In this document: piece by piece, positions 1 to 64,000 of the stretch
Numbering within the stretch: position 1 is the first letter of the stretch
Layout: every line of letters starts with the position of its first letter
IMG/VR virus record: IMGVR_UViG_3300026311_000012
Span: 35,912 to 99,911 of that record
Strand: one strand, 5' to 3'
Length of the DNA: 64,000 nucleotides
DNA from: a virus
Lineage: Duplodnaviria > Caudoviricetes
Notes under the pieces: generated by a model
Seen by the model: the letters and a program-made list of their open reading frames with translations, nothing else
Told to the model about the DNA's origin: nothing
Databases searched by the model: none
Program-made: the position numbers and the translations under genes

Positions 1-2
1 TA

Positions 3-335
3 CTAGAGTTTTCAAAAGGTACACCACATTATTCTTTAGATGTAATTATTATAAAAAAAGTACCAAAACCATATGTAGGACATGGAAAAATATTTCAAAT
101 ATATGATGAGGATAATGTAGTTGCAGTTACTGTAGCTTCTGTAAGATCTTCTGAAATTAATACTACTTCTAATGAATTAGAAATATATTTAAATGGAGTA
201 AATGATCATATGAATAGTTCTACAATACATGCAACATTATGGAATCTACATAATAAAGATATTTATCATATTTTTAAATTACTAAAACAATATTCATGTA
301 ATTCTTTTAAAAAATTAAAATATTATGATATTTAA
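3..335 (+). CDS. Hypothetical protein, 5'-truncated at window edge
   Basis: Frame open from nt 3 (LEFSKGTPHY...SFKKLKYYDI) to TAA at 333-335; not in ORF track. Confidence 0.7.
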   Translation, partial: LEFSKGTPHYSLDVIIIKKVPKPYVGHGKIFQIYDEDNVVAVTVASVRSSEINTTSNELEIYLNGVNDHMNSSTIHATLWNLHNKDIYHIFKLLKQYSCNSFKKLKYYDI

Positions 336-627
336 GTTAGGTGATATAGTTAAAGTTACAAAGAAAGAATATACATATGGTAGGTATGATATAATCTTTA
401 AATTATTTAATTTTAAAAATGAAGAAATAAATGAATGGAATAACTATTCTAGTAAAGAAACTGAATTATTTCAAATAACAAATTTAATTGAACATCCTCA
501 TCAGTATGAAGAAATTAAAATAATATTATATAAAATAGTTGGATTAATAACACGAAGAGAATTTTTAATAGATCAAAGAGGTTTAAAATTAATAAAATCT
601 TATAATTTTAAATTAAAAATAATATAA
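325..627 (+). CDS. Small hypothetical protein, SH3/KOW-like N-terminus; paralog of 1013..1324
   Basis: FKLGDIVKV start, EFLIDQRGLKLI near the end, tight gene packing. Confidence 0.75.
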   Translation: MIFKLGDIVKVTKKEYTYGRYDIIFKLFNFKNEEINEWNNYSSKETELFQITNLIEHPHQYEEIKIILYKIVGLITRREFLIDQRGLKLIKSYNFKLKII

Positions 628-1026
628 ATGAAGAAATTAGTAACAGTTTATGGAAGTCTTTTAAAAGGACTTGGAAATTGGCATTGGCATCTTAACAATC
701 CTAATTCCAAGTTATTAGGAGAACATACTTTAAATGGTGGTTTTGTAATGGTATCACTAGGAGGATTTCCTGGTCTCATTCCTGATGAAAAATCAGATTC
801 TAAGGTATTTGTAGAGACGTATGAAGTAACAGACGATGTATATAGAAGTATAGAACATCTTGAAGGTTATCCTCATTTCTATGATAAACAAAAAATACAA
901 ACACCTTTTGGAGAATCTGAAGTATATGTTTTAGGAGATAATTACTATAGAGAACATGCCTTAGTGCCTGAAACAGATGGTGTTGTTAACTGGAGAAAAT
1001 ATAAAGGAAGTTATGAAACCTTTTAA
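628..1026 (+). CDS. Gamma-glutamylcyclotransferase (GGCT/AIG2-like)
   Basis: VYGSL N-terminal motif, FPGL, E-x-Y-x-V, LEGYP..Y. Confidence 0.92.
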   Translation: MKKLVTVYGSLLKGLGNWHWHLNNPNSKLLGEHTLNGGFVMVSLGGFPGLIPDEKSDSKVFVETYEVTDDVYRSIEHLEGYPHFYDKQKIQTPFGESEVYVLGDNYYREHALVPETDGVVNWRKYKGSYETF

Positions 1027-1324
1027 ATACAGAGAAGGACAAATAGTAAAAATTATAAATGGTGGATTAACATATCCAAGGTATAGAAAATATTTTATCT
1101 CTATGGGTTTTAAAAATCAACAATATAATTCTTGGAGTAGATGGTATAATTATATTGAAGATTGCAATGAAAAATTTATAATAGATAATTATGATGTACA
1201 TGAAAATGGATTTACTCATATGTATAAAATAACTTGTATAAGTAATCCAGATATAGAATTTTTAATTGAAGAATCTGGAATTAAATTAGTAGGTATGTTT
1301 TTTAATAAAATAAAAATAATATGA
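1013..1324 (+). CDS. Small hypothetical protein, paralog of 325..627 (start moved to MKPFKY)
   Basis: YREGQIVKI...TYPRY...FKN...EFLIEESGIKLV aligns by eye with 325..627. Confidence 0.75.
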   Translation: MKPFKYREGQIVKIINGGLTYPRYRKYFISMGFKNQQYNSWSRWYNYIEDCNEKFIIDNYDVHENGFTHMYKITCISNPDIEFLIEESGIKLVGMFFNKIKII

Positions 1325-1719
1325 ATATGAAAGAATTAAATATAAATCAAGAACTTAGAGATAAAATTATATTTAAGGAAAATCTTCCAAAATATATGGG
1401 AGGAATTGCACATTTTGAACATTTAGGTATATGGGATTTAGAAGAATTGATTAAAAATAATTTTATTGATTTAGAAGATTCCCAAAACAATTCTCCAACA
1501 GCCAAAGAATTTTATGAATTTATAAAAAACAATGGTTTTACTGGAGACTTTCATGGATATGTTGTAGATAAATCTAGATCTGATTATAGGGTAACTATAG
1601 AAGGTATAGAAGTGAATTCAGAAATTGAAATAGATACATTAATACAATTTTCAAATTTATTTAGAGATGCTGATGAATTTATTTGTATTGCTAATCATTT
1701 ATATTGCTGGTATGATTAA
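1321..1719 (+). CDS. Hypothetical phage protein
   Basis: 132-aa ORF with ATGA overlap and phage-like composition. Confidence 0.75.
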   Translation: MNMKELNINQELRDKIIFKENLPKYMGGIAHFEHLGIWDLEELIKNNFIDLEDSQNNSPTAKEFYEFIKNNGFTGDFHGYVVDKSRSDYRVTIEGIEVNSEIEIDTLIQFSNLFRDADEFICIANHLYCWYD

Positions 1720-1733
1720 TAAATATAAATAAT

Positions 1734-1847
1734 ATGAAAAAATTATTTTGTACTATATGTGATAGTTGTAGAAAACTATGTGAAGGCCCATTTAAATATG
1801 AATTTGTAACAAAAATTACTAAATCTTTAAATTTAAAATTTATATAA
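1734..1847 (+). CDS. 37-aa Cys-rich microprotein (CxxCxxCxxxC), absent from ORF track
   Basis: MKKLFCTICDSCRKLCEGPFKYEFVTKITKSLNLKFI*; A-rich start context; TAATG coupling to the ATP-grasp gene; fills the intergenic gap. Confidence 0.7.
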   Translation: MKKLFCTICDSCRKLCEGPFKYEFVTKITKSLNLKFI

Positions 1848-2602
1848 TGTACGCACAAGTAAGAACAAAAAATCCAACTGCTGCTCCTCTTAGAAGGAGT
1901 ATTATTGTTCCTAGACGTTCTGTAGTAAGACTCGGATCTAGAACTGCCACTGAAGCCTGTTTTCCTGGCCGTAGAGACATTATAGAGGTTAATACAGTAG
2001 ATAGTATTGAAAACAGTAGAGATAAGCTTAGAATGAAAGAATGCTTCTCTAGATTTGATGTACCACAAGCTGAGTGGTGGAGAATATCTGAAATTCCAGA
2101 AAGATTAGAATTTCCATTAGTAGGAAAGCAAATAGTAGGTTTTAAAGGGCATGGAATGAGATTAATTGAAAATGAAGAACAATTAAGAACATTTCGTACA
2201 ACCCATCTGAGTGGTTACTTTATAGAGAAATTCTATAATTATGCTCGTGAATACCGATTACATACTACAAGAGATCATGTATTCTTATCATGGAGAAAAC
2301 TTAGAAGATCTGATGCCACCGAGAGGTGGTTTTTTAATTCTACTAACTGTAATTGGGTAGGAGAAGCTCATGAATTATTTCAAAGACCTGATAATTGGAG
2401 TGAACTTGAAGCTTCTGCCATAAATGCAGTAAGAGCAGTTGGTCTTGACATTGGTGCTGTAGATATAAGAGTACAATCAAGAAGCAACCCAGATTATATA
2501 GTATGTGAAGTAAATAGTGCTCCTGCGTTGGGAGATATTGGAATTGAAACATATAGAAACGAAATTAGAAATATAATAATTAATAAAAGCAATGACAGAT
2601 AG
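1847..2602 (+). CDS. ATP-grasp peptide ligase (RimK/YheCD-like)
   Basis: DKL, EYRLH, GLDIGAVD, EVNSAP motifs. Confidence 0.9.
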   Translation: MYAQVRTKNPTAAPLRRSIIVPRRSVVRLGSRTATEACFPGRRDIIEVNTVDSIENSRDKLRMKECFSRFDVPQAEWWRISEIPERLEFPLVGKQIVGFKGHGMRLIENEEQLRTFRTTHLSGYFIEKFYNYAREYRLHTTRDHVFLSWRKLRRSDATERWFFNSTNCNWVGEAHELFQRPDNWSELEASAINAVRAVGLDIGAVDIRVQSRSNPDYIVCEVNSAPALGDIGIETYRNEIRNIIINKSNDR

Positions 2603-3608
2603 TTATTTTTTATACAAATATAAATCTACTGATAAACAGTTTAATTTTAAAGCTTTTGGATGTTGTGAAACATCAGGTTCTTGGTTCAAAAGCATTACAG
2701 TTCCTGATGATGAAACCTCTAATGATGATTTTATTGTCCTTGAGTTGATTTCTATAAATGAAATAAAAAACGAAGCGTTAAAAGATCCAATAATAATAGA
2801 AGAATATTTATTATTAATTTCGGAATTTTTAGATATTCCTATTAAAAAAATAAATAATCCTGCTGTAAGTGATATAAGCAATCCACATTATAAATTTTCC
2901 AGCATATCTGAAGAAGAATGGAATCAAAATTACCTATGTTTTCAGATTGGTAAGTTTATGTCAAATAAACATTTTGTAGCAATGCATACTCTTATCAGAT
3001 ATTTATGGTATGAATATGATAATGTTATTAATGCTTCTGTAAATTTGAGAAGACTTTTTCCAGAAATTCCAATAGAAGATGTATTTGCAATAGCTCATTC
3101 TTTTCAGGAAAGAAATCATAGAGCATTAACTGGTAAAAATCAATTAGATACATTAGGTTTCATATATTTTAGAAAAAAAAAAGAGTATCTTAAGGAGTTA
3201 AAAAAAGATATAAATTTTAATACTGTTTTTGATAGTTATAATGTTGTAATTATTCCAAAAGTTAAAATTAAAGGAAGTTTCTTTGAAGATTCTGAAATAT
3301 TGTTAGAATCTAAACAGTTTATATCTTTTTTGACTGATTCTGGTTCAGACAATACAATAGTTTCTAGAAGAGCTTTTCATCGAGTAATAGAAATATATAA
3401 TGAATATAAGTCTTTATTTGAATATATATCCACATTAAAGCTTAAAAACTTAAGTTTACATCATATAACAACGTGTGATATTATTGTAGAAGATTCAGCT
3501 TTGGAAAAAATTGAATTTGAAACAATAAATCATGTTAGTGGTATACGTAGCACTAGTAAATTTACATCAATTGAAAAATTTAAAGAATATTTAACAAATA
3601 AAGTTTAA
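2592..3608 (+). CDS. Hypothetical protein within the amidoligase cluster
   Basis: 338-aa ORF overlapping the ATP-grasp stop; no motif recognised. Confidence 0.8.
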   Translation: MTDSYFLYKYKSTDKQFNFKAFGCCETSGSWFKSITVPDDETSNDDFIVLELISINEIKNEALKDPIIIEEYLLLISEFLDIPIKKINNPAVSDISNPHYKFSSISEEEWNQNYLCFQIGKFMSNKHFVAMHTLIRYLWYEYDNVINASVNLRRLFPEIPIEDVFAIAHSFQERNHRALTGKNQLDTLGFIYFRKKKEYLKELKKDINFNTVFDSYNVVIIPKVKIKGSFFEDSEILLESKQFISFLTDSGSDNTIVSRRAFHRVIEIYNEYKSLFEYISTLKLKNLSLHHITTCDIIVEDSALEKIEFETINHVSGIRSTSKFTSIEKFKEYLTNKV

Positions 3609-3611
3609 AAA

Positions 3612-4466
3612 ATGATTAAGAATATAACATTTGGAAGTGATCCTGAATATTTTCTTAAAAACAAAAATGAAAATATTATTTTATCAGCAATTCCATTTAT
3701 TAAAGGAGATAAGCATTCTCCTCAAAGTTTAGGAAATGGTTTTTATATTTTAAAAGATAATATTTTAGTAGAAGGTAATGTTCCACCAACGTCAGACCCT
3801 GTTAAGTTTATGAATAATTTAATAGAATTAAAAACAAGAATAAATAAATATTTTTCTTATATTAATTCTACTTTAACTGTTCATCATGATGATTGTTTAG
3901 ATATAGCTCCTCATTTTCTTACACATCCTGAAGCACTTATGTTTGGATGTAGTCCCTATATTAATGCTTGGGATGATAATGAACACAGAGCTAATGACTT
4001 ATCATCAGAAAATTTCAGAACTGCAGGATTTCATATACATATTGGATACGAACTTACTTCAGATAATCCTTTTACAAAAGAAATTTTTAATAAAATTATA
4101 GCAAAAGCTTTTGATATATTTGTTATAATTCCGTCTTTAGAAATTAAAGCCGATAGACGTAGATTTGAAAATTATGGGGGACTTGGCCAATATCGTAATA
4201 CTTCATATGGTGTTGAATGTAGGTCATTAGGGGGATTTTTTGTTGACGAACAATATCTTCCATGGGTTATAGAACAAGTTTGTAGAATGTTATCATATTT
4301 AAAAGACTATGGAAATGCTTCTTCAGTTTTAGCTATAGATAAACCAGTGGTTAAATTTATTTCTGAAGATACTGTAACATTTGAAGCTAATATTTATGAA
4401 GATCTTCAATTGAGTTACAGAGAACAATTGTTTAATGATAAATATAAAATATATGCAACTGTATAA
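3612..4466 (+). CDS. phiEco32-like COOH-NH2 ligase type 2
   Basis: GSDPEYF, DNILVEGN, FGCSP..NAW, RTAGFHIHIG, RR..YG..G..R..YGVECRSL. Confidence 0.92.
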   Translation: MIKNITFGSDPEYFLKNKNENIILSAIPFIKGDKHSPQSLGNGFYILKDNILVEGNVPPTSDPVKFMNNLIELKTRINKYFSYINSTLTVHHDDCLDIAPHFLTHPEALMFGCSPYINAWDDNEHRANDLSSENFRTAGFHIHIGYELTSDNPFTKEIFNKIIAKAFDIFVIIPSLEIKADRRRFENYGGLGQYRNTSYGVECRSLGGFFVDEQYLPWVIEQVCRMLSYLKDYGNASSVLAIDKPVVKFISEDTVTFEANIYEDLQLSYREQLFNDKYKIYATV

Positions 4467-6351
4467 TATAATATTAATATATCTAATAATAGGAATATTT
4501 GTAAATTACATTTTTAAAATTAATTTTTCCGTTTTGAGTTGTGGGATTTTTGCGTGGGTAGGAAAAGACATTAAATATTTCAGAAAAGACCTATTTAATA
4601 TCCTTGGAATGTACAATGATAATCGTGGTGGGGATGCATGTGGATTATATTATGACGATTCTTGGTACAAGGGAATAGGTAATACTGCGAAATATGAAAA
4701 GTTAATTGTAGAGAATGATTTACATAATACTCTAAAACTAAAAAAGTATCCTGTAATAATAGGACATGATAGAAAAACATCTGTAGGACATGACACTATT
4801 GTAAATGCTCAACCTGTTGTTTTATTAGATTTTAATACAGAAGAAGTATTATTGGTTCAAGCACATAATGGTACTATAACTAATTATCGTGAATTATCCA
4901 AAAAATATAGTATTGAATTAATAACTGGGGAAAGCGATAGTATAGCTATTGCTAAATTAATAGATACTGTTGGATGGAAAGTTCTTGGTGAATATGAAGG
5001 ATCTGGAGCATTTGTAATAAACAAAAAAGATGAACCAAATGTATTATATGCATTTCATGGTAGATCAAAAGTTACTGAAAATTCTACAACTTTAACAGAT
5101 GAAAGACCTCTTGCATACCTTACATTTCCAGGAAAAGGTACGTTTATTTCATCAGATATAAATCATTTAAAAAGTATATCTGTTCCCAAAAAAGAAATAA
5201 TTCCTTGTGAATTTAGATATAATGTATTATATAAATTAGAAGGAGATTCAGTTATTGAATTTTTGGAAATAGATCGAACTACTATTAAACCAATGTTTAA
5301 ATCTGTAACATATTCTTCTGGTTCTTCTAATAGTGTGCATAATACTTTTTCAAAACATCCTATTTCTTATGGAGATGATGCAACTAAAAGAGCTATAAGA
5401 TATTATAAAGGATTGTTTCATATAAATGATGAACCTGCACATGGTACATATATAGTAGATGCTTGGGGATGGCCTATTGTTGAATCAATTAAATTTAGTC
5501 GTGATAAACATTTTGAATTATCATTTATCTATGGTATTTTGATGAAAAATAGAGTATCGTATGAAATAATGTTAAAGATCATCAATGATGCAAAGATAAA
5601 TGATGTTGATGAATTTTATCAACAAAGAAATTGGTGGGAATTAAAACTTTCAGATAATTTAAAGAAATACTCATTATTTCCTTTCTGGAGATATAATGAA
5701 ATTGGCAACTTTGCAGGATTTATAAAACCCAATCATTGGACAAATATTTTCAAACAAGCTGGATATTATTTCTTTGATGGAAATTTTAAACCAATTTTTT
5801 CAAGACTAGATTTTAGAGTATATACTGGTCAAATTAATTCAGTAGATGAAAAATCAGTTTTATATTCTTTAAATGATTTTATACTAAAGAGAGAAGTTGA
5901 TCCACTTGTATATGATTTTTCAGAAACTTCTGATAAAAAACTAGAACAGATTAAAAGTATAGTTTATGCTGAAGATAAAAATAGTACAGAAAAAGAAGCA
6001 AGTTCAATTATTTTACCAACAAATCTTAAAATTGTAAAAAAGAATAAAGACAAATGGAATATGGTTGATTGTGAAACATGTGAAGCATGGAAAGACAATC
6101 CAGATCTATGTAAAAAATGTGTAGAAGAATATAATTCTGATGAAGAAGAATCAATTGTAGATAGAGCATACAAACAATATGAAGAAGATTTAGGAGTTAC
6201 TGTTATGGTAGATTCCTTTAAACTTATATTAGATGCTATAGATGATGCGATTGATACTTATGAATCATTAGCTATAAATCTTAAAGGTGACGATATTGAA
6301 GATATACTTGACGATTTTAGAAACCTCCAAACAAAATTAACAAAATACTAA
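4453..6351 (+). CDS. Class II (Ntn) glutamine amidotransferase with hydrophobic leader
   Basis: CGIF, RGGDACG, GHDR, NAQP, HNGTI, DS and ERPL motifs; start uncertain (4435, 4453 or TTG 4534). Confidence 0.88.
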   Translation: MQLYNIILIYLIIGIFVNYIFKINFSVLSCGIFAWVGKDIKYFRKDLFNILGMYNDNRGGDACGLYYDDSWYKGIGNTAKYEKLIVENDLHNTLKLKKYPVIIGHDRKTSVGHDTIVNAQPVVLLDFNTEEVLLVQAHNGTITNYRELSKKYSIELITGESDSIAIAKLIDTVGWKVLGEYEGSGAFVINKKDEPNVLYAFHGRSKVTENSTTLTDERPLAYLTFPGKGTFISSDINHLKSISVPKKEIIPCEFRYNVLYKLEGDSVIEFLEIDRTTIKPMFKSVTYSSGSSNSVHNTFSKHPISYGDDATKRAIRYYKGLFHINDEPAHGTYIVDAWGWPIVESIKFSRDKHFELSFIYGILMKNRVSYEIMLKIINDAKINDVDEFYQQRNWWELKLSDNLKKYSLFPFWRYNEIGNFAGFIKPNHWTNIFKQAGYYFFDGNFKPIFSRLDFRVYTGQINSVDEKSVLYSLNDFILKREVDPLVYDFSETSDKKLEQIKSIVYAEDKNSTEKEASSIILPTNLKIVKKNKDKWNMVDCETCEAWKDNPDLCKKCVEEYNSDEEESIVDRAYKQYEEDLGVTVMVDSFKLILDAIDDAIDTYESLAINLKGDDIEDILDDFRNLQTKLTKY

Positions 6352-6354
6352 TAA

Positions 6355-7788
6355 ATGGAAAATTATATTATTACTTACAATGGAGAGAAAGCTCTCAAAA
6401 AGAATTGTAGATTTATAAAAGGTGAATTCTATATTAAAAATAAACAATGTTTCAATATAGATGGAACTTGGTATAGAATAAATAGTGGTTATATTGCAAA
6501 AGATCATGAGACAAATAAATATGTACTTATAAAAGGAAGTAATTTAGTACGTGGTATTGTTGAATATGATCCTGAAAATGATAATATTACTATTGGATAT
6601 TTTACTCCGAATGACATGAAAAATGTCATAGTTGTAACTCCAACAGGAAATTATACAGCCATTAGTAAAGATATATTAAAAAATAATTTTTATTTTGATT
6701 TATATAATTTACAGTATACTCACTATAGTATAAAGAAAAGTCCAAACTGGAATAAAATAAATGAACATGGAAATTTATCATCAAATCCTTACAAAAACCT
6801 TCAATATAATTTACGTAATATAGATAATAAAATTGTAGATGAAGTAAGAGATATTTCTGATTTGTTTATTGAAAAATATATTCCAAGAGAAGAAATTTCT
6901 CGTCAAGTAAATTCATTACCTAATTATACATATGGTCTTGAATTTGAAACAAATAGTGGGATTATTCCTGAAAATGAATTAGCAGAAGCTGGTATGTTTC
7001 CTCTTAGAGATGGTAGTATTAGAGGAATTGAATATGTAACACTTCCTCACTCAAGTAAAAATATAGGAAAAGCTGTATCAAAAGCATGTAGTACTCTCAA
7101 TACTTTTACAAAAATTAGTACAAATGAAAGTTTACATCTTCATATTGGAAATATTAAAAAAGTAGATCAAAAATTTGTAGGAATTCTATATACATTGTGT
7201 TGCATTTTGGAAAAAGAAATCTTTCTAATGTTTCCAAAGTATTATGCACAAACTAGTAAATTTAAAGTAAGAGGGAAGGATTATAATAAGCCTCTTATTA
7301 AAGCACTAGTTGATCCTGATCCACTGGTTACTTTTGATAATGTTTCTACATATCTTGCTGCAGGTAAGAAGTTTAGTGGCTTTGGTTCTGCACATCCTTC
7401 TGATCCTGACGGTTCCCACAAATGGGCAGTTGAGACACGTTACCATTACATGAATATAATCAATCTTTTATTTGGAAATAATAAAACTGTTGAATTTAGA
7501 GTTCATGTTCCAACTAAGAATCCAATAAAGATAATGAATTGGATATTTATCTGTTCAGCCATTGTAAAATATGCTGAGTATCTTGCTAGTAATGATGTAT
7601 CTATGGATTCAATAAGAGATGTTAAATTAGATAGTATTCTGACTAAATTATATGATCGTAAACTATCAGTTTATTTATCTGATTATATTCATTATAGAAA
7701 AATAATGAGAAGTAAAGATGATAGTTATGAAGATTATATTGGAACCAGAGAAATAGAAGAAGATTTGCTTTATAATATTGATTTTTAG
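6355..7788 (+). CDS. Putative amidoligase (Amidoligase_2-like COOH-NH2 ligase)
   Basis: YGLEFET, DGSI, EYVT, LHLHIG, RY...N, TVEFR. Confidence 0.88.
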   Translation: MENYIITYNGEKALKKNCRFIKGEFYIKNKQCFNIDGTWYRINSGYIAKDHETNKYVLIKGSNLVRGIVEYDPENDNITIGYFTPNDMKNVIVVTPTGNYTAISKDILKNNFYFDLYNLQYTHYSIKKSPNWNKINEHGNLSSNPYKNLQYNLRNIDNKIVDEVRDISDLFIEKYIPREEISRQVNSLPNYTYGLEFETNSGIIPENELAEAGMFPLRDGSIRGIEYVTLPHSSKNIGKAVSKACSTLNTFTKISTNESLHLHIGNIKKVDQKFVGILYTLCCILEKEIFLMFPKYYAQTSKFKVRGKDYNKPLIKALVDPDPLVTFDNVSTYLAAGKKFSGFGSAHPSDPDGSHKWAVETRYHYMNIINLLFGNNKTVEFRVHVPTKNPIKIMNWIFICSAIVKYAEYLASNDVSMDSIRDVKLDSILTKLYDRKLSVYLSDYIHYRKIMRSKDDSYEDYIGTREIEEDLLYNIDF

Positions 7789-7792
7789 AGTG

Positions 7793-7823
7793 AAGGGGAG
7801 AATTTACTCCCCTTTATTTTTTT
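7793..7823 (+). terminator. Rho-independent terminator after the amidoligase cluster
   Basis: aaggggag-aattta-ctcccctt hairpin followed by tattttttt. Confidence 0.85.
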
Positions 7824-7840
7824 ATTTCAAAAATAATACA

Positions 7841-7850
7841 TATCTTTGCA
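7841..7850 (+). promoter_or_regulatory. Bacteroidota sigma-A-type -7 element
   Basis: TATCTTTGCA matches TAnnTTTG, just after the terminator and shortly before ATG 7864; no clear -33 TTTG. Confidence 0.55.
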
Positions 7851-7863
7851 AAAAAGTAAAGAT

Positions 7864-8238
7864 ATGATATTTATTAAAGGAAATGTTCCTAGTTCTAAGA
7901 ACAATAAAGTATGGACTGGCAGATTTTTAATATGGAGTAAAAGAGCTCTTCAATATAGAAAAGAGACTAAAGATCAATTTATTGAAAATAAAGATATATT
8001 CCTAACTATGCTAAAGGATCATAGGGAGCCTTATATTATAGGTTTTCATTTTGTTAGAAATAATAAACATAAATTTGATTTTGTTAATATGGTTCAAACA
8101 ATACAAGATCTTATGGTTGAATATGAATACATAACTGATGATAACTGTGATATAATGCTCCCTTTTCCTTTTAAAATTAATGAAAAATACTATACAATAG
8201 ATAAAGAAAATCCTGGGGTATATATAAAACTTATGTAA
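7864..8238 (+). CDS. RusA-like Holliday junction resolvase (start moved to ATG 7864)
   Basis: GNVPSSKN, DFVNMVQTIQDLM, DDN motifs. Confidence 0.75.
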   Translation: MIFIKGNVPSSKNNKVWTGRFLIWSKRALQYRKETKDQFIENKDIFLTMLKDHREPYIIGFHFVRNNKHKFDFVNMVQTIQDLMVEYEYITDDNCDIMLPFPFKINEKYYTIDKENPGVYIKLM

Positions 8239-8430
8239 ATGAAATACTTAAAAATTCGAGTGCCAGAAATGTCTTGTGAAGGGTGTATATTTTTTATAAA
8301 ATCCTCAGAAGGAGCATGTAGAAATGTTACTCATAGTATACTAAATGAAGATTGTGTAAGTATAAATAGAGATGGTCATTTTACAAATTATATATTTAAA
8401 ATAAAATATGATAAATTAAAAATACTATGA
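8239..8430 (+). CDS. Small Cys-rich hypothetical protein
   Basis: SCEGCIFF...C...C; abuts both neighbours. Confidence 0.7.
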   Translation: MKYLKIRVPEMSCEGCIFFIKSSEGACRNVTHSILNEDCVSINRDGHFTNYIFKIKYDKLKIL

Positions 8431-9455
8431 AATTTAAAAATTTTATAAAATGGATGTCTGATATAGATTACAGAAATTTTCCAGGATTTAGTCAATCAAT
8501 TCTTAAAGGATTGGCAGACGATGGACCATCTTCTTTATTAGATAAAAAAGAAATTAAATCTACAGCATTAGAATTTGGATCACTAGTAGATATAATAATA
8601 ACAGATCCTGAAAACAGAGATAATATATTTTATACAAATTCTATAGAAAAACCTACAGCTAGTTTACTAGTATTGGCTGATGAATTATTAAAAGATCATT
8701 ATGCTCTTGGCTATACATATGAACAAATAACAGATAAAGAATATGTTATAGAAAAAATTAAAAATTTAGGATTATGGAGTAAATCTAAAGATGATAATTT
8801 ACTTTCGAAATTTGATAATGATCTATTTTATACATATATATATTCTGTTATTGATGCCGAAGGTAAAATAATATGTACTCCAGCTTTAGTAGAAGCTGCA
8901 GAACATTGTGCAGATGTATTACTTACTCATCCGTATACTAAAGAATTATTTGATGAAACAGATGATATAGAAGTTTTAAAACAAGTACCTGTCTTCTATA
9001 AAATTAATGGGGAAGAAGGAAAAGGTAAGATAGACTTATTGAGAATTGACCATAAAAAGAAACTGATTTCAATATATGACATTAAAACAGGTAGCGAATT
9101 ACCAAGCAATTTTGAAAATAGTTTTTATTTTTTTAAATATTATCTTCAAGTGATATCATATATACTGGGAGTTCAATACATGATTGAAACTATACCAGAA
9201 TTAAACGAATATAGTATAGATAAATTCAGATTTATTTATATAAGTAAAAAGCTTCCGGATACTCCTTGTATATATGAGGTTAATGAGGAATTACTTCTTT
9301 CATTCTTGGATGGATGGAGAGATGGTACAGGAAGATATAATAAAGGATTTATCCAATTAGTTGATGAATATAGTTTTTATATTAAAAATGGGATATACAA
9401 TACAGAAAAGAAAATATTGGATAATAATGGAATCTTAAATATAACTTTATCATGA
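8427..9455 (+). CDS. PD-(D/E)XK exonuclease (RecE/exonuclease VIII-like)
   Basis: SQSILK, FGSLVD, KGKIDLL, DIKT, YYLQ...Y. Confidence 0.85.
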   Translation: MKFKNFIKWMSDIDYRNFPGFSQSILKGLADDGPSSLLDKKEIKSTALEFGSLVDIIITDPENRDNIFYTNSIEKPTASLLVLADELLKDHYALGYTYEQITDKEYVIEKIKNLGLWSKSKDDNLLSKFDNDLFYTYIYSVIDAEGKIICTPALVEAAEHCADVLLTHPYTKELFDETDDIEVLKQVPVFYKINGEEGKGKIDLLRIDHKKKLISIYDIKTGSELPSNFENSFYFFKYYLQVISYILGVQYMIETIPELNEYSIDKFRFIYISKKLPDTPCIYEVNEELLLSFLDGWRDGTGRYNKGFIQLVDEYSFYIKNGIYNTEKKILDNNGILNITLS

Positions 9456-10000
9456 TAATGACAAAAGATATAGGAAATAAAGTTATGGTTAACAAAAGTA
9501 AATCTTATTTGTTACCACTATTAAATGAACATGTAAAAATAGAATATTTATATCTTTTAGAAAATACTTTTATTAATATCAAATCATATTTGGAATGTAT
9601 TGGGTTACTTTTCAAAATATCAGATGATATAAATTTTATAAGATATTGTAATAATTTGGAAGAACATCCTCTTTTTAAAGAATGTATATGTACTAAAAAT
9701 CATATGCTATTTGTTTTCCATTTCCCAGAACAATTTCTTAATGAATATAAGTATTTTAAACTAGGTAGATATTCAAGATTTTCGCATGATGCAAAGAAGA
9801 AAATAGTTAAGTTTTTTTCACATAATTATCAATACCCAGAACTTGTACAAGAGTTAGTACATATTCTTTATAAAAACCGTTCTAGAAAAGAAAGATTGGA
9901 AAAAGAATTGGGTATAATATTAACTGATGAAGATGAACTAACTAGTATTATAGACGAAGAAGAAGAAACATTTAAATCAGAAAATTATGAATATTTATGA
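9452..10000 (+). CDS. Hypothetical phage protein
   Basis: 182-aa ORF with overlaps on both sides. Confidence 0.8.
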   Translation: MIMTKDIGNKVMVNKSKSYLLPLLNEHVKIEYLYLLENTFINIKSYLECIGLLFKISDDINFIRYCNNLEEHPLFKECICTKNHMLFVFHFPEQFLNEYKYFKLGRYSRFSHDAKKKIVKFFSHNYQYPELVQELVHILYKNRSRKERLEKELGIILTDEDELTSIIDEEEETFKSENYEYL

Positions 10001-10217
10001 TATAAAGAGATGTCATGTATGCCATGGAGATAATTTAATTGAAACTCATCTTGTTATAGAAGATTTATTTGGTAATGTCTTTGAAAGACCTGTTAAAATT
10101 TGTAAAGATTGTGATACCATACATTATGTTCATAATAATTCTGTATTTTATGAATTTTCTTTAAAAGTAAATAAATCTTATAAACCAAAAGAAAAAATAA
10201 TTTATACAGATGAATGA
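9987..10217 (+). CDS. Small zinc-ribbon protein
   Basis: CHVC...CKDC pairs. Confidence 0.7.
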   Translation: MNIYDIKRCHVCHGDNLIETHLVIEDLFGNVFERPVKICKDCDTIHYVHNNSVFYEFSLKVNKSYKPKEKIIYTDE

Positions 10218-10419
10218 AGGTTATGAGTATAGTGGTACTTCTACTAGTAGTACTACATATAGCAATGAAGAAAATCTTTATTCATGGATTGGATATGAAG
10301 AATATCAATTTTACAATAGAATAAAAGATAGATATTTATTATATAGAATTGATCCATTTTTTGAAGAATCTAAATCAGATACATTAAAAAATAATACAAA
10401 ACTTTTAAAAATATTATGA
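10210..10419 (+). CDS. Small hypothetical protein
   Basis: Overlaps both neighbours; ends KLLKIL. Confidence 0.65.
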   Translation: MNEGYEYSGTSTSSTTYSNEENLYSWIGYEEYQFYNRIKDRYLLYRIDPFFEESKSDTLKNNTKLLKIL

Positions 10420-12773
10420 AGAATGCAATAGAGTGGTTTAATGGAGACGAGTTAGCAGCTCATGTGTGGAAGGATAAATATGCATTAAAAGGAATTGAAA
10501 AAACGCCAGATGATACAATTAGTAGAATAACAGATGAATTCTTCAGAATAGAACAAAAATATTCAAATTCATTATCTAGAGAAGAGATATACGAGTTGTT
10601 TAAAGGTTTTAAAAAGATAATTCCTGCTGGGTCACCTCTTTTTGGTATTGGAAATAATACTGCTATAACTTCTTTATCAAATTGTTATGTAGTAGATTCT
10701 CCTGTAGACTCATATGGAGGAATATTAAAAACTGATGAAGAGTTAGTTCAATTAATGAAACGTAGGGGAGGAGTTGGTGTAGATATTTCAACAATAAGGC
10801 CATCAGGAACCCATGTAAGCAACTCTGCTGGTACTTCTACAGGTATACTACCTTTTATGGATAGATATTCTAATTCAACAAAAGAAGTAGCTCAGGAAGG
10901 AAGACGTGGTGCATTAATCATTACTATAAGAGTTGATCATCCAGATATAAAACAATTTATTACGGCAAAAGATGATCTTACAAAAATTAATGGAGCTAAT
11001 ATTTCTATAAAGATTACAGATGAATTTATGAAAGCTGTTGAAGGTGATTATGGATATGAATTACATCATCCAAAACAGAAAGGAAAAAAACCAATTATTG
11101 TTAATGCTAGAGAAATCTTCAACTTAATAGTACATCAAGCTTGGAAATCAGCAGAACCAGGAGTATTATTTTGGGATAAAATAATTGAAGAATCTCCTGC
11201 AGATTCCTACTCTTATTTTAAAACCATATCTACAAATCCTTGTGCTGAATTACCACTTTGTGCTTATGACAGCTGTAGATTAATGCATATTAATGTTTAT
11301 GAATATGTAAAAAATCCATTTCAAAAATCTGCATATTTTGATATAGAATCTTATAAAGAAGATGTATATGCAGCGCAACGTTTAATGGATGATATGGTTG
11401 ATCTTGAAGAAGAAAAAATTAATAGTATATTAAAGAAGATTGAAAGTGATCCAGAAGATGCTGGGATTAAATTTAGAGAATTTCAATTATGGACAAAAAT
11501 AAAATCTAAATTAATTCATGGTCGTAGAACGGGATTAAATCCTTTACTTGGATTAGCTGATGCATTTGCTGCATTAAATTTAAAGTATGACTCAGATGAA
11601 GCTATAGCTGTAGGGGAAATGATAGCTGCTACTGCAGCAATAGAATCCTACAGATCTAGCATAAATTTGGCTCAGGAGCGAGGATCTTTTAAGGAGTGGA
11701 AGTATGATACAGAAATAGGAAATCCTTTCTTAGAACGAATATTTGATGCCTTATTTGAGAAATATCCTGAGTATGCTAATCTATATAGAGTATATGGAAG
11801 AAGAAATATAGCAAACTTAACAATTCCTCCATCTGGGTCTATAGCAATATTAGCACAAGTATCTTCTGGAATAGAACCTGTATTTAATTTATCTTATACT
11901 AGAAAAAGAAAAGTAAACCTTGAATATGATGGCAAAAAATTTCAGGATGCTAATGGTGAATGGTGGGAAGAATATACAGTGTATCATCCTAAATTTCAAA
12001 CTTGGAAGCTTCAACATAAAGAAGGTACATCACCATATGAAGGTGCCACAACAAATGAAATAAACCCTTTACAAAAAGTAAGACTTCAAGGAGTTATACA
12101 AAGATGGATTGATCATAGTATTAGTATTACCAATAATCTTCCTGAATCAGCTACAGAACAACAAGTAGCTGATATTTATATGGAAGCTTGGAAAACAGGA
12201 TGTAAGGGATGTACAATATATAGAGAAGGTTCTAGAGAAGGTATTCTTACTAATAAAAAGAAAATTGTATTTGAACAATATGATGCACCAAAACGTCCAA
12301 AAGTTCTTCCACATAATATATATAATGTTGTTTCAAAAGGACAAAAATGGACTATATGTGTTGGATTATTAGATCATAAACCATATGAAGTATTTGCTTT
12401 AAATCATTTAAATTTAAGTGGTAGATTAGATGGAGATATAATTAAACAATCAAAAGGTAAATATGATTTGAATATAAAAGATATAGGATATTTTGAAAAT
12501 ATAACACAAAATTGTTCAGATGAAGAAAATCTTTTAACTAGAATGATTTCTACATCCCTTAGACATGGAGCAAATATACAATTTGTTGTAGACCAACTTG
12601 ATAAATCAAAAGGAGATATTACATCTTTTGGTAAAGCTATTTCAAGAATTCTCAAAAAGTATACAATTCCTACAGTTAGTAAAGAATTATGTCCTGTATG
12701 TAGTCATAATTATTTAATATACGAAGGAGGTTGCTCTATATGTCCTAATTGTGGATATAGTAGATGTTCATAA
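10416..12773 (+). CDS. nrdJ: Class II (adenosylcobalamin-dependent) ribonucleotide reductase
   Basis: SNCYV, RRGA, TNPCAELPL, IDHSIS, KGCTIYR, KRPKVL domain, C-terminal CPVC...CPNCGYSRC; no adjacent beta subunit gene. Confidence 0.93.
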   Translation: MKNAIEWFNGDELAAHVWKDKYALKGIEKTPDDTISRITDEFFRIEQKYSNSLSREEIYELFKGFKKIIPAGSPLFGIGNNTAITSLSNCYVVDSPVDSYGGILKTDEELVQLMKRRGGVGVDISTIRPSGTHVSNSAGTSTGILPFMDRYSNSTKEVAQEGRRGALIITIRVDHPDIKQFITAKDDLTKINGANISIKITDEFMKAVEGDYGYELHHPKQKGKKPIIVNAREIFNLIVHQAWKSAEPGVLFWDKIIEESPADSYSYFKTISTNPCAELPLCAYDSCRLMHINVYEYVKNPFQKSAYFDIESYKEDVYAAQRLMDDMVDLEEEKINSILKKIESDPEDAGIKFREFQLWTKIKSKLIHGRRTGLNPLLGLADAFAALNLKYDSDEAIAVGEMIAATAAIESYRSSINLAQERGSFKEWKYDTEIGNPFLERIFDALFEKYPEYANLYRVYGRRNIANLTIPPSGSIAILAQVSSGIEPVFNLSYTRKRKVNLEYDGKKFQDANGEWWEEYTVYHPKFQTWKLQHKEGTSPYEGATTNEINPLQKVRLQGVIQRWIDHSISITNNLPESATEQQVADIYMEAWKTGCKGCTIYREGSREGILTNKKKIVFEQYDAPKRPKVLPHNIYNVVSKGQKWTICVGLLDHKPYEVFALNHLNLSGRLDGDIIKQSKGKYDLNIKDIGYFENITQNCSDEENLLTRMISTSLRHGANIQFVVDQLDKSKGDITSFGKAISRILKKYTIPTVSKELCPVCSHNYLIYEGGCSICPNCGYSRCS

Positions 12774-12838
12774 ATAATATAAATATGACAAAAAAAATAA
12801 CATTTAAAGATATTACAAATAAAATAAAATAACAGCCT

Positions 12839-13420
12839 ATGCGTATAAAACACTTATTGTTGACATTAGTTATTGTATCAATATCTTTTAATCTACATGC
12901 CCCAATTAGAGTTGTCGACATTACAGAAGAAATAGAAATGTACAATAAAGTACAAAAAGAAAATAAATATTTTAAACTCTATAAAGAGTCATTAATTGTC
13001 TTGAAAGAGTTTGAAGGATTTAGTCTAACTTCGTATATTGATGTCAATGGTAAGTCTATAGGATACGGTCATCACATACAAAAATACGAAAATATTCCCA
13101 ATATTATTACTGAAGAATATGCAGAAATATTATTAAGAATTGATTTTGAACATGCAATAAGTACTGTTGAGCAACTTACCGAACTTGATAGATTTAATAA
13201 TCCAGAAAAAGTATTAGCATTAGCTCACTTTGTTTATAATCTAGGATCTGGTAATTTTGCCAACAGTACTTTATTACAAAATGTTAAAAATAATAAATGC
13301 ATAGCTTCAGAAATTATTAAATGGACTAAAATAAAAGTAGATAATACTATTATATATAGTAATCACTTATATAAAAGAAGACTTTATGAATTAATGTTAT
13401 ACCAAAATGACCAGATATAA
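12839..13420 (+). CDS. Phage lysozyme (GH24-like) with N-terminal signal/anchor
   Basis: E-x8-D then SIGYGH, FVYNLGSGNF..STLL, KW, RR..E; hydrophobic N-terminus. Confidence 0.88.
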   Translation: MRIKHLLLTLVIVSISFNLHAPIRVVDITEEIEMYNKVQKENKYFKLYKESLIVLKEFEGFSLTSYIDVNGKSIGYGHHIQKYENIPNIITEEYAEILLRIDFEHAISTVEQLTELDRFNNPEKVLALAHFVYNLGSGNFANSTLLQNVKNNKCIASEIIKWTKIKVDNTIIYSNHLYKRRLYELMLYQNDQI

Positions 13421-13640
13421 AAAGAATGATGAAGTAAAAATCATAAATAATACGGTAGGTCATGGATTTAAAAACGGAGAAATTGTAAAAATAACTCATG
13501 TAGATAAATATTATAATTATCGTACTAAAAAAACAATAGATGAATATGTAGCTACAAGCTTAAAATCTGGAGAAAGGTATTGGATTCATAATGATGATGT
13601 TACTCCAACAAATGTATGTAAAAAGTTGAAAATATTATGA
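13407..13640 (+). CDS. Small SH3-like hypothetical protein
   Basis: YKKNDEVKI...HGFKNGEIVKI...YWIHNDDV. Confidence 0.7.
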   Translation: MTRYKKNDEVKIINNTVGHGFKNGEIVKITHVDKYYNYRTKKTIDEYVATSLKSGERYWIHNDDVTPTNVCKKLKIL

Positions 13641-15493
13641 CACTGTGGTTTTATGATTTGGAAGTATTAGGAAAATCATTTTTTTCAGGAACATTTATAA
13701 ATTCTAAAACAAATGAATTAGTCCAATTATATAAATTAAATGATACAGAATATAATCTAGATAAATTATCTTATTTTACAAATGAAGCGTTTTTAATAGG
13801 GTACAATAATAAAATGTATGATGATCCTATTATGAATATGATTAGAAAAGAAGGAGTTAATACTAATAAGATATATGAACTATCTCAAGAATTGATTAAT
13901 TCACAAAGAACTGGTATACCTGTATGGAAAAATGATAAAATACTTCCTTATCTAAGATATGGTGTTAAGTCATTAGATTTAATGAAAATTTTAGCATTTG
14001 ATAAGCAAAAGGTGAGTCTTAAACAATGTGCAGTAAATCTGCATCATCCAATCATACAAGATCTCCCTTTTGCTTATAATTATGATCCTCTTCCTGAAGA
14101 TATACCTACTATCCTTAAATATAATAAAAATGATGTAGATATTACTATTCGATTATTCAAATCTATTAAAGAAGAAATTGAATTAAGAATAGATTATTCT
14201 AATGAATATAGAGTAGATGTATTAAATGCATCTAGAACATATATAGGAAAACAAACTTTAAATAATTATTACGAAAAGCATACTGGGTTAACTATTTGGG
14301 ATTTTAAAGATAAACGTACACATCGTAGTATAATTCATGTAGGCGAATGTATTTCTGATAAAATAGTGTTTAAGTCAAAAGAAATGAACACTATGCTTGA
14401 TTATTTTAAAAAATACTCTGTTAAACAAATAGATGATGGTATAAATTATCTTGTTTTGTTTAATAACAAAGGTTATCAAATGGGTTTTGGAGGACTTCAT
14501 TCTGTTGATAGACCTAAAATATATACATCTACTGATGATTTATATATACTCGATGGAGACGTCGATTCATATTATCCAAATGTAATGTTAAAGTATAAAA
14601 TTAAACCAGCGCATGTAGAAAACGAATTTTTTGAAGCTCTCCAAATAATAACAGATAAACGATTAAAAGCAAAAGCTGAAAAGGATAAAATAACGGCAGA
14701 TACATTAAAAATTACTGTTAATTCTATATTTGGTCTTTTAAATTTTCCTAATTATTGGTTATATGATCCTAAAGCTGCTCTTTCTGTTACAATAAATGGG
14801 CAAATGTTTTTATTAATGTTAATTGAAGCACTAGAGTTAGAAGGTTTTGAAGTAATTTCTGCAAATACTGATGGTGTTACTACAATAGTACCAAAGGATA
14901 GATTTTATCAATATAAAGAAGTATGTAGAAAATGGGAAGAATACTGCAAGTTTAATCTATCTTTTACAAAATATTTAAAATATATACGAAGAGACGTTAA
15001 TAATTATGTTAGTGAATCTGAATATGATATAAAACAAAAGGGATGCTTTCTAGCTAAACAAAAATTAGATAAAGGATATAACACCGCAATAATACCTAAA
15101 GCTTTAAATAATTATTTTCTTAAAGGAATTCCTGTAGAAGAAACAATAACATCTGGTACAGATATATTTGACTATTGTTTAAGTGAAAAAACAGGATCAC
15201 AATTTGTAATGGAGTATCATTACTTAGATGGAGATCAAAAAATAATCCAACGTTTACAAAAAACTAATAGATTTTTTATATCCAAATCTGGTGGTACTTT
15301 AATGAAACATAAAAACGATGATACTTATCATAATGCAGCACTTGGTTGGACTGTAACATTATTAAATGTTTATGAAGAAGATAAGTTAAAAGAGTATTTA
15401 AGTAATATAGATTACAAATATTATGTTTCAGAAGCTAGAAAAATAATCGAACAAATAGAAGAAAAACAATTAACATTAGATATATGGAAATAG
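13637..15493 (+). CDS. polB: DNA polymerase family B (crAss-type)
   Basis: Exo motifs DLE, GYNN..YD, YNKND; polymerase motifs DVDSYYP, KITVNSIFG, NTDG. Confidence 0.93.
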   Translation: MTLWFYDLEVLGKSFFSGTFINSKTNELVQLYKLNDTEYNLDKLSYFTNEAFLIGYNNKMYDDPIMNMIRKEGVNTNKIYELSQELINSQRTGIPVWKNDKILPYLRYGVKSLDLMKILAFDKQKVSLKQCAVNLHHPIIQDLPFAYNYDPLPEDIPTILKYNKNDVDITIRLFKSIKEEIELRIDYSNEYRVDVLNASRTYIGKQTLNNYYEKHTGLTIWDFKDKRTHRSIIHVGECISDKIVFKSKEMNTMLDYFKKYSVKQIDDGINYLVLFNNKGYQMGFGGLHSVDRPKIYTSTDDLYILDGDVDSYYPNVMLKYKIKPAHVENEFFEALQIITDKRLKAKAEKDKITADTLKITVNSIFGLLNFPNYWLYDPKAALSVTINGQMFLLMLIEALELEGFEVISANTDGVTTIVPKDRFYQYKEVCRKWEEYCKFNLSFTKYLKYIRRDVNNYVSESEYDIKQKGCFLAKQKLDKGYNTAIIPKALNNYFLKGIPVEETITSGTDIFDYCLSEKTGSQFVMEYHYLDGDQKIIQRLQKTNRFFISKSGGTLMKHKNDDTYHNAALGWTVTLLNVYEEDKLKEYLSNIDYKYYVSEARKIIEQIEEKQLTLDIWK

Positions 15494-15999
15494 GTGATAA
15501 AGTTAAATTTAATATACATGTTCCAATCTCTGAAGATGGTAATACAAAATTAATAGATACTATTATTACTCATAGGTTAATAGATATTTCAACAAATGAA
15601 GAACAAAGTATTACTAGAAAGGTAAAAGTATCTCCTTGGAATATTACACAAACTGACTCAACAGTATCATGGAATATTAAAAAAATAAAAATACCGGAAA
15701 AAGAAGGAATATATATCGGATCATTAAGAAAAAAATTATCAAGATCTTATAAACGCAGAATACAATCTAGTATAACTGATACTCCAGTAACTCCAGGGAT
15801 TGGAAATCGGTTGTTTGAAGTTGAAGGGGTATCTCGTCCAAGACCCAGAAATTGGACTTCTAGAAATCCTAGAAGAATAGATAATCCAAATAAATTAGAC
15901 GAACTTGCTATAATTGCAGTATCTAAAAGTAAAAGATATGTTGTAGATATGAAAGATCTTGTCGAATACAATATAAAAAATAAAGTAAAAATAATATGA
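15484..15999 (+). CDS. Hypothetical protein with Arg/Pro-rich segment
   Basis: MEIGDKVKF start; overlaps neighbours. Confidence 0.75.
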   Translation: MEIGDKVKFNIHVPISEDGNTKLIDTIITHRLIDISTNEEQSITRKVKVSPWNITQTDSTVSWNIKKIKIPEKEGIYIGSLRKKLSRSYKRRIQSSITDTPVTPGIGNRLFEVEGVSRPRPRNWTSRNPRRIDNPNKLDELAIIAVSKSKRYVVDMKDLVEYNIKNKVKII

Positions 16000-16601
16000 A
16001 AACTATAAATATTGAAGACTCTAGTAAATTATACTTTACATCGGATTTACATTTTGGTCATGATAGAATAATAGAATATTGCAATAGACCATTTAGTTCA
16101 GTTCATGAAATGAACAAAACTTTAACCAATAATTGGAATAGTGTAGTTGGACCTGATGATACTATAATAATAGCTGGAGATTTTTGTTTGGCCGGAAAAC
16201 AGATGTGGGGTAAATATTTAAATCATCTAAATGGAATAAAAATATTAGTTGAAGGAAATCACGATCATAGGGTTCCAGAAGAATATTTTAAATTAGTAAC
16301 TCAATTATTAAATTTAGATGTTTTAGATGTTGAAACTAATAAAAGACAAAGAATTACTGTATGCCACTATGCTATGTTATCTTGGTATCAATCGCATAGA
16401 GGAGCATGGCAATTATTTGGCCACTGGCATGGGAAAAGTCTTATAAATTCAGATAGAACAGATATTAAAGATTTTATTAAAGAGGAACAAACACAAGTAA
16501 CAAAAGTTAATTATTCCCGACAATATGATGTAGGAGTAGATAATAATAATTATTACCCAATTTCTTACAAAGATATTAAAACTATACTAAATAAAAGCTA
16601 A
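15996..16601 (+). CDS. Calcineurin-like metallophosphoesterase
   Basis: SDLHFGH, GDF, GNHD, HY, GHWH. Confidence 0.92.
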   Translation: MKTINIEDSSKLYFTSDLHFGHDRIIEYCNRPFSSVHEMNKTLTNNWNSVVGPDDTIIIAGDFCLAGKQMWGKYLNHLNGIKILVEGNHDHRVPEEYFKLVTQLLNLDVLDVETNKRQRITVCHYAMLSWYQSHRGAWQLFGHWHGKSLINSDRTDIKDFIKEEQTQVTKVNYSRQYDVGVDNNNYYPISYKDIKTILNKS

Positions 16602-17332
16602 TGGAAAAAATATTAACAATAGGAGATATACATGGAAAAGATGTATGGAAAAAATTGACATTAGATACGTATGATAAAGTCGTATTTATTGGGGATTATG
16701 TAGATGCTTTTGATATATCAGACGATCAAATGGTTAATAATTTACTTGATATTATTGAATTTAAAAAAAGTAATCCTCATAATATTATATTATTAATTGG
16801 AAATCACGAATTAAATTATTTTCCTAAGTTTGGATATAAGTTTTATGGGAGGAGTAGTGGATTTAGACCTCAATTAGAAAATGTTTTAAAAGACATCTTT
16901 GCAAAAAATATTAGATTATTTCAATATGCTTATCAATTATCAGATGATGTGAGAATATATCTTTGGACACATGCTGGAGTAAGCAATGGATGGTATCATA
17001 AGGTATTCAAAACACAATTTGATTCAATAAACACAGTAATAGAGGACTCTATGAATTTAGCTGATAGAATGAATTTGTTGTTTGAAGAAAGATTTGATTG
17101 TATGACACAGGTAGGGTGGAAACGTGGAGGACAATATAAATATGGTTCTCCAATATGGGCTGACAAAAGTGAATTTTTATCAACAAGTATTCCTTTACGT
17201 GGATACTATCAGATTGTAGGACATAATCCTGTTAAAGATATTAAAATACATATGGTAGACGATGATGCTACAATAGTATTTACTGATTGTCTGGGTAATA
17301 AAGAAAAAGGTTATATTATAAAAGTAACTTAA
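16601..17332 (+). CDS. Calcineurin-like metallophosphoesterase (protein phosphatase-like)
   Basis: GDIHG, GDYVD, GNHE, HAG, GHNP. Confidence 0.92.
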   Translation: MEKILTIGDIHGKDVWKKLTLDTYDKVVFIGDYVDAFDISDDQMVNNLLDIIEFKKSNPHNIILLIGNHELNYFPKFGYKFYGRSSGFRPQLENVLKDIFAKNIRLFQYAYQLSDDVRIYLWTHAGVSNGWYHKVFKTQFDSINTVIEDSMNLADRMNLLFEERFDCMTQVGWKRGGQYKYGSPIWADKSEFLSTSIPLRGYYQIVGHNPVKDIKIHMVDDDATIVFTDCLGNKEKGYIIKVT

Positions 17333-17337
17333 ATAAC

Positions 17338-17529
17338 ATGAGAATAATTAGAAAATGTCCCATTTGTAAATCTACTGATTTAGAATATTTGGCAAGAGCG
17401 AAATGGAATGAAAGTGAACAAAAATTTGAAATAATATATGTGGAAGATGGTTATCCATATTGTCCAAATTGTGGAGAACACATAAATGAAGATATAATAG
17501 AAATAACTAATTTAGTAAAAGTTTTATAA
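17338..17529 (+). CDS. Small zinc-ribbon protein
   Basis: CPIC...CPNC. Confidence 0.75.
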   Translation: MRIIRKCPICKSTDLEYLARAKWNESEQKFEIIYVEDGYPYCPNCGEHINEDIIEITNLVKVL

Positions 17530-17554
17530 AATATAACATTTTTCAATTTTAATT

Positions 17555-17597
17555 AAAAAGAGAGAGGGAAGACTTCACACACCTTCCCTCTTTTATT
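17555..17597. terminator. Bidirectional intrinsic terminator at the convergence of the two arms
   Basis: gagggaag/cttccctc stem with an A-run on the left and a T-run on the right, between convergent genes. Confidence 0.8.
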
Positions 17598-20500
17598 TAT
17601 TGTGCTATAACTGGAGTATATGGTGATTTTTTGTATTCATCGAAAATTTCAAATACTCTACCTAATTGTGAACCACCAGGTATCCATTGCATAAAATAAT
17701 AAAAAGATGGTGTTTTATCTTGAGGAGAGTTTTCTCCACGAGCCCAGTCTCTCATCTCATCAGAAAAGTTTCTTATACTTTTTTCAGTAAGACTTAACAA
17801 GGATGCAATAGGAACAGGGTTAGCTACTAATTTTAAAAATTCACTCGGTGTCCACATAAAAGCAAGTTCTGATTCAGCTTTTGTAAGAATTTTATACAGG
17901 TTTCTAGTAAAAATATTACTCATATATCTTTTTTCACCATCGTCTCCTTCGCCACCAAGTAGTACAATAAGTCCAATAAATCCTAATATAACACGTAATT
18001 CTACTAATACGGCTTTCATTTGTCCCTGTTTAACTTCAAGAAAATCTTCAAAAGTTGTTTTATCAATCATATCAGGATTCTGTGCTAACCAATTTTGGTA
18101 TTTCAAAAGAGCTCTTTCTCTATTAACTCTTTCAAATCCAAACACTCCATATTTATTTAAAAGACCAAATGTTGTTAAATCCGCAACAAGTTTACCTATT
18201 TCTGGTATTAATACTTTTTTAGTAAACTTAAACATTTGTGCTGTAAATTTAACATCTTCTTCAGTAAGATCATATCTTTTAAATTGATCAACAAGAGCTG
18301 CAAATCTACCCCATCTCATTGCTCTTAAATCATCATCAAAACGAAGTTTACCAGTACGTTCTCTAACAACACCTGGCATCCAAGTTTTGAACTGCATCAT
18401 AATATTTTGAGTAAGAGATATATCAGTAGCAGAAATATCTTCTGGGTTCATATTACCTATAACTCCAGAAGCTGTAGTTTTTATAGCATTTCTAAAAGAG
18501 ATAAATGCTTCTTTGGTCATATTTATTTTAACCTCACCAGTAGCAGGATCTACTTCAAATGCTTCAGCTATTGGAGTATACAATGATGCATCTACGCCTG
18601 GTCTGTTTAACCGTTCTATGTTGCCTTCAGAATCAACTCCAAAGTTATGCATCATTGCTACAGTAATGTGATTCATTATCTTTTTATCTGCTTCACGAAG
18701 AGGCCAGAATGCTGCACGTTCTGAGATAAGTTTTCTTTTTGCAGTTGCAGATTTTGCTCTAAATGTTCTCTCATAAGCATCATCATTATAAGGATCAAAA
18801 TATTCAATAGATGCTAAATATTTTTTAGGATGGGTTATAAGTTCCCATTGGGCTTGTCTCCATTGCTTTTCATCATAGGATATTCCTTTTTTACTTTCAA
18901 AGTAAGTACCTATTTTACCAGCAGTAAGAGCACCAGCAGCAGGAATAACAGCAAAGCCAAGTCGTACTATTCCATGATAGTTTTTAATTTTGACAAGAGC
19001 TTTAGTTGTATTATAATTCTCAGACAAACTTTTTACTTTATACTTTATTCCATACATATAAAAATCTGTAAAATCTTCAAGTAATCTATAAGTATCAGTA
19101 TTAAATCCCTTTTTTGTTAAGAATTCTTGTATTTTTCCTTTAACAGGCTTACCTCTTTGATCAGTAACAGCCAATTTTTCATATTCTGATATTGGATGAG
19201 CCAATAAAAGCTTTATAGCACGTATTTTAGGCTCTATGTTATTTACATGTTCATAATTAAGAGCCATTTCAGTAAACATTAATAAAGATGCTGTAAGATC
19301 GTATGACTTTCGTTCATTATCTATATTTCCATCTTTATCTCTAAAAGGATTAAGATACATTATACGTATCTTTTTTACGGGTTCTCCAGTAGTTTCATCT
19401 ATCTCAGTTAAATAAGAATCATCTTCTCTAGTGTTAAAAGAGTCCATAAATTCATTAATAGCGGCTCCAAAATGTAACCCGTCTTTTGCAAAGTGTTCTA
19501 TAATTTCTTTTCTTACATTTGGTATAAATTCTGGACGTATATCTTCATATGGAGACATTCCTATTTTTTTAGTAAGAATAGGAATATATTTTGTCCACAT
19601 GTCATAATAATCAGATAATGCTTTATTAGCTTTTATATATTTGTATTCTTCAGATAGATTTTTTTCAAATATTTCAGGTTTTATTTCACACCAACGTCTA
19701 ATAGTATATTTATTAGTCCATGCTGAATTAAGAGATAAATCATTAGATTCTATCCATTTTCTTAATTGATCTTCATATCTGGTTTTAAATACCTCTGCAG
19801 AAGTTGTTATTTCTCCATCCTCTTCAAGATCTTCAAGATTATTATTTTTAGCTTTTAATTCTTTTTTCTTTTCTTCTAACAGTTCTGCATATTCTTTAGC
19901 CTGTTTTTCTTTATCTTTTATCTGATAGATTTCTTTTGATTTTTGATAACTTATTTTTGTAGGATCATGAAATAAATCATATAGTGTTTGTCTAAATTCT
20001 TTATTTAATTTAGAATGAAGTGCCCCATTTTCTGGATTAATTAGCTTTCTATAAGCACTCATCCTATCTATATTATTAGCATTAGCCCATTTAAATAACT
20101 CTTCGGTTATTGACCATACTTCTTTAGTTATTTTTTCAAATTCTTTCTTTTTGTCATATTGATAAGACTGAATTAATTTCCAAGCTTCTTTAAAAATTGG
20201 ATTATCTATTTCTGAAAAATGTAAAGTTCTAGAATCTAACCATTTTAATTCTTCGAGGGTTTTTAAAGAACCATCAGGATTATACATAGATGTTTTCATT
20301 TCACTCATTATCATCTCTTGAATTCTCTTTGATACTTCATAGGAATATCTCCCTATTCGGTTATCTATTTTTATGAAACGAGCATCTATTTTTTTGAATT
20401 CTTCTGGGTTTGTCTTTTTTAAATCAGCAAAGTATGTTTGTGTTTGGTCAGATATATTTGCATATACAGATAACCACTCTAAATACTTTAACATCTCTCC

Positions 20501-21679
20501 ATAAGAAGGATAATGAATATTTTTACTACCATCTGGATTAGTTTCTGGTTGACGTAAAGCAATTTGTACTTCTTCAAGAAGTTTGACAATATCATCAAAT
20601 GTCATAGTCATATCTTCTCTAAGAGTAGTATTCTTTATGGCTGCTTGTAATAATCTAATACGTTGTTGTACTTTAGGAATGTCGTCTTTAGGAACTTTCT
20701 TTTCGTCAAGAGCTTTACGTAATTTTGATAATTGTGATATTTGATTTGTGATAAGCTTATTAAGTCCTTCAAATCTTGTTTTTTCACCAACAGGTAGTTG
20801 TGATAAAAATGGAGACATTGTCTCACTTGCTTCAACTTTTACAAGTCTATTTCCAAATGTATTACCTTCAGACTTCTTTTCAGACGGGAGTCTATTAAAT
20901 TCAATATATACTGGTACTAGTCTATTTTGTCTTATTCCTTTAACATTATTTCTTTCAGTAAGAGTTTCTGCATAACCTTCCATAGCTACATCATAAGACG
21001 ATACAGTATCATATGTTATAAGATCAGAAATAATTCCATAAGAACCATCTTCTCTGTATCCTGTTTTAACATAACCAGACTCTTTATCGTATGCTGCTCG
21101 TGTTTTATAATCATATTGTGCTCCTGTACCATCAGAAAATAATGCGAATAAATCAATAGTACCCCCTGTATTAGTAATAGGGTCTAAGACAAATAACTCA
21201 GGATGTATAATAGCTTTTCCTTTTGGGTCTATACCTTTTTGAATTTCTTCTATTTGAGATATCATTTCTTTAGCAAGTCGTTGAAGAGCTTCAAATCCTA
21301 ATTTAGGCATACCAAAAGATCCTTCAAATGCCTTTTTTTCAATACTAGACATTGAACCTTTTTTATTATAATAGAAGTCTACAAGATCGCTAAGAATTTC
21401 ATGAATTTCTACTCCAGCTACACGACCTTTTTCATTATCTTCTGTTAATGACCTAAGTTTTAAACCCTTTTTCCTTTTAGCTACTTCTGATCTACGGTAT
21501 TTAACAGCTATATCATCAAATAAAAAATACTTCTCATCTACTTTAGAATGAGCATTATGTACAGATAACAATTGATCATAGATTTCTTGTTGAGAAAGAC
21601 TTTTATTTTTCTCAAAAATTAACCCACGATTTCTTATAGCATTGTTAACTTTTGTTTTTGATAGTGGTTCGCAACCCAT
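17597..21679 (-). CDS. Large virion cargo/ejection protein with N-terminal PD-(D/E)XK-like domain
   Basis: Directly downstream of the vRNAP gene; GVEIH...E...GGTIDL...YDYKT; hydrophobic helices in the C-terminal part. Confidence 0.75.
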   Translation of the reverse strand: MGCEPLSKTKVNNAIRNRGLIFEKNKSLSQQEIYDQLLSVHNAHSKVDEKYFLFDDIAVKYRRSEVAKRKKGLKLRSLTEDNEKGRVAGVEIHEILSDLVDFYYNKKGSMSSIEKKAFEGSFGMPKLGFEALQRLAKEMISQIEEIQKGIDPKGKAIIHPELFVLDPITNTGGTIDLFALFSDGTGAQYDYKTRAAYDKESGYVKTGYREDGSYGIISDLITYDTVSSYDVAMEGYAETLTERNNVKGIRQNRLVPVYIEFNRLPSEKKSEGNTFGNRLVKVEASETMSPFLSQLPVGEKTRFEGLNKLITNQISQLSKLRKALDEKKVPKDDIPKVQQRIRLLQAAIKNTTLREDMTMTFDDIVKLLEEVQIALRQPETNPDGSKNIHYPSYGEMLKYLEWLSVYANISDQTQTYFADLKKTNPEEFKKIDARFIKIDNRIGRYSYEVSKRIQEMIMSEMKTSMYNPDGSLKTLEELKWLDSRTLHFSEIDNPIFKEAWKLIQSYQYDKKKEFEKITKEVWSITEELFKWANANNIDRMSAYRKLINPENGALHSKLNKEFRQTLYDLFHDPTKISYQKSKEIYQIKDKEKQAKEYAELLEEKKKELKAKNNNLEDLEEDGEITTSAEVFKTRYEDQLRKWIESNDLSLNSAWTNKYTIRRWCEIKPEIFEKNLSEEYKYIKANKALSDYYDMWTKYIPILTKKIGMSPYEDIRPEFIPNVRKEIIEHFAKDGLHFGAAINEFMDSFNTREDDSYLTEIDETTGEPVKKIRIMYLNPFRDKDGNIDNERKSYDLTASLLMFTEMALNYEHVNNIEPKIRAIKLLLAHPISEYEKLAVTDQRGKPVKGKIQEFLTKKGFNTDTYRLLEDFTDFYMYGIKYKVKSLSENYNTTKALVKIKNYHGIVRLGFAVIPAAGALTAGKIGTYFESKKGISYDEKQWRQAQWELITHPKKYLASIEYFDPYNDDAYERTFRAKSATAKRKLISERAAFWPLREADKKIMNHITVAMMHNFGVDSEGNIERLNRPGVDASLYTPIAEAFEVDPATGEVKINMTKEAFISFRNAIKTTASGVIGNMNPEDISATDISLTQNIMMQFKTWMPGVVRERTGKLRFDDDLRAMRWGRFAALVDQFKRYDLTEEDVKFTAQMFKFTKKVLIPEIGKLVADLTTFGLLNKYGVFGFERVNRERALLKYQNWLAQNPDMIDKTTFEDFLEVKQGQMKAVLVELRVILGFIGLIVLLGGEGDDGEKRYMSNIFTRNLYKILTKAESELAFMWTPSEFLKLVANPVPIASLLSLTEKSIRNFSDEMRDWARGENSPQDKTPSFYYFMQWIPGGSQLGRVFEIFDEYKKSPYTPVIAQ

Positions 21680-21690
21680 ATTAATTTATT

Positions 21691-24600
21691 TTATATTCCA
21701 CAAGCAATTTCAACATGACCGTAAAGAGTAGCTTCAAGTAAAGCTATTTTTTCATTTTCGTTTCTCCATGATTCATTAGGAAAAAGAGTATCAAAATTAG
21801 CTAATAAAGATGGCATATCTAAAGTATCAATTTCTTTTGAAAATTCATCTATATTTTCATTTGTTTGTTTTACTTGTTCAATATCACTTGTAATTTCTTC
21901 TTTAGTGTTAACAAGTAATTCATCTATTTTATTATTAAGAATATCATAAGCAACTTTAGCATATGGATCGGATATTCTTTTATTAAACAAGTTTTTAATC
22001 CAATTCCAAAGAATATTCCACCATGTTTTAGCCTGCTGTTCTAATCTTTCATTAGCTGAATATTGATTAATTATTTGTTTTGCTATAACTTGCCCAATAG
22101 CCTCAGTTCTAAATTCTTCATCTGTTGTATATACATCTTTATATTTCTCTTTAACTTCACCATATATAGGATGATTAACAATATTAGTCATCATTGATTT
22201 ATACAGTCCTGTTGTTTTATCTAAAAGATGTACATAAAAATGAGCAGCTTCTTCAGGAAGAGTTTGAATATTCATTTCTCCTTCAAGAACTTTAACTGTC
22301 ATATTTGTAAGATCTGATATAGCAATAGCTGTTTTATCTCCAAACTTATTCTTAAGAACTTTAGTTTCTTCAAATGTAACATTTAGTTTATTAAGAAAAT
22401 CTTTCATTTTATTATCAAGCTCTGTTACATTTTCTTCAGATATATCAGAATTTAATAATTGATAATTTTCTTTAGCTTCATTAAATTGAGCATTTATATT
22501 ATCTATTTCATCAAAAACGGTTGTAACACCTCTGGTTTCTATTAATTTTCCTAAACCTATTAAAAGCCTTATATCACTTAATTTAAATAAGTCTGTTGAT
22601 AAACCACTTAATGATCCTGATTTAAAATCAACAACAAATTTACCTTTACTATGCTCTATTGTATACCTTCCAGTATTAGTTTTTACTTTAGCCCAATCTA
22701 AGGCTGCAGACATTTGTCTAGTAAATTCTGTACTACCTCCCAAATATATTTTTATGTCTTTAATATTATCTAAAACATATTTCATATCTTCATTTCTTGT
22801 ATCTTCTGAAACATTTGTTGGATTAAAATTAGTATTAGGACCAATATCTTCAGAAATCTGGACAGAACTCATTTTTTGTTTAGTATTAATATAATCGTTT
22901 TCAGTTAATATACTTGGTGGAGAATCAGGAAATGTTCCTATTGTGTCATAATATTCAGCAGGTGAAACTGCATCTGTATAATATTCAAGAAATCTAAAGC
23001 CATCTCCAAGCTTGTTTACTCTACGATAAATCGCCATAGGTGAATTATATTTTGGATCAGGATCAGTCATTCTAACAAATTCAAATAACACATGCTCTAC
23101 AGGTACTTTTCTATTAAATCTAGTCTTAGCCTTGTATTCAGCATAAGGTGTTTCAATCCTGACATTTACATATCTTGCACCAACATTTCTACTTAAGTAC
23201 ATTTTAATATTACCATCTTTATCTTCTACTTGATTAGATATTACTAATCTACCATCTTTTGTTTTTTCTGCAAATTTATGATGTTTAGGTACAAAATTGA
23301 TATCATTACTATTAACTTTTCCAAATTGATTTGCAAAACCAAGCATTAATTCTTCTACGTTTGGTCTATTAAAAAATTCAATAATATAATTATCCATTTC
23401 AGAAATATACTTAGAAGATGGAAGATATCTGGCATATGATATAGGAGAATCACTTAATCCATTCTGAATAAGACCTAACTCATAAATACCCATGCCTAAT
23501 TTACGAATCTCTTCTATTGAAGAGTTCATCATCATTTCTATAGCATTTGTAAGGTCATTTTCTTCAGAAATATCATGTCTTTTAGTAAATGTAGTTATAT
23601 AAGAATTATCTCTAGTCTTACCAGTTGTATTAGAAAACTCATTTATAACAGGACGAAGTATTTTAACAAGAGCTGGATTTAATACACCTTTTTTTCTAAG
23701 AGCATTAAATCTATTTGGAATACTATCTTTGCCAAGTAACAATTTTTTATATACAGTTCTTTGGAGATTAACATCACCATTATACTTAATCGTCATATAA
23801 ATGTATTGGTAAAAATCATTTTCTACTTTAGTTAATGCTTTTTCCATACTTTTTGCATCTCTTCTTATATTGAATGATGGATTTCTTGGATTATTTAATA
23901 CATCTGCCATCATTTTTTGAAATAAGGCCCTTCTCGTCTCATCTGAGAGAATATAAGAACTCCATTGATACATTCTTCCACTTTCATAATAAGTGTCTAA
24001 AAACGCATTTAAATAGGATTCTCGATTATATTTTATAATATCTGAAACATTAAATATCTTAGAATCTAAATTAAAATAACCATCTAACTTACTATTCATA
24101 GAAGTTATACTTTTTGGAAAAGCTGCCGAAGCATCAAATCTCAAATATTTCTGCAAACGTACTTCTTCCATAGCTGCACGTTGATAAATAAGAAAGTTAT
24201 CAAGTATTTGTACAGCATTTTCAGGATTATCCATATCTGCTTCTGAAAGATATTTGTAATTAAGCTTTTCTAATTTTTCATTAAACTCATTTTCTGCTTT
24301 TCCTCTAGCGTCTGTAGAAGATGAATATATATATTTTTCAAAAGAATTATACAATAGCTCTTTTCCTATATCTTTTATTTTTCCAGAAGAATACTTTTTA
24401 ACCAGATCTGATATAATAGTTGCTTTAGAGTTATATATTCCTTTTGAGTCTTTTTTAGAATATGTGTTATTATTATAACCAATAGAATTAGATATAGATA
24501 ACTCTCTTAAATATTCTCTAATAATTGGGGCATTTAAGAATTTAGCTATAGTTCTTAGACCAACTCCTTTATTTGTTCCAGTCTTATTAAGAAATGAATA

Positions 24601-27600
24601 TATTGAATATATATTATTATCACTTAATAATGAGAATATATATGGGTCTTTAACAGCATCCACAGCAGCAACAAGAAACTGTCCATAATTATCATATATT
24701 GGGTAACCATTTGTATCAACAGTGTGCCCATTAGTGTAATTACCTCCCTCTTGTTCTTTAAAAAACAAACGTAATAATGGATTATTTATTTGTATAGGAA
24801 ATTCTTGAGTTTTATTATTAACAGAACTAGCGGAAGCAATATATGCAACAAGACTTTTGCTTGCTTGAAATTCTTTAAATTTCCTTGCGTTATACCAAAA
24901 CTCAGTTAAATATTGAAGATCTTCGTTTACATTGTCTTCCTTTTTATCTAATTCAGATTTTTTTCTATTTTTTGCTATTTCTTCAGCTATATTTTTGAGT
25001 TCCGTAGATTCATGAGGACGTAAAAGGATCTCCTTACGTTCTGGCATCATCAACATTTTATAATTTATCTCATTAAATCTATTTTCTATAGCTCGTTGTG
25101 TGTTTTGTTGTATAATAGAAAGTTTTTTAAACTCTTCTAATGTCATTGTTTGACGAGACCCAATAGGTAAATCTTTAAATATACCTGATACTCTATCAAG
25201 TATTTCATCTTCCTTTATTAATTCAGGATCATAATATGCTTCATATCGTTGCTCTACTGTAGAATTACTATCATCAAGATATTCTATATATTTAAGACCT
25301 TTTTTAGTAATTTTTACATTATTAAGATATGTAAAAAGTTTATCAATGTCAAAGTCGGATGATGTTTTAATAACAATGTCATAAGGAAGAATAATTCTTG
25401 GGCCTGCATGATATGGTAAAAACTTTTTAACTCTTACAGCTTCAAGAGTATTGGGAGCAGCAGTAGGAATACGATTTGCAGTAAAGGTAAGAATTCTTTC
25501 ATCTATTTTACCTTCTTCTATCATTTTATTTAAAACATCTATTCCACCTATGCTTTCTACGTACTCAACCCATCTTTCTGGAATTGGCACCATAATTTCC
25601 ATAGGTTTCCCCTTATCATATCCAAAATCAAGAACAGGCTCACCATTATCAGAATATATCCACGATGATTCTTGTGCATACATTTCCCCATTTACTTTAA
25701 ATGCAATAGCCCTCTTTTTGGGTAACGCCATAAGCATAGACTCTACCTGTTTTTTTGTTATAAGAATATCTATAGATTTACTTTCAGAGTCAAGCACTTG
25801 AACTATACCATCGGCAACACTATCTGGCATAAGTCTGCTTTCAACCATATTTATAAGAGACTCTTTAAATATATCTACATTTTCTAAATAATAATTTCCA
25901 TCTTCAGTTATCCCTAAGCCAAAATCTTTTTTAAGTCTTTCAATTTGTCCACTTGTTAAAGCAGCAATTATATCTTTATGCTCTTGTCTAAGAGAAAGAA
26001 CATCTGTATTTTTATATTTATCTAATAATTGCCCTTTGTCATGAGTTTCAACAAATAAAACTCTATTCATCTGAGTAGACTTGGTAATTCTTTGTTTATC
26101 TTCAGTGTTCATATCTGATTGAATACCAAAGTCATCAAATAAAGTAACATTGATAGGAGATTCTTTAGTTATGACCCCATACTTCCCAGATGAAATATAT
26201 GTCTCTTTTTGAACAGTTGAATCTCCAAATACATCAATATTATTAGCAAGAGCTGATAGATATATTTTTAACGAATTTCTTGGCAAAATAGAAGGTATCA
26301 ATGGAGCAACAGAGCATTTCTGAATAGTAGGTGCAAATAGATTAGTTGCATTTTGCTCTGCTCCAACACCCAGAGGTTTAATAGTAGTGATAGTAGCCCT
26401 ATTTTTAGCCATTATCTTTTCTCCTTTAAACATAGGAACATCCGGAATTGATTGATTAGTATGCTCAGAGAATATACCTGTATAAAACATATTTTCTATA
26501 TCTTCTCTAGTTCTTTCAGCAGCTTCTAATAAATCTTCATTTCCTTCTTTTAATAAAGTAAGTGCTAATAATTGAGACTCATACTGGTAACTATTTTCCA
26601 GATTATCATTCCACAGACCTTGACGTATTTTAATAGTACGAGCAAACTCAAGTGTAGACCATAACTGACCATCAGCTACACTCATTTTTCTATTTTTATA
26701 TGCACTACTATAGCGTATAATTTCATTCCATACTATACCATTGATTTGTTGTTTATGACTACCAAATGCTTGAGGATAATATTTATTAGCTAACGCTATT
26801 GTAGAAGAATCATTTGGGAGTTTAGTTCTAGTAGATGTATGTGAAGTTATACGTTTATGAAAATCTTTTGCGTTTTTAAAAAAAGCTATATCTCCAAGAT
26901 ATATCTTAAGTTGTTCTTGCGACCCAATAAAATAATTATATGCATGACGCATTAATAGTGAATTGATAGCACTATTATTTAAAGTTTTATCGCTAGATAC
27001 TGAAATTCCGAGATTCTTAAGTGTTTCAAAACTTATACCTTGAGCTTTATATTTACCATCTCCTACACGATTAATTAGTTTCCATTCCATTAACTCTTGT
27101 AAGTTATTTGACATAAGTTCGTCAATATAATTATTAAGAGCTTCTGTGATTTCTGTAGAATAAGTATCTAAATAACTCTGAGTGTACTCTTTTATTTTAT
27201 CTAGAGTTTTTCCACGCTTACCAGCCAAGAATTCTTCTATAGGTTGTATGTTTTTATTTAAGAATGAAAAAACTCTTAATTTTTTGGCATTCTCTTTATA
27301 ATTCTCATATTTACCACCAAATTTATCAGCATCCCTAATAAGAGCTACAGAAGTAATAACTTCATCATATAAATAATCATTAAGAGCTTTGATAAACATT
27401 TCTCTAGTAATGGTTTCTTCATTTGGCATAAACTTTATACCATATTCAGGACCTCTATCACCAGCTCTAAGCACAGGAATTATATTATTTAATATAGCAT
27501 CAGTGGTCATCATAAGATAATCAAAATGCTCTTCATCCTTTAAATCTGTACCATCATCTTTTCTACTTTTTACTCCAAGTAATTTTATTACAGATATTTT

Positions 27601-30600
27601 GTTGTATGCATTACCAGCCTTTTTATTACGTTTTGCTTCTTGGATAGCTTCATAAAATTTGCTATGTGATGTAAATAAATTACCTGTACCATCTTTTGAT
27701 AATGGAACAATATGTTGTAAATTTTTAGGAACGGTTTCTTCCCCACTTTCAATATATGAATTTATTCTATCTGATACTTCATGATAGTGAGAACCTCTAC
27801 TTACTCCATATTCAAGATTTCCTTTAATTGTCAAATGGGTAAGATCTGAGTCATTAATGTAATCCTTTGTTGAATCATGAAGCATTGCGTCTAATTCTTT
27901 TTGATTTTCAATGCGATCTCTATTATAGAAATCATTTATGTAAATATCGCCAAGATCAGATCTTGATAATTCCTCTTTTAACCTACTACCATATTGTACA
28001 TACACATTATCAGAAGTAGTATTATAAGGAGGATTAACAATCATTCCTAATTGTTCAAGAACTATTTTAAGCTTTGTAGTAGTTTTTTCTCTTAATGCTT
28101 CTGATAAATCTTTAAACAATAAGGATTTATCTATTTTAAAATCTTCATCTATATATTTAGTAGACTTTGATTTAGCAATAGCTATAGCATTATTTATCCA
28201 ATCTGTCTTAAGAACTTTTATTTCATTTTCATCTACTGGATATACATAGTTTATTCCATTTTCACCAACAATTCCAATAATAGGAGTTGTTTTATTATTA
28301 GCAAAGCTATGATACATTTGATTCCTAAGTTCAAATTGAGTCTTACTCATTTCTTCATTAGGAACAGCTACACCATTTTCAATAGTATTACCAAGTAAAC
28401 GTATAAGCCTTTTAACAGAAGGATATTGAGGAATTAATTTTATAAGATTTGTATAAAAATCTGAAACATCAGATGAACCAGCTGCTACATTATTGATAGC
28501 AGTCATTAGTTTATTAAACTTAACTCTTACCTCTGTACCAAAGCCTTCTTTTCTCTCTATTACAATTTCTCCATTTCTATTGGTAGTTTCAGCCAAAGAC
28601 CCAATTAATAATCGTATAGGACTAGGTACTTCATCTTTTATATTTTTTGATGCAGACTCAATAAAATCATTTCTATTTCTACCAAGTACATCATCTTCAT
28701 CTAATTGCTCTCTAAAATCTGCTTTATATTGTGTAAAGAATACACTATGCTTTCTCACAAGCTCATCCCAATTTCTTAAAATAGCTTCTGCATAAGTATT
28801 TTCATCTTTTATTACATCTTCTTCATAGGTAGACTTAATAACATTATATATATTTTTAGCTGATTCTTCAAGCCTCATTATAATATCATCCCCGCTTTCA
28901 AGATCGCTAACTACATATCTTAGAAATCTAGTGTTAATATCTTCTACAAATGCTTGAGCTGCAGCTGAAGAAAGATTTGCTATTTTAAAAAAACTATTCT
29001 TTGGTTTAGAAACAATATCTATAAAACTATTATCTCTAAGTTCTTTAAACGCTTTTTCAACAAGAGTTGTTTTTATTTCTTCTTCACCTGTTATCCCAAA
29101 AATACTTTTTAAAAAGTTTAATATTTTTCTAAAAATTGTTTCTTTCTTAACTTCTGTTATTTTATTAAACTTGTAAGTGCTCCCCATCATCATAAAATCA
29201 CGGAAATCCTCTGCAAGTATTTCTTCTACTTCTTTATCAGAAAGTTTATGATTATTTAACCTAGCCCTTGTCTCTTCGTACAAAGCTGTTCTATCAGAGG
29301 CTGTTATAAAAAATTGACTATACACATGCCAACCTTCATGGTAAGCAGTTCCAGCTTGAGCAACTTCAGATAAAAGTACTTTCCCACTTATAAGTACTTT
29401 TCCCCATGCCTTATTTTGTATAAGACCATCTATTACTTCTACAGGTATATTCGGAAATTTCTTTTTTAACCATGCTTTAGCAATTTCTATATTTTCTTTT
29501 TCATATTCTTCATATATGGTAGCACGTCTTTCTAATTCTGTTGTGTCCTTATTTACTTCTCTTCTTTTATAATAGTTTTTCTTTGCTACAGCTTCAACAG
29601 ATTTTTGATCAGTTGGATCAGCAACAAATCCTTTAGCACTATCTAGATATGTAGCTCTTACTGTATCTGATTCAGTTTCCCAAGTTACAGGTTTTTTCTC
29701 TGTATCTACTTTTGTAGTAGTTGGAGCAACAGATTGAGGAGCAAGAGAAAATTCTCCAGAATAAAATTTAAAAGTATATTTTCCAACAGTTGTATCTTCG
29801 GTTATTCTAGCAGTACCATCTTCTGCTCTTAATATAGAACGTAAAGAAGCAGTCCATAAATCAGCAGTAACAAAATCATCTTTGGTTATACCAAGTGGAG
29901 CAAATCCTTCTAAATATTTATCTTCAATAAGCCCAAATTTGTTTTGAGTTTTATCAAGAATTAAATATTTGTTAATAAGTTCTCCGCTTTCATCAGTAAA
30001 AGAAATTTCAACTAAGGTTTTATTTTTTTCTAAATCTATTTTTTCAGTAGATCTTTTCTTTATTTCTTTTTTCTCTACAGGTTTCTTTTCAACAACTTTA
30101 GATAATTGAAGCCCCTGATTTATATATTGAGGGTCTTTTGCAAGAGCTAAATGATTAGTTTTATCTTTTGGTGCAGGCTTAAGTAATACCACACCTTTAG
30201 AAACAGGTGTAACACCTTTCTGAGCAGGAACATTATTTGGGAATAAGAAATGTAAATAATTTCTATGTTTTTTTTCTGTTACTTTTATATTTCCTTTACT
30301 ATCAAGCCGCCCCTTAAACTCTATGAAACTCTTTCCTTTTTCCTCAATAGCTTTCTTTTTAAAATTCCAGTATTTATTAGAAAGAAAGAAACTAAGACTT
30401 TTATCAGCTTTTCCAGAAATAAGATCTTCCATAGAGATTAAAGTATCTCCATAAACAAGCCCCATATATTTTCCATTTTTTGAATCTTTTCTGAAAAATA
30501 AACGATATTGACTTGCAAATCCACTTGCAGGAGAAGAATTATGATATAATGCCGTCGTTAAATATTTTCTAACGTTTTCAGCTTGTTCTGCTTCAGGAGT

Positions 30601-33600
30601 AAGTTTTCCGTCTTTTGTCTTATTTAAATGTAAAGCTACAAATTTAAATAAGTTAAGTATGTTTTCTACATCTCCAGTCTCAGCTAATGTCTTAGGTTTA
30701 ATTAACTCAAATCTGTTTTTATATCGTATATATAAATAACCATTAATTAAATCAAATGTACTGTTACTAGATTTATGTTTACTTATTTCTTCTATAGGTT
30801 CACCAGTTGCTTTTGGTTTTACAGCCTCAATTACAAACGTAGCATTTTCAGCTATATTATTTACAGCAAAAGCCTCTAATGCATCTATTTCAGTTATATC
30901 CTTAGTAACTTTAACACCAGCTGTTACATATTCTATATTAAATTCAAAAGGAACATTACTATTCTCAATATCTTTTCTTAAAGCAATGTATTCTTTAAGT
31001 ACCCTTGCTTTTTCAGCAGCTATATGCTTTTCTATCTGTTCTTTAGTAGCTTGAGGATTCTCTGTAGCAAATTTTTGCATAAACTTAGCAAATGAAAATC
31101 TGCTTTTAGTCTCACCATCTATTTTTTTAGTATATTCATATTTTGGTAATAACATTGAAGTTACTGCCATATGAGTACCTGTATCGGAAATCTTTCCAGA
31201 ATCATCCATCATAACTGGATTAAGAGTTCCTTTTTTAACTGCTACATATTTAATATCTTCTTCATCTACAAATGTTAACTTATCGCCAAACGATAATTCC
31301 TTTGCCGCTTTTTTCGATACAGCTATTATAGAATATTCTGAAGATTTATATGCATGATTGTTTACGAATGCAAACCAATATGCTGTTTGATCATTTTGCA
31401 CAGCAGCGCTCTGATCAGTGCCAGGAATAAGAAATGAATTGATAGTGCCATCAAATACTTTTAGTGAAGCTTCTTCAAATAAATGTTTTATCTCACCATC
31501 AGTATTCTTAAATAAGGTACCAAATTTGCCTTCTAAGACACTTTCTTTATCAAGTGACTCATCATATAGCTTCTTCTCTAACCAATCGTCTAGAGTAAAG
31601 AAATCACCTATAGCCTTCTTGTATTCAGATAAGAAAGTAGATCTGAATTTTCTTAGAGCAACTAATTCATTTAATAATTTATCTCGTATTTTATTTTTTT
31701 CAAATAGAGTAGATTCTTCTGTACTAATTATATCGTTTAATATAGATATTTGTTCTAATACATTTTTTCTATCTGATAACAAATCACTAAACTGATCATT
31801 TTTATTAACCCCTGTTACAGTTTTTGTAATTAAGTCCACAAGAGCTAAAGGATGCTTATCAATATGCTTTAATATAACATCACCTTCTGCGTCTAGTCCA
31901 AGTTGCTCTAATCCGATATAATAAGAATCATATGCATTATCATATCTCTCTTTTGATATTGTATGGAAGTCTTCTTCAGATTCTTCTTTAAATAGATGTT
32001 TATCTCCTGATCTGGAATATTCATATATTTTACCATTTACTTCAAGTTTAAAATTATTTTTAGAAGTTGTAGGTATATCTCTATCTATTGGAATACCAAG
32101 AACATCTATTAAGTCTGAATGAATAGAACGCAATTTAAATAATAATTTTCTCATTGTCCCTCTCAGCCCAGCTAATCCTGTTCTGATATCAGACACATCA
32201 TTTTTTACTTTTCGTATCTCATCACGAAGTAAAAAGTACGTATTATTTAAAGAATTTAATACGGTTGTAGAAAGATTTTGTACTTTTTGTAAATTCAAAT
32301 TAAGTTTTACAAGTCTTTCTTCTTGAACTACAATAGATTCTTCAATCTTACTTATGGAAGCTTCTATAAGATTTATCTCTTCACGAGCTTCAGCAATAGT
32401 TTTGTATATAGGAATAATTCGTGTTACAACTTCTTCTGCCGCACGTTTTCTTTTAGTTTTAACTTCCTCTACTTTAGAACCAACTCTAACTTTCCTAAGT
32501 TCTATTTCTTGTTCTGAAAGAGTATCTCGATACTTAGTTATTACATTATTAATATTAGTTGATATCTGTATAATTCTCTTTTGGAGAGATGCTGATTTTT
32601 CTTTTTGCTTATTTATAAGCTCTGTTGTGATATCAATAAGATTTGTATATTGAGTAGTAACTGCTTGTATTTGAGTTTCTTCACGTACTTCTTCTGCTGT
32701 TTTTACAGTAGTTATTGCTTTAAAATCAGTGATACGTTTTTCACCATTTATTGTAATAGTACCATCTGCATTTAAAGAAGCTCTATTTTTAGTAGCTTCA
32801 TATTTTTCACCAATCTTATTAAATATTTGTAATGATAATGAACCATCACTTTTCTTTGTACCAACTTTTGCAAAAACTTCTTCCCCACCTGCTGTTGGTA
32901 TAGATATAATACCTCTATGAGTGGCAATTTTATTTTTTCTTAAATCTTCATCTGTTGTAACAAGATCTTCTTCTCTGGTGAGAGCTAAAGATTCGTGTAT
33001 AACATTATCAGAATATATTTTGGCTAATTCAGGAGAGAGCCCTTCTGTTGCCTTTGCCGATTGTTTTTTGTTATTTTCTTCTTCTTCTAATTTCTTAGCT
33101 TTTTCTTTATCTTCTAATTTTTTATCGTATGCTTTTTGCAGAACAGAAGTTTTATATAAATCTTTTAACTCATCAGACTTTATTTTATAATCCTCTACAT
33201 AATTCTCTAGTTCTTCTATCTGTCTTTCTGCTACAATAATATCTTGCTCATCTATATTATTATTCTTTTTAGACTCGTCAAGTGCTTCCTTTAAAGAAGA
33301 TATTAATTTTTCATTAGCTTTAGTCTCTGAAGATGAAATTTTTGTACTGCCTTTAGCTAATTTATTTCTTAATATATCAATACGTTCAAGAATAAACTCT
33401 AAAGTATTTTTTGTTGAAATTTTAGCATTTTCAGTTTCAAGAACAAATTCGTTAAATATATCTGAATCTGCTTCGTTTCTTTTAATTGATTTACGTAAAG
33501 TAATGGCATTTTTATCTTTGATATCATCATATATAGATTGAAGCCTGTTTGCTTTCTTTATTAAATCATTTTTTACTTGTTCTACAACACCAGGATCTAT

Positions 33601-35211
33601 TCCAGTAGCTTCTGCATCTTGAGCAGCTTCTTTAGTAGCTAAAAATTCTGCATGCTTTTTGAATAATTCTAATCCTCCTTCTGTTTGAATAAATGGATAT
33701 ATATATCTAGCATCCATTATATTTTTAAAATATTCAAATGCTTCTTCTTCTCCATTAGCTTTTAAAAGATCCATAAAGCGTGTAGTTTGCGCTTCATTTA
33801 ATTGATCTTTTGTGGCTTTAGCAAGCTTTTCTTTATCTACTACAAATTCTCCAGTATCTGGGTCTATAACAGGATTGCCATCTTTAATAACGGCAAAATC
33901 CTTCATAGTTGTATATCTATTTATATAATTACTTTTGAGTAATGAGTGATATTCGTTGGCTAACGTTTGTTCTGCTTTATTTCTACGAACTGTTTGAAAA
34001 GTAGACATGCCCCCACCAAGCAATCCTCCAAGTACTACAGACTTCCAAAACTCTGTACTTTCTTTATCTGATCCTAAAGCACGCTCTATATACTCACCAG
34101 CAACTTCATCTAAATCTTCAAGTGGATTAGATCCTTCTTGAGACATTTCAGAAACAACATTTTGTAAACCTTCTTCAAAAAATCCTTCAGACAATATACC
34201 AAGCCCTGTAGTTTTTCCAATCTTTGCAGCTTGTTCAAGTCTTGTTAATGGTCTTACAGCTTCTCTAATTTCACCAGTCTTAGTAAAAGATCTGGCAAGT
34301 ACACTTTCTGCAGCTTTAGATTTGCCTCTATTAAACCCATTAAATAACCATTTCTGTGTAAGAATATTTGGTCCAACTAATATAGCAATATTTGACTTAA
34401 ATGTATTTGCCCCAGCTTTACCAGCTAACTCTGGATCGTTATATTGAGCTAATGCATTTCTATAAGCTTCTTGTCCTTCATTAGCAGCTTCAAACGTAGT
34501 ATTAAGAGCTACAGCAGTCCAATCATCAATTGTTCCAGCTAATTTTTGAGACAGCTGAAAACCAGGTTTTAATGTTTTCCATAAGCCTTGCACAGCTTCT
34601 CCAGCTTTTAATCCTTTGACTAAAGCTCCAGGAGCAAGCATACCAACAAGAAAACCAACAGCATCAGCGCCTTCGTTTGCCCAAAATGCTGATGAGCCAA
34701 GATTTTTCCATAACCCACCATCAATAACAGATTGAGGAGTATAAACTGGTAATAACTTTTTAACTCCTTCTTCTGCATTCTCAACAGCAGCTATCCATCC
34801 ATTATTAAATGAACTACCAAAAGCATCAGGAGAAAATCCAGTCTCAGCCCATTCTGCAAATCCTGAAATATATCCAGGAAGAGACGCAGCTGAAGATAAT
34901 GCTTTTGTTGCAGCTCTAGGCAGAAAATAAGCCCATCTTTCTAAACCAGACTGATCTTGAGCTAGTTCTTCTTGTAAATCTCGACCACCTGTAGGAATAT
35001 ATTCCCCAACTCTCTTTTTAAATTCAGATAATGGTTGATCTGGAGTAACATAAGACGTTTGTCTATTTAGTCCAACTGAATATGCAGGAGAAGGAATATT
35101 TGCTGCTTTAGTATAAGCATCAAATGTTTTACCTTGATCTTTGGTTTGAGATTTAGACAGATCTTCTTTTTCTATTGGTTCTTGCCCAAGAATGTTATTA
35201 CTGTTAGCCAT
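21691..35211 (-). CDS. Giant virion-associated RNA polymerase polyprotein (4506 aa) with zincin-like domains
   Basis: RIP...SSDFDIDK catalytic motif (25342-25356); HEGWH (29326-29340) with downstream EEILAE; degenerate EEAAH (22240-22254); Gly/Ala-rich hydrophobic N-terminal helices. Confidence 0.9.
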   Translation of the reverse strand: MANSNNILGQEPIEKEDLSKSQTKDQGKTFDAYTKAANIPSPAYSVGLNRQTSYVTPDQPLSEFKKRVGEYIPTGGRDLQEELAQDQSGLERWAYFLPRAATKALSSAASLPGYISGFAEWAETGFSPDAFGSSFNNGWIAAVENAEEGVKKLLPVYTPQSVIDGGLWKNLGSSAFWANEGADAVGFLVGMLAPGALVKGLKAGEAVQGLWKTLKPGFQLSQKLAGTIDDWTAVALNTTFEAANEGQEAYRNALAQYNDPELAGKAGANTFKSNIAILVGPNILTQKWLFNGFNRGKSKAAESVLARSFTKTGEIREAVRPLTRLEQAAKIGKTTGLGILSEGFFEEGLQNVVSEMSQEGSNPLEDLDEVAGEYIERALGSDKESTEFWKSVVLGGLLGGGMSTFQTVRRNKAEQTLANEYHSLLKSNYINRYTTMKDFAVIKDGNPVIDPDTGEFVVDKEKLAKATKDQLNEAQTTRFMDLLKANGEEEAFEYFKNIMDARYIYPFIQTEGGLELFKKHAEFLATKEAAQDAEATGIDPGVVEQVKNDLIKKANRLQSIYDDIKDKNAITLRKSIKRNEADSDIFNEFVLETENAKISTKNTLEFILERIDILRNKLAKGSTKISSSETKANEKLISSLKEALDESKKNNNIDEQDIIVAERQIEELENYVEDYKIKSDELKDLYKTSVLQKAYDKKLEDKEKAKKLEEEENNKKQSAKATEGLSPELAKIYSDNVIHESLALTREEDLVTTDEDLRKNKIATHRGIISIPTAGGEEVFAKVGTKKSDGSLSLQIFNKIGEKYEATKNRASLNADGTITINGEKRITDFKAITTVKTAEEVREETQIQAVTTQYTNLIDITTELINKQKEKSASLQKRIIQISTNINNVITKYRDTLSEQEIELRKVRVGSKVEEVKTKRKRAAEEVVTRIIPIYKTIAEAREEINLIEASISKIEESIVVQEERLVKLNLNLQKVQNLSTTVLNSLNNTYFLLRDEIRKVKNDVSDIRTGLAGLRGTMRKLLFKLRSIHSDLIDVLGIPIDRDIPTTSKNNFKLEVNGKIYEYSRSGDKHLFKEESEEDFHTISKERYDNAYDSYYIGLEQLGLDAEGDVILKHIDKHPLALVDLITKTVTGVNKNDQFSDLLSDRKNVLEQISILNDIISTEESTLFEKNKIRDKLLNELVALRKFRSTFLSEYKKAIGDFFTLDDWLEKKLYDESLDKESVLEGKFGTLFKNTDGEIKHLFEEASLKVFDGTINSFLIPGTDQSAAVQNDQTAYWFAFVNNHAYKSSEYSIIAVSKKAAKELSFGDKLTFVDEEDIKYVAVKKGTLNPVMMDDSGKISDTGTHMAVTSMLLPKYEYTKKIDGETKSRFSFAKFMQKFATENPQATKEQIEKHIAAEKARVLKEYIALRKDIENSNVPFEFNIEYVTAGVKVTKDITEIDALEAFAVNNIAENATFVIEAVKPKATGEPIEEISKHKSSNSTFDLINGYLYIRYKNRFELIKPKTLAETGDVENILNLFKFVALHLNKTKDGKLTPEAEQAENVRKYLTTALYHNSSPASGFASQYRLFFRKDSKNGKYMGLVYGDTLISMEDLISGKADKSLSFFLSNKYWNFKKKAIEEKGKSFIEFKGRLDSKGNIKVTEKKHRNYLHFLFPNNVPAQKGVTPVSKGVVLLKPAPKDKTNHLALAKDPQYINQGLQLSKVVEKKPVEKKEIKKRSTEKIDLEKNKTLVEISFTDESGELINKYLILDKTQNKFGLIEDKYLEGFAPLGITKDDFVTADLWTASLRSILRAEDGTARITEDTTVGKYTFKFYSGEFSLAPQSVAPTTTKVDTEKKPVTWETESDTVRATYLDSAKGFVADPTDQKSVEAVAKKNYYKRREVNKDTTELERRATIYEEYEKENIEIAKAWLKKKFPNIPVEVIDGLIQNKAWGKVLISGKVLLSEVAQAGTAYHEGWHVYSQFFITASDRTALYEETRARLNNHKLSDKEVEEILAEDFRDFMMMGSTYKFNKITEVKKETIFRKILNFLKSIFGITGEEEIKTTLVEKAFKELRDNSFIDIVSKPKNSFFKIANLSSAAAQAFVEDINTRFLRYVVSDLESGDDIIMRLEESAKNIYNVIKSTYEEDVIKDENTYAEAILRNWDELVRKHSVFFTQYKADFREQLDEDDVLGRNRNDFIESASKNIKDEVPSPIRLLIGSLAETTNRNGEIVIERKEGFGTEVRVKFNKLMTAINNVAAGSSDVSDFYTNLIKLIPQYPSVKRLIRLLGNTIENGVAVPNEEMSKTQFELRNQMYHSFANNKTTPIIGIVGENGINYVYPVDENEIKVLKTDWINNAIAIAKSKSTKYIDEDFKIDKSLLFKDLSEALREKTTTKLKIVLEQLGMIVNPPYNTTSDNVYVQYGSRLKEELSRSDLGDIYINDFYNRDRIENQKELDAMLHDSTKDYINDSDLTHLTIKGNLEYGVSRGSHYHEVSDRINSYIESGEETVPKNLQHIVPLSKDGTGNLFTSHSKFYEAIQEAKRNKKAGNAYNKISVIKLLGVKSRKDDGTDLKDEEHFDYLMMTTDAILNNIIPVLRAGDRGPEYGIKFMPNEETITREMFIKALNDYLYDEVITSVALIRDADKFGGKYENYKENAKKLRVFSFLNKNIQPIEEFLAGKRGKTLDKIKEYTQSYLDTYSTEITEALNNYIDELMSNNLQELMEWKLINRVGDGKYKAQGISFETLKNLGISVSSDKTLNNSAINSLLMRHAYNYFIGSQEQLKIYLGDIAFFKNAKDFHKRITSHTSTRTKLPNDSSTIALANKYYPQAFGSHKQQINGIVWNEIIRYSSAYKNRKMSVADGQLWSTLEFARTIKIRQGLWNDNLENSYQYESQLLALTLLKEGNEDLLEAAERTREDIENMFYTGIFSEHTNQSIPDVPMFKGEKIMAKNRATITTIKPLGVGAEQNATNLFAPTIQKCSVAPLIPSILPRNSLKIYLSALANNIDVFGDSTVQKETYISSGKYGVITKESPINVTLFDDFGIQSDMNTEDKQRITKSTQMNRVLFVETHDKGQLLDKYKNTDVLSLRQEHKDIIAALTSGQIERLKKDFGLGITEDGNYYLENVDIFKESLINMVESRLMPDSVADGIVQVLDSESKSIDILITKKQVESMLMALPKKRAIAFKVNGEMYAQESSWIYSDNGEPVLDFGYDKGKPMEIMVPIPERWVEYVESIGGIDVLNKMIEEGKIDERILTFTANRIPTAAPNTLEAVRVKKFLPYHAGPRIILPYDIVIKTSSDFDIDKLFTYLNNVKITKKGLKYIEYLDDSNSTVEQRYEAYYDPELIKEDEILDRVSGIFKDLPIGSRQTMTLEEFKKLSIIQQNTQRAIENRFNEINYKMLMMPERKEILLRPHESTELKNIAEEIAKNRKKSELDKKEDNVNEDLQYLTEFWYNARKFKEFQASKSLVAYIASASSVNNKTQEFPIQINNPLLRLFFKEQEGGNYTNGHTVDTNGYPIYDNYGQFLVAAVDAVKDPYIFSLLSDNNIYSIYSFLNKTGTNKGVGLRTIAKFLNAPIIREYLRELSISNSIGYNNNTYSKKDSKGIYNSKATIISDLVKKYSSGKIKDIGKELLYNSFEKYIYSSSTDARGKAENEFNEKLEKLNYKYLSEADMDNPENAVQILDNFLIYQRAAMEEVRLQKYLRFDASAAFPKSITSMNSKLDGYFNLDSKIFNVSDIIKYNRESYLNAFLDTYYESGRMYQWSSYILSDETRRALFQKMMADVLNNPRNPSFNIRRDAKSMEKALTKVENDFYQYIYMTIKYNGDVNLQRTVYKKLLLGKDSIPNRFNALRKKGVLNPALVKILRPVINEFSNTTGKTRDNSYITTFTKRHDISEENDLTNAIEMMMNSSIEEIRKLGMGIYELGLIQNGLSDSPISYARYLPSSKYISEMDNYIIEFFNRPNVEELMLGFANQFGKVNSNDINFVPKHHKFAEKTKDGRLVISNQVEDKDGNIKMYLSRNVGARYVNVRIETPYAEYKAKTRFNRKVPVEHVLFEFVRMTDPDPKYNSPMAIYRRVNKLGDGFRFLEYYTDAVSPAEYYDTIGTFPDSPPSILTENDYINTKQKMSSVQISEDIGPNTNFNPTNVSEDTRNEDMKYVLDNIKDIKIYLGGSTEFTRQMSAALDWAKVKTNTGRYTIEHSKGKFVVDFKSGSLSGLSTDLFKLSDIRLLIGLGKLIETRGVTTVFDEIDNINAQFNEAKENYQLLNSDISEENVTELDNKMKDFLNKLNVTFEETKVLKNKFGDKTAIAISDLTNMTVKVLEGEMNIQTLPEEAAHFYVHLLDKTTGLYKSMMTNIVNHPIYGEVKEKYKDVYTTDEEFRTEAIGQVIAKQIINQYSANERLEQQAKTWWNILWNWIKNLFNKRISDPYAKVAYDILNNKIDELLVNTKEEITSDIEQVKQTNENIDEFSKEIDTLDMPSLLANFDTLFPNESWRNENEKIALLEATLYGHVEIACGI

Positions 35212-35224
35212 ATTATTAGTTAAT

Positions 35225-37171
35225 CTATACTTTTGCTAAATTGCTTAATCTATACATTAATTCATCAACAGAAGTGATCGCATTATCAATAGGTATTTCT
35301 ACACCTTCTCTATATATTCTGAATGTAGATTGCCCATAACTATCTACATCTTCCTTCCAAGATATCCCTTTTAATCCTTCAGATATTGTATTAGATAATT
35401 CTTCATCTGATTTATTGGCATAATTTGGATCTGATTTTATCATATCTTTTATATATTCGGTATACGTATTTTGAACATCTGTCGGTACTTGTGATGTTTT
35501 ACCTACACTATACTCTACTTCTGGGATCATATGTATATTTGAAAAATAAGCATCTGAAAGTAAAGATGGAGTATTAGTTGCTGCAGCAAGTTGTGCCCAA
35601 GCAGCATATCCTGATACTGCTGGATTCATTGTTACATTCAATACAGCACCTGATTTAACATCTCCTTTAACTAATCTTAAAATTGGAATTTTACCAGGAG
35701 ATTGAAGCATTGCTATAGTGAGATCTCCTTCGGCTTCTTTAAACTTTGTTAAGTCTTTTTCATCTATGATATCAGATTCACCTTCTGGTGTACTAACTGC
35801 ATATTGATTTATAATATTTTTTACAAAATCTACAACTTTTTCTGTATCAGATTTGGGTTGAATTGGAGGTACAAGTATGGCATATTCTCTAGTTAACCCT
35901 TTATTTAACTGTGAAGATATATCTTTTTTAACATTTGAGAAATCTGCATTATACCAAGAATTCATACTTTCTGATATTTTATCAGCCAGTTTCCCAGGAT
36001 TTGATATATTTTTAGACTTTAAATAATCAAATATAAAAGTTCTTGCTGAGACAGACTTTCCTGAAAAACTAAAAAATTCTTTAAGATTTCCTGTCCCCTG
36101 AGTTAAATACAAATCTGTTAAATTATTAAATAGATCATCTTGAACAGATTGAGGCAATCCTTGAGCAGCTTGAGCTAATGTAACTCGTCCTCTATTTATA
36201 ATTTCAATATTTTTTTCATTATTCAAAACATCTTTCTTAACAGCATCGTAATATTGAGATGTTTCATAATCTTGGGTTTTTTCGCCTTGGCGGGTATTCT
36301 TAAGTTTTTCAGGAGTTTTTATTCCATCATCTATAGTTATAGTTCCAATTGGAACCCAGGATTGAGGAACTTTGGTTTCTCTACCTCTACCTGTATCTAT
36401 ATCGGGTAATCTGAGTCTATCTTGTGACATTTTGCCCACTAACCCAGATTGCAATCCGCCAATGGCAACGCTTCTTAAAGTAGGATCATTTAAAAGATCC
36501 TCTGGTATGCCTGCTGTTTTTAATGCTTGAGACACCATATCTTGTCCTTCTTTACCAGAAAGAAAAGCATTCATTTCATTTGGATCAAGAAAACCTAATT
36601 GAGTTTGGTATTCTATTCCATATATTTGATTAGTTCTAGGATCAATTAAATTCTTTTCATAAGTTTTAGGATTAGCATTAGAATATTCTTCAGCAATTGT
36701 TCTGCCTATTGTAAATATATCTTTTGTATCTATAGGTCTATAATTATTAAGGGCTGTTTGATCTTCATATGTAGCTTTTACAGGATCATATACTGAATAA
36801 TACCCTGCTCCTATTCTACGTTTATCTTCTTCTGCAGCTTTAACCAATTCTTTTTTTCTCTCGTTATATGCCCAAAAATCATTTTTTCTAAGTTCACTTA
36901 TTTTTCTAGCCAACTCTTTAGCATATGAAGATGAAGCTCTATCATAATTATATTTCTTTTCTAGATCTGTCATAGTATTAGCAAAGCTTCCGAGTATCTC
37001 ATTTTTTCTTTGAGTATCTTCTGCAGTAATTGTTGGAATCATGGAGTATTGATCCTGAATCTCAAGTTCTCTTGCTAAATTTTGATCATATGCCTGTTGA
37101 TACTCAGAAAGCACTCCTTGGAGCGCTTGAGCATTTGTAGGTATGAATTGAGGAATGTATGATACTGGCAT
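35225..37171 (-). CDS. Putative virion cargo protein
   Basis: Lies between cargo genes and vRNAP; YIPQFIP N-terminus followed by coiled coil. Confidence 0.65.
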   Translation of the reverse strand: MPVSYIPQFIPTNAQALQGVLSEYQQAYDQNLARELEIQDQYSMIPTITAEDTQRKNEILGSFANTMTDLEKKYNYDRASSSYAKELARKISELRKNDFWAYNERKKELVKAAEEDKRRIGAGYYSVYDPVKATYEDQTALNNYRPIDTKDIFTIGRTIAEEYSNANPKTYEKNLIDPRTNQIYGIEYQTQLGFLDPNEMNAFLSGKEGQDMVSQALKTAGIPEDLLNDPTLRSVAIGGLQSGLVGKMSQDRLRLPDIDTGRGRETKVPQSWVPIGTITIDDGIKTPEKLKNTRQGEKTQDYETSQYYDAVKKDVLNNEKNIEIINRGRVTLAQAAQGLPQSVQDDLFNNLTDLYLTQGTGNLKEFFSFSGKSVSARTFIFDYLKSKNISNPGKLADKISESMNSWYNADFSNVKKDISSQLNKGLTREYAILVPPIQPKSDTEKVVDFVKNIINQYAVSTPEGESDIIDEKDLTKFKEAEGDLTIAMLQSPGKIPILRLVKGDVKSGAVLNVTMNPAVSGYAAWAQLAAATNTPSLLSDAYFSNIHMIPEVEYSVGKTSQVPTDVQNTYTEYIKDMIKSDPNYANKSDEELSNTISEGLKGISWKEDVDSYGQSTFRIYREGVEIPIDNAITSVDELMYRLSNLAKV

Positions 37172-37172
37172 A

Positions 37173-38123
37173 TTACCTGTTATTTAAAGAGTTTATATAT
37201 TCTCTATTTTGTATACTATAAGGATTACCAAACAAACTATTCATAAGCCTTTCTCTAAATGTAGCATTTGGATTATTTGTTTGATACAATCCGTAATCTT
37301 TGCCCATTTGCGACATCCACTGATCTTGTGACCTTTGTGCACGATAGTCCTGTAAGCCTTGAGGAACAGCTTGAAATGCAGCGTCTCTATATGCAGAAGC
37401 GTCATCTAAATATTTACTTCTTAATTGAGCATTAAACATTGATCCTCTAAGATCTGATTCAAGATTTGCTTGATTGGCAGATTGTCTCATTTGAGCGTTT
37501 ATATTTTCTTGTGTCATATATGACTGCCCAAGACCTGTACCAAGAGAATCATATATTGAACCAACTCCTGCTACTTGATTAGCATATGCAGCACCTGGAG
37601 AAGAAACATCTCTTGCGTTACGTAATGCTATGTTAGTAGCCGTAGAAGCATCTCTACGCATAGCCTCTCTTTGTGACTCTAATGATATTTGTTCTGGGGC
37701 TATTCTGGGAATATTTATTTGCTCAGTATCTGCTAATTTATTAGCCTTACTTGCTCCAATTATATTTCCTAAAAGAGATGACCCTGTTGAAATAAGAGAA
37801 GGAAGAATAGAAGAAGTAATAGGGCCATATTTTGAAGATGTAGCTCCAGCCAATCCAACTTTTGATAAATCCATATTCAATCTTGGGGCCTTTGCTGGAA
37901 GAAATGAAGATACGTTTGTTATTCCATCATATTGTTCTACTTCTTCAGATTGACCTTCTCCAACATCAATACCATTATCTGCTCTAAAAGACTCTTGTTC
38001 ATCTCTTAATTTACGCAGTTCTTCAATAAGCTCTTTTTTTTCAAGCTCATCATATTCTGCTCTTTTATATTTTTTCTTTAATCGTCTTGCTTCATCGGCA
38101 AAACTATATGTTTTTTTATTCAT
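37173..38123 (-). CDS. Putative cargo protein 1, C-terminal part
   Basis: SFADEARR start; Ala/Gln/Asn-rich helical body typical of ejection proteins. Confidence 0.65.
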   Translation of the reverse strand: MNKKTYSFADEARRLKKKYKRAEYDELEKKELIEELRKLRDEQESFRADNGIDVGEGQSEEVEQYDGITNVSSFLPAKAPRLNMDLSKVGLAGATSSKYGPITSSILPSLISTGSSLLGNIIGASKANKLADTEQINIPRIAPEQISLESQREAMRRDASTATNIALRNARDVSSPGAAYANQVAGVGSIYDSLGTGLGQSYMTQENINAQMRQSANQANLESDLRGSMFNAQLRSKYLDDASAYRDAAFQAVPQGLQDYRAQRSQDQWMSQMGKDYGLYQTNNPNATFRERLMNSLFGNPYSIQNREYINSLNNR

Positions 38124-38341
38124 ATTTACTCATTTTATGAAAAGTACAATAATCAAATGGTAACTTATCTGCCCAACTTCTTATATTTTCTTTTACGTTT
38201 TTAAACTTAACAAAATATTCATTAATTTGTGCTAGCTATATATACTCTATCATCAATATTATTTGATATTTTATAAACTCCTCTTTCAGAAAGTTGATCT
38301 AAAGTCTCACTTGTGTATTCTAATAATAATGTCTTTTTCAT
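38116..38341 (-). pseudogene. Internally deleted GIY-YIG homing endonuclease remnant
   Basis: 38341..38222 reads MKKTLLLEYTSETLDQLSERGVYKISNNIDDRVYIASTN*; a second frame continues NEYFVKFKNVKENIRSWADKLPFDYCTFHKMSKYE* to 38116. Confidence 0.75.
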
Positions 38342-39318
38342 CTTTTATTATATGGAATACGAGAACTAAATATGTAATCACCATCATCAAAATTTACTCT
38401 TATTTCTCCTTCCTCAACACGAGCTTTACCACCTACAGGTATACCTCCGTATGAGTTTTCCTCATGAGTACCACCACCTTTGTATTCAGTAAGCATGCTA
38501 TCTCCTTCTAAGCTATTCATAAACCCACCATCTGGAAAAAAACTAAGATCTGGAATGTTATCTAATTTACCACCTAATGCGTGTTTCCATTTACTAGCAT
38601 TTTTTGCAAAGTTAGCTTTTTTAACAACGGAAGATGAATACTTTTCTTTATTAGCCATTACTTTACTAGCTGCCTGTTGAACACTCATCCCATGTTTTTT
38701 TGCCCAAGCAGTAAATGATCCACGTTTCTCAGGTTTTATATAGATACCTCCATTCTTATATTCAAAGTACCCACCACTTTCCATTTTATTAAGCTCATCT
38801 GATATACCAGCTTCTTTTAATGCAGTATAATAACCAGGTGTTCCCGACATCTTTAAATAGTCTTTGATATGATCAGCTGCGATTCTTTGAGCTAATTTTT
38901 TATTTTTAGTATGCTCATATTCTACTTCTTCCCCCATAGCCATTTCTTGAGGAAACATTTTGAGATATTCTTTTGCTTCAGCTAATGTTGCATTTCCTTG
39001 TGGAAGTTTACCACCTTTTTTCATAGTTGGAATATTGGTAGTATTGGTTAGCCCTTGCAGTCGTTGCTGCGCTAACATATTGGTTCTATTAACTTCAATA
39101 TCTTCTTCAGCTTGCTTTTCAGCATCTGCTTGTACAGCAGAATCACCAAATCCACCTATACCTCCAGCTATCATCGGAAGTCCAGCTGCGGCACCAGCTC
39201 CAGTAGCAAGAAGTGCCACACCTCCTATGGTCTGTGCTATATTGCCTACATTTCGTTTTAACCAACTACCAAATGAGTATTCGTCAGTGTAAGTTGGTAA
39301 TATGTATTTGTCTTTCAT
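38338..39318 (-). CDS. Putative cargo protein 1, N-terminal part
   Basis: Gly/Ala-rich hydrophobic segment, repeated x-x-GG motifs, EYEHT...ADH (DUF5661-like), IKPEKRGSFT...KKANFAKNA..WKH, GGTHEEN..GG. Confidence 0.7.
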   Translation of the reverse strand: MKDKYILPTYTDEYSFGSWLKRNVGNIAQTIGGVALLATGAGAAAGLPMIAGGIGGFGDSAVQADAEKQAEEDIEVNRTNMLAQQRLQGLTNTTNIPTMKKGGKLPQGNATLAEAKEYLKMFPQEMAMGEEVEYEHTKNKKLAQRIAADHIKDYLKMSGTPGYYTALKEAGISDELNKMESGGYFEYKNGGIYIKPEKRGSFTAWAKKHGMSVQQAASKVMANKEKYSSSVVKKANFAKNASKWKHALGGKLDNIPDLSFFPDGGFMNSLEGDSMLTEYKGGGTHEENSYGGIPVGGKARVEEGEIRVNFDDGDYIFSSRIPYNKR

Positions 39319-39333
39319 ATCTATAAATAATCA

Positions 39334-39404
39334 CAAAATTACAATAATTATATAAAACAAACAAATATTTAGATTAAAATATAACCTATGTATAAACTTT
39401 ACTT
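39334..39404 (-). promoter_or_regulatory. Late promoter 1: Bacteroidota -33/-7 plus conserved upstream 17-bp box
   Basis: Minus strand AAGTAAAGTTTATACAT-N16-TAAATATTTG-N20-TAATTTTG upstream of the cargo genes. Confidence 0.85.
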
Positions 39405-39439
39405 GAATGAAATCTATGTTAATATTTTAGCCTAACTAT

Positions 39440-42400
39440 CTAATTTCTTGTAGGTCTATAAAATGTTGTAACATCATGGAGAGTAAACTTATAACTTTCC
39501 CCAGCAACCCCGGATAATGTCATATCACAAGTTATTACACTAGAATCTACAGAAATTAAAGTACTATCACAAGTTATACTTGCTCCTATTATGAATCCAT
39601 TATCTCTAATTATTTTTAATCTGAGATATGAATCAGTTAATCTATAGAAATCAGCAGTAGTATCATCTGGTAACAACCACACTCTCCATTTCCTAGCTAA
39701 GTTCTTCACTGTTTCAGCAAGAGCCGAATTTGTATCCAAGGCGTTTGTAAAGTTTATTGTTTTCGTGATGCTTTGATAACTGTTAGATGCCTCTACCGTC
39801 GTCATTGCCAAATGAGGCACCAAAGAGCCCGTAGAATCAGTTAAATCTATTCTGAGGTCTATTGTATCGTATTTGTCAATAAGTACGCCATTCGGGTTAA
39901 TAATCATGTCTACGAAGGAATCATATATCTCGCTATTGGTATACCCATAGAATTGTCCATAATTTCCAATATTATGTCTATATCCTCTAGCAACTGTAGA
40001 GCCTGGAGTAATTTCTATTGAATAAAAATGATCATTTACATGATACATTGCTTCAGGATAAAAACTATATCTAGAAACAAATGCATTAACGTATTCATTA
40101 AATACAATAGTATTAGATGTTGAACCATCTGTTATATAAAATAGTACTTCTTTATACTCTGGATCAAATCCTGTTCTTACTTGAGCTATATCATCATAAC
40201 TCTTCATAAGACTTCTTATTCCTAAAACCTCAGATATTGGAACATCTCCTTCAGCAGCAAGATTGTATATTATTTTGTCACTTCTATCTAAATAGTATAA
40301 AGCTTTATTTGAAACTATCAGATCAGTAGCTTTAGCTATTCCAGAGGAAGTTGTTATATAATCATATCTAGCTAAAATATCTCCAGTTCCAAGAGTTAAA
40401 GAAAGTCCTGTTGTATCTTGAATCAAAGACCTGTCATTTATAGCAATAAGCGATATTGCCTTATTTTGAAAAGCAAAAAATCTATTTCCAAAATTAACTA
40501 CCTTATTTATATCTCCATACTTACCATCTAATTCTATAGAGTTATTTACTCTAAGAGTGAGCCAGCTATCAGAATATTCATTATTTATTTTTTTATCACT
40601 AGCTATTATCTTAAATGGATTTTCTTCTATAGAAATACTATCAAACAATTTACATTGTAAAATAAGTCCATTTAATGAAGCAGAATAAGCTGAATTATAT
40701 CTATATAAATTACCAATATCAGAAGGATAACTAGAAGGCCATTTGGCTATTCCATCAGCCTGTCTTTCTTGAACATTTATGTGAGATGGATTATTAAAAT
40801 TATGAGCATATTCCATAAATGGATCTAATCTATAAAAATTATTTATAGAAGATTCACATGGAACAAGAACTATTTCCTCTACTATATAATCATCTACAGC
40901 ATTTGCTGTCGGAAACATTGACCTTAGATATGCAAAATATGTTATAAAGGTATCCCCATTATAACAAGTTAAATTATCTGTATCAATGGTTGTAAAATCA
41001 GAATAAGGAATTACTGTATTATATGACCTAGCCTCATATGTATATCCATTGTATTGCGTTTCAAAAACATTTCTAGTATATGAACCATACCCATACCCTA
41101 CTGCAGCCGCTGCTAAATTTAAATCAGCATCTAACTCAGCAATCAATGTAGTTCCTTTTTGACCGTGATATTCATTTCCGCTAAAAGTAAAAGTTATCCA
41201 ATTTTTATAAGTACGAGCCCCATATGAATGAGTAAGCACATCAGATTCATCGACAGTTTGGGTTTCTTCAATACCTGCATTAGCAACAGTTATATATACA
41301 TTATCTGTTGAATGTCTTGCTGTAGTATTAGTAGCTTTTAATATACCTAACACTGCGTTTCTAGATAAGGTGGCAGTGTATCTACCATCCACTCTTAACT
41401 TATCCCCAGTTCGAAAAGATAAAGTTCTGTTAAAATTTATTTCTGGTGATATAAATTCAATAAGCCTTTCACTATCAGCAATACTATCTTCAGCTTTAAT
41501 AAACATTTCTGAAGAACTACTATATGGACGGTATTCGTCAGCTAATGAATCATAACCTAATTTTGAAAATAAACCAGTAGCTAAAATAGATCTATCTGAA
41601 GAGGACCTCTCGCATCTAAATACTTGCCACCCAATTAAATCAGGATCAGTAGGAGTATTCAAGAGAGTCACTTTTGGATATAAATAAGAGGCGCTCCCAA
41701 CAATAGTACCCATTATATTATAGTCAGTATCATCATTTATAGAGGGCATTCTAAGATCACATATCCATTGAGGAGTAGTGTATTGCATCTTAGTATTATA
41801 AAATACAATGTACATTCTATATACTTCGCTTCTTTGAGATGATCTATGTGATGTATCAAAAGCAGTACCCTCTCTAAGAGTTAAATTAGCGCTATATAAA
41901 GATGCCCCATTATCAATAAACAATGTTTCTGTAACAAATTCAACCTTTACATTAGGTCCTTCTGCTCCCAATGTCACTCCGTCTTTTTGAAATATAAATT
42001 TTTGGGTGACGTCTGTATCATTATCTAAATTATTATATAGATTTATTCCATCATGGTTATAAGAATAATTTCCCCATTCCGCTAGACTATTTCCTATAGT
42101 AATACCACCAGATCCTCCAGTATCATAAACGATCGAAGAAATAACCGTTTCCCCAGCTGAAATATAACTATATTCAAATAAGGGATTTCCTGTACCGGTG
42201 GCAAAAAAAACAGCATCTATGATATAATCTGTTGCAGGATTATAAGAAGGTAAAAATATACCAAGAGGATCAGATATTTCTATAATAGGATGTACTTCAG
42301 TTCCCCCCAATAATACAGTAAGCCCTCCGGCAGGAGAAATATAACTTCTTGTTATACCACCTAAACTATATCTGAGAATAAGTCTATCTCCAAATACATT

Positions 42401-43732
42401 ATCTATTGTAGTAACCACTCTTCCTGCTGGTATTTCCCCCCATGCTGTAAAATCTGTAATGTGCAAATGAACAGTATTATTATCAGCACGAAAAGTATTC
42501 ATGTAATCTGAATTGGTCTGAGGAGATGTATCAGTAAAGTTTTTGGTCACATAAGCTGAACCAGTCGGGGAATTTGTATTATTTCTAAATCTTACCGCAC
42601 GACAATCAAAAAACGAAGAACCAGTTGGATCTAACCATATTGGATTCCATACATCTTCTTTTAGATTGGCGTAGAACATTATATTATTTTTCGAAGCAAG
42701 TGATCCAGCGGAATAGTTAATTTGACCTTGAAGTCGAAACTCAGCTATTTCTATTGTACCATAATCATTTATGCCAGAATCTATAATTGTAATATTATCA
42801 GTATTGTATTCATATTCCCCAACAATCTTAACTATTGGAGATAACCCATATTGAGTATAATGTAAAGCTACAATTCTAATTCTATCGAAGTTTTGATCTA
42901 AGTCAGTAATTAAGATTTCAACAGAATTCCCAGTATTGACATTAATATCATTACCTGTTATATTTCTTGTATTTGAACCAAAATTTTCAGATGATAAATT
43001 TACATAATTAGATAAAGGAGAGAATGCTGATTTGGTTCCGTTCTTAATATATAATTGATATGCGTGCTGAACTATACCCGAAGTATATGCTCCTCCAGGT
43101 CTTGCTGTAGTTGTTGGCGATGATAGAGTTACATCAGGATTTATTTCAAATACATTTGCTGAAGAAATACTACCACCTCCTAGCACTAATGTCTCTGCAG
43201 AAGATATATTCAAATACCGTATAGGATTGAGACCATCTACCCAATACACTTTTTTTATTAACGCTGATTCATATCTAGATTCAGCTTCTATCCTATAGTC
43301 TTCTGAAAAGTTTAAATCAGTACCTCTATATAAATACCCAGCTTTATATGCTGTTGTACCAGCTCCTACTACTTGATACACTTGATCTAAATTAATAGGA
43401 GTAGAACTAGTGTCTATTCTATCTGCATCAACTTCTAATAAATATATAGAATCTGTTCCTGAATCATTTGTTGCAAAAAATATAACAGAATCTTTAGTTG
43501 TATCATTATACGTATTTCTTATAGGACATACTCCTATAATTATATCTTCAAGAGCAAAAGCAAGTTTTAATGATGTCCCAGGAACATTTGTCATAGCTCC
43601 TGCAGTAAGAGGATCATTAGTAATAAGACGCATATTTAATGCATCATAATAAGTATGTTCTGAATACTTATTAACAGATGTATCTCTATCTATTCCTTTT
43701 GAAAAAGAATTTATTGCTCTCTGTGATCTCAT
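39440..43732 (-). CDS. Tail muzzle/stabilisation protein (crAss-like)
   Basis: 1430 aa, beta-rich; NSFSKGIDRD, YYDALNMR, KVYWVDGLNPIR, GDTFIT; position after ring genes. Confidence 0.8.
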   Translation of the reverse strand: MRSQRAINSFSKGIDRDTSVNKYSEHTYYDALNMRLITNDPLTAGAMTNVPGTSLKLAFALEDIIIGVCPIRNTYNDTTKDSVIFFATNDSGTDSIYLLEVDADRIDTSSTPINLDQVYQVVGAGTTAYKAGYLYRGTDLNFSEDYRIEAESRYESALIKKVYWVDGLNPIRYLNISSAETLVLGGGSISSANVFEINPDVTLSSPTTTARPGGAYTSGIVQHAYQLYIKNGTKSAFSPLSNYVNLSSENFGSNTRNITGNDINVNTGNSVEILITDLDQNFDRIRIVALHYTQYGLSPIVKIVGEYEYNTDNITIIDSGINDYGTIEIAEFRLQGQINYSAGSLASKNNIMFYANLKEDVWNPIWLDPTGSSFFDCRAVRFRNNTNSPTGSAYVTKNFTDTSPQTNSDYMNTFRADNNTVHLHITDFTAWGEIPAGRVVTTIDNVFGDRLILRYSLGGITRSYISPAGGLTVLLGGTEVHPIIEISDPLGIFLPSYNPATDYIIDAVFFATGTGNPLFEYSYISAGETVISSIVYDTGGSGGITIGNSLAEWGNYSYNHDGINLYNNLDNDTDVTQKFIFQKDGVTLGAEGPNVKVEFVTETLFIDNGASLYSANLTLREGTAFDTSHRSSQRSEVYRMYIVFYNTKMQYTTPQWICDLRMPSINDDTDYNIMGTIVGSASYLYPKVTLLNTPTDPDLIGWQVFRCERSSSDRSILATGLFSKLGYDSLADEYRPYSSSSEMFIKAEDSIADSERLIEFISPEINFNRTLSFRTGDKLRVDGRYTATLSRNAVLGILKATNTTARHSTDNVYITVANAGIEETQTVDESDVLTHSYGARTYKNWITFTFSGNEYHGQKGTTLIAELDADLNLAAAAVGYGYGSYTRNVFETQYNGYTYEARSYNTVIPYSDFTTIDTDNLTCYNGDTFITYFAYLRSMFPTANAVDDYIVEEIVLVPCESSINNFYRLDPFMEYAHNFNNPSHINVQERQADGIAKWPSSYPSDIGNLYRYNSAYSASLNGLILQCKLFDSISIEENPFKIIASDKKINNEYSDSWLTLRVNNSIELDGKYGDINKVVNFGNRFFAFQNKAISLIAINDRSLIQDTTGLSLTLGTGDILARYDYITTSSGIAKATDLIVSNKALYYLDRSDKIIYNLAAEGDVPISEVLGIRSLMKSYDDIAQVRTGFDPEYKEVLFYITDGSTSNTIVFNEYVNAFVSRYSFYPEAMYHVNDHFYSIEITPGSTVARGYRHNIGNYGQFYGYTNSEIYDSFVDMIINPNGVLIDKYDTIDLRIDLTDSTGSLVPHLAMTTVEASNSYQSITKTINFTNALDTNSALAETVKNLARKWRVWLLPDDTTADFYRLTDSYLRLKIIRDNGFIIGASITCDSTLISVDSSVITCDMTLSGVAGESYKFTLHDVTTFYRPTRN

Positions 43733-44655
43733 TAGAATTTCCTTTGCTCAATAATGTCAGTATTTTTAAACCCTTGCTTATGCTCATTTAATTTAACAAT
43801 GGATCTCAATATCATATTCTTTATGGATTCCATCATGTCTAGCGAAGGCATTTTTGATTTTGATCTTGCAGAGGCTACGTACCATGTAGCTTCTCTGTCA
43901 GACTCCCTATAAAAACGCTCATCTTGGGCATTTCTAGACAGTCTCCAGCGTTTATAATCTATTCTTGATGTTAGATACCACTCAACTGCTTTTATGTACC
44001 TTATATCGTCTGGAATCATAGGCATTCCAAATTCATCAAGAGGATAAGCTTTATAAGACATTTCTACAAACCCATACTTAAAGTTTGTATACATATGACC
44101 ATTATTGAGTTTATATTTAGGAATAAAATTGCTACCAATAAAATTAGAACTTGTAGCTCTTAAATTAGCTCTACGAACATCATCTACTATATCTTGTAAA
44201 CTTTCCCCTGCGTCACCTAAATCTCCATCATCTATTTGTTCTTCGGCTAAGTCAAGTCGTTGTTCTATTGAAGTAGGTGCTATCGAACCTGCTAGATTAA
44301 ACACATTTGTATTCTGCTCTTCTAGTACAGTTGGAGAATACGGAAACAAATCTTGAGATTCATGCATTGCTGTAAAGCCTACAATCTCGTCATTCCCATT
44401 TAAATGAACTAACCTACATGGACCAGATATAGCAAGATCTGCAGGGAGCTCTCCTTTATAGTTATCAATGACAATAGGAATAGGATTATCCCCATTCCCA
44501 TTAGTAGTTTTATCGAAATACACATTTGGTACTCCGATTAACCGCAAAAGATCAATCACATCTTCAGCAGCATCTTGCCATGGAATTACTTCATATTCTG
44601 TAGCCCTATATACTCTTTCAATAATAGAACTTAAACTTATAAACTTGCCGTTCAT
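43732..44655 (-). CDS. Tail ring/tubular protein
   Basis: Synteny; YKAYPLDEFGMPMIPDD..YIKAVEWY. Confidence 0.7.
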   Translation of the reverse strand: MNGKFISLSSIIERVYRATEYEVIPWQDAAEDVIDLLRLIGVPNVYFDKTTNGNGDNPIPIVIDNYKGELPADLAISGPCRLVHLNGNDEIVGFTAMHESQDLFPYSPTVLEEQNTNVFNLAGSIAPTSIEQRLDLAEEQIDDGDLGDAGESLQDIVDDVRRANLRATSSNFIGSNFIPKYKLNNGHMYTNFKYGFVEMSYKAYPLDEFGMPMIPDDIRYIKAVEWYLTSRIDYKRWRLSRNAQDERFYRESDREATWYVASARSKSKMPSLDMMESIKNMILRSIVKLNEHKQGFKNTDIIEQRKF

Positions 44656-45212
44656 GTTTTATAATTATGATATGTATTACGTTTTTGTTTAGCAAGATAG
44701 TAATCATTTTGTCTATCTTCCGATTTTATATGAGCTGCTAAATCTAATCTATTTTGTTTTGTAGGTTTAAATCTATATGCCCTTACATTTTTAAACTTAA
44801 TTTTATGTCTTTCCCAGTGCCATTTCATTATATATCCGTTACTATGATCATTAGTTTGATATATTAATGTTTTACCAGGTAATTTTTTTATTTCTTTATT
44901 AGTTAACCCTTTATATTCTTCATTCCAAATTTTCCAACTCGTTCCCCAATCTGGAACCATTTTACTCTTTTGTAGTTTGCCATCCTTTATTCGTATCTTT
45001 AGTTCATTTTTTCTAATCCCTAAATATCCTAATCCATATGGCATTTTAAATTCAAGTGATTCTTTTATAATTTTTTCTGAAATTTTTTTGTTTAATCTGT
45101 GGCATATATCAACATATTCTTTTCTTGTAATTCCTGGGACACCTTTTTTCTTCTTATATTGTTTATAAGCATCCCAAAGCCCCATTGTTATTTTAATTGA
45201 ATGTTTCTTCAT
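44652..45212 (-). CDS. Basic IHF/HU-like protein of the crAss tail block
   Basis: Very basic; FKMPYGLGYLGIRK, YRFKPT; position between ring genes. Confidence 0.6.
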   Translation of the reverse strand: MKKHSIKITMGLWDAYKQYKKKKGVPGITRKEYVDICHRLNKKISEKIIKESLEFKMPYGLGYLGIRKNELKIRIKDGKLQKSKMVPDWGTSWKIWNEEYKGLTNKEIKKLPGKTLIYQTNDHSNGYIMKWHWERHKIKFKNVRAYRFKPTKQNRLDLAAHIKSEDRQNDYYLAKQKRNTYHNYKT

Positions 45213-45874
45213 TCTATTAGCCCACTAGAATCATTTTTTTCATCCGATCTTGTTTCAAGAATATTTCTGATATCCGTTTTAATAATATCATTTTTCATAT
45301 ATTCAATCATATGAAGATTTACTGGATAATCGTCAGTAGTTTCATCAAACGTGGATACTTCTGTAGGATCAGCAAATATAGCAGTAAGAATTAAATACTT
45401 CAAAGGCTTTTCTATTTCAGAGTTAGATTTTACATAAAACCTATTATCATAAAAAGCTGCAAATAACATATGCTTATTTACCACACCATTCCCACACCAA
45501 CGCAATCTATCGAAAGGAACATACTGTATAGTCTTAGAAAGAATATCAGGAAGAGATATTTCATAGACAGCAGGACCAATTCTATACTCTATCATTTTAG
45601 GTACTTCAGCTGTTCTTAAAATGAGGTTACCAAGAGATAGAGCGTCCGTACCAGTTCTCTCTAATGATGAATCATATGCACTTAATGTAAGATATTCTGT
45701 TTGTAGTGTATTAAGCTCTACAAATTGTCTATCATTTAAATGAGTCTTTATAAATGTAGCACGCTTTAACATAATAAAATCCCTCAATAAACGAGGGTCA
45801 ATTCTTTCATCGTTAATCACATGTGCATTTCTGGCTTCTTCTATAAGAAGATCTGCTATATCCTTTAGTAACAT
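45209..45874 (-). CDS. Tail ring/tubular protein
   Basis: Synteny; AIFADPTEV...DYPV...ND. Confidence 0.65.
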   Translation of the reverse strand: MLLKDIADLLIEEARNAHVINDERIDPRLLRDFIMLKRATFIKTHLNDRQFVELNTLQTEYLTLSAYDSSLERTGTDALSLGNLILRTAEVPKMIEYRIGPAVYEISLPDILSKTIQYVPFDRLRWCGNGVVNKHMLFAAFYDNRFYVKSNSEIEKPLKYLILTAIFADPTEVSTFDETTDDYPVNLHMIEYMKNDIIKTDIRNILETRSDEKNDSSGLIE

Positions 45875-45886
45875 CTTTATTTAATT

Positions 45887-46414
45887 TCAACTATTTATCT
45901 GAAAATGAAAACAACGAGAATAATAAAACCCATATCTCGATTTATTTTTATTTTTAATTGCCGAATTTATTGCGGACACACAACAATTATTATCCCTAGC
46001 TGCTTCACTTTGACTACCATAACTTTTAATAAATACTCCATTTTCATCGAACTTATGTACCTCTATACTATGGTTATGATTATATCCAAATTTACCTTTC
46101 CAAGTAGGAGGAGGAGGTGTTAGCCCAGTTTGAATTGCATGTTTCATATTTTGACTCCCAGTACACCATTCTAAATTACTAGCATTATTATTTAACTTAT
46201 TCCCATCTATATGATTTACTTGTAAAAGATCACTATTTGAAACATAATGAAACTTCTTTGCCACAATACGATGTATTGGAAATTGTTTGGACATGCCGTT
46301 TATTCTTAATACTACATGTAGGTAACCATTTGTGCCTAAGCCAGGTTTTAAAAATCTATTAGTCTTATTACTCCAAATTCTACCATCTTTATGTATTATA
46401 TAATCACTATTCAT
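45887..46414 (-). CDS. Free-standing HNH homing endonuclease with NUMOD1-like C-terminus
   Basis: IHRIVA, VNHIDGNKLNNNASNLEWCT..N..H, SQSEAAR. Confidence 0.92.
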   Translation of the reverse strand: MNSDYIIHKDGRIWSNKTNRFLKPGLGTNGYLHVVLRINGMSKQFPIHRIVAKKFHYVSNSDLLQVNHIDGNKLNNNASNLEWCTGSQNMKHAIQTGLTPPPPTWKGKFGYNHNHSIEVHKFDENGVFIKSYGSQSEAARDNNCCVSAINSAIKNKNKSRYGFYYSRCFHFQINS

Positions 46415-46430
46415 AACTATTTAATATTTA

Positions 46431-46841
46431 CTAAACTAGCTGGAAATGGGGTATGTCAAAAAATTTAGTATCATTTATATCACGGTCATTATCCCAATCA
46501 ATCCCTGATATAATATCATGTTTAATAAGACCTTCATCATATAACCTTTTTGCTACACCTTGAGCAAATCCTGCAAAAAATATCATTTGATCTCTACCCC
46601 AATCTAATTTTCCCTCCCATGGAGCTAGATCAACGGCCATAGAAGGATAAGAATTATGCTTGCTATTGGGGAACTTAACTTTGGAATAACCATCAGCATA
46701 AGCCTTATCCTGTTCTTCTTGGCCTCGATGCCCACATACTACAGTAAAATCATAGTACTTTATTAATTCATTACAAAATATAATTAAGTCCTCATGACAT
46801 GTAGATAATCTATCCAATGATGTTTTACTTAGTTTGGGCAT
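46431..46841 (-). CDS. M15-family L-Ala-D-Glu peptidase endolysin
   Basis: GHR...Q, SKH....AVD, DIPHFQL. Confidence 0.9.
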   Translation of the reverse strand: MPKLSKTSLDRLSTCHEDLIIFCNELIKYYDFTVVCGHRGQEEQDKAYADGYSKVKFPNSKHNSYPSMAVDLAPWEGKLDWGRDQMIFFAGFAQGVAKRLYDEGLIKHDIISGIDWDNDRDINDTKFFDIPHFQLV

Positions 46842-46850
46842 ATTAGTAAA

Positions 46851-47015
46851 TTATTCAGGTTTATCTTCTTCTTTTAATTCAACAGATTGTTCATCATATT
46901 GTCTTTTAATCACTTCCATTACTGGGACAGACACCTTAGCAGGGAGTTCCAATAAAGCTTGATAAATTATATTAAGATGAGCTTCTGTTAATTTTAAACT
47001 AAATATCTTATCCAT
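46851..47015 (-). CDS. Small hypothetical protein (start moved to MDKIF)
   Basis: ALLELPAKVS..V...I..Q; the start follows the upstream stop by 2 nt. Confidence 0.7.
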   Translation of the reverse strand: MDKIFSLKLTEAHLNIIYQALLELPAKVSVPVMEVIKRQYDEQSVELKEEDKPE

Positions 47016-47017
47016 AT

Positions 47018-47917
47018 TTAAAATGTTATTTTTACACCAGGTGCAATAAACCAATTCTCTTTAAAAGTCTTGTATTTATTAATATCATAACCTACTCCAA
47101 GATTGAATGTAAAAGAATTAAATAACTGGAGTGCAGATACATCCACCATAAGAGACATAAACTGCTGAGTAATATCTTCTGTTATAGGAAATAGTACATA
47201 TCCACCAAAACCATAGTTATTGAAAACTTCACCTTCGTTATTAATAAAATGAGAAAAAGTTATACCAAAACCAGAGCGTGAAAATGGTTCTGTAACAAAT
47301 TTACCATCAGCTACAGAAAAATTAGTTTTAGCTCCAAGAACAGTAGCTCCAAATCTCATAATTAATGCACCATTGTCATTAACTGAAATTGTGTCAGAGC
47401 CTGCTCTAAGTTGTTTAGCAATCTGCTTAGTCTTAATAGTTTCAACAGTTACAGGTTGAAATAAACTTTTAAAAGCAGGTTGAGCAGATGCTGTCAAAGC
47501 CATGCTAGAAAGCAACACCCCAAGAATAAGCATCTTAGTTGCTTTACCACTCTTCTTTTTAGGTTCTTTAATAGCTTCTTTCTTTTCACTTTCAGGAGCA
47601 ACAGCTTTTAATTGAGCTTCATGCTTCATCCTAACAGCTTTCATCTTAGGAGATTCAGTTGCTTTCTTCTTAGCAAGACTAAAAAGAAAATTAACAACTT
47701 TACGCCAAATAGATCCTTCAGGAATCTTATCACTTTCTCCAATCCATTCGGAAAGAAAATACATAATTACTAAAATTAAAGTCCAAAGATTGGTCTTTAA
47801 AAATTCCATAAACGATTCCCCAAAGTCATAAGTAACTACTGCTGTAGAATCAGTTGTCTGACCGAATGTAAACAGGGCAATTACAAATAACACAAACATT
47901 GCAAAATACTTCTTCAT
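47018..47917 (-). CDS. Membrane protein: signal peptide, holin-like TM, second internal signal, beta-barrel-like C-terminus
   Basis: MKKYFAMFVLFVIALFTFG|Q; WTLILVIMYFLSEWIG; KATKMLILGVLLSSMALTASA|Q; amphipathic strands ending GVKITF. Confidence 0.7.
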   Translation of the reverse strand: MKKYFAMFVLFVIALFTFGQTTDSTAVVTYDFGESFMEFLKTNLWTLILVIMYFLSEWIGESDKIPEGSIWRKVVNFLFSLAKKKATESPKMKAVRMKHEAQLKAVAPESEKKEAIKEPKKKSGKATKMLILGVLLSSMALTASAQPAFKSLFQPVTVETIKTKQIAKQLRAGSDTISVNDNGALIMRFGATVLGAKTNFSVADGKFVTEPFSRSGFGITFSHFINNEGEVFNNYGFGGYVLFPITEDITQQFMSLMVDVSALQLFNSFTFNLGVGYDINKYKTFKENWFIAPGVKITF

Positions 47918-48792
47918 TTTTTTTGTTTTTGATTATTATTATTATTAATAGATTCTCCTTCTACTATATAGAAAGTCCAAAAATCCATACACAAAGTTCT
48001 ATCTAATACAAATTCCCAAGGAACATGACATGTACCACACATTCCCCATCCTGATCCCCAAGAGTTTAATTCTATAGTACCATCTTTATCATAATCAAAT
48101 ATAACCATACAGTGACCTCCATGAAGGGTTTCTTTTTCTTTATTGGGAATAGGAACAATTCCTGACTCAGCCACTTCTTCTGACATGAAACTATCATATA
48201 TAAGTTTACCATATACAACAGGGTATCCTCTAGATACTGCATCTTTTATAGCTTCTTTTGTATGAGGCAACCTTTCATATCTTATAGACTGATGATCGAG
48301 TGCTTCTTTAAAAGCCTCGTCAGAAGGCTTAATTGCAAATTTCTTTATGCAATAAGGAATTGTTTTTTCACTACATAATCCAAATTTATTAATAGCCTTA
48401 AAAGCATCTCTTATAGATGCCCCGGTATCATTGTCTTTATCTTCTCTTGCTATATAATATGCAAATAATCTTGATGCTAAAAAGTCAGACTGATTGTTTG
48501 TTTTAAGAACATATCTGTATGCTTCTACAACACCATGTCCTACACAACTACCTAAAGCTCCTTGATTATATCTTGTTCTAAACTTTTTAATATTTCTTTT
48601 ATTAGTAGATTCAGGTAATCCTTTATATCTTCTAACTCTATATACAATATCTCTAGGATCTTCCTTATCCTTAATAGCTCCTAATGCATATGGAGTTGTT
48701 TTTTTACGCATAAAATACTTCTTAATAAATTTGTACAAAGATACGAAATTTATTTTAATTGTCAAAGCCTTTATTCTATCTTTTATATTCAT
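47914..48792 (-). CDS. Papain-family (C1) cysteine peptidase
   Basis: QGALGSCVGH, GGHCM, NSWG..WG..G. Confidence 0.92.
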   Translation of the reverse strand: MNIKDRIKALTIKINFVSLYKFIKKYFMRKKTTPYALGAIKDKEDPRDIVYRVRRYKGLPESTNKRNIKKFRTRYNQGALGSCVGHGVVEAYRYVLKTNNQSDFLASRLFAYYIAREDKDNDTGASIRDAFKAINKFGLCSEKTIPYCIKKFAIKPSDEAFKEALDHQSIRYERLPHTKEAIKDAVSRGYPVVYGKLIYDSFMSEEVAESGIVPIPNKEKETLHGGHCMVIFDYDKDGTIELNSWGSGWGMCGTCHVPWEFVLDRTLCMDFWTFYIVEGESINNNNNQKQKK

Positions 48793-48793
48793 C

Positions 48794-49936
48794 TTAAATA
48801 TTATTATATGTCGGAAGAGTTGTTGTAAGGGTTCCTATTGTTACCCAGTTGGCCCCACTATCAAAAGATACTTGAACAAATACCGAACAAGTACCATCAT
48901 CCACTATGGTCTCTGTTATCTCTACGTCGGTATTCGTAAAGTTAGCAGAACTACCTGCATTGATATGAATTTCTGACCCCAATAAAAAATCTTGTTGCCA
49001 TGTAAGGCTGGTGTCTTCAAATCTTAATCTTACTGCACAACCAAGAGCTGTTGTCATCAGGTTATTTATATCAAAGTCATAGTCAACTCTCATATGTAAC
49101 CAACCACCACCTAGATCATATGATGTAATACTATTCAATGTAGTTGTGAAAGTATCTTCAATATCTTCTGCCTCTCCCCATTTTCGGTAAGATATTATTT
49201 CGACTCCCCCTTCACATACTGCCAAAGGTGTTACATCATCGCTATCCATATATACTGGGCGAAAACATAAAGTATAATTATTTCCAATGGTTTCTCCATT
49301 TGCCCCTAACGTATATAATAAAGTAGCACTCTCTCCAGATGGTTCACTTAAATCAATATAGTCAGTAGTGTAAACTAAAGAATATGCACCAGCATTTACG
49401 CTTCTCCACACTTGTACTTTTACTCTAGACCAATATGTTTCATCTTCTACATTAGAAGATAATATAGGACAAAGTTTACCTCGCTGCAATCCACCTTTAA
49501 TCTCCATGTTTCCATATATCACGTATGTTGATTGATGAGGCTCTGCCCAATAAACGGGTTTTGTATTTTCATTATGATTATACCCAGCAAAATCCCCAAT
49601 CTTCCCAAATGCTGGAGCAGTATATGTAAAAGTAGGATTATCTGTACAGACTGACGGAAGAGCTACATCATATGCAGTTTGACCAGGTTTATATCTTGCC
49701 CACGCATTTATTTTACCAGATTCCCCACCAGTTACAAAAGTACCAGTTAAATTACATAGATCATATAATTCATCTGTAGAAGCTACTAAAACTGTTTTAA
49801 TATCCCCAGTTATGGATATATTAGCACAATCCAAGTAACCGGCTCCTATTGTTATACTAGCCTGTTCTGGAATATCAGCATCTGTTTTTAAATCAGAAGG
49901 CTGCCAGAATGTTGTGTATCTTCTTTTTGCTCCCAT
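48794..49936 (-). CDS. Putative tail/fibre-associated structural protein
   Basis: INAWARYKP, GDFAGYNH; beta-rich; downstream of fibre gene. Confidence 0.6.
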   Translation of the reverse strand: MGAKRRYTTFWQPSDLKTDADIPEQASITIGAGYLDCANISITGDIKTVLVASTDELYDLCNLTGTFVTGGESGKINAWARYKPGQTAYDVALPSVCTDNPTFTYTAPAFGKIGDFAGYNHNENTKPVYWAEPHQSTYVIYGNMEIKGGLQRGKLCPILSSNVEDETYWSRVKVQVWRSVNAGAYSLVYTTDYIDLSEPSGESATLLYTLGANGETIGNNYTLCFRPVYMDSDDVTPLAVCEGGVEIISYRKWGEAEDIEDTFTTTLNSITSYDLGGGWLHMRVDYDFDINNLMTTALGCAVRLRFEDTSLTWQQDFLLGSEIHINAGSSANFTNTDVEITETIVDDGTCSVFVQVSFDSGANWVTIGTLTTTLPTYNNI

Positions 49937-49938
49937 TC

Positions 49939-51660
49939 TTAAGGTGTTCCAAATGCTACAACATCATTTGCAGCGGTTATTAATCCTGATGAAGTTATAC
50001 TCAATATAACAGTAGCTCCATATTTAATCACTAACTTTCCGCTCTCTTGAACAATTGTAAAGTTGCTTGTCCTAAAAGTATCAGGAGTAGAATACTCTAA
50101 GTCGGTGCCGGAACTATTTACTCTAAGTACTTGTAAGGCAGATCCCCTCCCTAGTTTAACGAACTTTGTACCATTACTCTTCAATATATCTCCAACAGCA
50201 ATACTAGTATCGGTGATGATATTGTTGGTAGCATTTATTGTTTTATTAGTTAAAGCAACTGATTCAGAAGATGTAAAGTATGTACCAGAATGATTATGAC
50301 CGATTTCACTATACAGCCCGGAATGATTTCCCCATGAATATGATGTATTCCAGTTTGATATGTTAGTTGATGTAACTCCATAGGCAGCGTGAGCTACAAA
50401 TACTGGATCACTCTCAGCAGTAATCCCACTAGGAGGAATATTCTGCCAAGTTCCATCTTCTCTCAAAAATTTAGTAACTCCGATACCAAGCATAATCCCA
50501 CCAACTGAACTAGTTGTAGCAAGTGGCATTGATTCCCATATAGTAGGGGGCAACCATCCTGAATCAGACCATGCTTGAATATCATAATCTCCTGCAAATG
50601 GATATTTACATCTTATGTATTGATTAGGAGAAGTACCTTCTAATGTAAACCAATCGGATAATAAAGGTAATACATCTGTTTTAAGAAGAGCTGAGAAAGC
50701 AAATGCTGTTCCACTAGCGGCTCTAAGAAAGTGCCCAGTAGTTAACCCAGAAACAGTATGATACGTAGCACTATCTAATTGATGAGCTACTGGTGTTCTA
50801 GCATTAGATAATCTAGAATCATTACCAACACAAGCTGTTGCAGCTGATGATCCATATGCAACAGACACAGTACCTGTTTCTATATTTAATCCTGTTCCAA
50901 CTCTTAAATGCCCGGCTACAGTCCCATCTCCATATCCATAGGTAGAGGCATTTACCGCATGTGCAATAGGTGTCTGAGCATCAGCTAGCAACCCACTTAA
51001 TCCAGTAACAGATATTTCATCAGCTCCTCCGTTTTGATGAGTTGCAGCATGCGCATCTGGAACTCCAGCTGTAGGTATATCATACCATCCACGTATTCCA
51101 GATGAATTAGTCCCATATAATTTACTATTTCCTGGAGAAGCTACATCATTAACAAGTGATACAATTGTAGCTGCTTCAGATAAAGAATGTTGAAAAGTAT
51201 ATGCAGATGTATCCAATATCCAAGTATTGACGCCTGTCTTTCTAAGAAGTCCAGATGTGCCAGCTAAGGCGGCTATCGCAGTAAGGTCTCCATCTAATGC
51301 TTGATATAAGCCACTATGATTTCCCCAACTGTACGCAGTGTTCCAATTTGATATATTGCCAGATGTTATTCCAGCTGCCACTGATGCGATAAATACGGGA
51401 TCTGTTTCAGAAGTAAGATATCCAATTACAGAATGATCTCCCCACCCGTAAGCTGTATTCCAATGTGCAGAATTATCAACAATAGATGGACCCCATTCAG
51501 TTCCAGTTGACGTAACGATTCCTCCGTCAGGATAATCCGTAAGAATTCCTCCTCCGCCAGCTATTCTTCGTATTCTATTAAGAGAGAGATTAGAGCCAGA
51601 CGGAGTAGATTGATTACCTAATACTTTCGTACTATCTTTTAACTTTCCTAAACTAATCAT
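49939..51660 (-). CDS. Tail fibre protein with WNT(A/S)Y(S/G)WG(N/D)HS repeats
   Basis: Three WNTxYxWGxHS repeats, two E(T/S)DPVF, LDGDLTAIAAL, GNDSRLSNARTP; Gly/Ser/Thr-rich. Confidence 0.75.
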   Translation of the reverse strand: MISLGKLKDSTKVLGNQSTPSGSNLSLNRIRRIAGGGGILTDYPDGGIVTSTGTEWGPSIVDNSAHWNTAYGWGDHSVIGYLTSETDPVFIASVAAGITSGNISNWNTAYSWGNHSGLYQALDGDLTAIAALAGTSGLLRKTGVNTWILDTSAYTFQHSLSEAATIVSLVNDVASPGNSKLYGTNSSGIRGWYDIPTAGVPDAHAATHQNGGADEISVTGLSGLLADAQTPIAHAVNASTYGYGDGTVAGHLRVGTGLNIETGTVSVAYGSSAATACVGNDSRLSNARTPVAHQLDSATYHTVSGLTTGHFLRAASGTAFAFSALLKTDVLPLLSDWFTLEGTSPNQYIRCKYPFAGDYDIQAWSDSGWLPPTIWESMPLATTSSVGGIMLGIGVTKFLREDGTWQNIPPSGITAESDPVFVAHAAYGVTSTNISNWNTSYSWGNHSGLYSEIGHNHSGTYFTSSESVALTNKTINATNNIITDTSIAVGDILKSNGTKFVKLGRGSALQVLRVNSSGTDLEYSTPDTFRTSNFTIVQESGKLVIKYGATVILSITSSGLITAANDVVAFGTP

Positions 51661-51910
51661 ACTCTATTTGGATAGTGCTGTTTGAATATTTGTTAAACAG
51701 CTGGATTATACTTTGTATCTGAACTTTAGATAATACATCTTTTGCTTCATCTCCTTCTTGGTTCATAAGAACTTTATATATAGCTTTAATAAGAAATAAA
51801 TTCTTTATTGAAAATATTTCTGATGAGCCTAATCTTTTTCTAACTATATAATCTTCTGTAAAATTAGAATAAGCCTCATTAATAACTAATTGGAGATCTG
51901 AGTAAGTCAT
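51653..51910 (-). CDS. Small hypothetical protein of the tail block
   Basis: Overlaps both neighbours. Confidence 0.65.
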   Translation of the reverse strand: MTYSDLQLVINEAYSNFTEDYIVRKRLGSSEIFSIKNLFLIKAIYKVLMNQEGDEAKDVLSKVQIQSIIQLFNKYSNSTIQIEYD

Positions 51911-52452
51911 TCTGATATATTGTTAAATGCATCAAATATAAAATAGATGGCACTTGTATTACCTAATATTGCATTTGCTTCAATAGCAGTAACGAGAAAA
52001 TCAAGCCAATTGGCATATTCCATTTGCTTATTAGTAAGGTTTGTATCATATGAAGCAAGTTCTGCAATAAACAAATCTCTAAGAGACATCGCATCATAAT
52101 ATAATACTTCGTTACTTGTAAAGCTATCTACTAATGCAGCACCATTATACAAATCCATTTTAATAGTATATATGCTATTTGGAATAGTATCATCATAACC
52201 TACCCCAAATATTTGTGCACCTGTTAATTCATATTGAAATCCTTCTTCAAAAGCCACTGTTGCAATAGGTACTATAACTGTCGCAGTATATAAAGGATCA
52301 TCTCCTATGACTACTTCTGAATACATCGAAGAAATTGTAAATGTTACACTATCTACTGCAGGAACACTTGCCCAATCTGTACAAGCATCCACTATTAAAA
52401 GCGATTTGCCTTTATCGTAGTCTTCTGTTGTAAAAGCTAATTCAAATGCCAT
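51907..52452 (-). CDS. Hypothetical structural protein of the tail block
   Basis: Acidic beta/alpha 181-aa ORF, tight packing. Confidence 0.65.
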   Translation of the reverse strand: MAFELAFTTEDYDKGKSLLIVDACTDWASVPAVDSVTFTISSMYSEVVIGDDPLYTATVIVPIATVAFEEGFQYELTGAQIFGVGYDDTIPNSIYTIKMDLYNGAALVDSFTSNEVLYYDAMSLRDLFIAELASYDTNLTNKQMEYANWLDFLVTAIEANAILGNTSAIYFIFDAFNNISE

Positions 52453-52453
52453 T

Positions 52454-52759
52454 TTATCCTTTTATGAAATTTATAATAAATAATATAACACCAATTATAA
52501 AAGATACTCCAAAACTAATTCCACCAGCTGTCCAATATATCCTATCTATTCTATTATTTATTTTATTACTATCTTCTTCTTGTTTTGATTTTAAACTTTT
52601 TAATTTTAGTTCATTCTCGCATTGTCTTTTTATAAGTCCTGACTCATTATATTGATTTCCAAGCAATGCTGTTTTAATATCGCTGACATCCTTTTGAAGT
52701 TGCTTTAGTATATCATCTGGAACATCACACATTTCATTGATCTCCTTTCTCTCTTCCAT
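52454..52759 (-). CDS. Coiled-coil protein with C-terminal TM (holin-like candidate)
   Basis: IKTALLGN...GL, coiled coil, then WTAGGISFGVSFIIGVILFII. Confidence 0.6.
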   Translation of the reverse strand: MEERKEINEMCDVPDDILKQLQKDVSDIKTALLGNQYNESGLIKRQCENELKLKSLKSKQEEDSNKINNRIDRIYWTAGGISFGVSFIIGVILFIINFIKG

Positions 52760-52760
52760 A

Positions 52761-53357
52761 TCAAAGTTTTATTTTTTTTATATATATTAGTTTGCTTTCA
52801 CATAATTCTTTTAAATCCATAGGGTCATCGTCCCACGGACTTAATGAAAAATCTGGTCTTACTTGGGATATAGCAGTGCTGACAAATTCACTACAAAAAT
52901 AACGTTTTTGAGCTCCAAGCCCTCTATGACCAAGCCATTTTTCTCTTCCTTTAAAAATAATATACAATATTCTATATATTTGATTTATAAAATTACTAAA
53001 TTCATATTTCTTACCAGCTTGCTCTAAAGACCATGCTCTAAGTAATCCAATAAGTGAAGAATTTAATGGAATAGAATATATATAAATAATGCGTTTCTTT
53101 CCATCACCATACATCCCCCTAATAGTTTTAGGAAATACCCCTCTTCTTTCTGCCCCAATTACTAAATCATTACCTACATATATATCAGCATGATTACATA
53201 TTTCTTTAGTAGTCTTACCTAAAGCTATTTGTTTTAATCTCATAAAAAATCTAATAGCCTTGGCTAAAAAACTATAAGATCTAACCATAAATACATATGA
53301 TTTATTATCGTTAGGAAAAGCGGCCAAAACCTCATCAAATTTCTTATGTCGTTTCAT
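52761..53357 (-). CDS. Permuted papain-like NlpC/P60 (YiiX/YebB-like) enzyme
   Basis: NHADIY (His first), GKKYEF, FCSEFV (Cys last), terminal P.DL. Confidence 0.8.
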   Translation of the reverse strand: MKRHKKFDEVLAAFPNDNKSYVFMVRSYSFLAKAIRFFMRLKQIALGKTTKEICNHADIYVGNDLVIGAERRGVFPKTIRGMYGDGKKRIIYIYSIPLNSSLIGLLRAWSLEQAGKKYEFSNFINQIYRILYIIFKGREKWLGHRGLGAQKRYFCSEFVSTAISQVRPDFSLSPWDDDPMDLKELCESKLIYIKKIKL

Positions 53358-53380
53358 CGTTTCATTTATTTGCTACTACA

Positions 53381-54700
53381 CTAAAAAGGTTCAAGGGTTG
53401 TGCCTGCCTGAACTGAATGTATCCCATCAGTCAATCTCCCGTATATATGTGCAGTTGCGGGGATAAGATTAACAACACCATCGGTATCATCTCCCGATGT
53501 TTTACATTCAAATAGATATACCTTAGAAGTATCGCCTACACCAGCTCCTGTTCCAAAGGCCCCCTTGTGAGGAGCGTCCCCCGAAATGCTGTCATGGGCA
53601 TAGCAAGCAATATTCAGCGAAACCGCTTGCCCCACGTCGTGTACCTGTATTCCTTCCGTCCCATAATATTCTCCGTTTATTCTTAATATTATAGCCCCGT
53701 CGTGCGTTGTAGACCCATTATTTATATGGTTGTCTAATCCATAATTGTCTGTGCCACCACAATCCCTGCCCACACAGTTTATTTCTACTATTGAGGGACT
53801 ATATCCCCCCGCATCCTTGTAAGTAAAAGCGTCATCCCTCGCCCTTGCCGCTATACAATTTTCTAACCAAACATAATTATTGCCGCTAAAATTTATTAGA
53901 TTTGTTGTGGGTTTGTAAATAAACTTGCATCCCTTTGCCGTAAAGTGCCCTAATGTTGCAGTGTCGTTAGACACCCCTCCCGGACATATTACTGTTATGT
54001 TTTCCATATAATTATATTTCCCCTTATCAGGAGCAAATGATGCTATCGCTACCAACACGTCGTCTCTTTCGGGAGTTAAGTCATCAAACATTCTTACATA
54101 CAGAACGTCCCCAACACTATCATAATAACAAGTTCCGGCAGTAGCCTCAACTGCCGCCCGATTTGCCACAATGCTTAATGCAGTCGGATCGTTTGCGGCA
54201 TCTATTAAATTAGTGTCAACCATTACCTGAAATGCGCTTAATGACGCAGAGAACACACCACCACCCTCATCACTCCAACTTAATTCACTACCCAAATAAC
54301 CCCTGCAAACAAAGGATTCTCCATCAGAAATTATTTCCCTGTCCCCAAATATTATAGCTGAGGCAGTGCCAGCATAACACCCTGCCGATATGTATGCTCT
54401 ATCATAACTAACTGAATTTAATTTATTAAATGTCTTGTATGCCGTTTCAGCCGTATTCCCATTATTGGTGTCAAGTCCGCTTGTGGCATTGACATACTTA
54501 ACGGTAGGAGATGGTAATGTTTTTCTAAAGTCATCGATTGTATGACTTGTAATTGTCCAAACTCCCCCAACTTTATCAATGGTTAATCCCGGCAACATTG
54601 GATGTGTATATCCAATATCTGAAAGTAGTGTCGCCCAGTATGAACTCCAATTTATACCACTAGACATTCCAGCATTCCACTGTTTTAATAATATGCTCAT
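53381..54700 (-). CDS. Parallel beta-helix (pectin lyase-like) protein, putative spike/depolymerase
   Basis: YVNATSGLDTNNG....AYKT, DDAFTY, NNGSTTH; no signal peptide. Confidence 0.7.
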   Translation of the reverse strand: MSILLKQWNAGMSSGINWSSYWATLLSDIGYTHPMLPGLTIDKVGGVWTITSHTIDDFRKTLPSPTVKYVNATSGLDTNNGNTAETAYKTFNKLNSVSYDRAYISAGCYAGTASAIIFGDREIISDGESFVCRGYLGSELSWSDEGGGVFSASLSAFQVMVDTNLIDAANDPTALSIVANRAAVEATAGTCYYDSVGDVLYVRMFDDLTPERDDVLVAIASFAPDKGKYNYMENITVICPGGVSNDTATLGHFTAKGCKFIYKPTTNLINFSGNNYVWLENCIAARARDDAFTYKDAGGYSPSIVEINCVGRDCGGTDNYGLDNHINNGSTTHDGAIILRINGEYYGTEGIQVHDVGQAVSLNIACYAHDSISGDAPHKGAFGTGAGVGDTSKVYLFECKTSGDDTDGVVNLIPATAHIYGRLTDGIHSVQAGTTLEPF

Positions 54701-55104
54701 ACTGCAGGTTGTGTTATATTATACCAATAATTTACACCATCGTAAAGAAATGTAATAAGATTTATTGTTCCTAATGTATTAACATAATCCCCACTAAATG
54801 TATTTTTTGAAAAAGTAGATGCAAAAGTAGGAGTATTTGTTCCATTACCAGTCAATACATATATAGCTCCGCCACCAACAAGAGGTGCATATGTATTTGG
54901 AGATAATTCATCATCTGCTGTAGGAGTATGATGTACAACAGAACAAGCTGATCCAAAAGGAACAGATGTTGAATAAGGAACTATCCCAGGATATAAATCT
55001 TCTACATCACTTTGAAGATTATTATATTCTTTTGATTCAACAACCTTGTTATTAACAGCATTAGGATAAGCTGTATTTGTTGATTTTATTTGTTTACTTT
55101 TCAT
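54697..55104 (-). CDS. Small fibre-associated protein
   Basis: N-terminal EYNNLQSDVEDLY helix; C-terminal NLITFLYDGVNYW. Confidence 0.6.
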   Translation of the reverse strand: MKSKQIKSTNTAYPNAVNNKVVESKEYNNLQSDVEDLYPGIVPYSTSVPFGSACSVVHHTPTADDELSPNTYAPLVGGGAIYVLTGNGTNTPTFASTFSKNTFSGDYVNTLGTINLITFLYDGVNYWYNITQPAV

Positions 55105-55112
55105 TTTAATTA

Positions 55113-57107
55113 TTAATTATTGTATCCTGCTAATTTGCCATTATATTTACCGAACTTCGTACCCACTTTGCCAAAGACTGAGACTGCTGCGGGAGGCTCG
55201 CCTCCACTTTCCGTCACCGTACCTACACCAAGCAGAACAAGGCCGGTAAATGGTTGTAGTGAGATTTCCCCCGAATACGATGCGTTAGTAATATCAACCA
55301 TCGAGGCAGACAGTGTCCAATACTTTACAGCTTTTGTGTTATTATAGATAAAATGTATATCATTAGTTGAGCTGACACTGACGGGACTGCCGTAGGAGTG
55401 GGCATCGTCCGGTGTGACCAGCGCCTTCCATTCTGCCAGCGTATGGTATCCGGAGGCGTAGTAAAAGTGGTTATCATCGTCGATCGGCCTGGCGTAGTAG
55501 TTGTAGTCGAAAGCTCCCCAGGCTTTTATTTCGTCGGTGGTGTAAATGCCAGATCGGAGGCTTACTTGTGCTGATGCCTTTGCTATCAGCTTATTGTTAT
55601 TAAATGTTATGCCTGTCGAGACTCCGGTTCCCCATTTCAAGAATTCAGCCTGTCGCTGGTTGTCAAAGAAGAGGTTCCCGGTGATCGTGTGGTTATCTCC
55701 GTAATGGATCAGCAGACCCGCTCCCCTGCATCCGGCGACGATGTTGTTTGTTATCGAGGCCCCGCTTCCTCCGGCATCGTAGTAGATGCCTCTTGGTATG
55801 ATAAGCCAGCTCTCCGATCCAATTCCGGAGTTCAGCACTATGTTCTGGTTGATCGTTCTGGTCCCGGTACTGCTATTGCAGTAGATCCCGCCTCCGTCGT
55901 CGATCACCATGCATGGGTAATTGATGAAATTCCTGTAAATAGAAAACGACGAGATGCTGGAGCTGTTGATTCCACTCCAGGCTATGTATTCGATGTTGTT
56001 ATATTCAACCGTTGTGTTCGTACTGCCTATGTAGATCCCTGTTGCGTGTGGCATGCGGGCTGCCCCTTTTATCATTCCGATGTGGGAGATGTCGTTATGT
56101 GTGACTGTGATGTTGCTCCCTACCAGGTAAATGCCGTAGTTGCTGTGGCTTATCATATTGTAGTGAAATTCCGAATAGCTGCCACCACCATCCTCGATGG
56201 CTGATCCTCCTGCGAAGCTGATGTCGCAATTCTTGACCTGGTTGTAGCGCGTTGAACTATTATTGTGGATTGCGTGGCTGATGGACCCCGTCAGTTCCAG
56301 GTTGGTGATGTGTATGTAGTCGTGTGCGTTGTTATAAATCAGTTTATTCAGCGTGGCTATCTTCACATCCTTCCCGGCTGGGTTCCCATAAACGTAGAGC
56401 TTACCTGCGCTGGTGCTATGATACCATTCGTTGGTGGTGGTGACGCATCGCAGATCGTTCTGTATGAAATAGCGGCGGTTGTCTTCTGGCGTTCCCGAGT
56501 ATGAGCAGCTGCCCCAAGTAAGGACCCCTCCGGAGGTGTGGTCTGTTATAACGCAGCGGTCGACTATCCAGTACTGTTTATTAATGACGATATCGGCTCC
56601 GGTCCAGTCTGGGCTGTCGGGCAGTTCTGGGTCTGTTATGGTACTGGAAGTGGCGGTGGTGTATGTCAGCCATTCGGCATCCGGATAGCGACCCATGCCT
56701 ACCGGCACTCCGTCCATGATCACCATATTCGTCTGCGCCTCCGAGCTGCTCACGGTCGCTTCGTAGATGCTCCCGCTATAAAGGCTCCAGCTCGTGAGTG
56801 TTGTGAAGCCGGTGATGATAGGCTTCTCTCCTGTCCCATAGGCTCCTATGACGATTGGGTTCCCGGCGGTTCCTGGCTCGGCTACCGTGATGGTTCCGTA
56901 CCAGGTATCGCCCCTCTTGAATAGGATGCTGTCCCCTGGGGCGAATGTTCCGGCTGCCCAGAAGCTGTTGACCTTTGATATGGTTGCCCAGGCTGCCTCG
57001 TCGGAGGTCCCTGCTGCCTGGTCATCACCTCCGTTCTTAATGTAATAGTTAGTGGCTGATGCGGTCAGCGTGATTAAAATAAACGGTATGAACAATAGTC
57101 TTTTCAT
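55113..57107 (-). CDS. Right-handed beta-helix protein with Sec signal peptide
   Basis: MKRLLFIPFILITLTASA|TNYY; PGDSILFKRGDTW, DGGGIY, GIYYD; GC-rich. Confidence 0.82.
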   Translation of the reverse strand: MKRLLFIPFILITLTASATNYYIKNGGDDQAAGTSDEAAWATISKVNSFWAAGTFAPGDSILFKRGDTWYGTITVAEPGTAGNPIVIGAYGTGEKPIITGFTTLTSWSLYSGSIYEATVSSSEAQTNMVIMDGVPVGMGRYPDAEWLTYTTATSSTITDPELPDSPDWTGADIVINKQYWIVDRCVITDHTSGGVLTWGSCSYSGTPEDNRRYFIQNDLRCVTTTNEWYHSTSAGKLYVYGNPAGKDVKIATLNKLIYNNAHDYIHITNLELTGSISHAIHNNSSTRYNQVKNCDISFAGGSAIEDGGGSYSEFHYNMISHSNYGIYLVGSNITVTHNDISHIGMIKGAARMPHATGIYIGSTNTTVEYNNIEYIAWSGINSSSISSFSIYRNFINYPCMVIDDGGGIYCNSSTGTRTINQNIVLNSGIGSESWLIIPRGIYYDAGGSGASITNNIVAGCRGAGLLIHYGDNHTITGNLFFDNQRQAEFLKWGTGVSTGITFNNNKLIAKASAQVSLRSGIYTTDEIKAWGAFDYNYYARPIDDDNHFYYASGYHTLAEWKALVTPDDAHSYGSPVSVSSTNDIHFIYNNTKAVKYWTLSASMVDITNASYSGEISLQPFTGLVLLGVGTVTESGGEPPAAVSVFGKVGTKFGKYNGKLAGYNN

Positions 57108-57111
57108 GTTA

Positions 57112-58374
57112 TCAGTATAAAAGGATCATTGGGCTTGCAGTGTTTGATGAAAAGCTGGTCATCCCAAAAGAGGCGGGCAGATCCGTTTTGTCGGTTATAA
57201 AGCCTCGAAGCCTTACAGAATTTCCCATGAAGCTGCTCTGGTTCATTAATGTCATTGCCTCTCCAGCATATATTGATGGAGCCTGTGTCTGAGCGGAGCT
57301 ATTGTAAAGAAGCCCGATATAATATGCTCCTTTCGTCGCCTGATATGGTGAAGAAAACGGCTTATCTACCCATGCGTATTGCGCACCTGTCCAGGTGTCT
57401 GCGTCGTTTGGAGTGGAGGCGACAAGCGTGGCTGTCGTTCCGGATACCTTATAAAGACCAATACGGTTATTGGCATCAGCCGTATAACTTGCATTTTGGG
57501 CGTTGCTGAATCTCACGCCTGTTAAGGTCGTATCTCTTGGCAGATAAATCGCTACCACGAACATGTCGCTATCCTGGAGTACTAGAGAGGTTGAAGCATC
57601 CATGTCGCAAAAAATGGGGGCAGCGATTATCTTTCCTCCGAAGGCTCGGAGGGCTTTAGCAATGTCAGCTCCCCATCCTGCCATGTTCGTTATAAGTTGC
57701 TCTGCGGAATACCTGGGGAGATAATTGCCTGGTGCATATCCTGTGCTATCCTTTACTGCAATTACTTCTTCAGCTCCTGCAAGATATACGTCCATAGTAT
57801 CATGAATATCTTGTGGTGTAGCATATCCTGCACTTGAATGGTCTCCCCAGTTATATGCTGTATTCCAATTTGTTGAATTATTAGTAATAGTTGTACCCCA
57901 TGATGTGCCATTTACAACTAAAGGTATTCCAGAACCAGTAGGATATACCATTGATCCACCACTAACTTCAGATAATAATGCATAATTTGTTAACATTGAA
58001 GCAGTGTCTGACTTTAATAAATAGCTAGACAATGATAAAGCTGAAGATAAAGTACCACCATTTATTGTCGGAAGATTTGTTATCTCTAGATCAGTAAACC
58101 ATCCTTTTGTTAATCTTGATGAAGTAGTACCAATAGAACCTGTGCCAAGTAAACTATTTGAACCTAACGAAAAATTACCACCAGACAGTGTAAGTAAATT
58201 GCTACTTTGTTGAAGTATTATATCATTATTATAAAAATTTATGGATGCACTAGTACCATTAAGATATAATACAGGGGCTATTTTTTCAATTGTTATATTA
58301 GTTTTTGATACTTGTTGAGCACATGCTGCAAAAGTAAATACTAATAAAGTTATAATAAATATTATCTTTTTCAT
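57112..58374 (-). CDS. Fibre-like mosaic protein with Sec signal peptide (start moved to MKKIIF)
   Basis: MKKIIFIITLLVFTFAACA|QQ; DTASMLTNYALLSEV and NWNTAYNWGDHS modules. Confidence 0.78.
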   Translation of the reverse strand: MKKIIFIITLLVFTFAACAQQVSKTNITIEKIAPVLYLNGTSASINFYNNDIILQQSSNLLTLSGGNFSLGSNSLLGTGSIGTTSSRLTKGWFTDLEITNLPTINGGTLSSALSLSSYLLKSDTASMLTNYALLSEVSGGSMVYPTGSGIPLVVNGTSWGTTITNNSTNWNTAYNWGDHSSAGYATPQDIHDTMDVYLAGAEEVIAVKDSTGYAPGNYLPRYSAEQLITNMAGWGADIAKALRAFGGKIIAAPIFCDMDASTSLVLQDSDMFVVAIYLPRDTTLTGVRFSNAQNASYTADANNRIGLYKVSGTTATLVASTPNDADTWTGAQYAWVDKPFSSPYQATKGAYYIGLLYNSSAQTQAPSIYAGEAMTLMNQSSFMGNSVRLRGFITDKTDLPASFGMTSFSSNTASPMILLY

Positions 58375-58375
58375 A

Positions 58376-58645
58376 TTATAATGTAAATTTATGTATATTA
58401 CTCCAGTCTGTATCTTCAACAGAACCTACTCCAAAACCTAAGGCTGTTATAGTTTTATCAATACACAGTGCCCCAGATCTCACTCCTATACGAAATGTTC
58501 TATTTTCAAAATAAAAATATTCTGGTTCAACTGCTACACTATATAATTCGTCAAAATTATCATTTGTTTTATCAAATGCATTACGCAAAGTATCACCAGT
58601 ACCATCATTTGCTATAGTTCCAATTCCAATAACTTGCTTACTCAT
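58376..58645 (-). CDS. Small structural protein with ANDGTGDxLR motif
   Basis: IGTIANDGTGDTLRNAFDKTNDNFDELY resembles N-termini of phage baseplate/fibre proteins; first gene after promoter 2. Confidence 0.75.
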   Translation of the reverse strand: MSKQVIGIGTIANDGTGDTLRNAFDKTNDNFDELYSVAVEPEYFYFENRTFRIGVRSGALCIDKTITALGFGVGSVEDTDWSNIHKFTL

Positions 58646-58663
58646 ATTTCTAAATTATTCTTA

Positions 58664-58734
58664 CAAAGTTACATAAAACTTTATAATCCAACAAATATTT
58701 ATATACATATTAGACCAATGTATAAACTTTACTT
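58664..58734 (-). promoter_or_regulatory. Late promoter 2: Bacteroidota -33/-7 plus the same 17-bp box
   Basis: Minus strand AAGTAAAGTTTATACAT-N16-TAAATATTTG-N20-TAACTTTG. Confidence 0.85.
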
Positions 58735-58750
58735 AAACGTAGTCTAAAAT

Positions 58751-59074
58751 TTAATTATAGAAGTCTTTCTTCCTCAAAATCCATTCAACAATAATACTTT
58801 CAATAAGTAATATTAACATTGGCCCACTTATAGCTCCAACTATCCCCCAAAAAGCATCATAGAACTGAGGTTCTCCAAACCCCATCCATTTATCAAACAC
58901 TATTTCTTTTGAAAGAGCCACTATAATAGCAATACCTGTAGCAATTCCTGCATCCCAATTATACATTTTAGATGCAACCCACCTAAACGGATTAAATTTA
59001 ATTCTAAATGATAATAATACAGAAAAAGATATTATTAAACATATCAAAAAATGCAAAAATTCGTCTTCTCTCAT
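58751..59074 (-). CDS. Small multi-pass membrane protein
   Basis: Three hydrophobic segments; H...KE..D....D pattern. Confidence 0.7.
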   Translation of the reverse strand: MREDEFLHFLICLIISFSVLLSFRIKFNPFRWVASKMYNWDAGIATGIAIIVALSKEIVFDKWMGFGEPQFYDAFWGIVGAISGPMLILLIESIIVEWILRKKDFYN

Positions 59075-59085
59075 AACTTTATATT

Positions 59086-61410
59086 TTATAACCTTATTAT
59101 TGCAGTTCCAAATTTCACCATCTTCTGTGTTCCCTCTGACGGTGGATCAACAGGTTCTTCTTCTTGTGTAACCGTAACAACCCACTCCTGAGTAGTCGTA
59201 CCATCAAGTGCCGTAATGGTATATGTCTGTGGTGAGGTAAAGTCTCTCGATACTCCACTCAGGGGATATATCGTGGCCCCGTAGGACAGCGTTATCGTCG
59301 GGGTAAGGTTTGTTATGTCTGCGGTGTAAGCTACCTCTATCGCTACCGTGTGGTTAGTGGCGTTGATCGTAGCTACTCCAGTCTGCTCGGAAAGAGTAAA
59401 GGTGACAATATCGGTTGCGGTTTCATCGGCTTCTACCACCTCCGTAACCGTACCGGCCCCAAGCAGAATAAGAGATGTGAAAGGCTCTAAATAGATTGTG
59501 TCGCTATATGACACATTGGCAACATCTACCATCGCCGCAGATAGCGTCCAGAATTTAGTAGCTGTGCTATCATTATAAATGAAATGTATTTCATCATCAC
59601 TACTTACCGATGTTGGCGAATCTGCTGAGTTAGCATCTTGCCCACGGGCAGTACGCAAACCAGCTAGATTAGTTCCAATATGATTGTAAACAATATATCC
59701 ACTTGCATCATTATCAATCGGAGAACAATAATAATTATAATCAGTTACACATGTAGCTATTAAATCAACATCAATGTCAATTGATAATTGTGATGACGTT
59801 CTTGCAAAAAATATATTTCCAGTGACATCGACATTTGCATGACTACTAGAACTTGTAATTCTTATAGCTCTTTGATTATCATAGAATGTATTATTCTTTA
59901 TAGTTCCGCCTGTATTACCATTACCTAGATATCCAAAATAATAAAATGTATCATTCCCAGCTATTATATTATTTTCCCATCTAATTCCAACAGAAGAATT
60001 ATCACAATATATTCCTGCAATTGCAGCTGATGTAGTTGATGTTCCTTGAATACTTCCAATTCCATCTAATATAATATTATGATGAACATATCCAATTCTT
60101 CCAATTGTTCCATTATATGTATAGATTCCGCCAAGATCTCCAAGAGACATAATATAATTACTTATTTTATTATATCTTATTTCGGTTTTATCTACTTCAA
60201 ATCTTATTCCTATGCCTCCAATGCTATCCAATGTATTATATTCTATAATTGAAGATGTATTTGTACCGCTTGTATAATGATAATTAATACCTGGAATTCC
60301 TGAATAAGAATATGGTTCTCTCTGTCCAGGAAATAAGCCTATTCTATTTAGTGTATTATGACTAATTGTTATGTTAGTAAATTGATGTTGATTATTTGCA
60401 TTCCATATACTTATTCCAGCATTAGTAATATCTTCAAAATCATTGTAAGTAAACTGACACCCATTAGAAGTATTACCACCAGATCTTGATCCTCTTATGC
60501 CATAATATGAGAATTTTATATTACATTCGTTTAATATAAAATATGGAGTAGCATTTAAATCAATCGCAGCAACAGAAAATCCCTCAAATGATAAATTATC
60601 TACCGTTATATAAGATACATTTTCAGCATATAATCCTAAGTCTCTTGACGCTACTCTTACTGTATGATCGCCTGGAGTCTCCGCACCGAAGTACATATAG
60701 AATGTATTTGTTGATTGATCATGATACCATTCCCCATATGTATCTAATGTCTCTAGATCATTCTGTATATAAAAACCAAACCCCGGCTGTAAATTACTAG
60801 CTGCTGCAGCAAATATTATTGTACTTCCACTATGACTACTTATTTTTCTTACATTAGTTGCATATAAATTAATTCTTAAAACAACATCCGCCCCAGTCCA
60901 ATTATCTATGGATGAGTTTAATGTCGCATCTGTTAATGAGTTATTACTACTATAACTATCATATAATGTATAACCACTATTTGGAGATCTTCCCATTTCA
61001 GTATTAACTCCATCAACTGATACAACAAATGGTCTTGATTCACAAGTTACTGATGCAGAATATATTCCACCGCCCTCTGATGTCCATGAACTTATGGTAG
61101 TCCAGCCCGATATCAACGGTTTATCTCCAGTTCCATAAGAACTTATAGTTATAGGACTGCCTAACGTTCCACTTTCATCTGGTAATAATGTAGCATCATT
61201 AAACGTATCCCCACATCTAAAATATATATTATCACCGGGAGCAAATGTTCCAGCAGCCCATTCAGTATTCACCTTACCAATGGTAGCCCATGCCGTTCCG
61301 TCTGATGTACCAGCCGCCGCATCACTACCCCCGGTCTTCACGTAGTAATTAGTAGAATATAAATTACCAAAGGCGAAAACAAATATTAATATAGTTAATA
61401 TTTTTTTCAT
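59086..61410 (-). CDS. Right-handed beta-helix protein with Sec signal peptide and C-terminal Ig-like domain; paralog of 55113..57107
   Basis: MKKILTILIFVFAFGNLYS|TNYY; WAAGTFAPGD; DLGGIY; LTPTITLS.GATI.P.SG...DFTSP..YTITA.DG. Confidence 0.82.
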   Translation of the reverse strand: MKKILTILIFVFAFGNLYSTNYYVKTGGSDAAAGTSDGTAWATIGKVNTEWAAGTFAPGDNIYFRCGDTFNDATLLPDESGTLGSPITISSYGTGDKPLISGWTTISSWTSEGGGIYSASVTCESRPFVVSVDGVNTEMGRSPNSGYTLYDSYSSNNSLTDATLNSSIDNWTGADVVLRINLYATNVRKISSHSGSTIIFAAAASNLQPGFGFYIQNDLETLDTYGEWYHDQSTNTFYMYFGAETPGDHTVRVASRDLGLYAENVSYITVDNLSFEGFSVAAIDLNATPYFILNECNIKFSYYGIRGSRSGGNTSNGCQFTYNDFEDITNAGISIWNANNQHQFTNITISHNTLNRIGLFPGQREPYSYSGIPGINYHYTSGTNTSSIIEYNTLDSIGGIGIRFEVDKTEIRYNKISNYIMSLGDLGGIYTYNGTIGRIGYVHHNIILDGIGSIQGTSTTSAAIAGIYCDNSSVGIRWENNIIAGNDTFYYFGYLGNGNTGGTIKNNTFYDNQRAIRITSSSSHANVDVTGNIFFARTSSQLSIDIDVDLIATCVTDYNYYCSPIDNDASGYIVYNHIGTNLAGLRTARGQDANSADSPTSVSSDDEIHFIYNDSTATKFWTLSAAMVDVANVSYSDTIYLEPFTSLILLGAGTVTEVVEADETATDIVTFTLSEQTGVATINATNHTVAIEVAYTADITNLTPTITLSYGATIYPLSGVSRDFTSPQTYTITALDGTTTQEWVVTVTQEEEPVDPPSEGTQKMVKFGTAIIRL

Positions 61411-62279
61411 TCTACCACCCCACTTCCTATTGCATCCATATATTCTTCAATAATATCAAAAAGAGTTGCGGCTTCTTCATCAGTAATGCCATCCATTAAA
61501 AATGCAATAGATAATACATCTCGTGAAAGACCACCAACCGATCCATTGTTGTTATTCGCACATAAATACATTATTTGATTTGGCAGGTTATCACTTTCTG
61601 AACTACCTGTACCAATAGAACTCCCATTATGATACAATTCTGAATCAGTATTTCCTCTTCGTGTTCCTACCGCTAATCCTCCTCCCTCAGTACGGTTTGC
61701 ATCAAGATTAATATAATTACATAATCTTACTCTCATGACTGGGCCTGTTGTAATGGGCATCATAAATATCATTTGTGTACCATCAGATACACCAAAAACA
61801 ACGCTAGCTAAATGATCACTAGTAATAGTATATGCTCCTATGGTTAAGTCGTCTAATCCTATATTATCAGCATTTGTTGATGGGTTATAGCCAGTAGTTA
61901 AATATCCAGTAGTACCGTCTGAACTTACTCCTTCATAGCTACTGAAATTTACTGTAGCGGCACCAACTGTTGCATCAAATGTTCCAGGGGTAATCCAATT
62001 TATATATGCCTCACTCCCAGTATTAAGTTCTGTTGCAAACACATAAAATAAATCCATCCTTGCCCAATAACCCCCATCTACCAAAGCCTGAACCATTTTA
62101 TTCTGATAACCTTTAGTTACTAGTGAAGGCTCAGTTGTCATAGCCGCAAGAACAGCATTATATTCATCACAATAAGTTATCGTTTCTACAGGTGCAACAT
62201 AATTTGAATACCTCAATATCTGCCCCTCAACCGAGGCAAGGATAAAGAGTGCTGTTATAAGTAAGAGTAGTTTCTTCAT
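61407..62279 (-). CDS. Beta-sandwich (lectin/LamG-like) protein with Sec signal peptide
   Basis: MKKLLLLITALFILASVEG|Q; LVDGGYWARMDLFYVFA; DGTTGYLTTGYNPS. Confidence 0.7.
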   Translation of the reverse strand: MKKLLLLITALFILASVEGQILRYSNYVAPVETITYCDEYNAVLAAMTTEPSLVTKGYQNKMVQALVDGGYWARMDLFYVFATELNTGSEAYINWITPGTFDATVGAATVNFSSYEGVSSDGTTGYLTTGYNPSTNADNIGLDDLTIGAYTITSDHLASVVFGVSDGTQMIFMMPITTGPVMRVRLCNYINLDANRTEGGGLAVGTRRGNTDSELYHNGSSIGTGSSESDNLPNQIMYLCANNNNGSVGGLSRDVLSIAFLMDGITDEEAATLFDIIEEYMDAIGSGVVE

Positions 62280-62282
62280 GGT

Positions 62283-63998
62283 TTATAGTCTCCTAATTTG
62301 AGCATTCAGTTGTAAATTCCATTCCTTTGGTCGGTATCCTTCCGGCTGGTCGGCCCTTAACTCTATCCATACATCATTTCCAGGGGCAATAGTTGACTGA
62401 TTGTTTGGAGTGAAAGTTGTCTGATTGTCCCCACATGACTGAGGACCAGTAAACAATGAGTCAACCGGTGTAGCTGTCATGCGATTACCATAGTACACAT
62501 TGAACAAAAGAGAGTCGTTTTCGGAAATAACAATGTTTCTGAGATCAACTATGTGAAGTGAATCCTGTGTCACCTTGAATGCTCCGAATCCTCTCTTTCC
62601 TTTCGCAAAAGCAATAGAATCGGCCGGCTCTCCTATTCCTGCACCAAAGACAAAGTATGGCGATGTATCATCAATCATCCTTGCTTCAGATCGTATCACA
62701 TCAGCGGTATCGTTTATCCATCCCTGTACCTGGGACATGATAGTAAGATTACCTCCACCGGCAGGAAGAGAGTAACTTGCATTACCATTGGTCTCAAAAG
62801 TAAGTCTGTCATCCCCGGTAAGCCTTAATGATCCTCCGTTAAGAATAAGACTGTCAATAGATGCCTCCTCGATCTCTGAGCGTAAGGCATAATTGGTAAG
62901 CATAGTGGCTGTATCGGCAACTTCGACATACAATGGTCTGAACACATCAAGACTATCATTTATCCATCCCTGAACCTGTGACATTAGGGTAAGCGTACCT
63001 CCTCCAGATGGGAGACTGTATGACCCATCTCCGTTTGTGTAAAAGGTAATATCATCAGCAGTACCTTCGCTCCCATTTAACGTAATGGTTCCAGAATTAA
63101 GTGTAATTCCAACAACTCCTCCGCCACCGCCTCCGACTGATCTTGCGTAAGCTTTAGTCGCAAGGGTATCTGTAGTATGATCAAAATGGAATGCATCATC
63201 AATATTGATAGAATCAGCAAGCACACCAATAATACTGTCTGTCCTTGTCTCAAGTATAGCAAAATCGCTTGCACGAAGATAGTTTGTAAGCATACTTGCA
63301 GTATCGGCAACAGCAACATATAAAGGTCGAAGTACATTCAAACTGTCTGCTATCTCATCTCTTACGTCACCTATGACAACATCTCCAGTTCCAACCTCGC
63401 TCAAAAGAGCATAGTTTGTCAACATTGAGGCAGTATCCGCAACCATAACCACCAATGGCCGAAGAACATTAAGACTATCTGCAATTTCATCCTGCACAGC
63501 TCCAATACCTATGCCCCCTTCAGATAGATCGGTTAGTTTAGCATAAGTATCAAGCATGGCCGCAGTGTCAGCCACGGCAACGTAAAGAGGTCGCAGGGCA
63601 TTTAGGCTATCCGCAATCTCATCACGAACATCCCCTATTGAGGTTCCGGCATCTCCAAGCTCGCTTGTTAAAGCATAATGAGCAAGCATACTGGCTGTGT
63701 CAGAAACACTCACTTTTGCAGTAAGAGCAGAAGCGAGCTCTCCATTGCGGGTATAATTCCCAAGCATAGTCGCAGTATCCGAAACATTTACCTTGGCCGC
63801 CAGAGCAGAGTTTAACTCCCCGTTGCGGGTATAATTGGCAAGCATTGAGGTAGTATCTGACTTCAGTAGCCGGAGTTGAATATCCGCAGAATAATTGGTA
63901 ATGCTGTCACCATACTCCGAAAGCGTGACCTCAATAGAATCTAAACTCCCATTTACATTATCAAAATTAGCATCTATGACAGCTCTAACTGAAGCCCA
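62283..63998 (-). CDS. Repeat-rich fibre-like protein dense in D-(S/T)-hydrophobic motifs; 5'-truncated
   Basis: Frame stays open from 63845 to the window end (WASVRAVIDANFDNV...LLKSDTTSML); repeated DT(A/T)xML.NY modules. Confidence 0.8.
   Translation of the reverse strand, partial: WASVRAVIDANFDNVNGSLDSIEVTLSEYGDSITNYSADIQLRLLKSDTTSMLANYTRNGELNSALAAKVNVSDTATMLGNYTRNGELASALTAKVSVSDTASMLAHYALTSELGDAGTSIGDVRDEIADSLNALRPLYVAVADTAAMLDTYAKLTDLSEGGIGIGAVQDEIADSLNVLRPLVVMVADTASMLTNYALLSEVGTGDVVIGDVRDEIADSLNVLRPLYVAVADTASMLTNYLRASDFAILETRTDSIIGVLADSINIDDAFHFDHTTDTLATKAYARSVGGGGGGVVGITLNSGTITLNGSEGTADDITFYTNGDGSYSLPSGGGTLTLMSQVQGWINDSLDVFRPLYVEVADTATMLTNYALRSEIEEASIDSLILNGGSLRLTGDDRLTFETNGNASYSLPAGGGNLTIMSQVQGWINDTADVIRSEARMIDDTSPYFVFGAGIGEPADSIAFAKGKRGFGAFKVTQDSLHIVDLRNIVISENDSLLFNVYYGNRMTATPVDSLFTGPQSCGDNQTTFTPNNQSTIAPGNDVWIELRADQPEGYRPKEWNLQLNAQIRRL
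62690..63870 (-). repeat. Nested intragenic coding repeats
   Basis: 2x 26-aa NYTRNGEL.SAL.AKV.VSDTA; 3x IG.V.DEIADSLN.LRPL.V.VADTA.ML; 2x TF.TNG..SYSLP.GGG.LT.MSQVQGWIND. Confidence 0.9.
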
Positions 63999-64000
63999 GG

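Follow-up and report, generated by a model that had tools for sequence, protein, structure and literature searches.

What does a phage make from a single open reading frame that carries two signal peptides, the second of them in the middle of the chain? We encountered this question in P0001, a single ORF of 299 residues at 47018-47917 on the minus strand of a 64,000-nucleotide stretch of phage DNA (the window). An earlier note, made from the sequence alone, had proposed that signal peptidase divides the product into a holin-like inner-membrane piece and an outer-membrane beta-barrel that serve in lysis or superinfection exclusion. The setting is of wider interest: we are aware of no established mechanism of outer-membrane opening for the phages of Bacteroidota, a group to which the very abundant crAss-like phages of the gut and the environment belong. 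The comparison given below indicates that the fused protein is probably an undescribed two-part cell-bursting component in Bacteroidota phages, since related phages encode the two halves as separate, neighbouring genes.

The hydropathy profile of P0001 showed exactly three hydrophobic segments, and all elements that had been listed earlier were recovered: both signals, the DST sequence, the LSEWIG helix, the Lys-rich stretch, the strands and the GVKITF end. At its start, the ORF overlaps by ATGA with the stop codon of the peptidase gene that precedes it. Signal peptide 1 (residues 1-19, MKKYFAMFVLFVIALFTFG; 47861..47917, minus strand) was delineated by hydropathy and consists of MKK, a 13-residue h-region and TFG, with a predicted cut before Q20. 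Within the type-A N modules Q20 was found in 36/40 and the uncharged stretch of this signal had a median of 16 residues, while the -1 residue was A, G or S in 47 of the 51 sequences that have a residue there. The short, predicted periplasmic segment that follows (residues 20-43, QTTDSTAVVTYDFGESFMEFLKTN; 47789..47860, minus strand; translation checked) forms an invariant alignment block and is the best-conserved portion of the N module. It includes a D-S-T sequence (D23-S24-T25; 47843-47851, minus strand) that fits the Bacteroidota O-glycosylation sequon; D23 was present in 49/53, and most type-A modules have a D-[ST]-[AILVMT] sequon after signal 1. The LSEWIG sequence lies in a predicted out-to-in transmembrane (TM) helix (residues 44-61; 47735..47788, minus strand), apparent from hydropathy and modelled as a helix with a pLDDT of about 83. 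It is followed by a putative cytoplasmic part (residues 62-127; 47537..47734, minus strand), made up of an amphipathic helix (70-87) and a Lys-rich linker, as judged from the charge count (K+R = 18 versus D+E = 8) and the model, in which confidence is low at residues 107-124 (pLDDT). In the homologues the linker measured 27-74 aa and was only weakly conserved in sequence, yet it was always net basic. The positive-inside rule places the helical, charged part of the N module in the cytoplasm and leaves 23 residues in the periplasm.

The second half of the chain starts with the internal signal peptide 2 (residues 128-145, K128-A145, KMLILGVLLSSMALTASA; 47483..47536, minus strand). Its n-region KKKSGKATK is followed by a 12-residue h-region and by the end TASA, with a predicted signal peptidase I cut before Q146. 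The N-terminal segment of the predicted exported product (residues 146-183; 47369..47482, minus strand) contains a conserved F-x-x-[LF]-F-x-P-V motif (P155 present in 65/73), a helix in the models (158-172) and a second sequon, D175-T-I. The remainder (residues 184-299; 47021..47368, minus strand) was predicted by AlphaFold2 to form a beta-barrel of six long antiparallel strands and ends with the eight residues APGVKITF (47021-47044, minus strand), a conserved GxxΦxF motif that resembles a beta-signal. As one ORF, this layout was recovered in 55 of the 80 cluster representatives, at identities as low as about 25%, and it is therefore more than a chance arrangement. This recurrence also ruled out an assembly or frameshift artefact as the origin of the fused frame.

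The internal signal was inspected more specifically because the proposed processing depends on it. Signal peptidase I substrates of Bacteroidetes have been described to follow a Q-rule (PMC5837995, PMC10653852), and the internal signal shows all of its features: the n-region is basic, the h-region falls within the range of about 10-15 residues, the residues at -1 and -3 are small, and Gln occupies +1. The +1 residue was Gln in all of the 73 sequences and the -1 residue was small in each of them (A63/S7/G3), with mostly A, V, L, T or S at -3. The uncharged h+c length had a median of 17 residues in the fused forms and of 16 in the stand-alone forms, with whose signal peptides the internal signal aligns; from the sequence, this length is that of a signal peptide and not that of a membrane anchor. 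A lipoprotein identity was ruled out, as no Cys is present. The earlier note had set against processing an independent start at the KML methionine (Met129), which would yield two nested products. This methionine was kept in only 9/70, which makes a conserved nested start unlikely from the alignment, while the signal peptidase site was kept throughout. Its position is taken by Ala in the close relatives P0004 and P0005 and by Leu in P0008 and P0010, and 29 of the 55 fused proteins have no Met at all within the 14 residues that precede the h-region.

The family proved to be without annotation. Neither P0001 nor any of the 78 aligned members had a meaningful match in Pfam or PHROGs, a tblastn search with three family members against 50,697 GenBank phage records gave no match, and a search of viral contigs with P0001 alone recovered no related loci. 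A degenerate DNA pattern for FKGFFKPV matched five loci, of which only two contained the family. Searches of the literature on crAss lysis, on spanins and disruptin and on barrels in lysis cassettes likewise turned up no account of this barrel/N-module family. The 80 cluster representatives comprised 55 fused proteins, 18 proteins with only the barrel and five with only the N module, and homologues with the two halves as separate, adjacent genes, as the earlier note had suggested looking for, were indeed found. In three loci (L001, L006, L008) the gene for a protein with two TM segments lies directly upstream of the barrel gene and overlaps it by 4-13 nt; in four further loci the two are separated by a short gap (L005, L018, L021) or the 2-TM gene is found on the other side of the barrel gene (L010). 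Recoding of a stop codon was ruled out as the source of the split forms, as the overlapping genes lie in different frames.

The N modules that are fused to the same barrel belong to at least four families of small membrane proteins that are unrelated by BLAST, and three of these families are also encoded by genes of their own, located directly upstream of a barrel gene. The stand-alone 79-aa protein of L001, for instance, shares 41-57% identity with the N part of seven fused proteins. Fused and split forms were interleaved in the barrel tree, with 13 changes between them, at least seven of which are forced by well-supported branches; the fused P0062 and the split P0041 form a sister pair with 97% support. 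This repeated fusion and fission provides strong comparative evidence, at the level of sequence, that the two parts work together, and the presence of the fused frame in 55 representatives, together with its repeated origin, argues that the single chain is functional.

With respect to the fold, the earlier note had proposed a membrane barrel for the C-terminal part, and the predicted structure agrees: AlphaFold2 yielded a confident closed beta-barrel (pLDDT 90.8, pTM 0.80; six strands in a monomer prediction) that ends in an outer-membrane-type beta-signal. The best VIA match was the closed six-stranded barrel 9xzt (Z 9.2, rmsd 2.4 Å over 84 residues), which is a soluble de novo design (PMC12478100), and the next matches, at Z about 5-6, were de novo transmembrane barrels, OprF, PagL, CarO, OprH, OmpW and NspA. 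Among the named clusters of the ESM Atlas, PagL and PagP/OMP_b-brl were the nearest, with TM scores of 0.4-0.52 to OMP_b-brl families, and all named structure rows were outer-membrane barrel families; the BFVD neighbours included phage proteins named 'OMP beta-barrel'. Foldseek searches of the PDB with the full-length model and with the barrel model gave no significant match, the family profile had no match among the PDB sequences, and none of the curated outer-membrane protein (OMP) families in Pfam matched the barrel by sequence.

The alignment of the barrel domain itself shows the dyad repeat that is typical of lipid-facing strands. In alternating alignment columns one strand face consists for 80-100% of large hydrophobic residues with 0% charge, and the opposite face of Gly, Ser, Thr and Asn; the most conserved columns (G216, G218, G274 and G294) are located on this second face. 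The C-terminus reads G294-x-x-[YILVW]-x-F299, with G294 in 59/72, one of Y, I, L, V or W at position 297 in 93%, and F299 in 67/72 (Leu in the rest). Compared to the outer-membrane beta-signal consensus ζxGxx[Ω/Φ]x[Ω/Φ] (PMC10945584), the ζ position is non-polar in most members and the agreement is limited to GxxΦxF. A Sec-type signal peptide precedes the barrel, as is found for outer-membrane barrels, but the six strands of the monomer prediction do not agree with the even number of at least eight that such barrels have. All natural outer-membrane barrels known to us have eight strands or more.

The genetic context connects the module to lysis. Directly upstream of P0001 lies a gene for a papain-family (C1) cysteine peptidase of 292 aa without a signal peptide (47914..48792, minus strand; Pfam PF00112, E 2e-8). 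As had been noted, the P0001 gene is located two ORFs upstream of an M15-type endolysin of 136 aa, also without a signal peptide (46431..46841, minus strand; phrog_465 endolysin, E 4e-25), the tblastn matches of which are annotated as endolysin or L-alanyl-D-glutamate peptidase. Alicyclobacillus phage MMB025 has a homologue of the cysteine peptidase that bears the annotation endolysin; another one is present in the huge uncultured phage LR756511, with no module beside it. A C1 or C14 peptidase gene directly precedes the module in L002/3, L010, L016, L017, L005, L008 and L013, and homologues of the M15 endolysin adjoin the barrel gene in L004, L005 and L008. Of the 13 distinct contexts, ten had an adjacent cysteine peptidase (C1 or C14), and nine had a peptidoglycan (PG) hydrolase (M15, Tlde1-domain) or DUF5675 at most three genes away. 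The set of genes that recurs in these loci consists of the 2-TM module and the barrel together with a cysteine peptidase and a PG hydrolase or DUF5675; several loci also encode a 3-TM protein and a TM protein with a coiled coil. As exceptions, the 2-TM and barrel pairs of L018 and L021 are found among unrelated small genes, with no recognisable lysis enzyme nearby. With a cysteine peptidase and a cell-wall hydrolase as its neighbours in nearly all cases, the module is likely to have a role in lysis.

The statement of the earlier note that no spanin is recognisable in the window is to be qualified: no pair of a lipobox protein and a coiled-coil protein was found near the endolysin, but two further small membrane proteins encoded in the window are candidate members of the lysis set. 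These are a protein with a coiled coil and a C-terminal TM segment (52454-52759; weak match to phrog_689 'holin', E 0.006) and a small protein with three TM segments (58751-59074). A tblastn search with these two proteins and with ring protein 2 of the window against the 50,697 GenBank phage records gave no match. Beyond the window the genome contains a pair of genes encoding a small lipoprotein and a TM protein.

We consider it about evenly balanced whether P0001 is, as we propose, a precursor of two envelope proteins that is part of the phage lysis gene set. Signal peptide 1 would carry the N-terminus over the inner membrane and be removed before Q20, leaving in the periplasm a segment of 23 residues that is probably O-glycosylated. 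Helix 44-61 would anchor the chain and keep the Lys-rich linker in the cytoplasm, after which signal peptide 2 would restart export and be cut by the host signal peptidase I after A145. The predicted products are an inner-membrane protein of the holin type, about 125 residues long, and an exported protein of 154 residues with an N-terminal Gln or pyroglutamate. The latter would fold as a beta-barrel of very small size, hydrophobic on its outside and ending in a beta-signal, and BAM would most likely insert it into the outer membrane. Together, the two products would equal the two-gene version of the related phages. The inner-membrane part is most likely holin- or pinholin-like, or the membrane partner of the barrel, and the most likely task of the barrel is to weaken or open the outer membrane in the final step of lysis, a job that in other phages is performed by spanins or disruptin. 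Cleavage, the BAM-dependent location in the outer membrane and the role of the products in lysis are what we infer from the features and contexts described above. The origin of a holin-like inner piece and an outer barrel from one precursor, as the earlier note had it, is favoured by the split homologues, the fold and the kept cleavage site, whereas the six strands and the lack of a match to curated OMP families count against it. A holin-like N part fits the finding that several unrelated small 2-TM modules fill the same position, but the N part need not be the holin, because the window contains other candidates for that function (52454-52759 and 58751-59074).

Several other explanations were weighed against this processed precursor. 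The chain might stay uncleaved, with signal 2 as a third anchor, yielding an inner-membrane protein with three TM segments (two after removal of signal 1) and a soluble periplasmic barrel. That barrel domain might then regulate the holin, in the way that the T4 antiholin RI acts on the holin T, or it might bind peptidoglycan or outer-membrane components. Such an arrangement agrees with the soluble six-stranded barrel being the top structural match, with a strand number below the known minimum for outer-membrane barrels and with the lack of a sequence match to OMP families. We nevertheless regard it as rather unlikely: signal 2 is short, its -1 and +1 residues are invariably small and Gln, respectively, and the same signal is an ordinary N-terminal signal peptide in the stand-alone genes. 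Moreover, the non-hydrophobic face of the strands, rich in Gly, Ser, Thr and Asn and almost without charge, would be odd for a soluble surface, the terminal GxxΦxF is conserved and the Atlas neighbours are OMP families. It is less probable still that two nested products are formed, with an extra start at Met129 that makes the barrel independently and the full-length chain as a by-product or minor form. In this phage codon 129 is an ATG preceded by an A-rich stretch of Lys codons, translation initiation in Bacteroidota does not need a Shine-Dalgarno site, and the split homologues show that the barrel works when made alone; the scarcity of Met in this region of the homologues and the fused frame of the 55 representatives, which arose repeatedly, speak against it. 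Internal initiation at Met129 is possible as an additional route in this phage, and would be compatible with the processed precursor.

The two proteins could also serve outside lysis, as a pair for superinfection exclusion or remodelling of the host surface like T4 Imm/Sp or lambda Lom. The layout of T4 imm and sp, a small 2-TM protein and an exported protein, is indeed the same, small outer-membrane barrels encoded by phages do exist (e.g. Lom), and the pairs of L018 and L021 are not accompanied by a lysis enzyme. Exclusion genes, however, are usually expressed early or during lysogeny, whereas the P0001 gene is translationally coupled to the peptidase gene in a late structural/lysis operon of a virulent-type crAss-like genome, and the family is in most contexts close to a hydrolase or DUF5675 and adjacent to a cysteine peptidase; we therefore deem a function of this kind unlikely. 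Finally, the almost constant presence of a C1 or C14 peptidase gene beside the module might suggest that the beta domain is a cystatin-like inhibitor or partner that restrains the adjacent cysteine peptidase in the periplasm until lysis, and several cystatins were among the weak structural matches (Z 4-5). This Z range is the stated background level of the tool and reflects only a beta meander, the peptidases have no signal peptide while the barrel has an export signal, one barrel family is found beside two unrelated peptidase clans, and a hydrophobic exterior with a beta-signal is ill-suited to a soluble inhibitor, all of which makes this explanation highly improbable.

The processed precursor that we prefer resembles several known systems in part. 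It shares with the spanins (lambda Rz/Rz1; T1 gp11) that it is the non-holin, non-endolysin envelope part of lysis cassettes in phages of diderm hosts, that one part resides in the inner membrane and the other is (here by prediction) exported to the outer membrane, that separate, overlapping and single-chain gene architectures all occur, and that the presumed task is the opening of the outer membrane. It differs from the o-part of two-component spanins in that neither cut site has a lipobox Cys nearby and the exported part has a signal peptidase I site in front of a predicted beta-barrel. The inner part exposes only about 23 residues to the periplasm, has no coiled coil there, and so cannot span the periplasm in the way an i-spanin does. 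The unimolecular spanin T1 gp11, with an N-terminal lipoprotein signal and a C-terminal TM anchor, has the opposite order and, unlike the protein described here, a lipobox. No similarity to spanins was found by sequence or by profile (Pfam, PHROGs).

With class II holins and pinholin S21 68 the N module has in common a small size (127 residues), two hydrophobic helices, an N-in/C-in topology before processing, a basic cytoplasmic tail (with 18 K+R), a gene location between those of two cell-wall-degrading enzymes, the peptidase and the M15 endolysin, and the occurrence of many unrelated families in one position. The first helix of S21 68 exits the membrane, whereas here it resembles a cleavable signal that is followed by a glycosylation sequon, and would be removed by signal peptidase; the module is furthermore covalently joined to an exported protein. 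No holin family of Pfam or PHROGs matched it. The nearest named neighbours of the barrel in structure and features are lambda Lom, the Ail/OmpX family and the eight-stranded OmpX, PagP, PagL, OmpW and NspA, which likewise carry a signal peptide, measure about 135-155 aa in their mature form, are built as an antiparallel meander that is hydrophobic on the outside, and end in Phe. The barrel differs from these in the six strands of its model and in the absence of a family-level sequence match, and from the Lom-type morons in that its gene is located in a lysis cassette and linked to a 2-TM protein.

Polyproteins that are cut at an internal signal peptide are found elsewhere, the cytochrome b/c1 precursor encoded by Bradyrhizobium fbcH being a bacterial case. 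We know of no bacterial or phage lysis example of such a polyprotein. The glycoprotein precursors of flaviviruses and bunyaviruses are organised in this way as well (e.g. PMC5113920). The predicted processing of P0001 is alike in that an internal signal follows a cytoplasmic loop within one chain and signal peptidase frees the exported protein downstream, although the proteins and the biology of all these systems are different. Disruptin (phiKT gp28) has been described as a non-spanin means of outer-membrane disruption in a 'spaninless' phage (bioRxiv 10.1101/515445). The solution proposed here would also be a non-spanin one, but disruptin is a small cationic amphipathic peptide without a signal peptide or barrel.

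About 15% of the phages with diderm hosts have been reported to be without recognisable spanins (bioRxiv 10.1101/515445). Tentatively, and with considerable doubt, the exported product may be taken further as a phage outer-membrane disruptor of a new class. With six strands, it would be the smallest outer-membrane barrel found in nature; delivered by BAM, it would perforate or destabilise the outer membrane, or jam BAM via its beta-signal, and it would have its holin-type partner in a fixed 1:1 amount, since both would derive from one precursor processed by signal peptidase. It might in that case be the missing 'spanin' of many phages of Bacteroidota, the crAss-like phages included. The family in any case represents a concrete candidate for the opening of the outer membrane, being phage-specific, unannotated, located in lysis cassettes and repeatedly fused to inner-membrane modules, and the analysis offers an annotation for a gene that is labelled 'hypothetical' in many metagenomic phages. 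If the proposed processing and location are true, P0001 would be a clear case of a polyprotein of a bacterial virus that is split by the signal peptidase of the host, and its barrel would possibly be smaller than that of any known outer-membrane protein.

The window covers the right-hand 64 kb of a viral record that is complete at 99,911 bp and has direct terminal repeats, and by gene content the phage is crAss-like: it carries a 4,506-aa giant ORF, a CrAss_Ring_2 protein (45209-45874; Pfam) and a ring/muzzle synteny that it has in common with a related contig. The fused ORF, P0001 (47018-47917, minus strand, 299 aa), is translationally coupled to a papain-family C1 peptidase gene upstream (47914-48792, minus strand; PF00112, E = 2e-8), its start overlapping the stop of that gene (ATGA). 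Directly downstream lies a small acidic ORF (46851-47054, minus strand), which as listed encodes 67 aa and overlaps the 3' end of the fused ORF by 37 nt; its start is probably the ATG at 47015, three bases past the stop codon of the fused ORF, which gives an acidic protein of 54 aa that lacks a TM helix and matches no family. Next comes an M15-type endolysin (46431-46841, minus strand, 136 aa; phrog_465, E = 4e-25), the tblastn matches of which are annotated as endolysin or L-Ala-D-Glu peptidase; the fused gene indeed lies two ORFs upstream of the endolysin, as the earlier note had stated. Neither the C1 peptidase nor the endolysin has a signal peptide. Between the endolysin and ring protein 2 sits an HNH homing-endonuclease gene (45887-46414, minus strand; PF13392, phrog_59), a position occupied by other small genes in the related crAss-like contig L002. 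Translation and hydropathy analysis recovered every element that the note had listed for the fused protein, with exactly three hydrophobic segments (residues 1-20, 44-60 and 128-146) and 18 Lys or Arg residues in the stretch between the second and the third.

Exhaustive searching of 1.84 billion cluster representatives with HMMER yielded 80 relatives, all named 'hypothetical protein' or without a name, and 78 of these were aligned. The fused layout was found in 55 of the aligned sequences; 18 are stand-alone C-terminal halves (145-190 aa), each opening with a classical signal peptide (MKK..., ...SAQ), and five are stand-alone N-terminal halves (84-109 aa). Homologues with the halves as separate genes, which the earlier note had proposed to look for, thus exist, including neighbouring pairs at loci L001 and L005. 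No Pfam or PHROG model matches the fused protein or any of the 78 relatives, no GenBank phage record contains the family, and a literature search retrieved no description of it or of a holin-like/outer-membrane-barrel precursor.

In the alignment the second signal is followed by Gln in 73/73 sequences; position -1 is Ala (63), Ser (7) or Gly (3), at position -3 Ala, Val, Leu, Thr and Ser predominate, and the median length of the uncharged stretch that precedes the site is 17 residues in the fused proteins versus 16 in the stand-alone ones. In Bacteroidota, the Gln that signal peptidase I cleavage exposes is then cyclised, forming pyroglutamate (the 'Q-rule'; PMC5837995, PMC10653852). The second signal bears this substrate signature and looks like a real, predicted cleavage site. 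The first signal likewise ends before a conserved Gln (36/40), with Ala, Gly or Ser at -1. In most N modules of the type found in P0001 (type A) it is followed by a D-[ST]-[AILVMT] sequon, which we take to be the Bacteroidota O-glycosylation motif and which fits a periplasmic location of this segment. We are fairly confident of the anatomy and processing logic of the precursor.

The barrel product may alternatively be made by nested initiation at Met129, which the earlier note had named as an outcome that would speak against a processed precursor. Met is kept at this position in only 9 of 70 sequences and is replaced by Ala or Leu in relatives of 59-69% identity, and therefore an internal ATG start is not under selection. 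The window phage does carry an ATG at codon 129, downstream of an A-rich stretch, and may initiate there in addition. In a second rival reading the protein stays uncleaved in the inner membrane and exposes a domain to the periplasm. In a maximum-likelihood tree of the barrel part the fused and split forms are interleaved; at least 13 fused/split changes are needed, of which at least seven are forced by well-supported branches, and there are sister pairs that differ only in this state (e.g. P0062, fused, versus P0041, split; 97% support). Both arrangements therefore look interchangeable, as one would expect if the fused chain were cut into the same two products.

By BLAST, the N modules of fused proteins separate into four or more families that show no similarity to one another: type A (50 members), built of a signal peptide, the sequon and a TM helix; type B, with seven fused members plus a stand-alone 79-aa 2-TM protein of L001 (41-57% identity), the gene of which overlaps the barrel gene by ATGA; type C, with two fused members; and type D, with one fused member plus a stand-alone 77-aa protein whose gene precedes the barrel gene in L005. 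All types have a predicted C-in topology and a basic linker of 27-74 residues, which would place the n-region of the second signal in the cytoplasm. Holins are many unrelated small membrane proteins that do one job, and for that reason the variety of the N modules is itself holin-like.

The C-terminal part folds as a barrel in structure prediction, as the earlier note had supposed: AlphaFold2 on this part (54 aligned sequences) gave pLDDT 90.8 and pTM 0.80; in the model a helix separates a short, conserved N-terminal stretch (F-x-x-F-F-x-P-V) from six long antiparallel strands, and the full-length model agrees. The N-terminal segment of the predicted mature barrel (47369-47482, minus strand) carries among its first residues a strongly conserved motif, F-K/R-G-F-F-K-P-V in most members (P155 in 65/73), and has a second sequon, D-T-I, at residues 175-177 in the P0001 subfamily; it is possibly a plug or a chaperone or partner contact. 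Every strand follows a strict dyad pattern in the column statistics: one face is 80-100% Leu/Ile/Val/Phe/Tyr/Trp without charge, and the other consists of Gly/Ser/Thr/Asn/Ala with very little charge and the most conserved columns (G216, G218, G274, G294). In a soluble barrel the outer face is expected to be charged; the pattern seen here suits a barrel that is exposed to lipid and tightly packed inside. The eight C-terminal residues match the GxxΦxF part of the beta-signal consensus of outer-membrane barrels (PMC10945584), with G294 in 59/72, F299 in 67/72 and an aromatic or hydrophobic residue at position 297 in 93%. In an all-against-representatives structural search the top match was the closed six-stranded de novo barrel 9xzt (Z 9.2, rmsd 2.4 Å over 84 residues), a soluble design with a fold that is rare in nature according to its authors (PMC12478100). 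Designed transmembrane barrels and 8-stranded OMPs (OprF-N, PagL, CarO, OprH, OmpW and NspA) came next, at Z 5-6. Foldseek against the PDB gave nothing significant for the barrel or full-length models; in BFVD the one significant match is a phage protein that is uncharacterised, and phage proteins named 'OMP beta-barrel' match weakly. Of the ESM Atlas clusters closest to the barrel, those without a name are viral, and those with a name are PagL and PagP/OMP_b-brl; all structural neighbours that have a name belong to outer-membrane barrel families, mostly of Bacteroidota. These are leads rather than proof. The six strands, below the eight or more of the OMP class, count against OMP membership, and no family-level sequence match to OMPs was found. 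On balance we favour an outer-membrane location.

Thirteen distinct contexts of the module, fused or split, were examined. In most of them a cytoplasmic-looking cysteine peptidase is encoded directly upstream, C1 in some phages (the window, L002/L003, L010, L016, L017) and C14 caspase-like in others (L005, L008, L013, the P0053 contig and probably L001 and L014). In Alicyclobacillus phage MMB025 a distant homologue of the C1 peptidase bears the annotation endolysin, and the C1 peptidase may therefore be a second wall-degrading enzyme; possible substrates of the cysteine peptidases are the peptidoglycan stem peptide, envelope tethers or the linker of the precursor, and the module as a peptidase inhibitor is a rival reading. 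Within three genes of the module a cell-wall hydrolase or positional equivalent occurs: an M15 endolysin homologous to that of the window (L004, L005, L008), DUF5675 (L001, L006, L013, L014/15) or a Tlde1-domain protein (L010:1251-1610, in the equivalent position). DUF5675 takes the position of the missing M15 endolysin (L001:1362-1628, L006:5284-5721, L013:2598-3017, L014:5883-6383), which suggests that it is the wall-degrading enzyme of those phages. No lysis enzyme was recognised near the 2-TM plus barrel pair in two contexts of large phages (L018-20, L021-22), and in another context, L004, the adjacent 2-TM gene is absent.

Many cassettes also encode a 3-TM protein and a protein of 100-156 aa that combines a coiled coil with a TM helix at the C-terminus, the latter protein beside the endolysin or DUF5675 gene in L001, L002, L004, L005, L006, L008, L013 and L014. 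The window counterpart (52454-52759, minus strand) is 101 aa long, with the coiled coil at its N-terminus and only one TM helix, and matches phrog_689 'holin' weakly (E = 0.006); it may be the holin proper or another conserved member of the lysis cassette. Directly upstream of it, a 198-aa protein (52761-53357, minus strand; weak matches to Peptidase_C92, permuted papain-like amidases, at E = 0.04, and to phrog_1128) is possibly another lysis-linked hydrolase. About 11 kb from the endolysin, a 107-aa 3-TM protein with a short basic tail (58751-59074, minus strand), without family or GenBank-phage match, is a class-I-holin-like candidate; in L005, L008 and L010 the cassette begins with a 3-TM protein of 110-130 aa. 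Just upstream of the C1 peptidase in L002 is encoded a 144-aa protein (L002:880-1314; signal peptide …CTA|Q, C-terminus IKLVF) that the barrel HMM did not pick up and that may be another small beta protein destined for export. The earlier statement that no spanin is recognisable needs qualification for the phage as a whole: outside the window a 78-aa predicted lipoprotein (MKKLLFILAIACIFSC...) and a 101-aa protein with an N-terminal TM helix are encoded with a 10-nt overlap (G000:C1:22571-23103, plus strand) in the early arm, where several other tiny membrane proteins surround them, and could be a spanin-like or an exclusion pair.

We assign the module to the phage lysis cassette, a system of a known kind, and consider a role in lysis rather probable, with superinfection exclusion as a rival. 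In the reading that the data support best, host signal peptidase I would divide the precursor into two envelope proteins of the cassette, a holin-type inner-membrane protein and a very small exported barrel, which would probably be inserted into the outer membrane via BAM and act at the outer-membrane step of lysis; to this whole chain of events we give about an even chance. The module does not qualify as a spanin, having neither a lipobox nor a periplasmic coiled coil. It may work in a spanin's place, and could, as a rather unlikely prospect, represent a new mechanism of outer-membrane disruption.

Follow-up and report, generated by a model that had tools for sequence, protein, structure and literature searches.

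Predicted Sec signal peptides on fibre-like, lectin and beta-helix proteins in the tail-fibre block of a crAss-like phage

Why would a tailed phage place signal peptides on proteins of its tail-fibre block? Phage particles are not assembled outside the cytoplasm; those of tailed phages are held to be wholly cytoplasm-built, and receptor-binding proteins are predicted and engineered accordingly. The question arises in a 99.8-kb circular genome of a crAss-like phage of Bacteroidota, 64,000 nucleotides of which form the window analysed here (that is, positions 35,912–99,911 of IMG/VR record IMGVR_UViG_3300026311_000012), and crAss-like phages dominate gut and other viromes. A preliminary description of the window proposed a periplasmic arm of morphogenesis or, alternatively, a secreted capsule-remodelling set. 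We regard it as an even call whether the block consists of two copies of a mobile fibre-like/ConA-like lectin/beta-helix glycanase cassette with Sec-exported, glycan-targeting products.

Signal peptides on consecutive block genes

The classical signal-peptide starts that had been described for four block genes are present, with n-, h- and c-regions in all four and open reading frames (ORFs) as given. ORF 55113–57107 begins with MKRLLFIPFILITLTASA followed by TNYY (predicted cleavage ASA|T), ORF 57112–58374 with MKKIIFIITLLVFTFAACA followed by QQ (ACA|Q), ORF 59086–61410 with MKKILTILIFVFAFGNLYS followed by TNYY (LYS|T) and ORF 61407–62279 with MKKLLLLITALFILASVEG followed by QIL (VEG|Q). All have K/R at positions 2–3 and a peak 10-residue hydropathy of 2.8–3.5; the small residues expected at −3/−1 fit at three sites, LYS|T being weaker at −3, and the +1 residue is Gln in the 420- and 290-amino-acid (aa) proteins and Thr in both beta-helix proteins. 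The neighbouring gene from 62283 onwards also has a predicted signal, of the lipoprotein type (lipobox ...IIFGVTGC). A non-trained heuristic (K/R in the n-region, a 10-residue Kyte–Doolittle window of at least 2.3 and no acidic residue) picks out 7 of the 35 ORFs that encode at least 250 aa in the 99.8-kb genome, five of them consecutive, and a run of five consecutive large signal-type genes has a permutation p of 0.002. Judged from sequence, the signals appear to be of the Bacteroidota type (that is, Gln at +1, or Ala/Ser/Gly ahead of TNYY), and the four proteins and their lipoprotein neighbour very probably act outside the cytoplasm.

Such signals are uncommon on fibres, as the preliminary description had noted. 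The crAss001 proteins gp21–26 have none, nor do any of 88 gp9/10-N-type proteins (88/88) in 80 IMG/VR loci, in which the motif starts 11–12 residues after Met; the IMG/VR scan with the 89-aa family described below matched only this ubiquitous 36-residue anchor motif and served as the baseline. No signal-bearing ORF of at least 200 aa occurs in 39 of 56 fibre loci.

Two cassettes and their signal-less neighbours

The signal-bearing genes, all on the complementary strand, fall into two cassette copies: a 626-aa lipoprotein fibre, a 290-aa ConA-like lectin and a 774-aa beta-helix enzyme-like protein in the first, and a 420-aa fibre with a tail-tip-type binding domain followed by a 664-aa beta-helix enzyme-like protein in the second. 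The fibre-like lipoprotein of cassette 1 (62283..64000) is encoded by an ORF that closes across the circular junction (127-bp terminal overlap); its 5′ end falls outside the window, where the circular genome starts. The protein begins MKKIKLIKIIFTLLIIFGVTGC, followed by a gp9/10-N-like ‘GGTWASVRAVIDANF’ motif, and the VTGC lipobox is retained in its relative L007 (71–89% identical). The second product (61407..62279), a predicted exported protein of 290 aa, has its signal at aa 1–19 (nt 62223–62279), Gln at +1 and the C terminus YMDAIGSGVVE, and the stop of its gene overlaps the start of the 774-aa gene (ATGA). Its AF2 model (pLDDT 82, pTM 0.81) was matched by Foldseek to a trans-sialidase lectin domain (probability 1.0, E 1.5e-6, TM about 0.5) and also to CBM40 and pentraxin (E range 1e-6 to 1e-4), and the modelled fold is that of a ConA-like lectin or LamG jelly roll; homologs occur both with and without a signal. 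The third product (59086..61410), also predicted to be exported, is a 774-aa right-handed beta-helix glycanase-like protein (PF13229, 38.5 bits; gathering cut-off 25.9 bits) with its signal at aa 1–19 (nt 61354–61410), a DUF5018-like insert at aa 664–746 that scores below the DUF5018 cut-off, and a conserved extreme C terminus ending ...KMVKFGTAIIRL; the L007 homolog is without the insert and keeps the tail.

The 420-aa product of cassette 2 (57112..58374) is fibre-like and predicted to be exported. Its signal occupies aa 1–19 (nt 58318–58374), Gln20 is invariant and a conserved shaft module reaches aa ~115. The WNTAYxWGxHS module that the preliminary description had recognised here and in the signal-less fibre at 49939–51660 indeed lies at aa 170–182 (WNTAYNWGDHS, nt 57829–57867), with three copies in the signal-less fibre. 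More than 100 proteins with swapped C termini share the N-module, which was found in no Bacteroidota among 185,579 species genomes, and the fibre and lectin families appear to be phage families, not host genes. From aa ~240 to 420 the protein has a receptor-binding jelly roll of the tail-tip type, which aligns with the Bxb1 tail tip (9d93; VIA-align Z 16.4, rmsd 2.5 over 168 residues), one chain of the cyanophage A4 capsid entry 9jwb (Z 15.4) and the phi812 baseplate (Z 11.2); BFVD matches are actinophage minor tail proteins, and on these model comparisons residues 240–420 are probably a phage tail-tip-type receptor-binding, CBM-like jelly roll. We rejected a lipoprotein reading of this protein (‘FAAC’), the Cys being missing in most relatives and Gln20 invariant; a lipobox form bearing its binding domain does occur (P0124).

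The second beta-helix protein (55113..57107; 664 aa; predicted to be exported, right-handed and glycanase-like; PF13229, 53.1 bits) has its signal at aa 1–18 (nt 57054–57107), a short Gly/Lys-rich C-terminal tail and a weak match to the GH136 lacto-N-biosidase 6kqs. Its family comprises 229 homologs, of which those on long, bacterial-size contigs carry PF18962; homologs are also present on phage contigs. None of the proteins scanned matched a T9SS sorting domain (PF18962 or equivalent), which many homologs have. No particle-binding or adaptor domain precedes the beta-helix, the mature N terminus being the helix cap TNYY, as in T9SS-domain homologs.

Between the cassettes, on the same strand, lie two small genes. 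One encodes a 107-aa protein (58751..59074) with about three hydrophobic membrane segments in its hydropathy profile and no Pfam or PHROG match; its homolog in L035 is directly upstream of a signal-bearing fibre (37% identity over 83 aa, E 7e-12). The other encodes a signal-less 89-aa protein (58376..58645) composed of a T4 gp9/10-type N-terminal anchor domain (PF07880, 33.6 bits) and a conserved 50-aa C-terminal part. Eight homologs of 84–90 aa are 64–78% identical and conserved along the whole length, which rules out a decaying stub; the protein is a possible adaptor and could be virion-side. Further signal-less products are a 135-aa protein and a 439-aa hydrolase/tail-fibre-like protein (53381..55104, complementary strand; phrog_16653 hydrolase, 1e-38; phrog_32409 tail fiber) and, listed with the same block, the 573-aa fibre (49939–51660) and a 380-aa protein (48794–49936), all candidates for cytoplasmic fibres. 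A related 86-kb crAss-like phage (G002) also keeps signal-less fibre candidates beside the exported set.

Spread of the cassette and import of its distal part

Signals are found on every cassette gene in at least eight independent uncultured phage contigs, with all three genes signal-bearing in our genome and L007, L012, L017, L035, L036, L067, L071, L073 and L077, and the crAss-like contigs L075 and L002/3 carry the cassette without any signal and with Met at the mature N terminus (‘MATYY’). The signals co-vary cassette-wide across phage lineages, present or absent together. The cassette moves between unrelated Bacteroidota phage backbones, crAss-like included; in the siphovirus-like L017 it comes immediately after the tape-measure protein and a single 612-aa protein, and homologous signal-less cassettes are located in crAss-like fibre blocks.

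Part of cassette 2 differs in composition from the rest of the genome. A segment at 55113..57800 (46–58% GC versus 25–34% in the backbone) takes in the entire 664-aa gene, signal peptide included, together with the half of the 420-aa gene that encodes the receptor-binding domain. One relative (P0125) is 98% identical to the 420-aa protein over aa 1–185 only and another (P0122) 93% identical over aa 192–420 only, and the closest long homolog context, L001, has 52% GC. The 420-aa gene thereby reads as a chimera of a low-GC resident N-module and a high-GC imported receptor-binding domain, joined at WNTAYNWGDHS, and the distal part of cassette 2 is probably a recent import, its donor being a phage or host with a GC content near 52%.

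Conservation of the signals

Among 120 beta-helix homologs, 99 score as signal peptides by the heuristic and five more are signal-bearing by eye (three mis-scored, two with gene calls that begin inside the signal), and in seven without a signal M-A-T/E-Y-Y begins exactly at the predicted cleavage site. No decayed signal was seen in these 120, signals being either intact or cleanly deleted, and all relatives of the 420-aa N-module keep Gln at +1 (24/24) although their h-regions vary; together these point to selection on the signals, which we count in favour of an exported set. Gln+1 also recurs in 4/4 close relatives of the 290-aa protein, and signals are retained at 63–92% identity across three different phage backbones. 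The possibility that they are relics, raised in the preliminary description should phage homologs not conserve them, therefore does not hold. The signal-less beta-helix forms differ at the other end as well: five of the seven terminate in N[KR]?[FY][SAG][IV][LI]-COOH, an ending found in 0/113 of the other listed homologs (nearly all signal-bearing), which suggests that the two flavours differ in C-terminal partner or destination. Cys counts and conservation, compared as a check for periplasmic disulfides, show no clear difference between the two.

Glycosylation fared less well. The four O-glycosylation sequons described for the 57112 protein (DTA, DTM, DST and DTT) are present, but at chance level: with the sequon D[ST][AILVMT] and 500 shuffles, 2.0 are expected and 77/500 shuffles reach 4. 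Observed over expected counts are 1/2.5 in the 664-aa, 3/4.1 in the 774-aa and 0/1.4 in the 290-aa protein, and enrichment is confined to the 626-aa lipoprotein neighbour (22 observed, 4.2 expected). On these counts, at chance or below, we rejected O-glycosylation as a general feature of the four proteins, and their suggested glycosylation in the periplasm is not borne out.

A possible exported glycan-targeting set

It seems to us evenly poised whether the glycan-targeting proteins of the block are exported without being incorporated into the particle; the secreted capsule-remodelling alternative of the preliminary description is at least as likely as appendages joined at lysis. Late in infection, the host Sec system would translocate the proteins unfolded and signal peptidase I would cleave them, the 626-aa protein instead undergoing cleavage by signal peptidase II and lipidation. 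The proteins would then fold in the periplasm and, because they have no T9SS sorting domain, may be retained in the envelope up to lysis. In both envelope and lysate, they could bind and cut host surface polysaccharide (capsule, exopolysaccharide (EPS) or O-antigen-like chains) during its synthesis, stripping receptors from the infected cell and debris; this might aid progeny release, exclude superinfecting phages and provide a diffusible depolymerase for neighbouring cells, with the particle itself carrying the signal-less fibres encoded alongside.

Several observations favour such a set: the unbroken run of five large signal-bearing genes, the co-variation of signals across whole cassettes, the glycan-directed folds (PF13229 beta-helix, ConA-like lectin and CBM-like tail-tip jelly roll), a mature beta-helix N terminus that lies at the helix cap without a particle-binding domain, one lipoprotein fibre besides the lipobox form P0124, the signal-less fibre candidates kept in this phage and G002, the C-terminal tail difference between beta-helix forms, and the precedent of exported Q-rule phage proteins (PMC10367356). 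Against it, the fibre-like proteins retain shaft modules, the C-terminal domain of the 420-aa protein is closest to virion tail-tip domains, and the conserved signal-less 89-aa anchor protein just upstream could be a virion-side adaptor. In the relatives L017 and L036, moreover, a gp9/10-type virion-anchor motif comes directly after the cleavage site, its register matching that of signal-less fibres, an arrangement easier to explain if the fibres still dock on the particle, and a periplasmic enzyme would have no obvious access to finished capsule.

Known systems resemble the block in part. Phage tailspike and depolymerase receptor-binding proteins (crAss001 gp22–gp26 and P22 gp9) likewise include beta-helix enzymes and fibres near lysis genes, but have N-terminal particle-binding domains and no signal, whereas here all are signal-bearing and the beta-helix begins at the mature N terminus. 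We rejected proximity to lysis genes as a sign of a lysis role, as crAss001 has an equal fibre-then-lysis layout with signal-less fibres. The T4 gp9/gp10 N-terminal anchor (PF07880) is matched above cut-off by the 89-aa protein, and relatives carry the motif after a signal. Bacteroidota proteins combining PF13229 and PF18962 belong to the same family (35–45% identity; same signal, then the ‘T[ND]YY’ helix cap), but in the phage copies the T9SS domain is missing, the C terminus is a short Gly/Lys-rich tail and lectin and fibre genes accompany the beta-helix gene. T5 Llp, Cor and Ltp are exclusion lipoproteins, Llp also shielding progeny from receptor in debris, and Lys44 of phage fOg44 is a Sec-exported endolysin; these use host Sec or Lol for envelope action as proposed here, but are small receptor blockers or wall hydrolases rather than multi-gene fibre/lectin/glycanase sets. 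Five signal-peptide proteins of Porphyromonas gingivalis prophages obey the Bacteroidetes Q rule, with function unassigned (Matrishin et al. 2023, PMC10367356); they similarly expose Gln after signal peptidase I cleavage and were interpreted as envelope modifiers, but those phages are temperate, whereas here a whole fibre/lectin/tailspike-type cassette lies in a crAss-like phage. Pantoea stewartii WceF (PMC7949094) is an exported tailspike-fold beta-helix glycanase acting on its producer’s EPS but is encoded by a bacterial chromosomal gene with no cassette, in contrast to the phage-borne cassette here. Our literature search returned no paper pairing Crassvirales with signal peptides and no description of signal-bearing fibres in Bacteroidota phages; we found no published description of an exported fibre–lectin–glycanase cassette.

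Should the envelope be its site of action, the exported set would be a new type of phage-encoded system for receptor destruction or release and would change the genome-based reading of depolymerases, host range and superinfection exclusion; if it ends on the particle, it would represent a new assembly route. Pipelines that annotate such genes as ‘tail fibre’ overlook export signals. As the whole cassette exists in two flavours, predicted exported and cytoplasmic, the pairs offer a natural experiment on the purpose of the signal.

Alternative explanations

A periplasmic arm of morphogenesis, as first proposed, is possible although we find it doubtful: exported fibres, lectins and beta-helix enzymes would be virion appendages, folded and partly glycosylated in the periplasm, and their docking on cytoplasm-built particles, after holin holes join the compartments or in the lysate, is a similarly tentative suggestion. 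The fibre-type build (C-terminal binding domains exchanged behind a conserved N-module), the anchor motif in signal-less register after the cleavage site in L017 and L036, a binding domain closest to the Bxb1 tail tip and phi812 baseplate, the signal-less homologous cassettes in crAss-like fibre blocks, the 89-aa anchor gene adjoining the 420-aa gene, the L017 cassette directly after the tape-measure and 612-aa proteins, and the dense sequons of the 626-aa fibre would all fit. To our knowledge, however, no tailed phage is known to do this, nor did our literature search find one with periplasmic appendage maturation; one fibre would be lipid-anchored at the very end needed for docking, the beta-helix proteins have no N-terminal particle-binding domain, and the C-terminal tail of signal-less beta-helix forms (5/7) is in none of the 113 other listed homologs. 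Both crAss-like genomes that we examined in complete or near-complete form contain signal-less fibre candidates, and receptor binding therefore need not depend on the exported set alone. Only with corresponding reserve would we extend this to a sizeable group of phages of Bacteroidota, crAss-like ones among them, the distal host-recognition apparatus of which (fibre, lectin and depolymerase) might be Sec-exported, trimmed and partly O-glycosylated in the periplasm, and be attached to cytoplasm-built particles only once the holin has opened the inner membrane, through signal-less adaptors such as the 89-aa gp9/10-N protein.

It is unlikely that these are auxiliary metabolic genes, through which glycan binders and cutters secreted by the infected cell would nourish the host over a long or persistent infection. 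Consistent with that role, the beta-helix family also occurs in T9SS-domain proteins on bacterial-size contigs (35–45% identity), alongside lectin and CBM-like folds and the weak GH136 glycosidase match. The genes nevertheless belong to the late block of fibre and lysis genes, show tight coupling with fibre-type modules and have no T9SS or surface-lipoprotein signals as required for external substrates; the absence of the fibre N-module from Bacteroidota among the 185,579 species genomes argues that this is not a host foraging gene set.

We reject relic signals, host DNA and misassembly as explanations. That the hydrophobic N termini are relics of host-gene capture, or uncleaved inner-membrane tethers without export, is improbable: most of the beta-helix family looks bacterial and the recently imported high-GC segment contains the 664-aa gene, but loss of the signal is always a clean deletion with no decayed form in 120 homologs, Gln+1 is invariant, the −3/−1 residues are small and compatible with cleavage, signals persist at 63–92% identity on three phage backbones, and the fibre and lectin families are apparently those of phages. 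Misassembled host DNA, a concern of the preliminary description that the 46–58% GC at 55.1–57.8 kb (25–34% genome-wide) might seem to justify, is highly improbable, given that cassette 1 synteny is the same in the independent IMG/VR contig L007, a further contig (P0121) encodes the chimeric 420-aa protein with 98% identity, the ORF across the GC switch is intact and the switch coincides with a known junction motif of fibres, the genes are co-directional and overlapping, and the circle closes through the 626-aa gene. With signals conserved in phage homologs and the block being phage DNA, we therefore infer that export of the block proteins is the sensible reading.

Database searches

At the nucleotide level, the block had no match among GenBank phages. 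A tblastn search (E ≤ 1e-5 or 1e-3) of 50,697 GenBank phage records left the 420-, 774- and 626-aa proteins unmatched and yielded for the 664-aa protein just two N-terminal matches, both weak and in uncultured faecal contigs. In the species genomes, the 664-aa protein likewise had no more than two weak N-terminal matches, IMG/VR single-protein scans with the 664-aa and the 439-aa protein found nothing, and PHROG and NCBIfam scans of the neighbouring genes were uninformative. An Atlas look-up returned scores under 0.9, treated as leads only. The 290-aa domain has distant GenBank phage matches at 22–35% identity.

Signal-bearing proteins in the late region

The phage is crAss-like (Crass_capsid and CrAss_Ring domains are present in its relatives); its 99,911-bp contig, of which the window is the final 64 kb, has a 127-bp terminal overlap, and the genome of 99,784 bp is circular or permuted. 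The backbone (25–34% GC) encodes a giant protein of 4,506 aa; a 1,430-aa virion structural protein (phrog_28748) has a homologue in the 88%-complete, 86-kb crAss-like genome G002, where it is equally placed, upstream of the G002 giant protein. The late genes occupy the minus strand and extend from past 64 kb to 17.6 kb, and lysis genes are interleaved with the fibre block, as they are in crAss001.

Re-reading of the sequence confirmed the four ORFs and N-terminal signals of the preliminary description (55113..57107, 57112..58374, 59086..61410 and 61407..62279). Signal calls throughout combine comparative evidence with our own heuristic (that is, a basic n-region, a hydrophobic 10-mer and no acidic residue), which was applied to ORFs of at least 250 aa and was positive for 7 of the 35 in the genome. 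Five of these seven are consecutive (permutation p = 0.002), namely the same four and the neighbour at 62283, an ORF that closes across the genome junction and begins with a lipoprotein signal (...GVTGC). Fibres are normally without such signals: none of crAss001 gp21–26 has a signal peptide, the signal is absent from 88 of 88 gp9/10-N-type proteins in 80 IMG/VR loci, and 39 of 56 fibre loci contain no signal-bearing ORF of at least 200 aa. A 638-aa ORF at 4435-6351 (MINIKYMQLYNIILIYLIIGIF...) is also signal-like by score; it lies within an amidoligase cluster and its start may be mis-called.

A fibre–lectin–beta-helix cassette in two forms

IMG/VR scans with the fibre N-module and the lectin as queries recovered a recurring three-gene cassette composed of a fibre-like protein with a gp9/10-N-type motif directly behind the cleavage site, a lectin of approximately 290 aa with the C terminus YMDAIGSGV, and a beta-helix protein. 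All three genes are signal-bearing in the present phage/L007 and in the related IMG/VR loci L012, L017, L035, L036, L067, L071, L073 and L077, on crAss-like as well as siphovirus-like backbones. In the crAss-like L075 and L002/3 the cassette is signal-less, each Met lying at or near the mature N terminus of the exported forms. Signal presence is thus a coordinated, cassette-wide character, which implies that the three proteins must share one compartment. The present phage carries two cassettes (62283 onward to 59086, and 58374 to 55113), separated by a membrane protein of approximately 107 aa (58751-59074), in which some three segments are hydrophobic, and a signal-less 89-aa gp9/10-N protein (58376-58645). 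In the siphovirus-like L017 (IMGVR_UViG_3300033489_000234; signal-bearing cassette at 9794-15008), no genes other than the three of the cassette separate the lysis genes from the tape-measure gene and one gene for a 612-aa protein; the contig is 52% complete, and the missing part of the genome may encode further fibres.

The 664-aa (55113..57107) and 774-aa (59086..61410) proteins match the right-handed beta-helix above the Pfam cut-off and, weakly, a GH136 glycosidase. A T9SS sorting domain is present in many of their homologues, including those on long bacterial-size contigs, and absent from the phage copies, whose C termini are short Gly/Lys-rich tails. Near its C terminus the 774-aa protein has an inserted 85-aa DUF5018-like Ig-type domain that is missing from a 93%-identical relative (L007:10001-12049), the last 22 residues being kept in both. 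The model of the 290-aa protein (61407..62279; pLDDT 82) shows two helices followed by a ConA-like lectin jelly roll. Its distant relatives, from rhizobial, cyanobacterial and Flavobacterium phages, form segments of large, signal-less tail proteins.

The N-module of the 420-aa protein (57112..58374), consisting of the signal, Gln and KTNLTIEKxAPxLYLNGT...GWFTDLEITN, recurs in over 100 proteins whose C-terminal domains differ widely, which is tail-fibre architecture. None of the Bacteroidota in the scanned species genomes contained the module, and it is a phage family rather than a captured host gene. The C-terminal domain resembles the Bxb1 tail tip (Z 16.4) and the phi812 baseplate (Z 11.2), and also matches actinophage minor tail proteins in BFVD. 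Versions of this receptor-binding domain occur in three relatives (P0128 and P0124, with 55–75% identity over the domain; P0185, with 39%), where the domain follows a gp9/10-N anchor motif; ahead of that motif lies an N-terminal transmembrane segment in P0128 and P0185 and a lipobox in P0124.

Possible destinations of the signal-bearing proteins

We consider it an evenly balanced proposition that the cassettes form an exported accessory set that is not part of the virion and acts in the envelope. The beta-helix proteins are without any particle-binding domain, one of the fibres is a lipoprotein, and candidate signal-less fibres lie beside the exported cassette both in the present genome and in G002. 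In addition, the C-terminal motif N[KR]?[FY][SAG][IV][LI]-COOH occurs in 5 of 7 signal-less beta-helix homologues versus 0 of 113 other listed homologues (nearly all signal-bearing), suggesting that the two forms have different C-terminal partners. Signal-less ends of the type ...(I/L)N(K/R)(F/Y)(S/A)(I/V)(L/I)-stop are found in P0003, P0009, P0023, P0064, P0077 and L075:6460-8394, and are loosely reminiscent of the K-phi-K-phi-phi-stop tag on early genes of this genome; signal-bearing phage forms have tandem Gly/Lys hairpin-like C-terminal motifs (for example, ...LLKSGSVLLKSATGKALKLNN). Both endings look like docking or address tags.

The preliminary description had proposed that the proteins reach the virion through the periplasm, which we regard as rather unlikely, given the points for an envelope set. 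This route would accommodate the fibre-type architecture, the tail-tip fold, the anchor motif in register behind the signal in L017 and L036, and the adjoining, conserved 89-aa anchor protein. The latter combines a T4 gp9/10-type N-terminal anchor with a conserved 50-aa tail, belongs to a family of 84–90 aa and 64–78% identity, is encoded 2 nt ahead of the gene for the exported 420-aa fibre, and may be a virion-side adaptor. A literature search returned no description of signal-bearing fibre proteins from Bacteroidota or crAss-like phages, the nearest being PMC10367356. The four O-glycosylation sequons noted earlier in the 420-aa protein are present, at chance level (4 observed versus 2.0 expected), and counts in the beta-helix proteins and lectin are at or below chance; the 626-aa lipoprotein (62283 onward) is the sole enriched protein (22 observed versus 4.2 expected, 0 of 500 shuffles).

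Mosaic origin and retention of the signals

The GC content of the 420-aa gene is 21–36% over aa 1–180 and 46–53% from aa 211 on, and that of the 664-aa gene is 48–58% throughout. The switch falls just past WNTAYNWGDHS (aa 170–182), a motif of which the signal-less 573-aa fibre at 49939-51660 has three copies. Two homologues divide at the same place, P0125 being 98% identical over aa 1–185 only and P0122 93% identical over aa 192–420 only. The motif is thus shared by the two fibres, as previously described, and what had been called a module is a junction for swapping binding domains. On the same evidence, the distal half of cassette 2, together with the beta-helix gene's own signal, is a recent import. 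Misassembly is an unlikely source of the chimera, given its recurrence on another contig (P0121, 98% identity) and the cassette 1 synteny shared with L007.

A signal peptide was scored in 99 of the best 120 of 229 homologues of the 664-aa protein. Five more of these 120 are signal-bearing by eye (three mis-scored, two with gene calls begun inside the signal), and in seven the N terminus, M-A-T/E-Y-Y, coincides exactly with the predicted cleavage site; none of the 120 has a decayed hydrophobic core. Homologues with 63–73% identity retain the signal on two unrelated phage backbones, L001 (52% GC) and L004 (with Clp-protease and capsid genes), and a clean signal-less form lies on the crAss-like contig L002/L003. 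In the 420-aa family, Gln at +1 is invariant (24 of 24) and the h-region sequence is free to vary; this Gln is also retained in the 290-aa family, and both conform to the Bacteroidetes Q rule for SPase I substrates described for Porphyromonas phages (PMC10367356). The absence of decayed cores, the clean signal-less forms and the invariant Gln led us to reject a reading of the signals as relics; conserved across phage homologues, they are probably functional.

Small neighbouring genes

The 107-aa membrane protein has a homologue at L035:9237-9572 (37% identity), beside exported fibre genes in both phages, and a second small membrane family ('FSFWIKDNW') is encoded 3' of the beta-helix gene of three loci (L001, L035 and L067); either family could supply holins or membrane partners specific to the cassette. 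A signal-less protein of 172–709 aa with the N-terminal motif 'K(F/L)L(F/Y)LWTG.YDGD(N/D)L' is encoded at genome positions 293-811, outside the window, and in crAss-like relatives (L012:2144-3298, L035:7451-9289 and L071:2555-4684); its gene lies upstream of the exported fibre, either directly or with one small membrane-protein gene intervening.

Follow-up and report, generated by a model that had tools for sequence, protein, structure and literature searches.

A crassvirus tail-fibre-like protein bears a predicted lipoprotein signal peptide and a fivefold excess of Bacteroidota O-glycosylation sequons

The window analysed here is a stretch of 64,000 nt from a crassvirus. Its end is also the end of the virus record, which is 99,911 bp long with a 127-bp direct terminal repeat, and the crassvirus record is circular (99.8 kb). 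A minus-strand open reading frame at 62283..63998 runs open off the end of the window. When the record is read as a circle, this ORF gains 55 more codons back to an ATG and encodes a fibre-like protein of 626 aa, and an identical protein is present in the protein collection as P0001. Residues 55 (a partial codon) to 626 together with the stop codon occupy 62283..64000 on the minus strand, as defined by the ORF, the circular record and an independent contig. Residues 1–55, which include the signal peptide and Cys22, lie past the window end across the circular junction, on the minus strand at record positions 128–290 (L002:3-290:-, which encodes the first 96 aa). The 520-aa ORF seen in the window alone starts at what is Met107 of the 626-aa protein.

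The N-terminus is outside the window and is obtained by reading the record as a circle, so the protein might be a conventional cytoplasmic tail fibre whose leader is due to a mis-called start or to an artefact of joining the contig ends. We consider this very improbable. The fibre gene is uninterrupted on an independent 3.6-kb JGI contig, where it is flanked by the same 172-aa and 290-aa genes. Only six open codons are found upstream of the ATG, and the preceding gene ends 2 bases before it. Furthermore, the same or similar leaders are found in dozens of relatives.

The 626-aa protein starts with a predicted canonical signal peptide II (MKKIKLIKIIFTLLIIFGVTG↓C), an assignment that we made by rule-based reading of the sequence. 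The n-region is basic with four lysines (K2, K3, K5, K8), the hydrophobic core is IIFTLLIIFGV (described as 13-residue), and the lipobox VTG↓C, which fits the pattern [LVI][ASTVI][GAS]C, puts the lipidation cysteine at C22. The initial annotation had proposed that the phage exports this protein, and a lipoprotein signal peptide is indeed present at the true N-terminus, with a lipobox that is conserved in one clade of relatives. In this clade of about 20 sequences the lipobox is followed by C-(I/M)-G-T-K-I-Y-L-G. Lipoboxes among the relatives read LSGC, FSGC, ITGC, LAGC and MAGC, while in other clades an SPI leader precedes a Gln, and nearly all complete relatives carry either a Sec or a lipoprotein leader. 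Export of the fibre, as predicted from these leaders, is well supported.

The mature N-terminus reads C-I-V-T-N-I-H, and the earliest acidic residues are found only at +13. Surface-exposed lipoproteins of Bacteroidota need an acidic lipoprotein export signal (LES) right after Cys+1, such as C-X-K-(D/E)2, SDDDD or SDDFE (PMC5080379). No such signal follows the lipidated cysteine in the 626-aa protein (C-I-V-T-N) or in its relatives (C-I-G-T-K). Because the LES is absent, the earlier suggestion of a cell-surface filament is unsupported, and a tethered fibre would probably face the periplasm.

The signal peptide is followed by a tether of 30 residues, by the conserved N-region of the fibre, by repeats that are helical or beta-rich, and by a jelly-roll tip, all encoded on the minus strand. 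Residues 56–99 (63867..63998), the conserved N-terminal part of the mature protein, follow AIDPT.IPAGGTW and contain two D-(S/T)-(A/I/L/V/M/T) sequons (DSI 75, DSI 86). In SPI-type relatives this region stands directly behind the cleavage site. It is followed by repeats of ∼26 aa (residues 100–173; 63645..63866) with a DT(T/A)xML.NY unit in each and three sequons, and by three 44-aa repeats (residues 174–300; 63264..63644) with ADSLNxLRP and ADTAxML..Y in each and six sequons. A unique middle segment (residues 301–349; 63117..63263) contains DSI 309, DSI 317, DTL 332 and a Gly6 run. Two beta-rich repeats (residues 350–490; 62694..63116), one of ∼82 aa and a shorter copy of ∼59 aa, share the pattern ...SYSLP.GGG.LT.MSQVQGWIND[ST]... 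and hold four sequons. The C-terminal jelly-roll tip (residues 491–626; 62286..62693), delimited by a structure model and an alignment of relatives, has DSI 515, DSL 534, DSL 550 and DSL 568. The sequons that had been listed by eye for the middle and the C-terminal domain were thus confirmed by position.

The tip model (residues 476–626) is a jelly roll with a pLDDT of 88. The full-length monomer model has a pLDDT of 56, and its stalk part is of low confidence and too poor for placing the stalk sequons. The closest structural match of the tip is the tail-fibre tip of Agrobacterium phage 7-7-1 (Z 9.0, rmsd 3.4 Å, 113 residues aligned), which is barely above the generic jelly-roll background. 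Foldseek of the tip against the PDB gave weak jelly-roll matches only, a PDB sequence search gave chance matches only, and no look-alike above noise was found in the ESM Atlas. Pfam, PHROG and NCBIfam gave no significant match of any kind for the 626-aa protein, curated tail-fibre families included, and tblastn of the fibre and of its 774-aa neighbour against 50,697 phage records found no match. Two further assignments were rejected. A T4 gp9/gp10-type fibre N-terminus, suggested by eye, has no Pfam match (PF07880), and BLASTP against the phage's own 89-aa PF07880 protein aligns no N-termini. For type IX secretion cargo, the C-terminal sorting domains (Por_Secre_tail / TIGR04183 / TIGR04131) had no match at E ≤ 0.1 in Pfam or NCBIfam.

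The exact number of D[ST][AILVMT] sequons in the 626-aa protein is 22, with 19 in the 520-aa ORF, three in its extension (at 75, 86 and 103) and none in the added 55 residues. The expectation from composition is 4.09, which is in good agreement with the initial estimate of about 22 motifs against about four. In 10,000 shuffles the mean was 4.12 (SD 1.88) and the maximum 14, so that none attained 22. The enrichment had been claimed not to be mere copying of repeats, and this holds: with the repeats collapsed, 14 sequons remain in 439 aa against 2.64 expected (0/20,000 shuffles attain 14), and when shared sub-motifs are merged too, 11 are left (Poisson P = 1e-4). Enrichment of ∼4- to 9-fold is seen in every one of six regions. 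An allowed third residue follows 22 of the 25 D[ST] dipeptides, and Asp is 4.7-fold over-represented before [ST][AILVMT], a position where Glu is never found. The S+T content of the fibre is 17%.

Comparison with the phage's other proteins showed the enrichment to be specific. The other 103 ORFs are at chance level (91 sequons vs. 92.7 expected), and so are the seven other leader-bearing ORFs taken by themselves (10 vs. 11.0). The fibre is the sole sequon outlier in the genome (Poisson P = 5e-10), with a density of 3.5 per 100 aa compared to 0.3 per 100 aa in the remaining phage.

An excess is also seen in the relatives. The 128 non-redundant sequences contain 1961 sequons vs. 526 expected (ratio 3.73), and this family-wide enrichment goes with leader peptides. 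Before [ST][AILVMT], Asp is 3.6-fold enriched, while Glu (0.56) and Asn (0.75) are not. At the middle position only Ser and Thr are clearly enriched (Glu weakly, 1.26), and at the third position, behind D[ST], there is an excess of A, L and I and a 2- to 20-fold depletion of G, P, F, N, Q, K, E, D and R. These preferences match the published O-glycosylation specificity. The positions at which sequons are conserved comprise the DT(A/S/T)xML..Y repeat and DSLxxxRP, and in the tip five sites where Asp is invariant. These five are occupied in the present fibre by the four canonical tip sequons and a DTS. Among 33 relatives each of the five is Asp in 32–33 sequences, with no Asn or Glu at any of them; Ser and Thr replace one another at the next residue, and the one after that is nearly always Thr or an aliphatic residue.

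All named relatives belong to the Bacteroidota and, the phage being a crassvirus, its host probably does so too. When 185,579 species genomes were scanned for the repeat, 75 loci were found, of which 74 are labelled Bacteroidota and one Caulobacter, the latter with 44% GC, and no homologs from non-Bacteroidota phages were found. The protein itself is a large modular fibre with exchangeable tips. Its repeats are also found joined to a Peptidase_S74 chaperone, in which some relatives end.

A structural role is also conceivable for the D-(S/T)-aliphatic tripeptides, for example as caps at helix or strand starts in the repeats and the jelly roll. The match to the sequon would then be coincidental, glycosylation at most incidental, and the density not selected for glycans. 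Indeed, the tip sequons stand in fixed columns 16–19 residues apart, mostly at strand starts of the model, and only 4 of 160 fall outside six recurrent alignment columns. Thr is found in 97.5% of 768 DTxML units; the O-glycosylation enzyme accepts Ser as well as Thr. The fixed columns and the Thr bias suggest a structural constraint besides, or instead of, selection for glycans, and the chance sequon level of the phage's other exported proteins is consistent with this as well. However, among ∼165 tip cells there is no case of Asn or Glu in place of the Asp, and among the 768 repeat units there are only 4, whereas Asn is usually accepted in a simple Asx cap. The third position keeps to the set of residues that the enzyme allows, and export leaders accompany the family, which is restricted to the only phylum with the glycosylation system. 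The fold-matched tip of Agrobacterium phage 7-7-1, a proteobacterial phage, contains no sequon, which argues that the jelly-roll fold does not need any. Finally, the host system acts generally, so that glycosylation is to be expected in any case for an exported protein with 22 sequons. We therefore find it unlikely that the tripeptides are explained by structure alone.

The sequons at conserved structural positions also bear on the term mucin-like that had been used for this protein. It does not fit, because the fibre is folded, with a jelly-roll tip, and its sequons do not lie in a disordered Ser/Thr/Pro-rich tract. Of the initial interpretation as a whole, the export signal, the specific enrichment and the Bacteroidota relatives are borne out, while its mucin-like and cell-surface parts are not.

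The fibre gene belongs to a cassette of five genes for exported fibre and beta-helix proteins, which lies in the tail module between the AuxCP/Ring 3-4 genes and Ring 2/Ring 1/MUZ. In a second crassvirus the fibre gene is found in the same place. Its 172-aa neighbour is conserved and has no leader. The next cassette gene (61407..62279, minus strand) encodes a 290-aa protein with a Sec leader (..VEG↓QILRYSNY) and 0 sequons vs. 1.4 expected. Its relatives conserve the leader and the first mature residues, and the C-terminal part is variable. A 774-aa leader-bearing right-handed beta-helix protein with a DUF5018-like C-terminal domain (59086..61410, minus strand) has 3 sequons vs. 4.1 expected, and a 107-aa membrane protein (58751..59074, minus strand) is the conserved final gene of the cassette. 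The minus strand also encodes a 420-aa leader-bearing fibre-like protein (57112..58374; ..ACA↓QQ), the only protein of the phage besides the 626-aa fibre with the DTASMLTNY unit, and a 664-aa leader-bearing beta-helix protein of foreign base composition (55113..57107; GC3 61%). Leaderless fibre candidates of 573 and 439 aa are present in the phage as well. The cassette is common to an unrelated phage group (SU10_MCP-type), where it comes after the tail genes, and within the 22-kb loci that we read in these phages a leader is found on every recognisable fibre or beta-helix gene.

Taken together, we estimate at roughly 0.55 the probability that the 626-aa crassvirus tail-fibre-like protein is made as a lipoprotein, exported and O-glycosylated by the host at many of its sequons. 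Given the lipoprotein signal and a sequon number five times that expected by chance, export of the fibre from the cytoplasm and its coating with sugars by the host are very probable; multiple O-glycosylation by the host is probable. The fibre would be exported by Sec and lipidated on Cys22, and in the periplasm the general O-glycosylation system of the host would add an O-glycan to many D-(S/T)-X sites. The product would be a glycan-studded, membrane-tethered fibre, probably a trimer. More speculatively, the glycans may stabilise or shield the fibre, and the fibre and its exported fibre and beta-helix neighbours may form the phage's host-recognition kit. Contact of this kit with progeny particles, or its action on the envelope, would have to wait until the inner membrane is opened by lysis. 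Against this explanation we count that the seven other exported proteins of the phage, as well as gp091–gp094 of Cellulophaga phage phi10:1, are not sequon-rich, and that the fibres gp22–gp26 of the model crassvirus crAss001 are made without leaders.

In Bacteroidota, exported proteins with the D-(S/T)-(A/I/L/V/M/T) motif are generally glycosylated, the motif sites are nearly fully occupied, and engineered motifs become glycosylated (PMC12871550). The fibre resembles these substrates in having a non-cytoplasmic targeting signal together with the motif, and differs from them in being phage-encoded, in its 3.5 sequons per 100 aa and in that its glycosylation is predicted from sequence (PMC12871550). 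The word “phage” has 0 occurrences in this review, and no phage protein was found there (PMC12871550). Our literature search on exported or host-glycosylated phage fibres in Bacteroidota found no paper.

Every virion part of a tailed phage is, according to the textbooks, built in the cytoplasm. To our knowledge, glycosylation of phage virions is brought about only by phage-encoded cytoplasmic enzymes, and we know of no tailed-phage fibre that is produced by export and sugar-coating by the host. If a fibre family is exported and has conserved sites for O-glycosylation by the host, then the periplasmic glycosylation machinery of the host would influence how Bacteroidota phages recognise their hosts, how visible they are to immunity and how stable they are, a dependence extending to relatives of the most abundant viruses of the human gut. 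The DT(A/S/T)xML repeat, which is conserved in many giant surface proteins of Bacteroidota, would likewise be a glycosylated unit.

In a more far-reaching reading, the receptor-binding fibres of this crassvirus and its many relatives, here even lipid-anchored, would join the cytoplasmically built particle only at lysis, after export and O-glycosylation in the periplasm. If this is true, it would be the first tailed phage with a virion decorated by the general protein glycosylation system of its host. We put forward this two-compartment assembly tentatively, as a possibility; a lipid anchor sits uneasily with a part of the virion. Alternatively, the fibre may never enter the virion and instead stay in the envelope of the infected cell, tethered in the periplasm. 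Its role could then be superinfection exclusion by blocking receptors or incoming phage, binding or remodelling of nascent surface polysaccharide together with the beta-helix enzymes, or keeping progeny off debris. A lipoprotein anchor without a surface-export signal agrees with this, as do the exported beta-helix neighbours, which are probably polysaccharide-degrading, and the leaderless fibre candidates of 573 and 439 aa. Phages are also known to place envelope proteins beside receptor-binding genes, e.g., T5 Llp, lambda Lom and Cor. Like these, the fibre carries a lipoprotein or Sec signal and comes from a late or moron gene that lies next to fibre genes. However, Llp and Cor are small receptor-blocking lipoproteins of tens of residues and Lom is a small outer-membrane protein, whereas the fibre is a modular protein of 626 aa with a tip domain. 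Large modular fibres with exchangeable tips are typical of receptor-binding proteins, and the fusion of the repeats to the Peptidase_S74 chaperone, the place of the cassette in the late tail module and the leaders on all recognisable fibre and beta-helix genes in the 22-kb SU10_MCP-type loci that we read also speak against a purely envelope-resident protein. So do the particles of phi10:1, which contained leader-bearing counterparts. On balance, we doubt that the fibre remains in the envelope.

These counterparts, gp091–gp094 of the cultured phage phi10:1 (NC_021802.1), are leader-bearing fibre/lyase proteins annotated as found in the particle by MS/MS, under the names “structural protein”, “pectate lyase” and “tail fiber protein”. 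Like the present fibre they are fibre/lyase-type late proteins of a Bacteroidota phage, with classical signal peptides and at the end of the tail module. Unlike it they have SPI leaders with Gln at +1 and no lipobox, and their sequon counts are 1, 3, 1 and 0 (expected 2.9, 2.4, 4.1 and 1.4). phi10:1 is siphovirus-type and unrelated to crassviruses, and we found no sequence similarity to the fibre or to its 774-aa neighbour.

Bacteroides phage crAss001 belongs to the same virus order as the present phage, and its gp22–gp26 likewise form a tail-docking fibre module beside ring and muzzle genes (PMC10172136). These proteins have no leader and chance-level sequon counts, unlike the fibre described here. 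The crAss001 fibre genes lie between the portal and capsid genes, whereas in the phage described here the auxiliary capsid/Ring 3-4 genes stand on one side of the cassette and Ring 2 on the other.

The mosaic adhesive trimer (MAT) fibres of Bdellovibrio bacteriovorus differ from the 626-aa protein in being bacterial, chromosomal and surface-displayed, in a phylum without the sequon system, and have no sequence relationship to it. They resemble it as phage-like fibres with swappable tips and, at the N-terminus, a signal peptide and a conserved domain (PMC10769870).

The fibre gene (window 62283 to past the window end, minus strand) lies at the extreme end of the window. The source record of 99,911 bp, of which the window covers positions 35,912-99,911, has ends repeated over 127 bp, giving a circle of 99,784 bp, and when it was read as a circle the minus-strand ORF at the window edge gained 55 codons up to an ATG, 2 bases past the stop of the upstream gene. 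The resulting 626-aa product is also present in a public protein collection (P0001). On a separate 3.6-kb metagenome contig the fibre gene is uninterrupted and flanked by the same 172-aa and 290-aa genes, which shows the circular join to be real and makes a mis-called start of the ORF hardly credible.

A signal peptide at the true N-terminus, the main point left open by the initial annotation, is indeed predicted: the sequence MKKIKLIKIIFTLLIIFGVTG|CIVTNIHPTPYLEEED combines four lysines with a hydrophobic core and a lipobox, and so reads as a signal peptide II. The design recurs in about 20 relatives (LSG|C, FSG|C, ITG|C, LAG|C), and in these cleavage is followed by a conserved C-(I/M)-G-T-K-I-Y-L-G, a charged tether and then AIDPT.IPAGGTW. 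In other clades of the family the equivalent mature region begins right where a classical Sec leader, with A/G-Q at its end, leaves off. A crude rule detected a leader in 99 of 124 non-redundant Met-starting relatives; of the other 25, at least half are plainly cut-short gene calls or have a leader that the rule missed. In Bacteroidota, a lipoprotein is flipped to the cell surface only if it has an acidic signal at +2 to +6 (PMC5080379). The residues after the putatively lipidated Cys of the fibre were inspected for such a signal and none was seen; thus, by that rule, the fibre would stay on the periplasmic side, and the earlier proposal of a cell-surface filament is unsupported.

The earlier count of D-(S/T)-(A/I/L/V/M/T) sequons was exact: 22, with 19 in the 520-aa ORF and 3 in its extension, against 4.1 expected from composition and a maximum of 14 in 10,000 shuffles. 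The enrichment was kept when only one copy of each internal repeat was retained (14 sequons in 439 aa versus 2.6 expected; 0 of 20,000 shuffles reached 14), and merging the sub-motifs common to repeat types as well left 11 (P = 1e-4). All six regions into which we split the fibre are enriched, ∼4- to 9-fold each. An allowed third residue follows 22 of the 25 D-S/T dipeptides, and before [ST][AILVMT] Asp is 4.7-fold over-represented while Glu is never present. By these preferences the enrichment is specific. With the phage's own other proteins as control, the 103 other ORFs are at chance (91 sequons versus 92.7 expected), and the seven other leader-bearing ORFs hold 10 versus 11.0 expected.

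Relatives of the fibre numbered 145 in a word-indexed search and 275 cluster representatives in an exhaustive HMMER search. Together, 128 non-redundant relatives contain 1961 sequons versus 526 expected (ratio 3.7), and only one of them falls below 1.5-fold enrichment. Before [ST][AILVMT], Asp is 3.6-fold enriched in the family (Glu 0.56, Asn 0.75); at the middle position only Thr and Ser are clearly enriched, and Glu weakly so (1.26). After D[ST], Ala, Leu and Ile are enriched, and Gly, Pro, Phe, Asn, Gln, Lys, Glu, Asp and Arg are depleted 2- to 20-fold. These preferences mirror the reviewed specificity of the O-glycosylation system (PMC12871550). The relatives with names are Chitinophagaceae. 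A scan for the repeat covered 185,579 bacterial and archaeal species, one genome each, and confirmed 165 stretches. Its best 75 loci come from Chitinophagaceae, Sediminibacterium, Pedobacter, Pelobium, Hanamia, Cytophaga, Bacteroidales and similar taxa, with a MAG labelled Caulobacter (locus GC 44%) as the sole exception; as the scan pattern itself included the sequon, this result informs on the phylum range of the repeat and not on sequon conservation. The DT(A/S)xML repeat is also common in giant, leader-bearing proteins (1000–3500 aa) encoded on the chromosomes of Chitinophagaceae and Sphingobacteriaceae (L007–L081, GTDB genomes). Their genes are often at contig ends or spread over several small contigs, suggesting repeat arrays that break the assembly.

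The sequons are not scattered but form three groups, namely the DT(A/S/T)xML..Y unit, the DSLxxxRP unit and five sites in the C-terminal domain (the tip). Among 768 copies of the first unit, anchored on ML..[YF], 764 have the Asp and 749 the Thr. At the five tip sites 32–33 of 33 sequences have Asp and none has Asn or Glu instead, Ser and Thr are interchangeable, and the third residue is, with few exceptions, aliphatic or Thr; just 4 of 160 tip sequons fall outside six recurrent alignment columns. The tip is modelled as a confident jelly roll (pLDDT 88). Its best structural match, the tail-fibre tip of Agrobacterium phage 7-7-1 (Z 9.0, rmsd 3.4 Å, 113 residues), scores little above the generic jelly-roll background. 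With sequons at conserved positions in repeats and a well-folded tip, the initial description of the protein as mucin-like is unsupported.

Such fixed positions point to structural constraint, as does the near-exclusive Thr of the DT(A/S/T)xML..Y repeat, and the sequons could be a purely structural motif. We consider this unlikely: the Asp requirement is absolute, the third residues match the set allowed by the enzyme, and the family is tied to leaders and restricted to one phylum, all of which points toward the glycosylation system. Moreover, the 7-7-1 tip was examined for sequons and has 0, with only one D-S/T dipeptide, so the jelly-roll fold does not itself demand them. We favour, with a probability of roughly 0.55 and on sequence grounds, the reading that the fibre would be exported, lipidated and then multiply O-glycosylated in the periplasm, the sequons then being functional features conserved in a family of exported fibres common to phages and Bacteroidota chromosomes. 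According to a review of the system, occupancy of motif sites in exported proteins is close to complete, and engineered motifs become glycosylated (PMC12871550). Literature searches for exported or host-glycosylated phage fibres found nothing.

Particle MS/MS underlies the annotation of gp091–gp094 of Cellulophaga phage phi10:1 as structural protein, pectate lyase and tail fiber protein. Like the fibre they carry leaders (4/4 classical, then Gln), but unlike it none is sequon-rich. Leader-bearing fibre proteins can thus reach particle preparations of Bacteroidota phages, but a lipid anchor lacking a surface signal would suit an envelope-resident protein equally well, and on sequence the fibre may be either a virion part or an envelope protein. 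To a non-virion envelope role after export we give a fairly low probability. In contrast to the fibre, gp22–26 of the model crassvirus crAss001 (PMC10172136) are leaderless with chance-level sequons. Another crAss001 protein, gp27 ('lysis regulatory protein'; NC_049977.1, 25093–25695), has 4 sequons versus 0.3 expected and a hydrophobic segment at its N-terminus.

The major capsid protein is ∼35% identical to its counterparts in Bacteroides crAss-like phages and Cellulophaga phi14:2; PHROGs identified portal, terminase and capsid, and Pfam matched a crassvirus auxiliary capsid protein, ring proteins 1, 2 and 3/4 and the muzzle protein. These matches identify the phage as a complete crassvirus, which almost certainly infects a bacterium of the Bacteroidota. 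In the phage's 1084-aa large terminase (L003:10782-14036, minus strand; L003 is a further stretch of the record) the TerL-family matches are split by an inserted segment matching helicase-loader and primase PHROGs. TerL genes of related phages match intein and LAGLIDADG Pfam families, and the insert is probably an intein. A 4506-aa ORF (window 21691-35211, minus strand) follows the muzzle-side genes, at the place that in crassviruses is taken by the genes of the giant virion RNA polymerase or cargo proteins. The ORF has a chance-level sequon count (13 versus 13.3 expected). Within the tail module, a papain-family (Peptidase_C1) protein (47914-48792, minus strand) adjoins a leader-bearing 299-aa protein (47018-47917, minus strand); SU10_MCP-type relatives have a caspase-like Peptidase_C14 at the equivalent place.

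The fibre is the second gene of a five-gene cassette. Directly upstream lies the first, encoding the leaderless 172-aa protein (L003:296-811, record 293-811, minus strand, just beyond the window end); downstream follow a small exported protein, conserved in its leader and first mature residues (QILRYSNY) and variable in the remainder, an exported right-handed beta-helix protein that frequently has a DUF5018-like end, and a membrane protein of ∼107 aa. A second crassvirus has the cassette in the same place; in SU10-type-capsid phages, an unrelated group, it comes after the tail genes. The 172-aa protein is its most conserved member, 58–68% identical between these phages and always in the same position; family and PDB searches with it gave no match, and it is a candidate adaptor or docking protein. 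GC3 is 33% in the fibre gene and 61% in a nearby 664-aa leader-bearing beta-helix gene (window 55113-57107, minus strand; GC 50.7%) versus a genome median of 17%, which therefore indicates mobile, recently exchanged material; the beta-helix gene looks like a very recent import. Within the phage the DTxML unit is confined to two leader-bearing fibre proteins, and the repeat of the family also turns up in fusion with a Peptidase_S74 fibre chaperone.

A single base separates the end of an 89-aa ORF carrying a T4 gp9/10 N-terminal domain (window 58376-58645, minus strand) from the ATG of a leader-bearing, fibre-like protein of 420 aa (57112-58374, minus strand). The 89-aa ORF overlaps a longer, TTG-started reading of the 420-aa one (57112-58419). 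The pair resembles a fibre divided between a cytoplasmic adaptor and an exported body. The 214-aa protein encoded two genes upstream from the fibre gene (L003:1161-1802, minus strand) matches PDB chain 9eg4_H ('orf16'; E = 6e-10).
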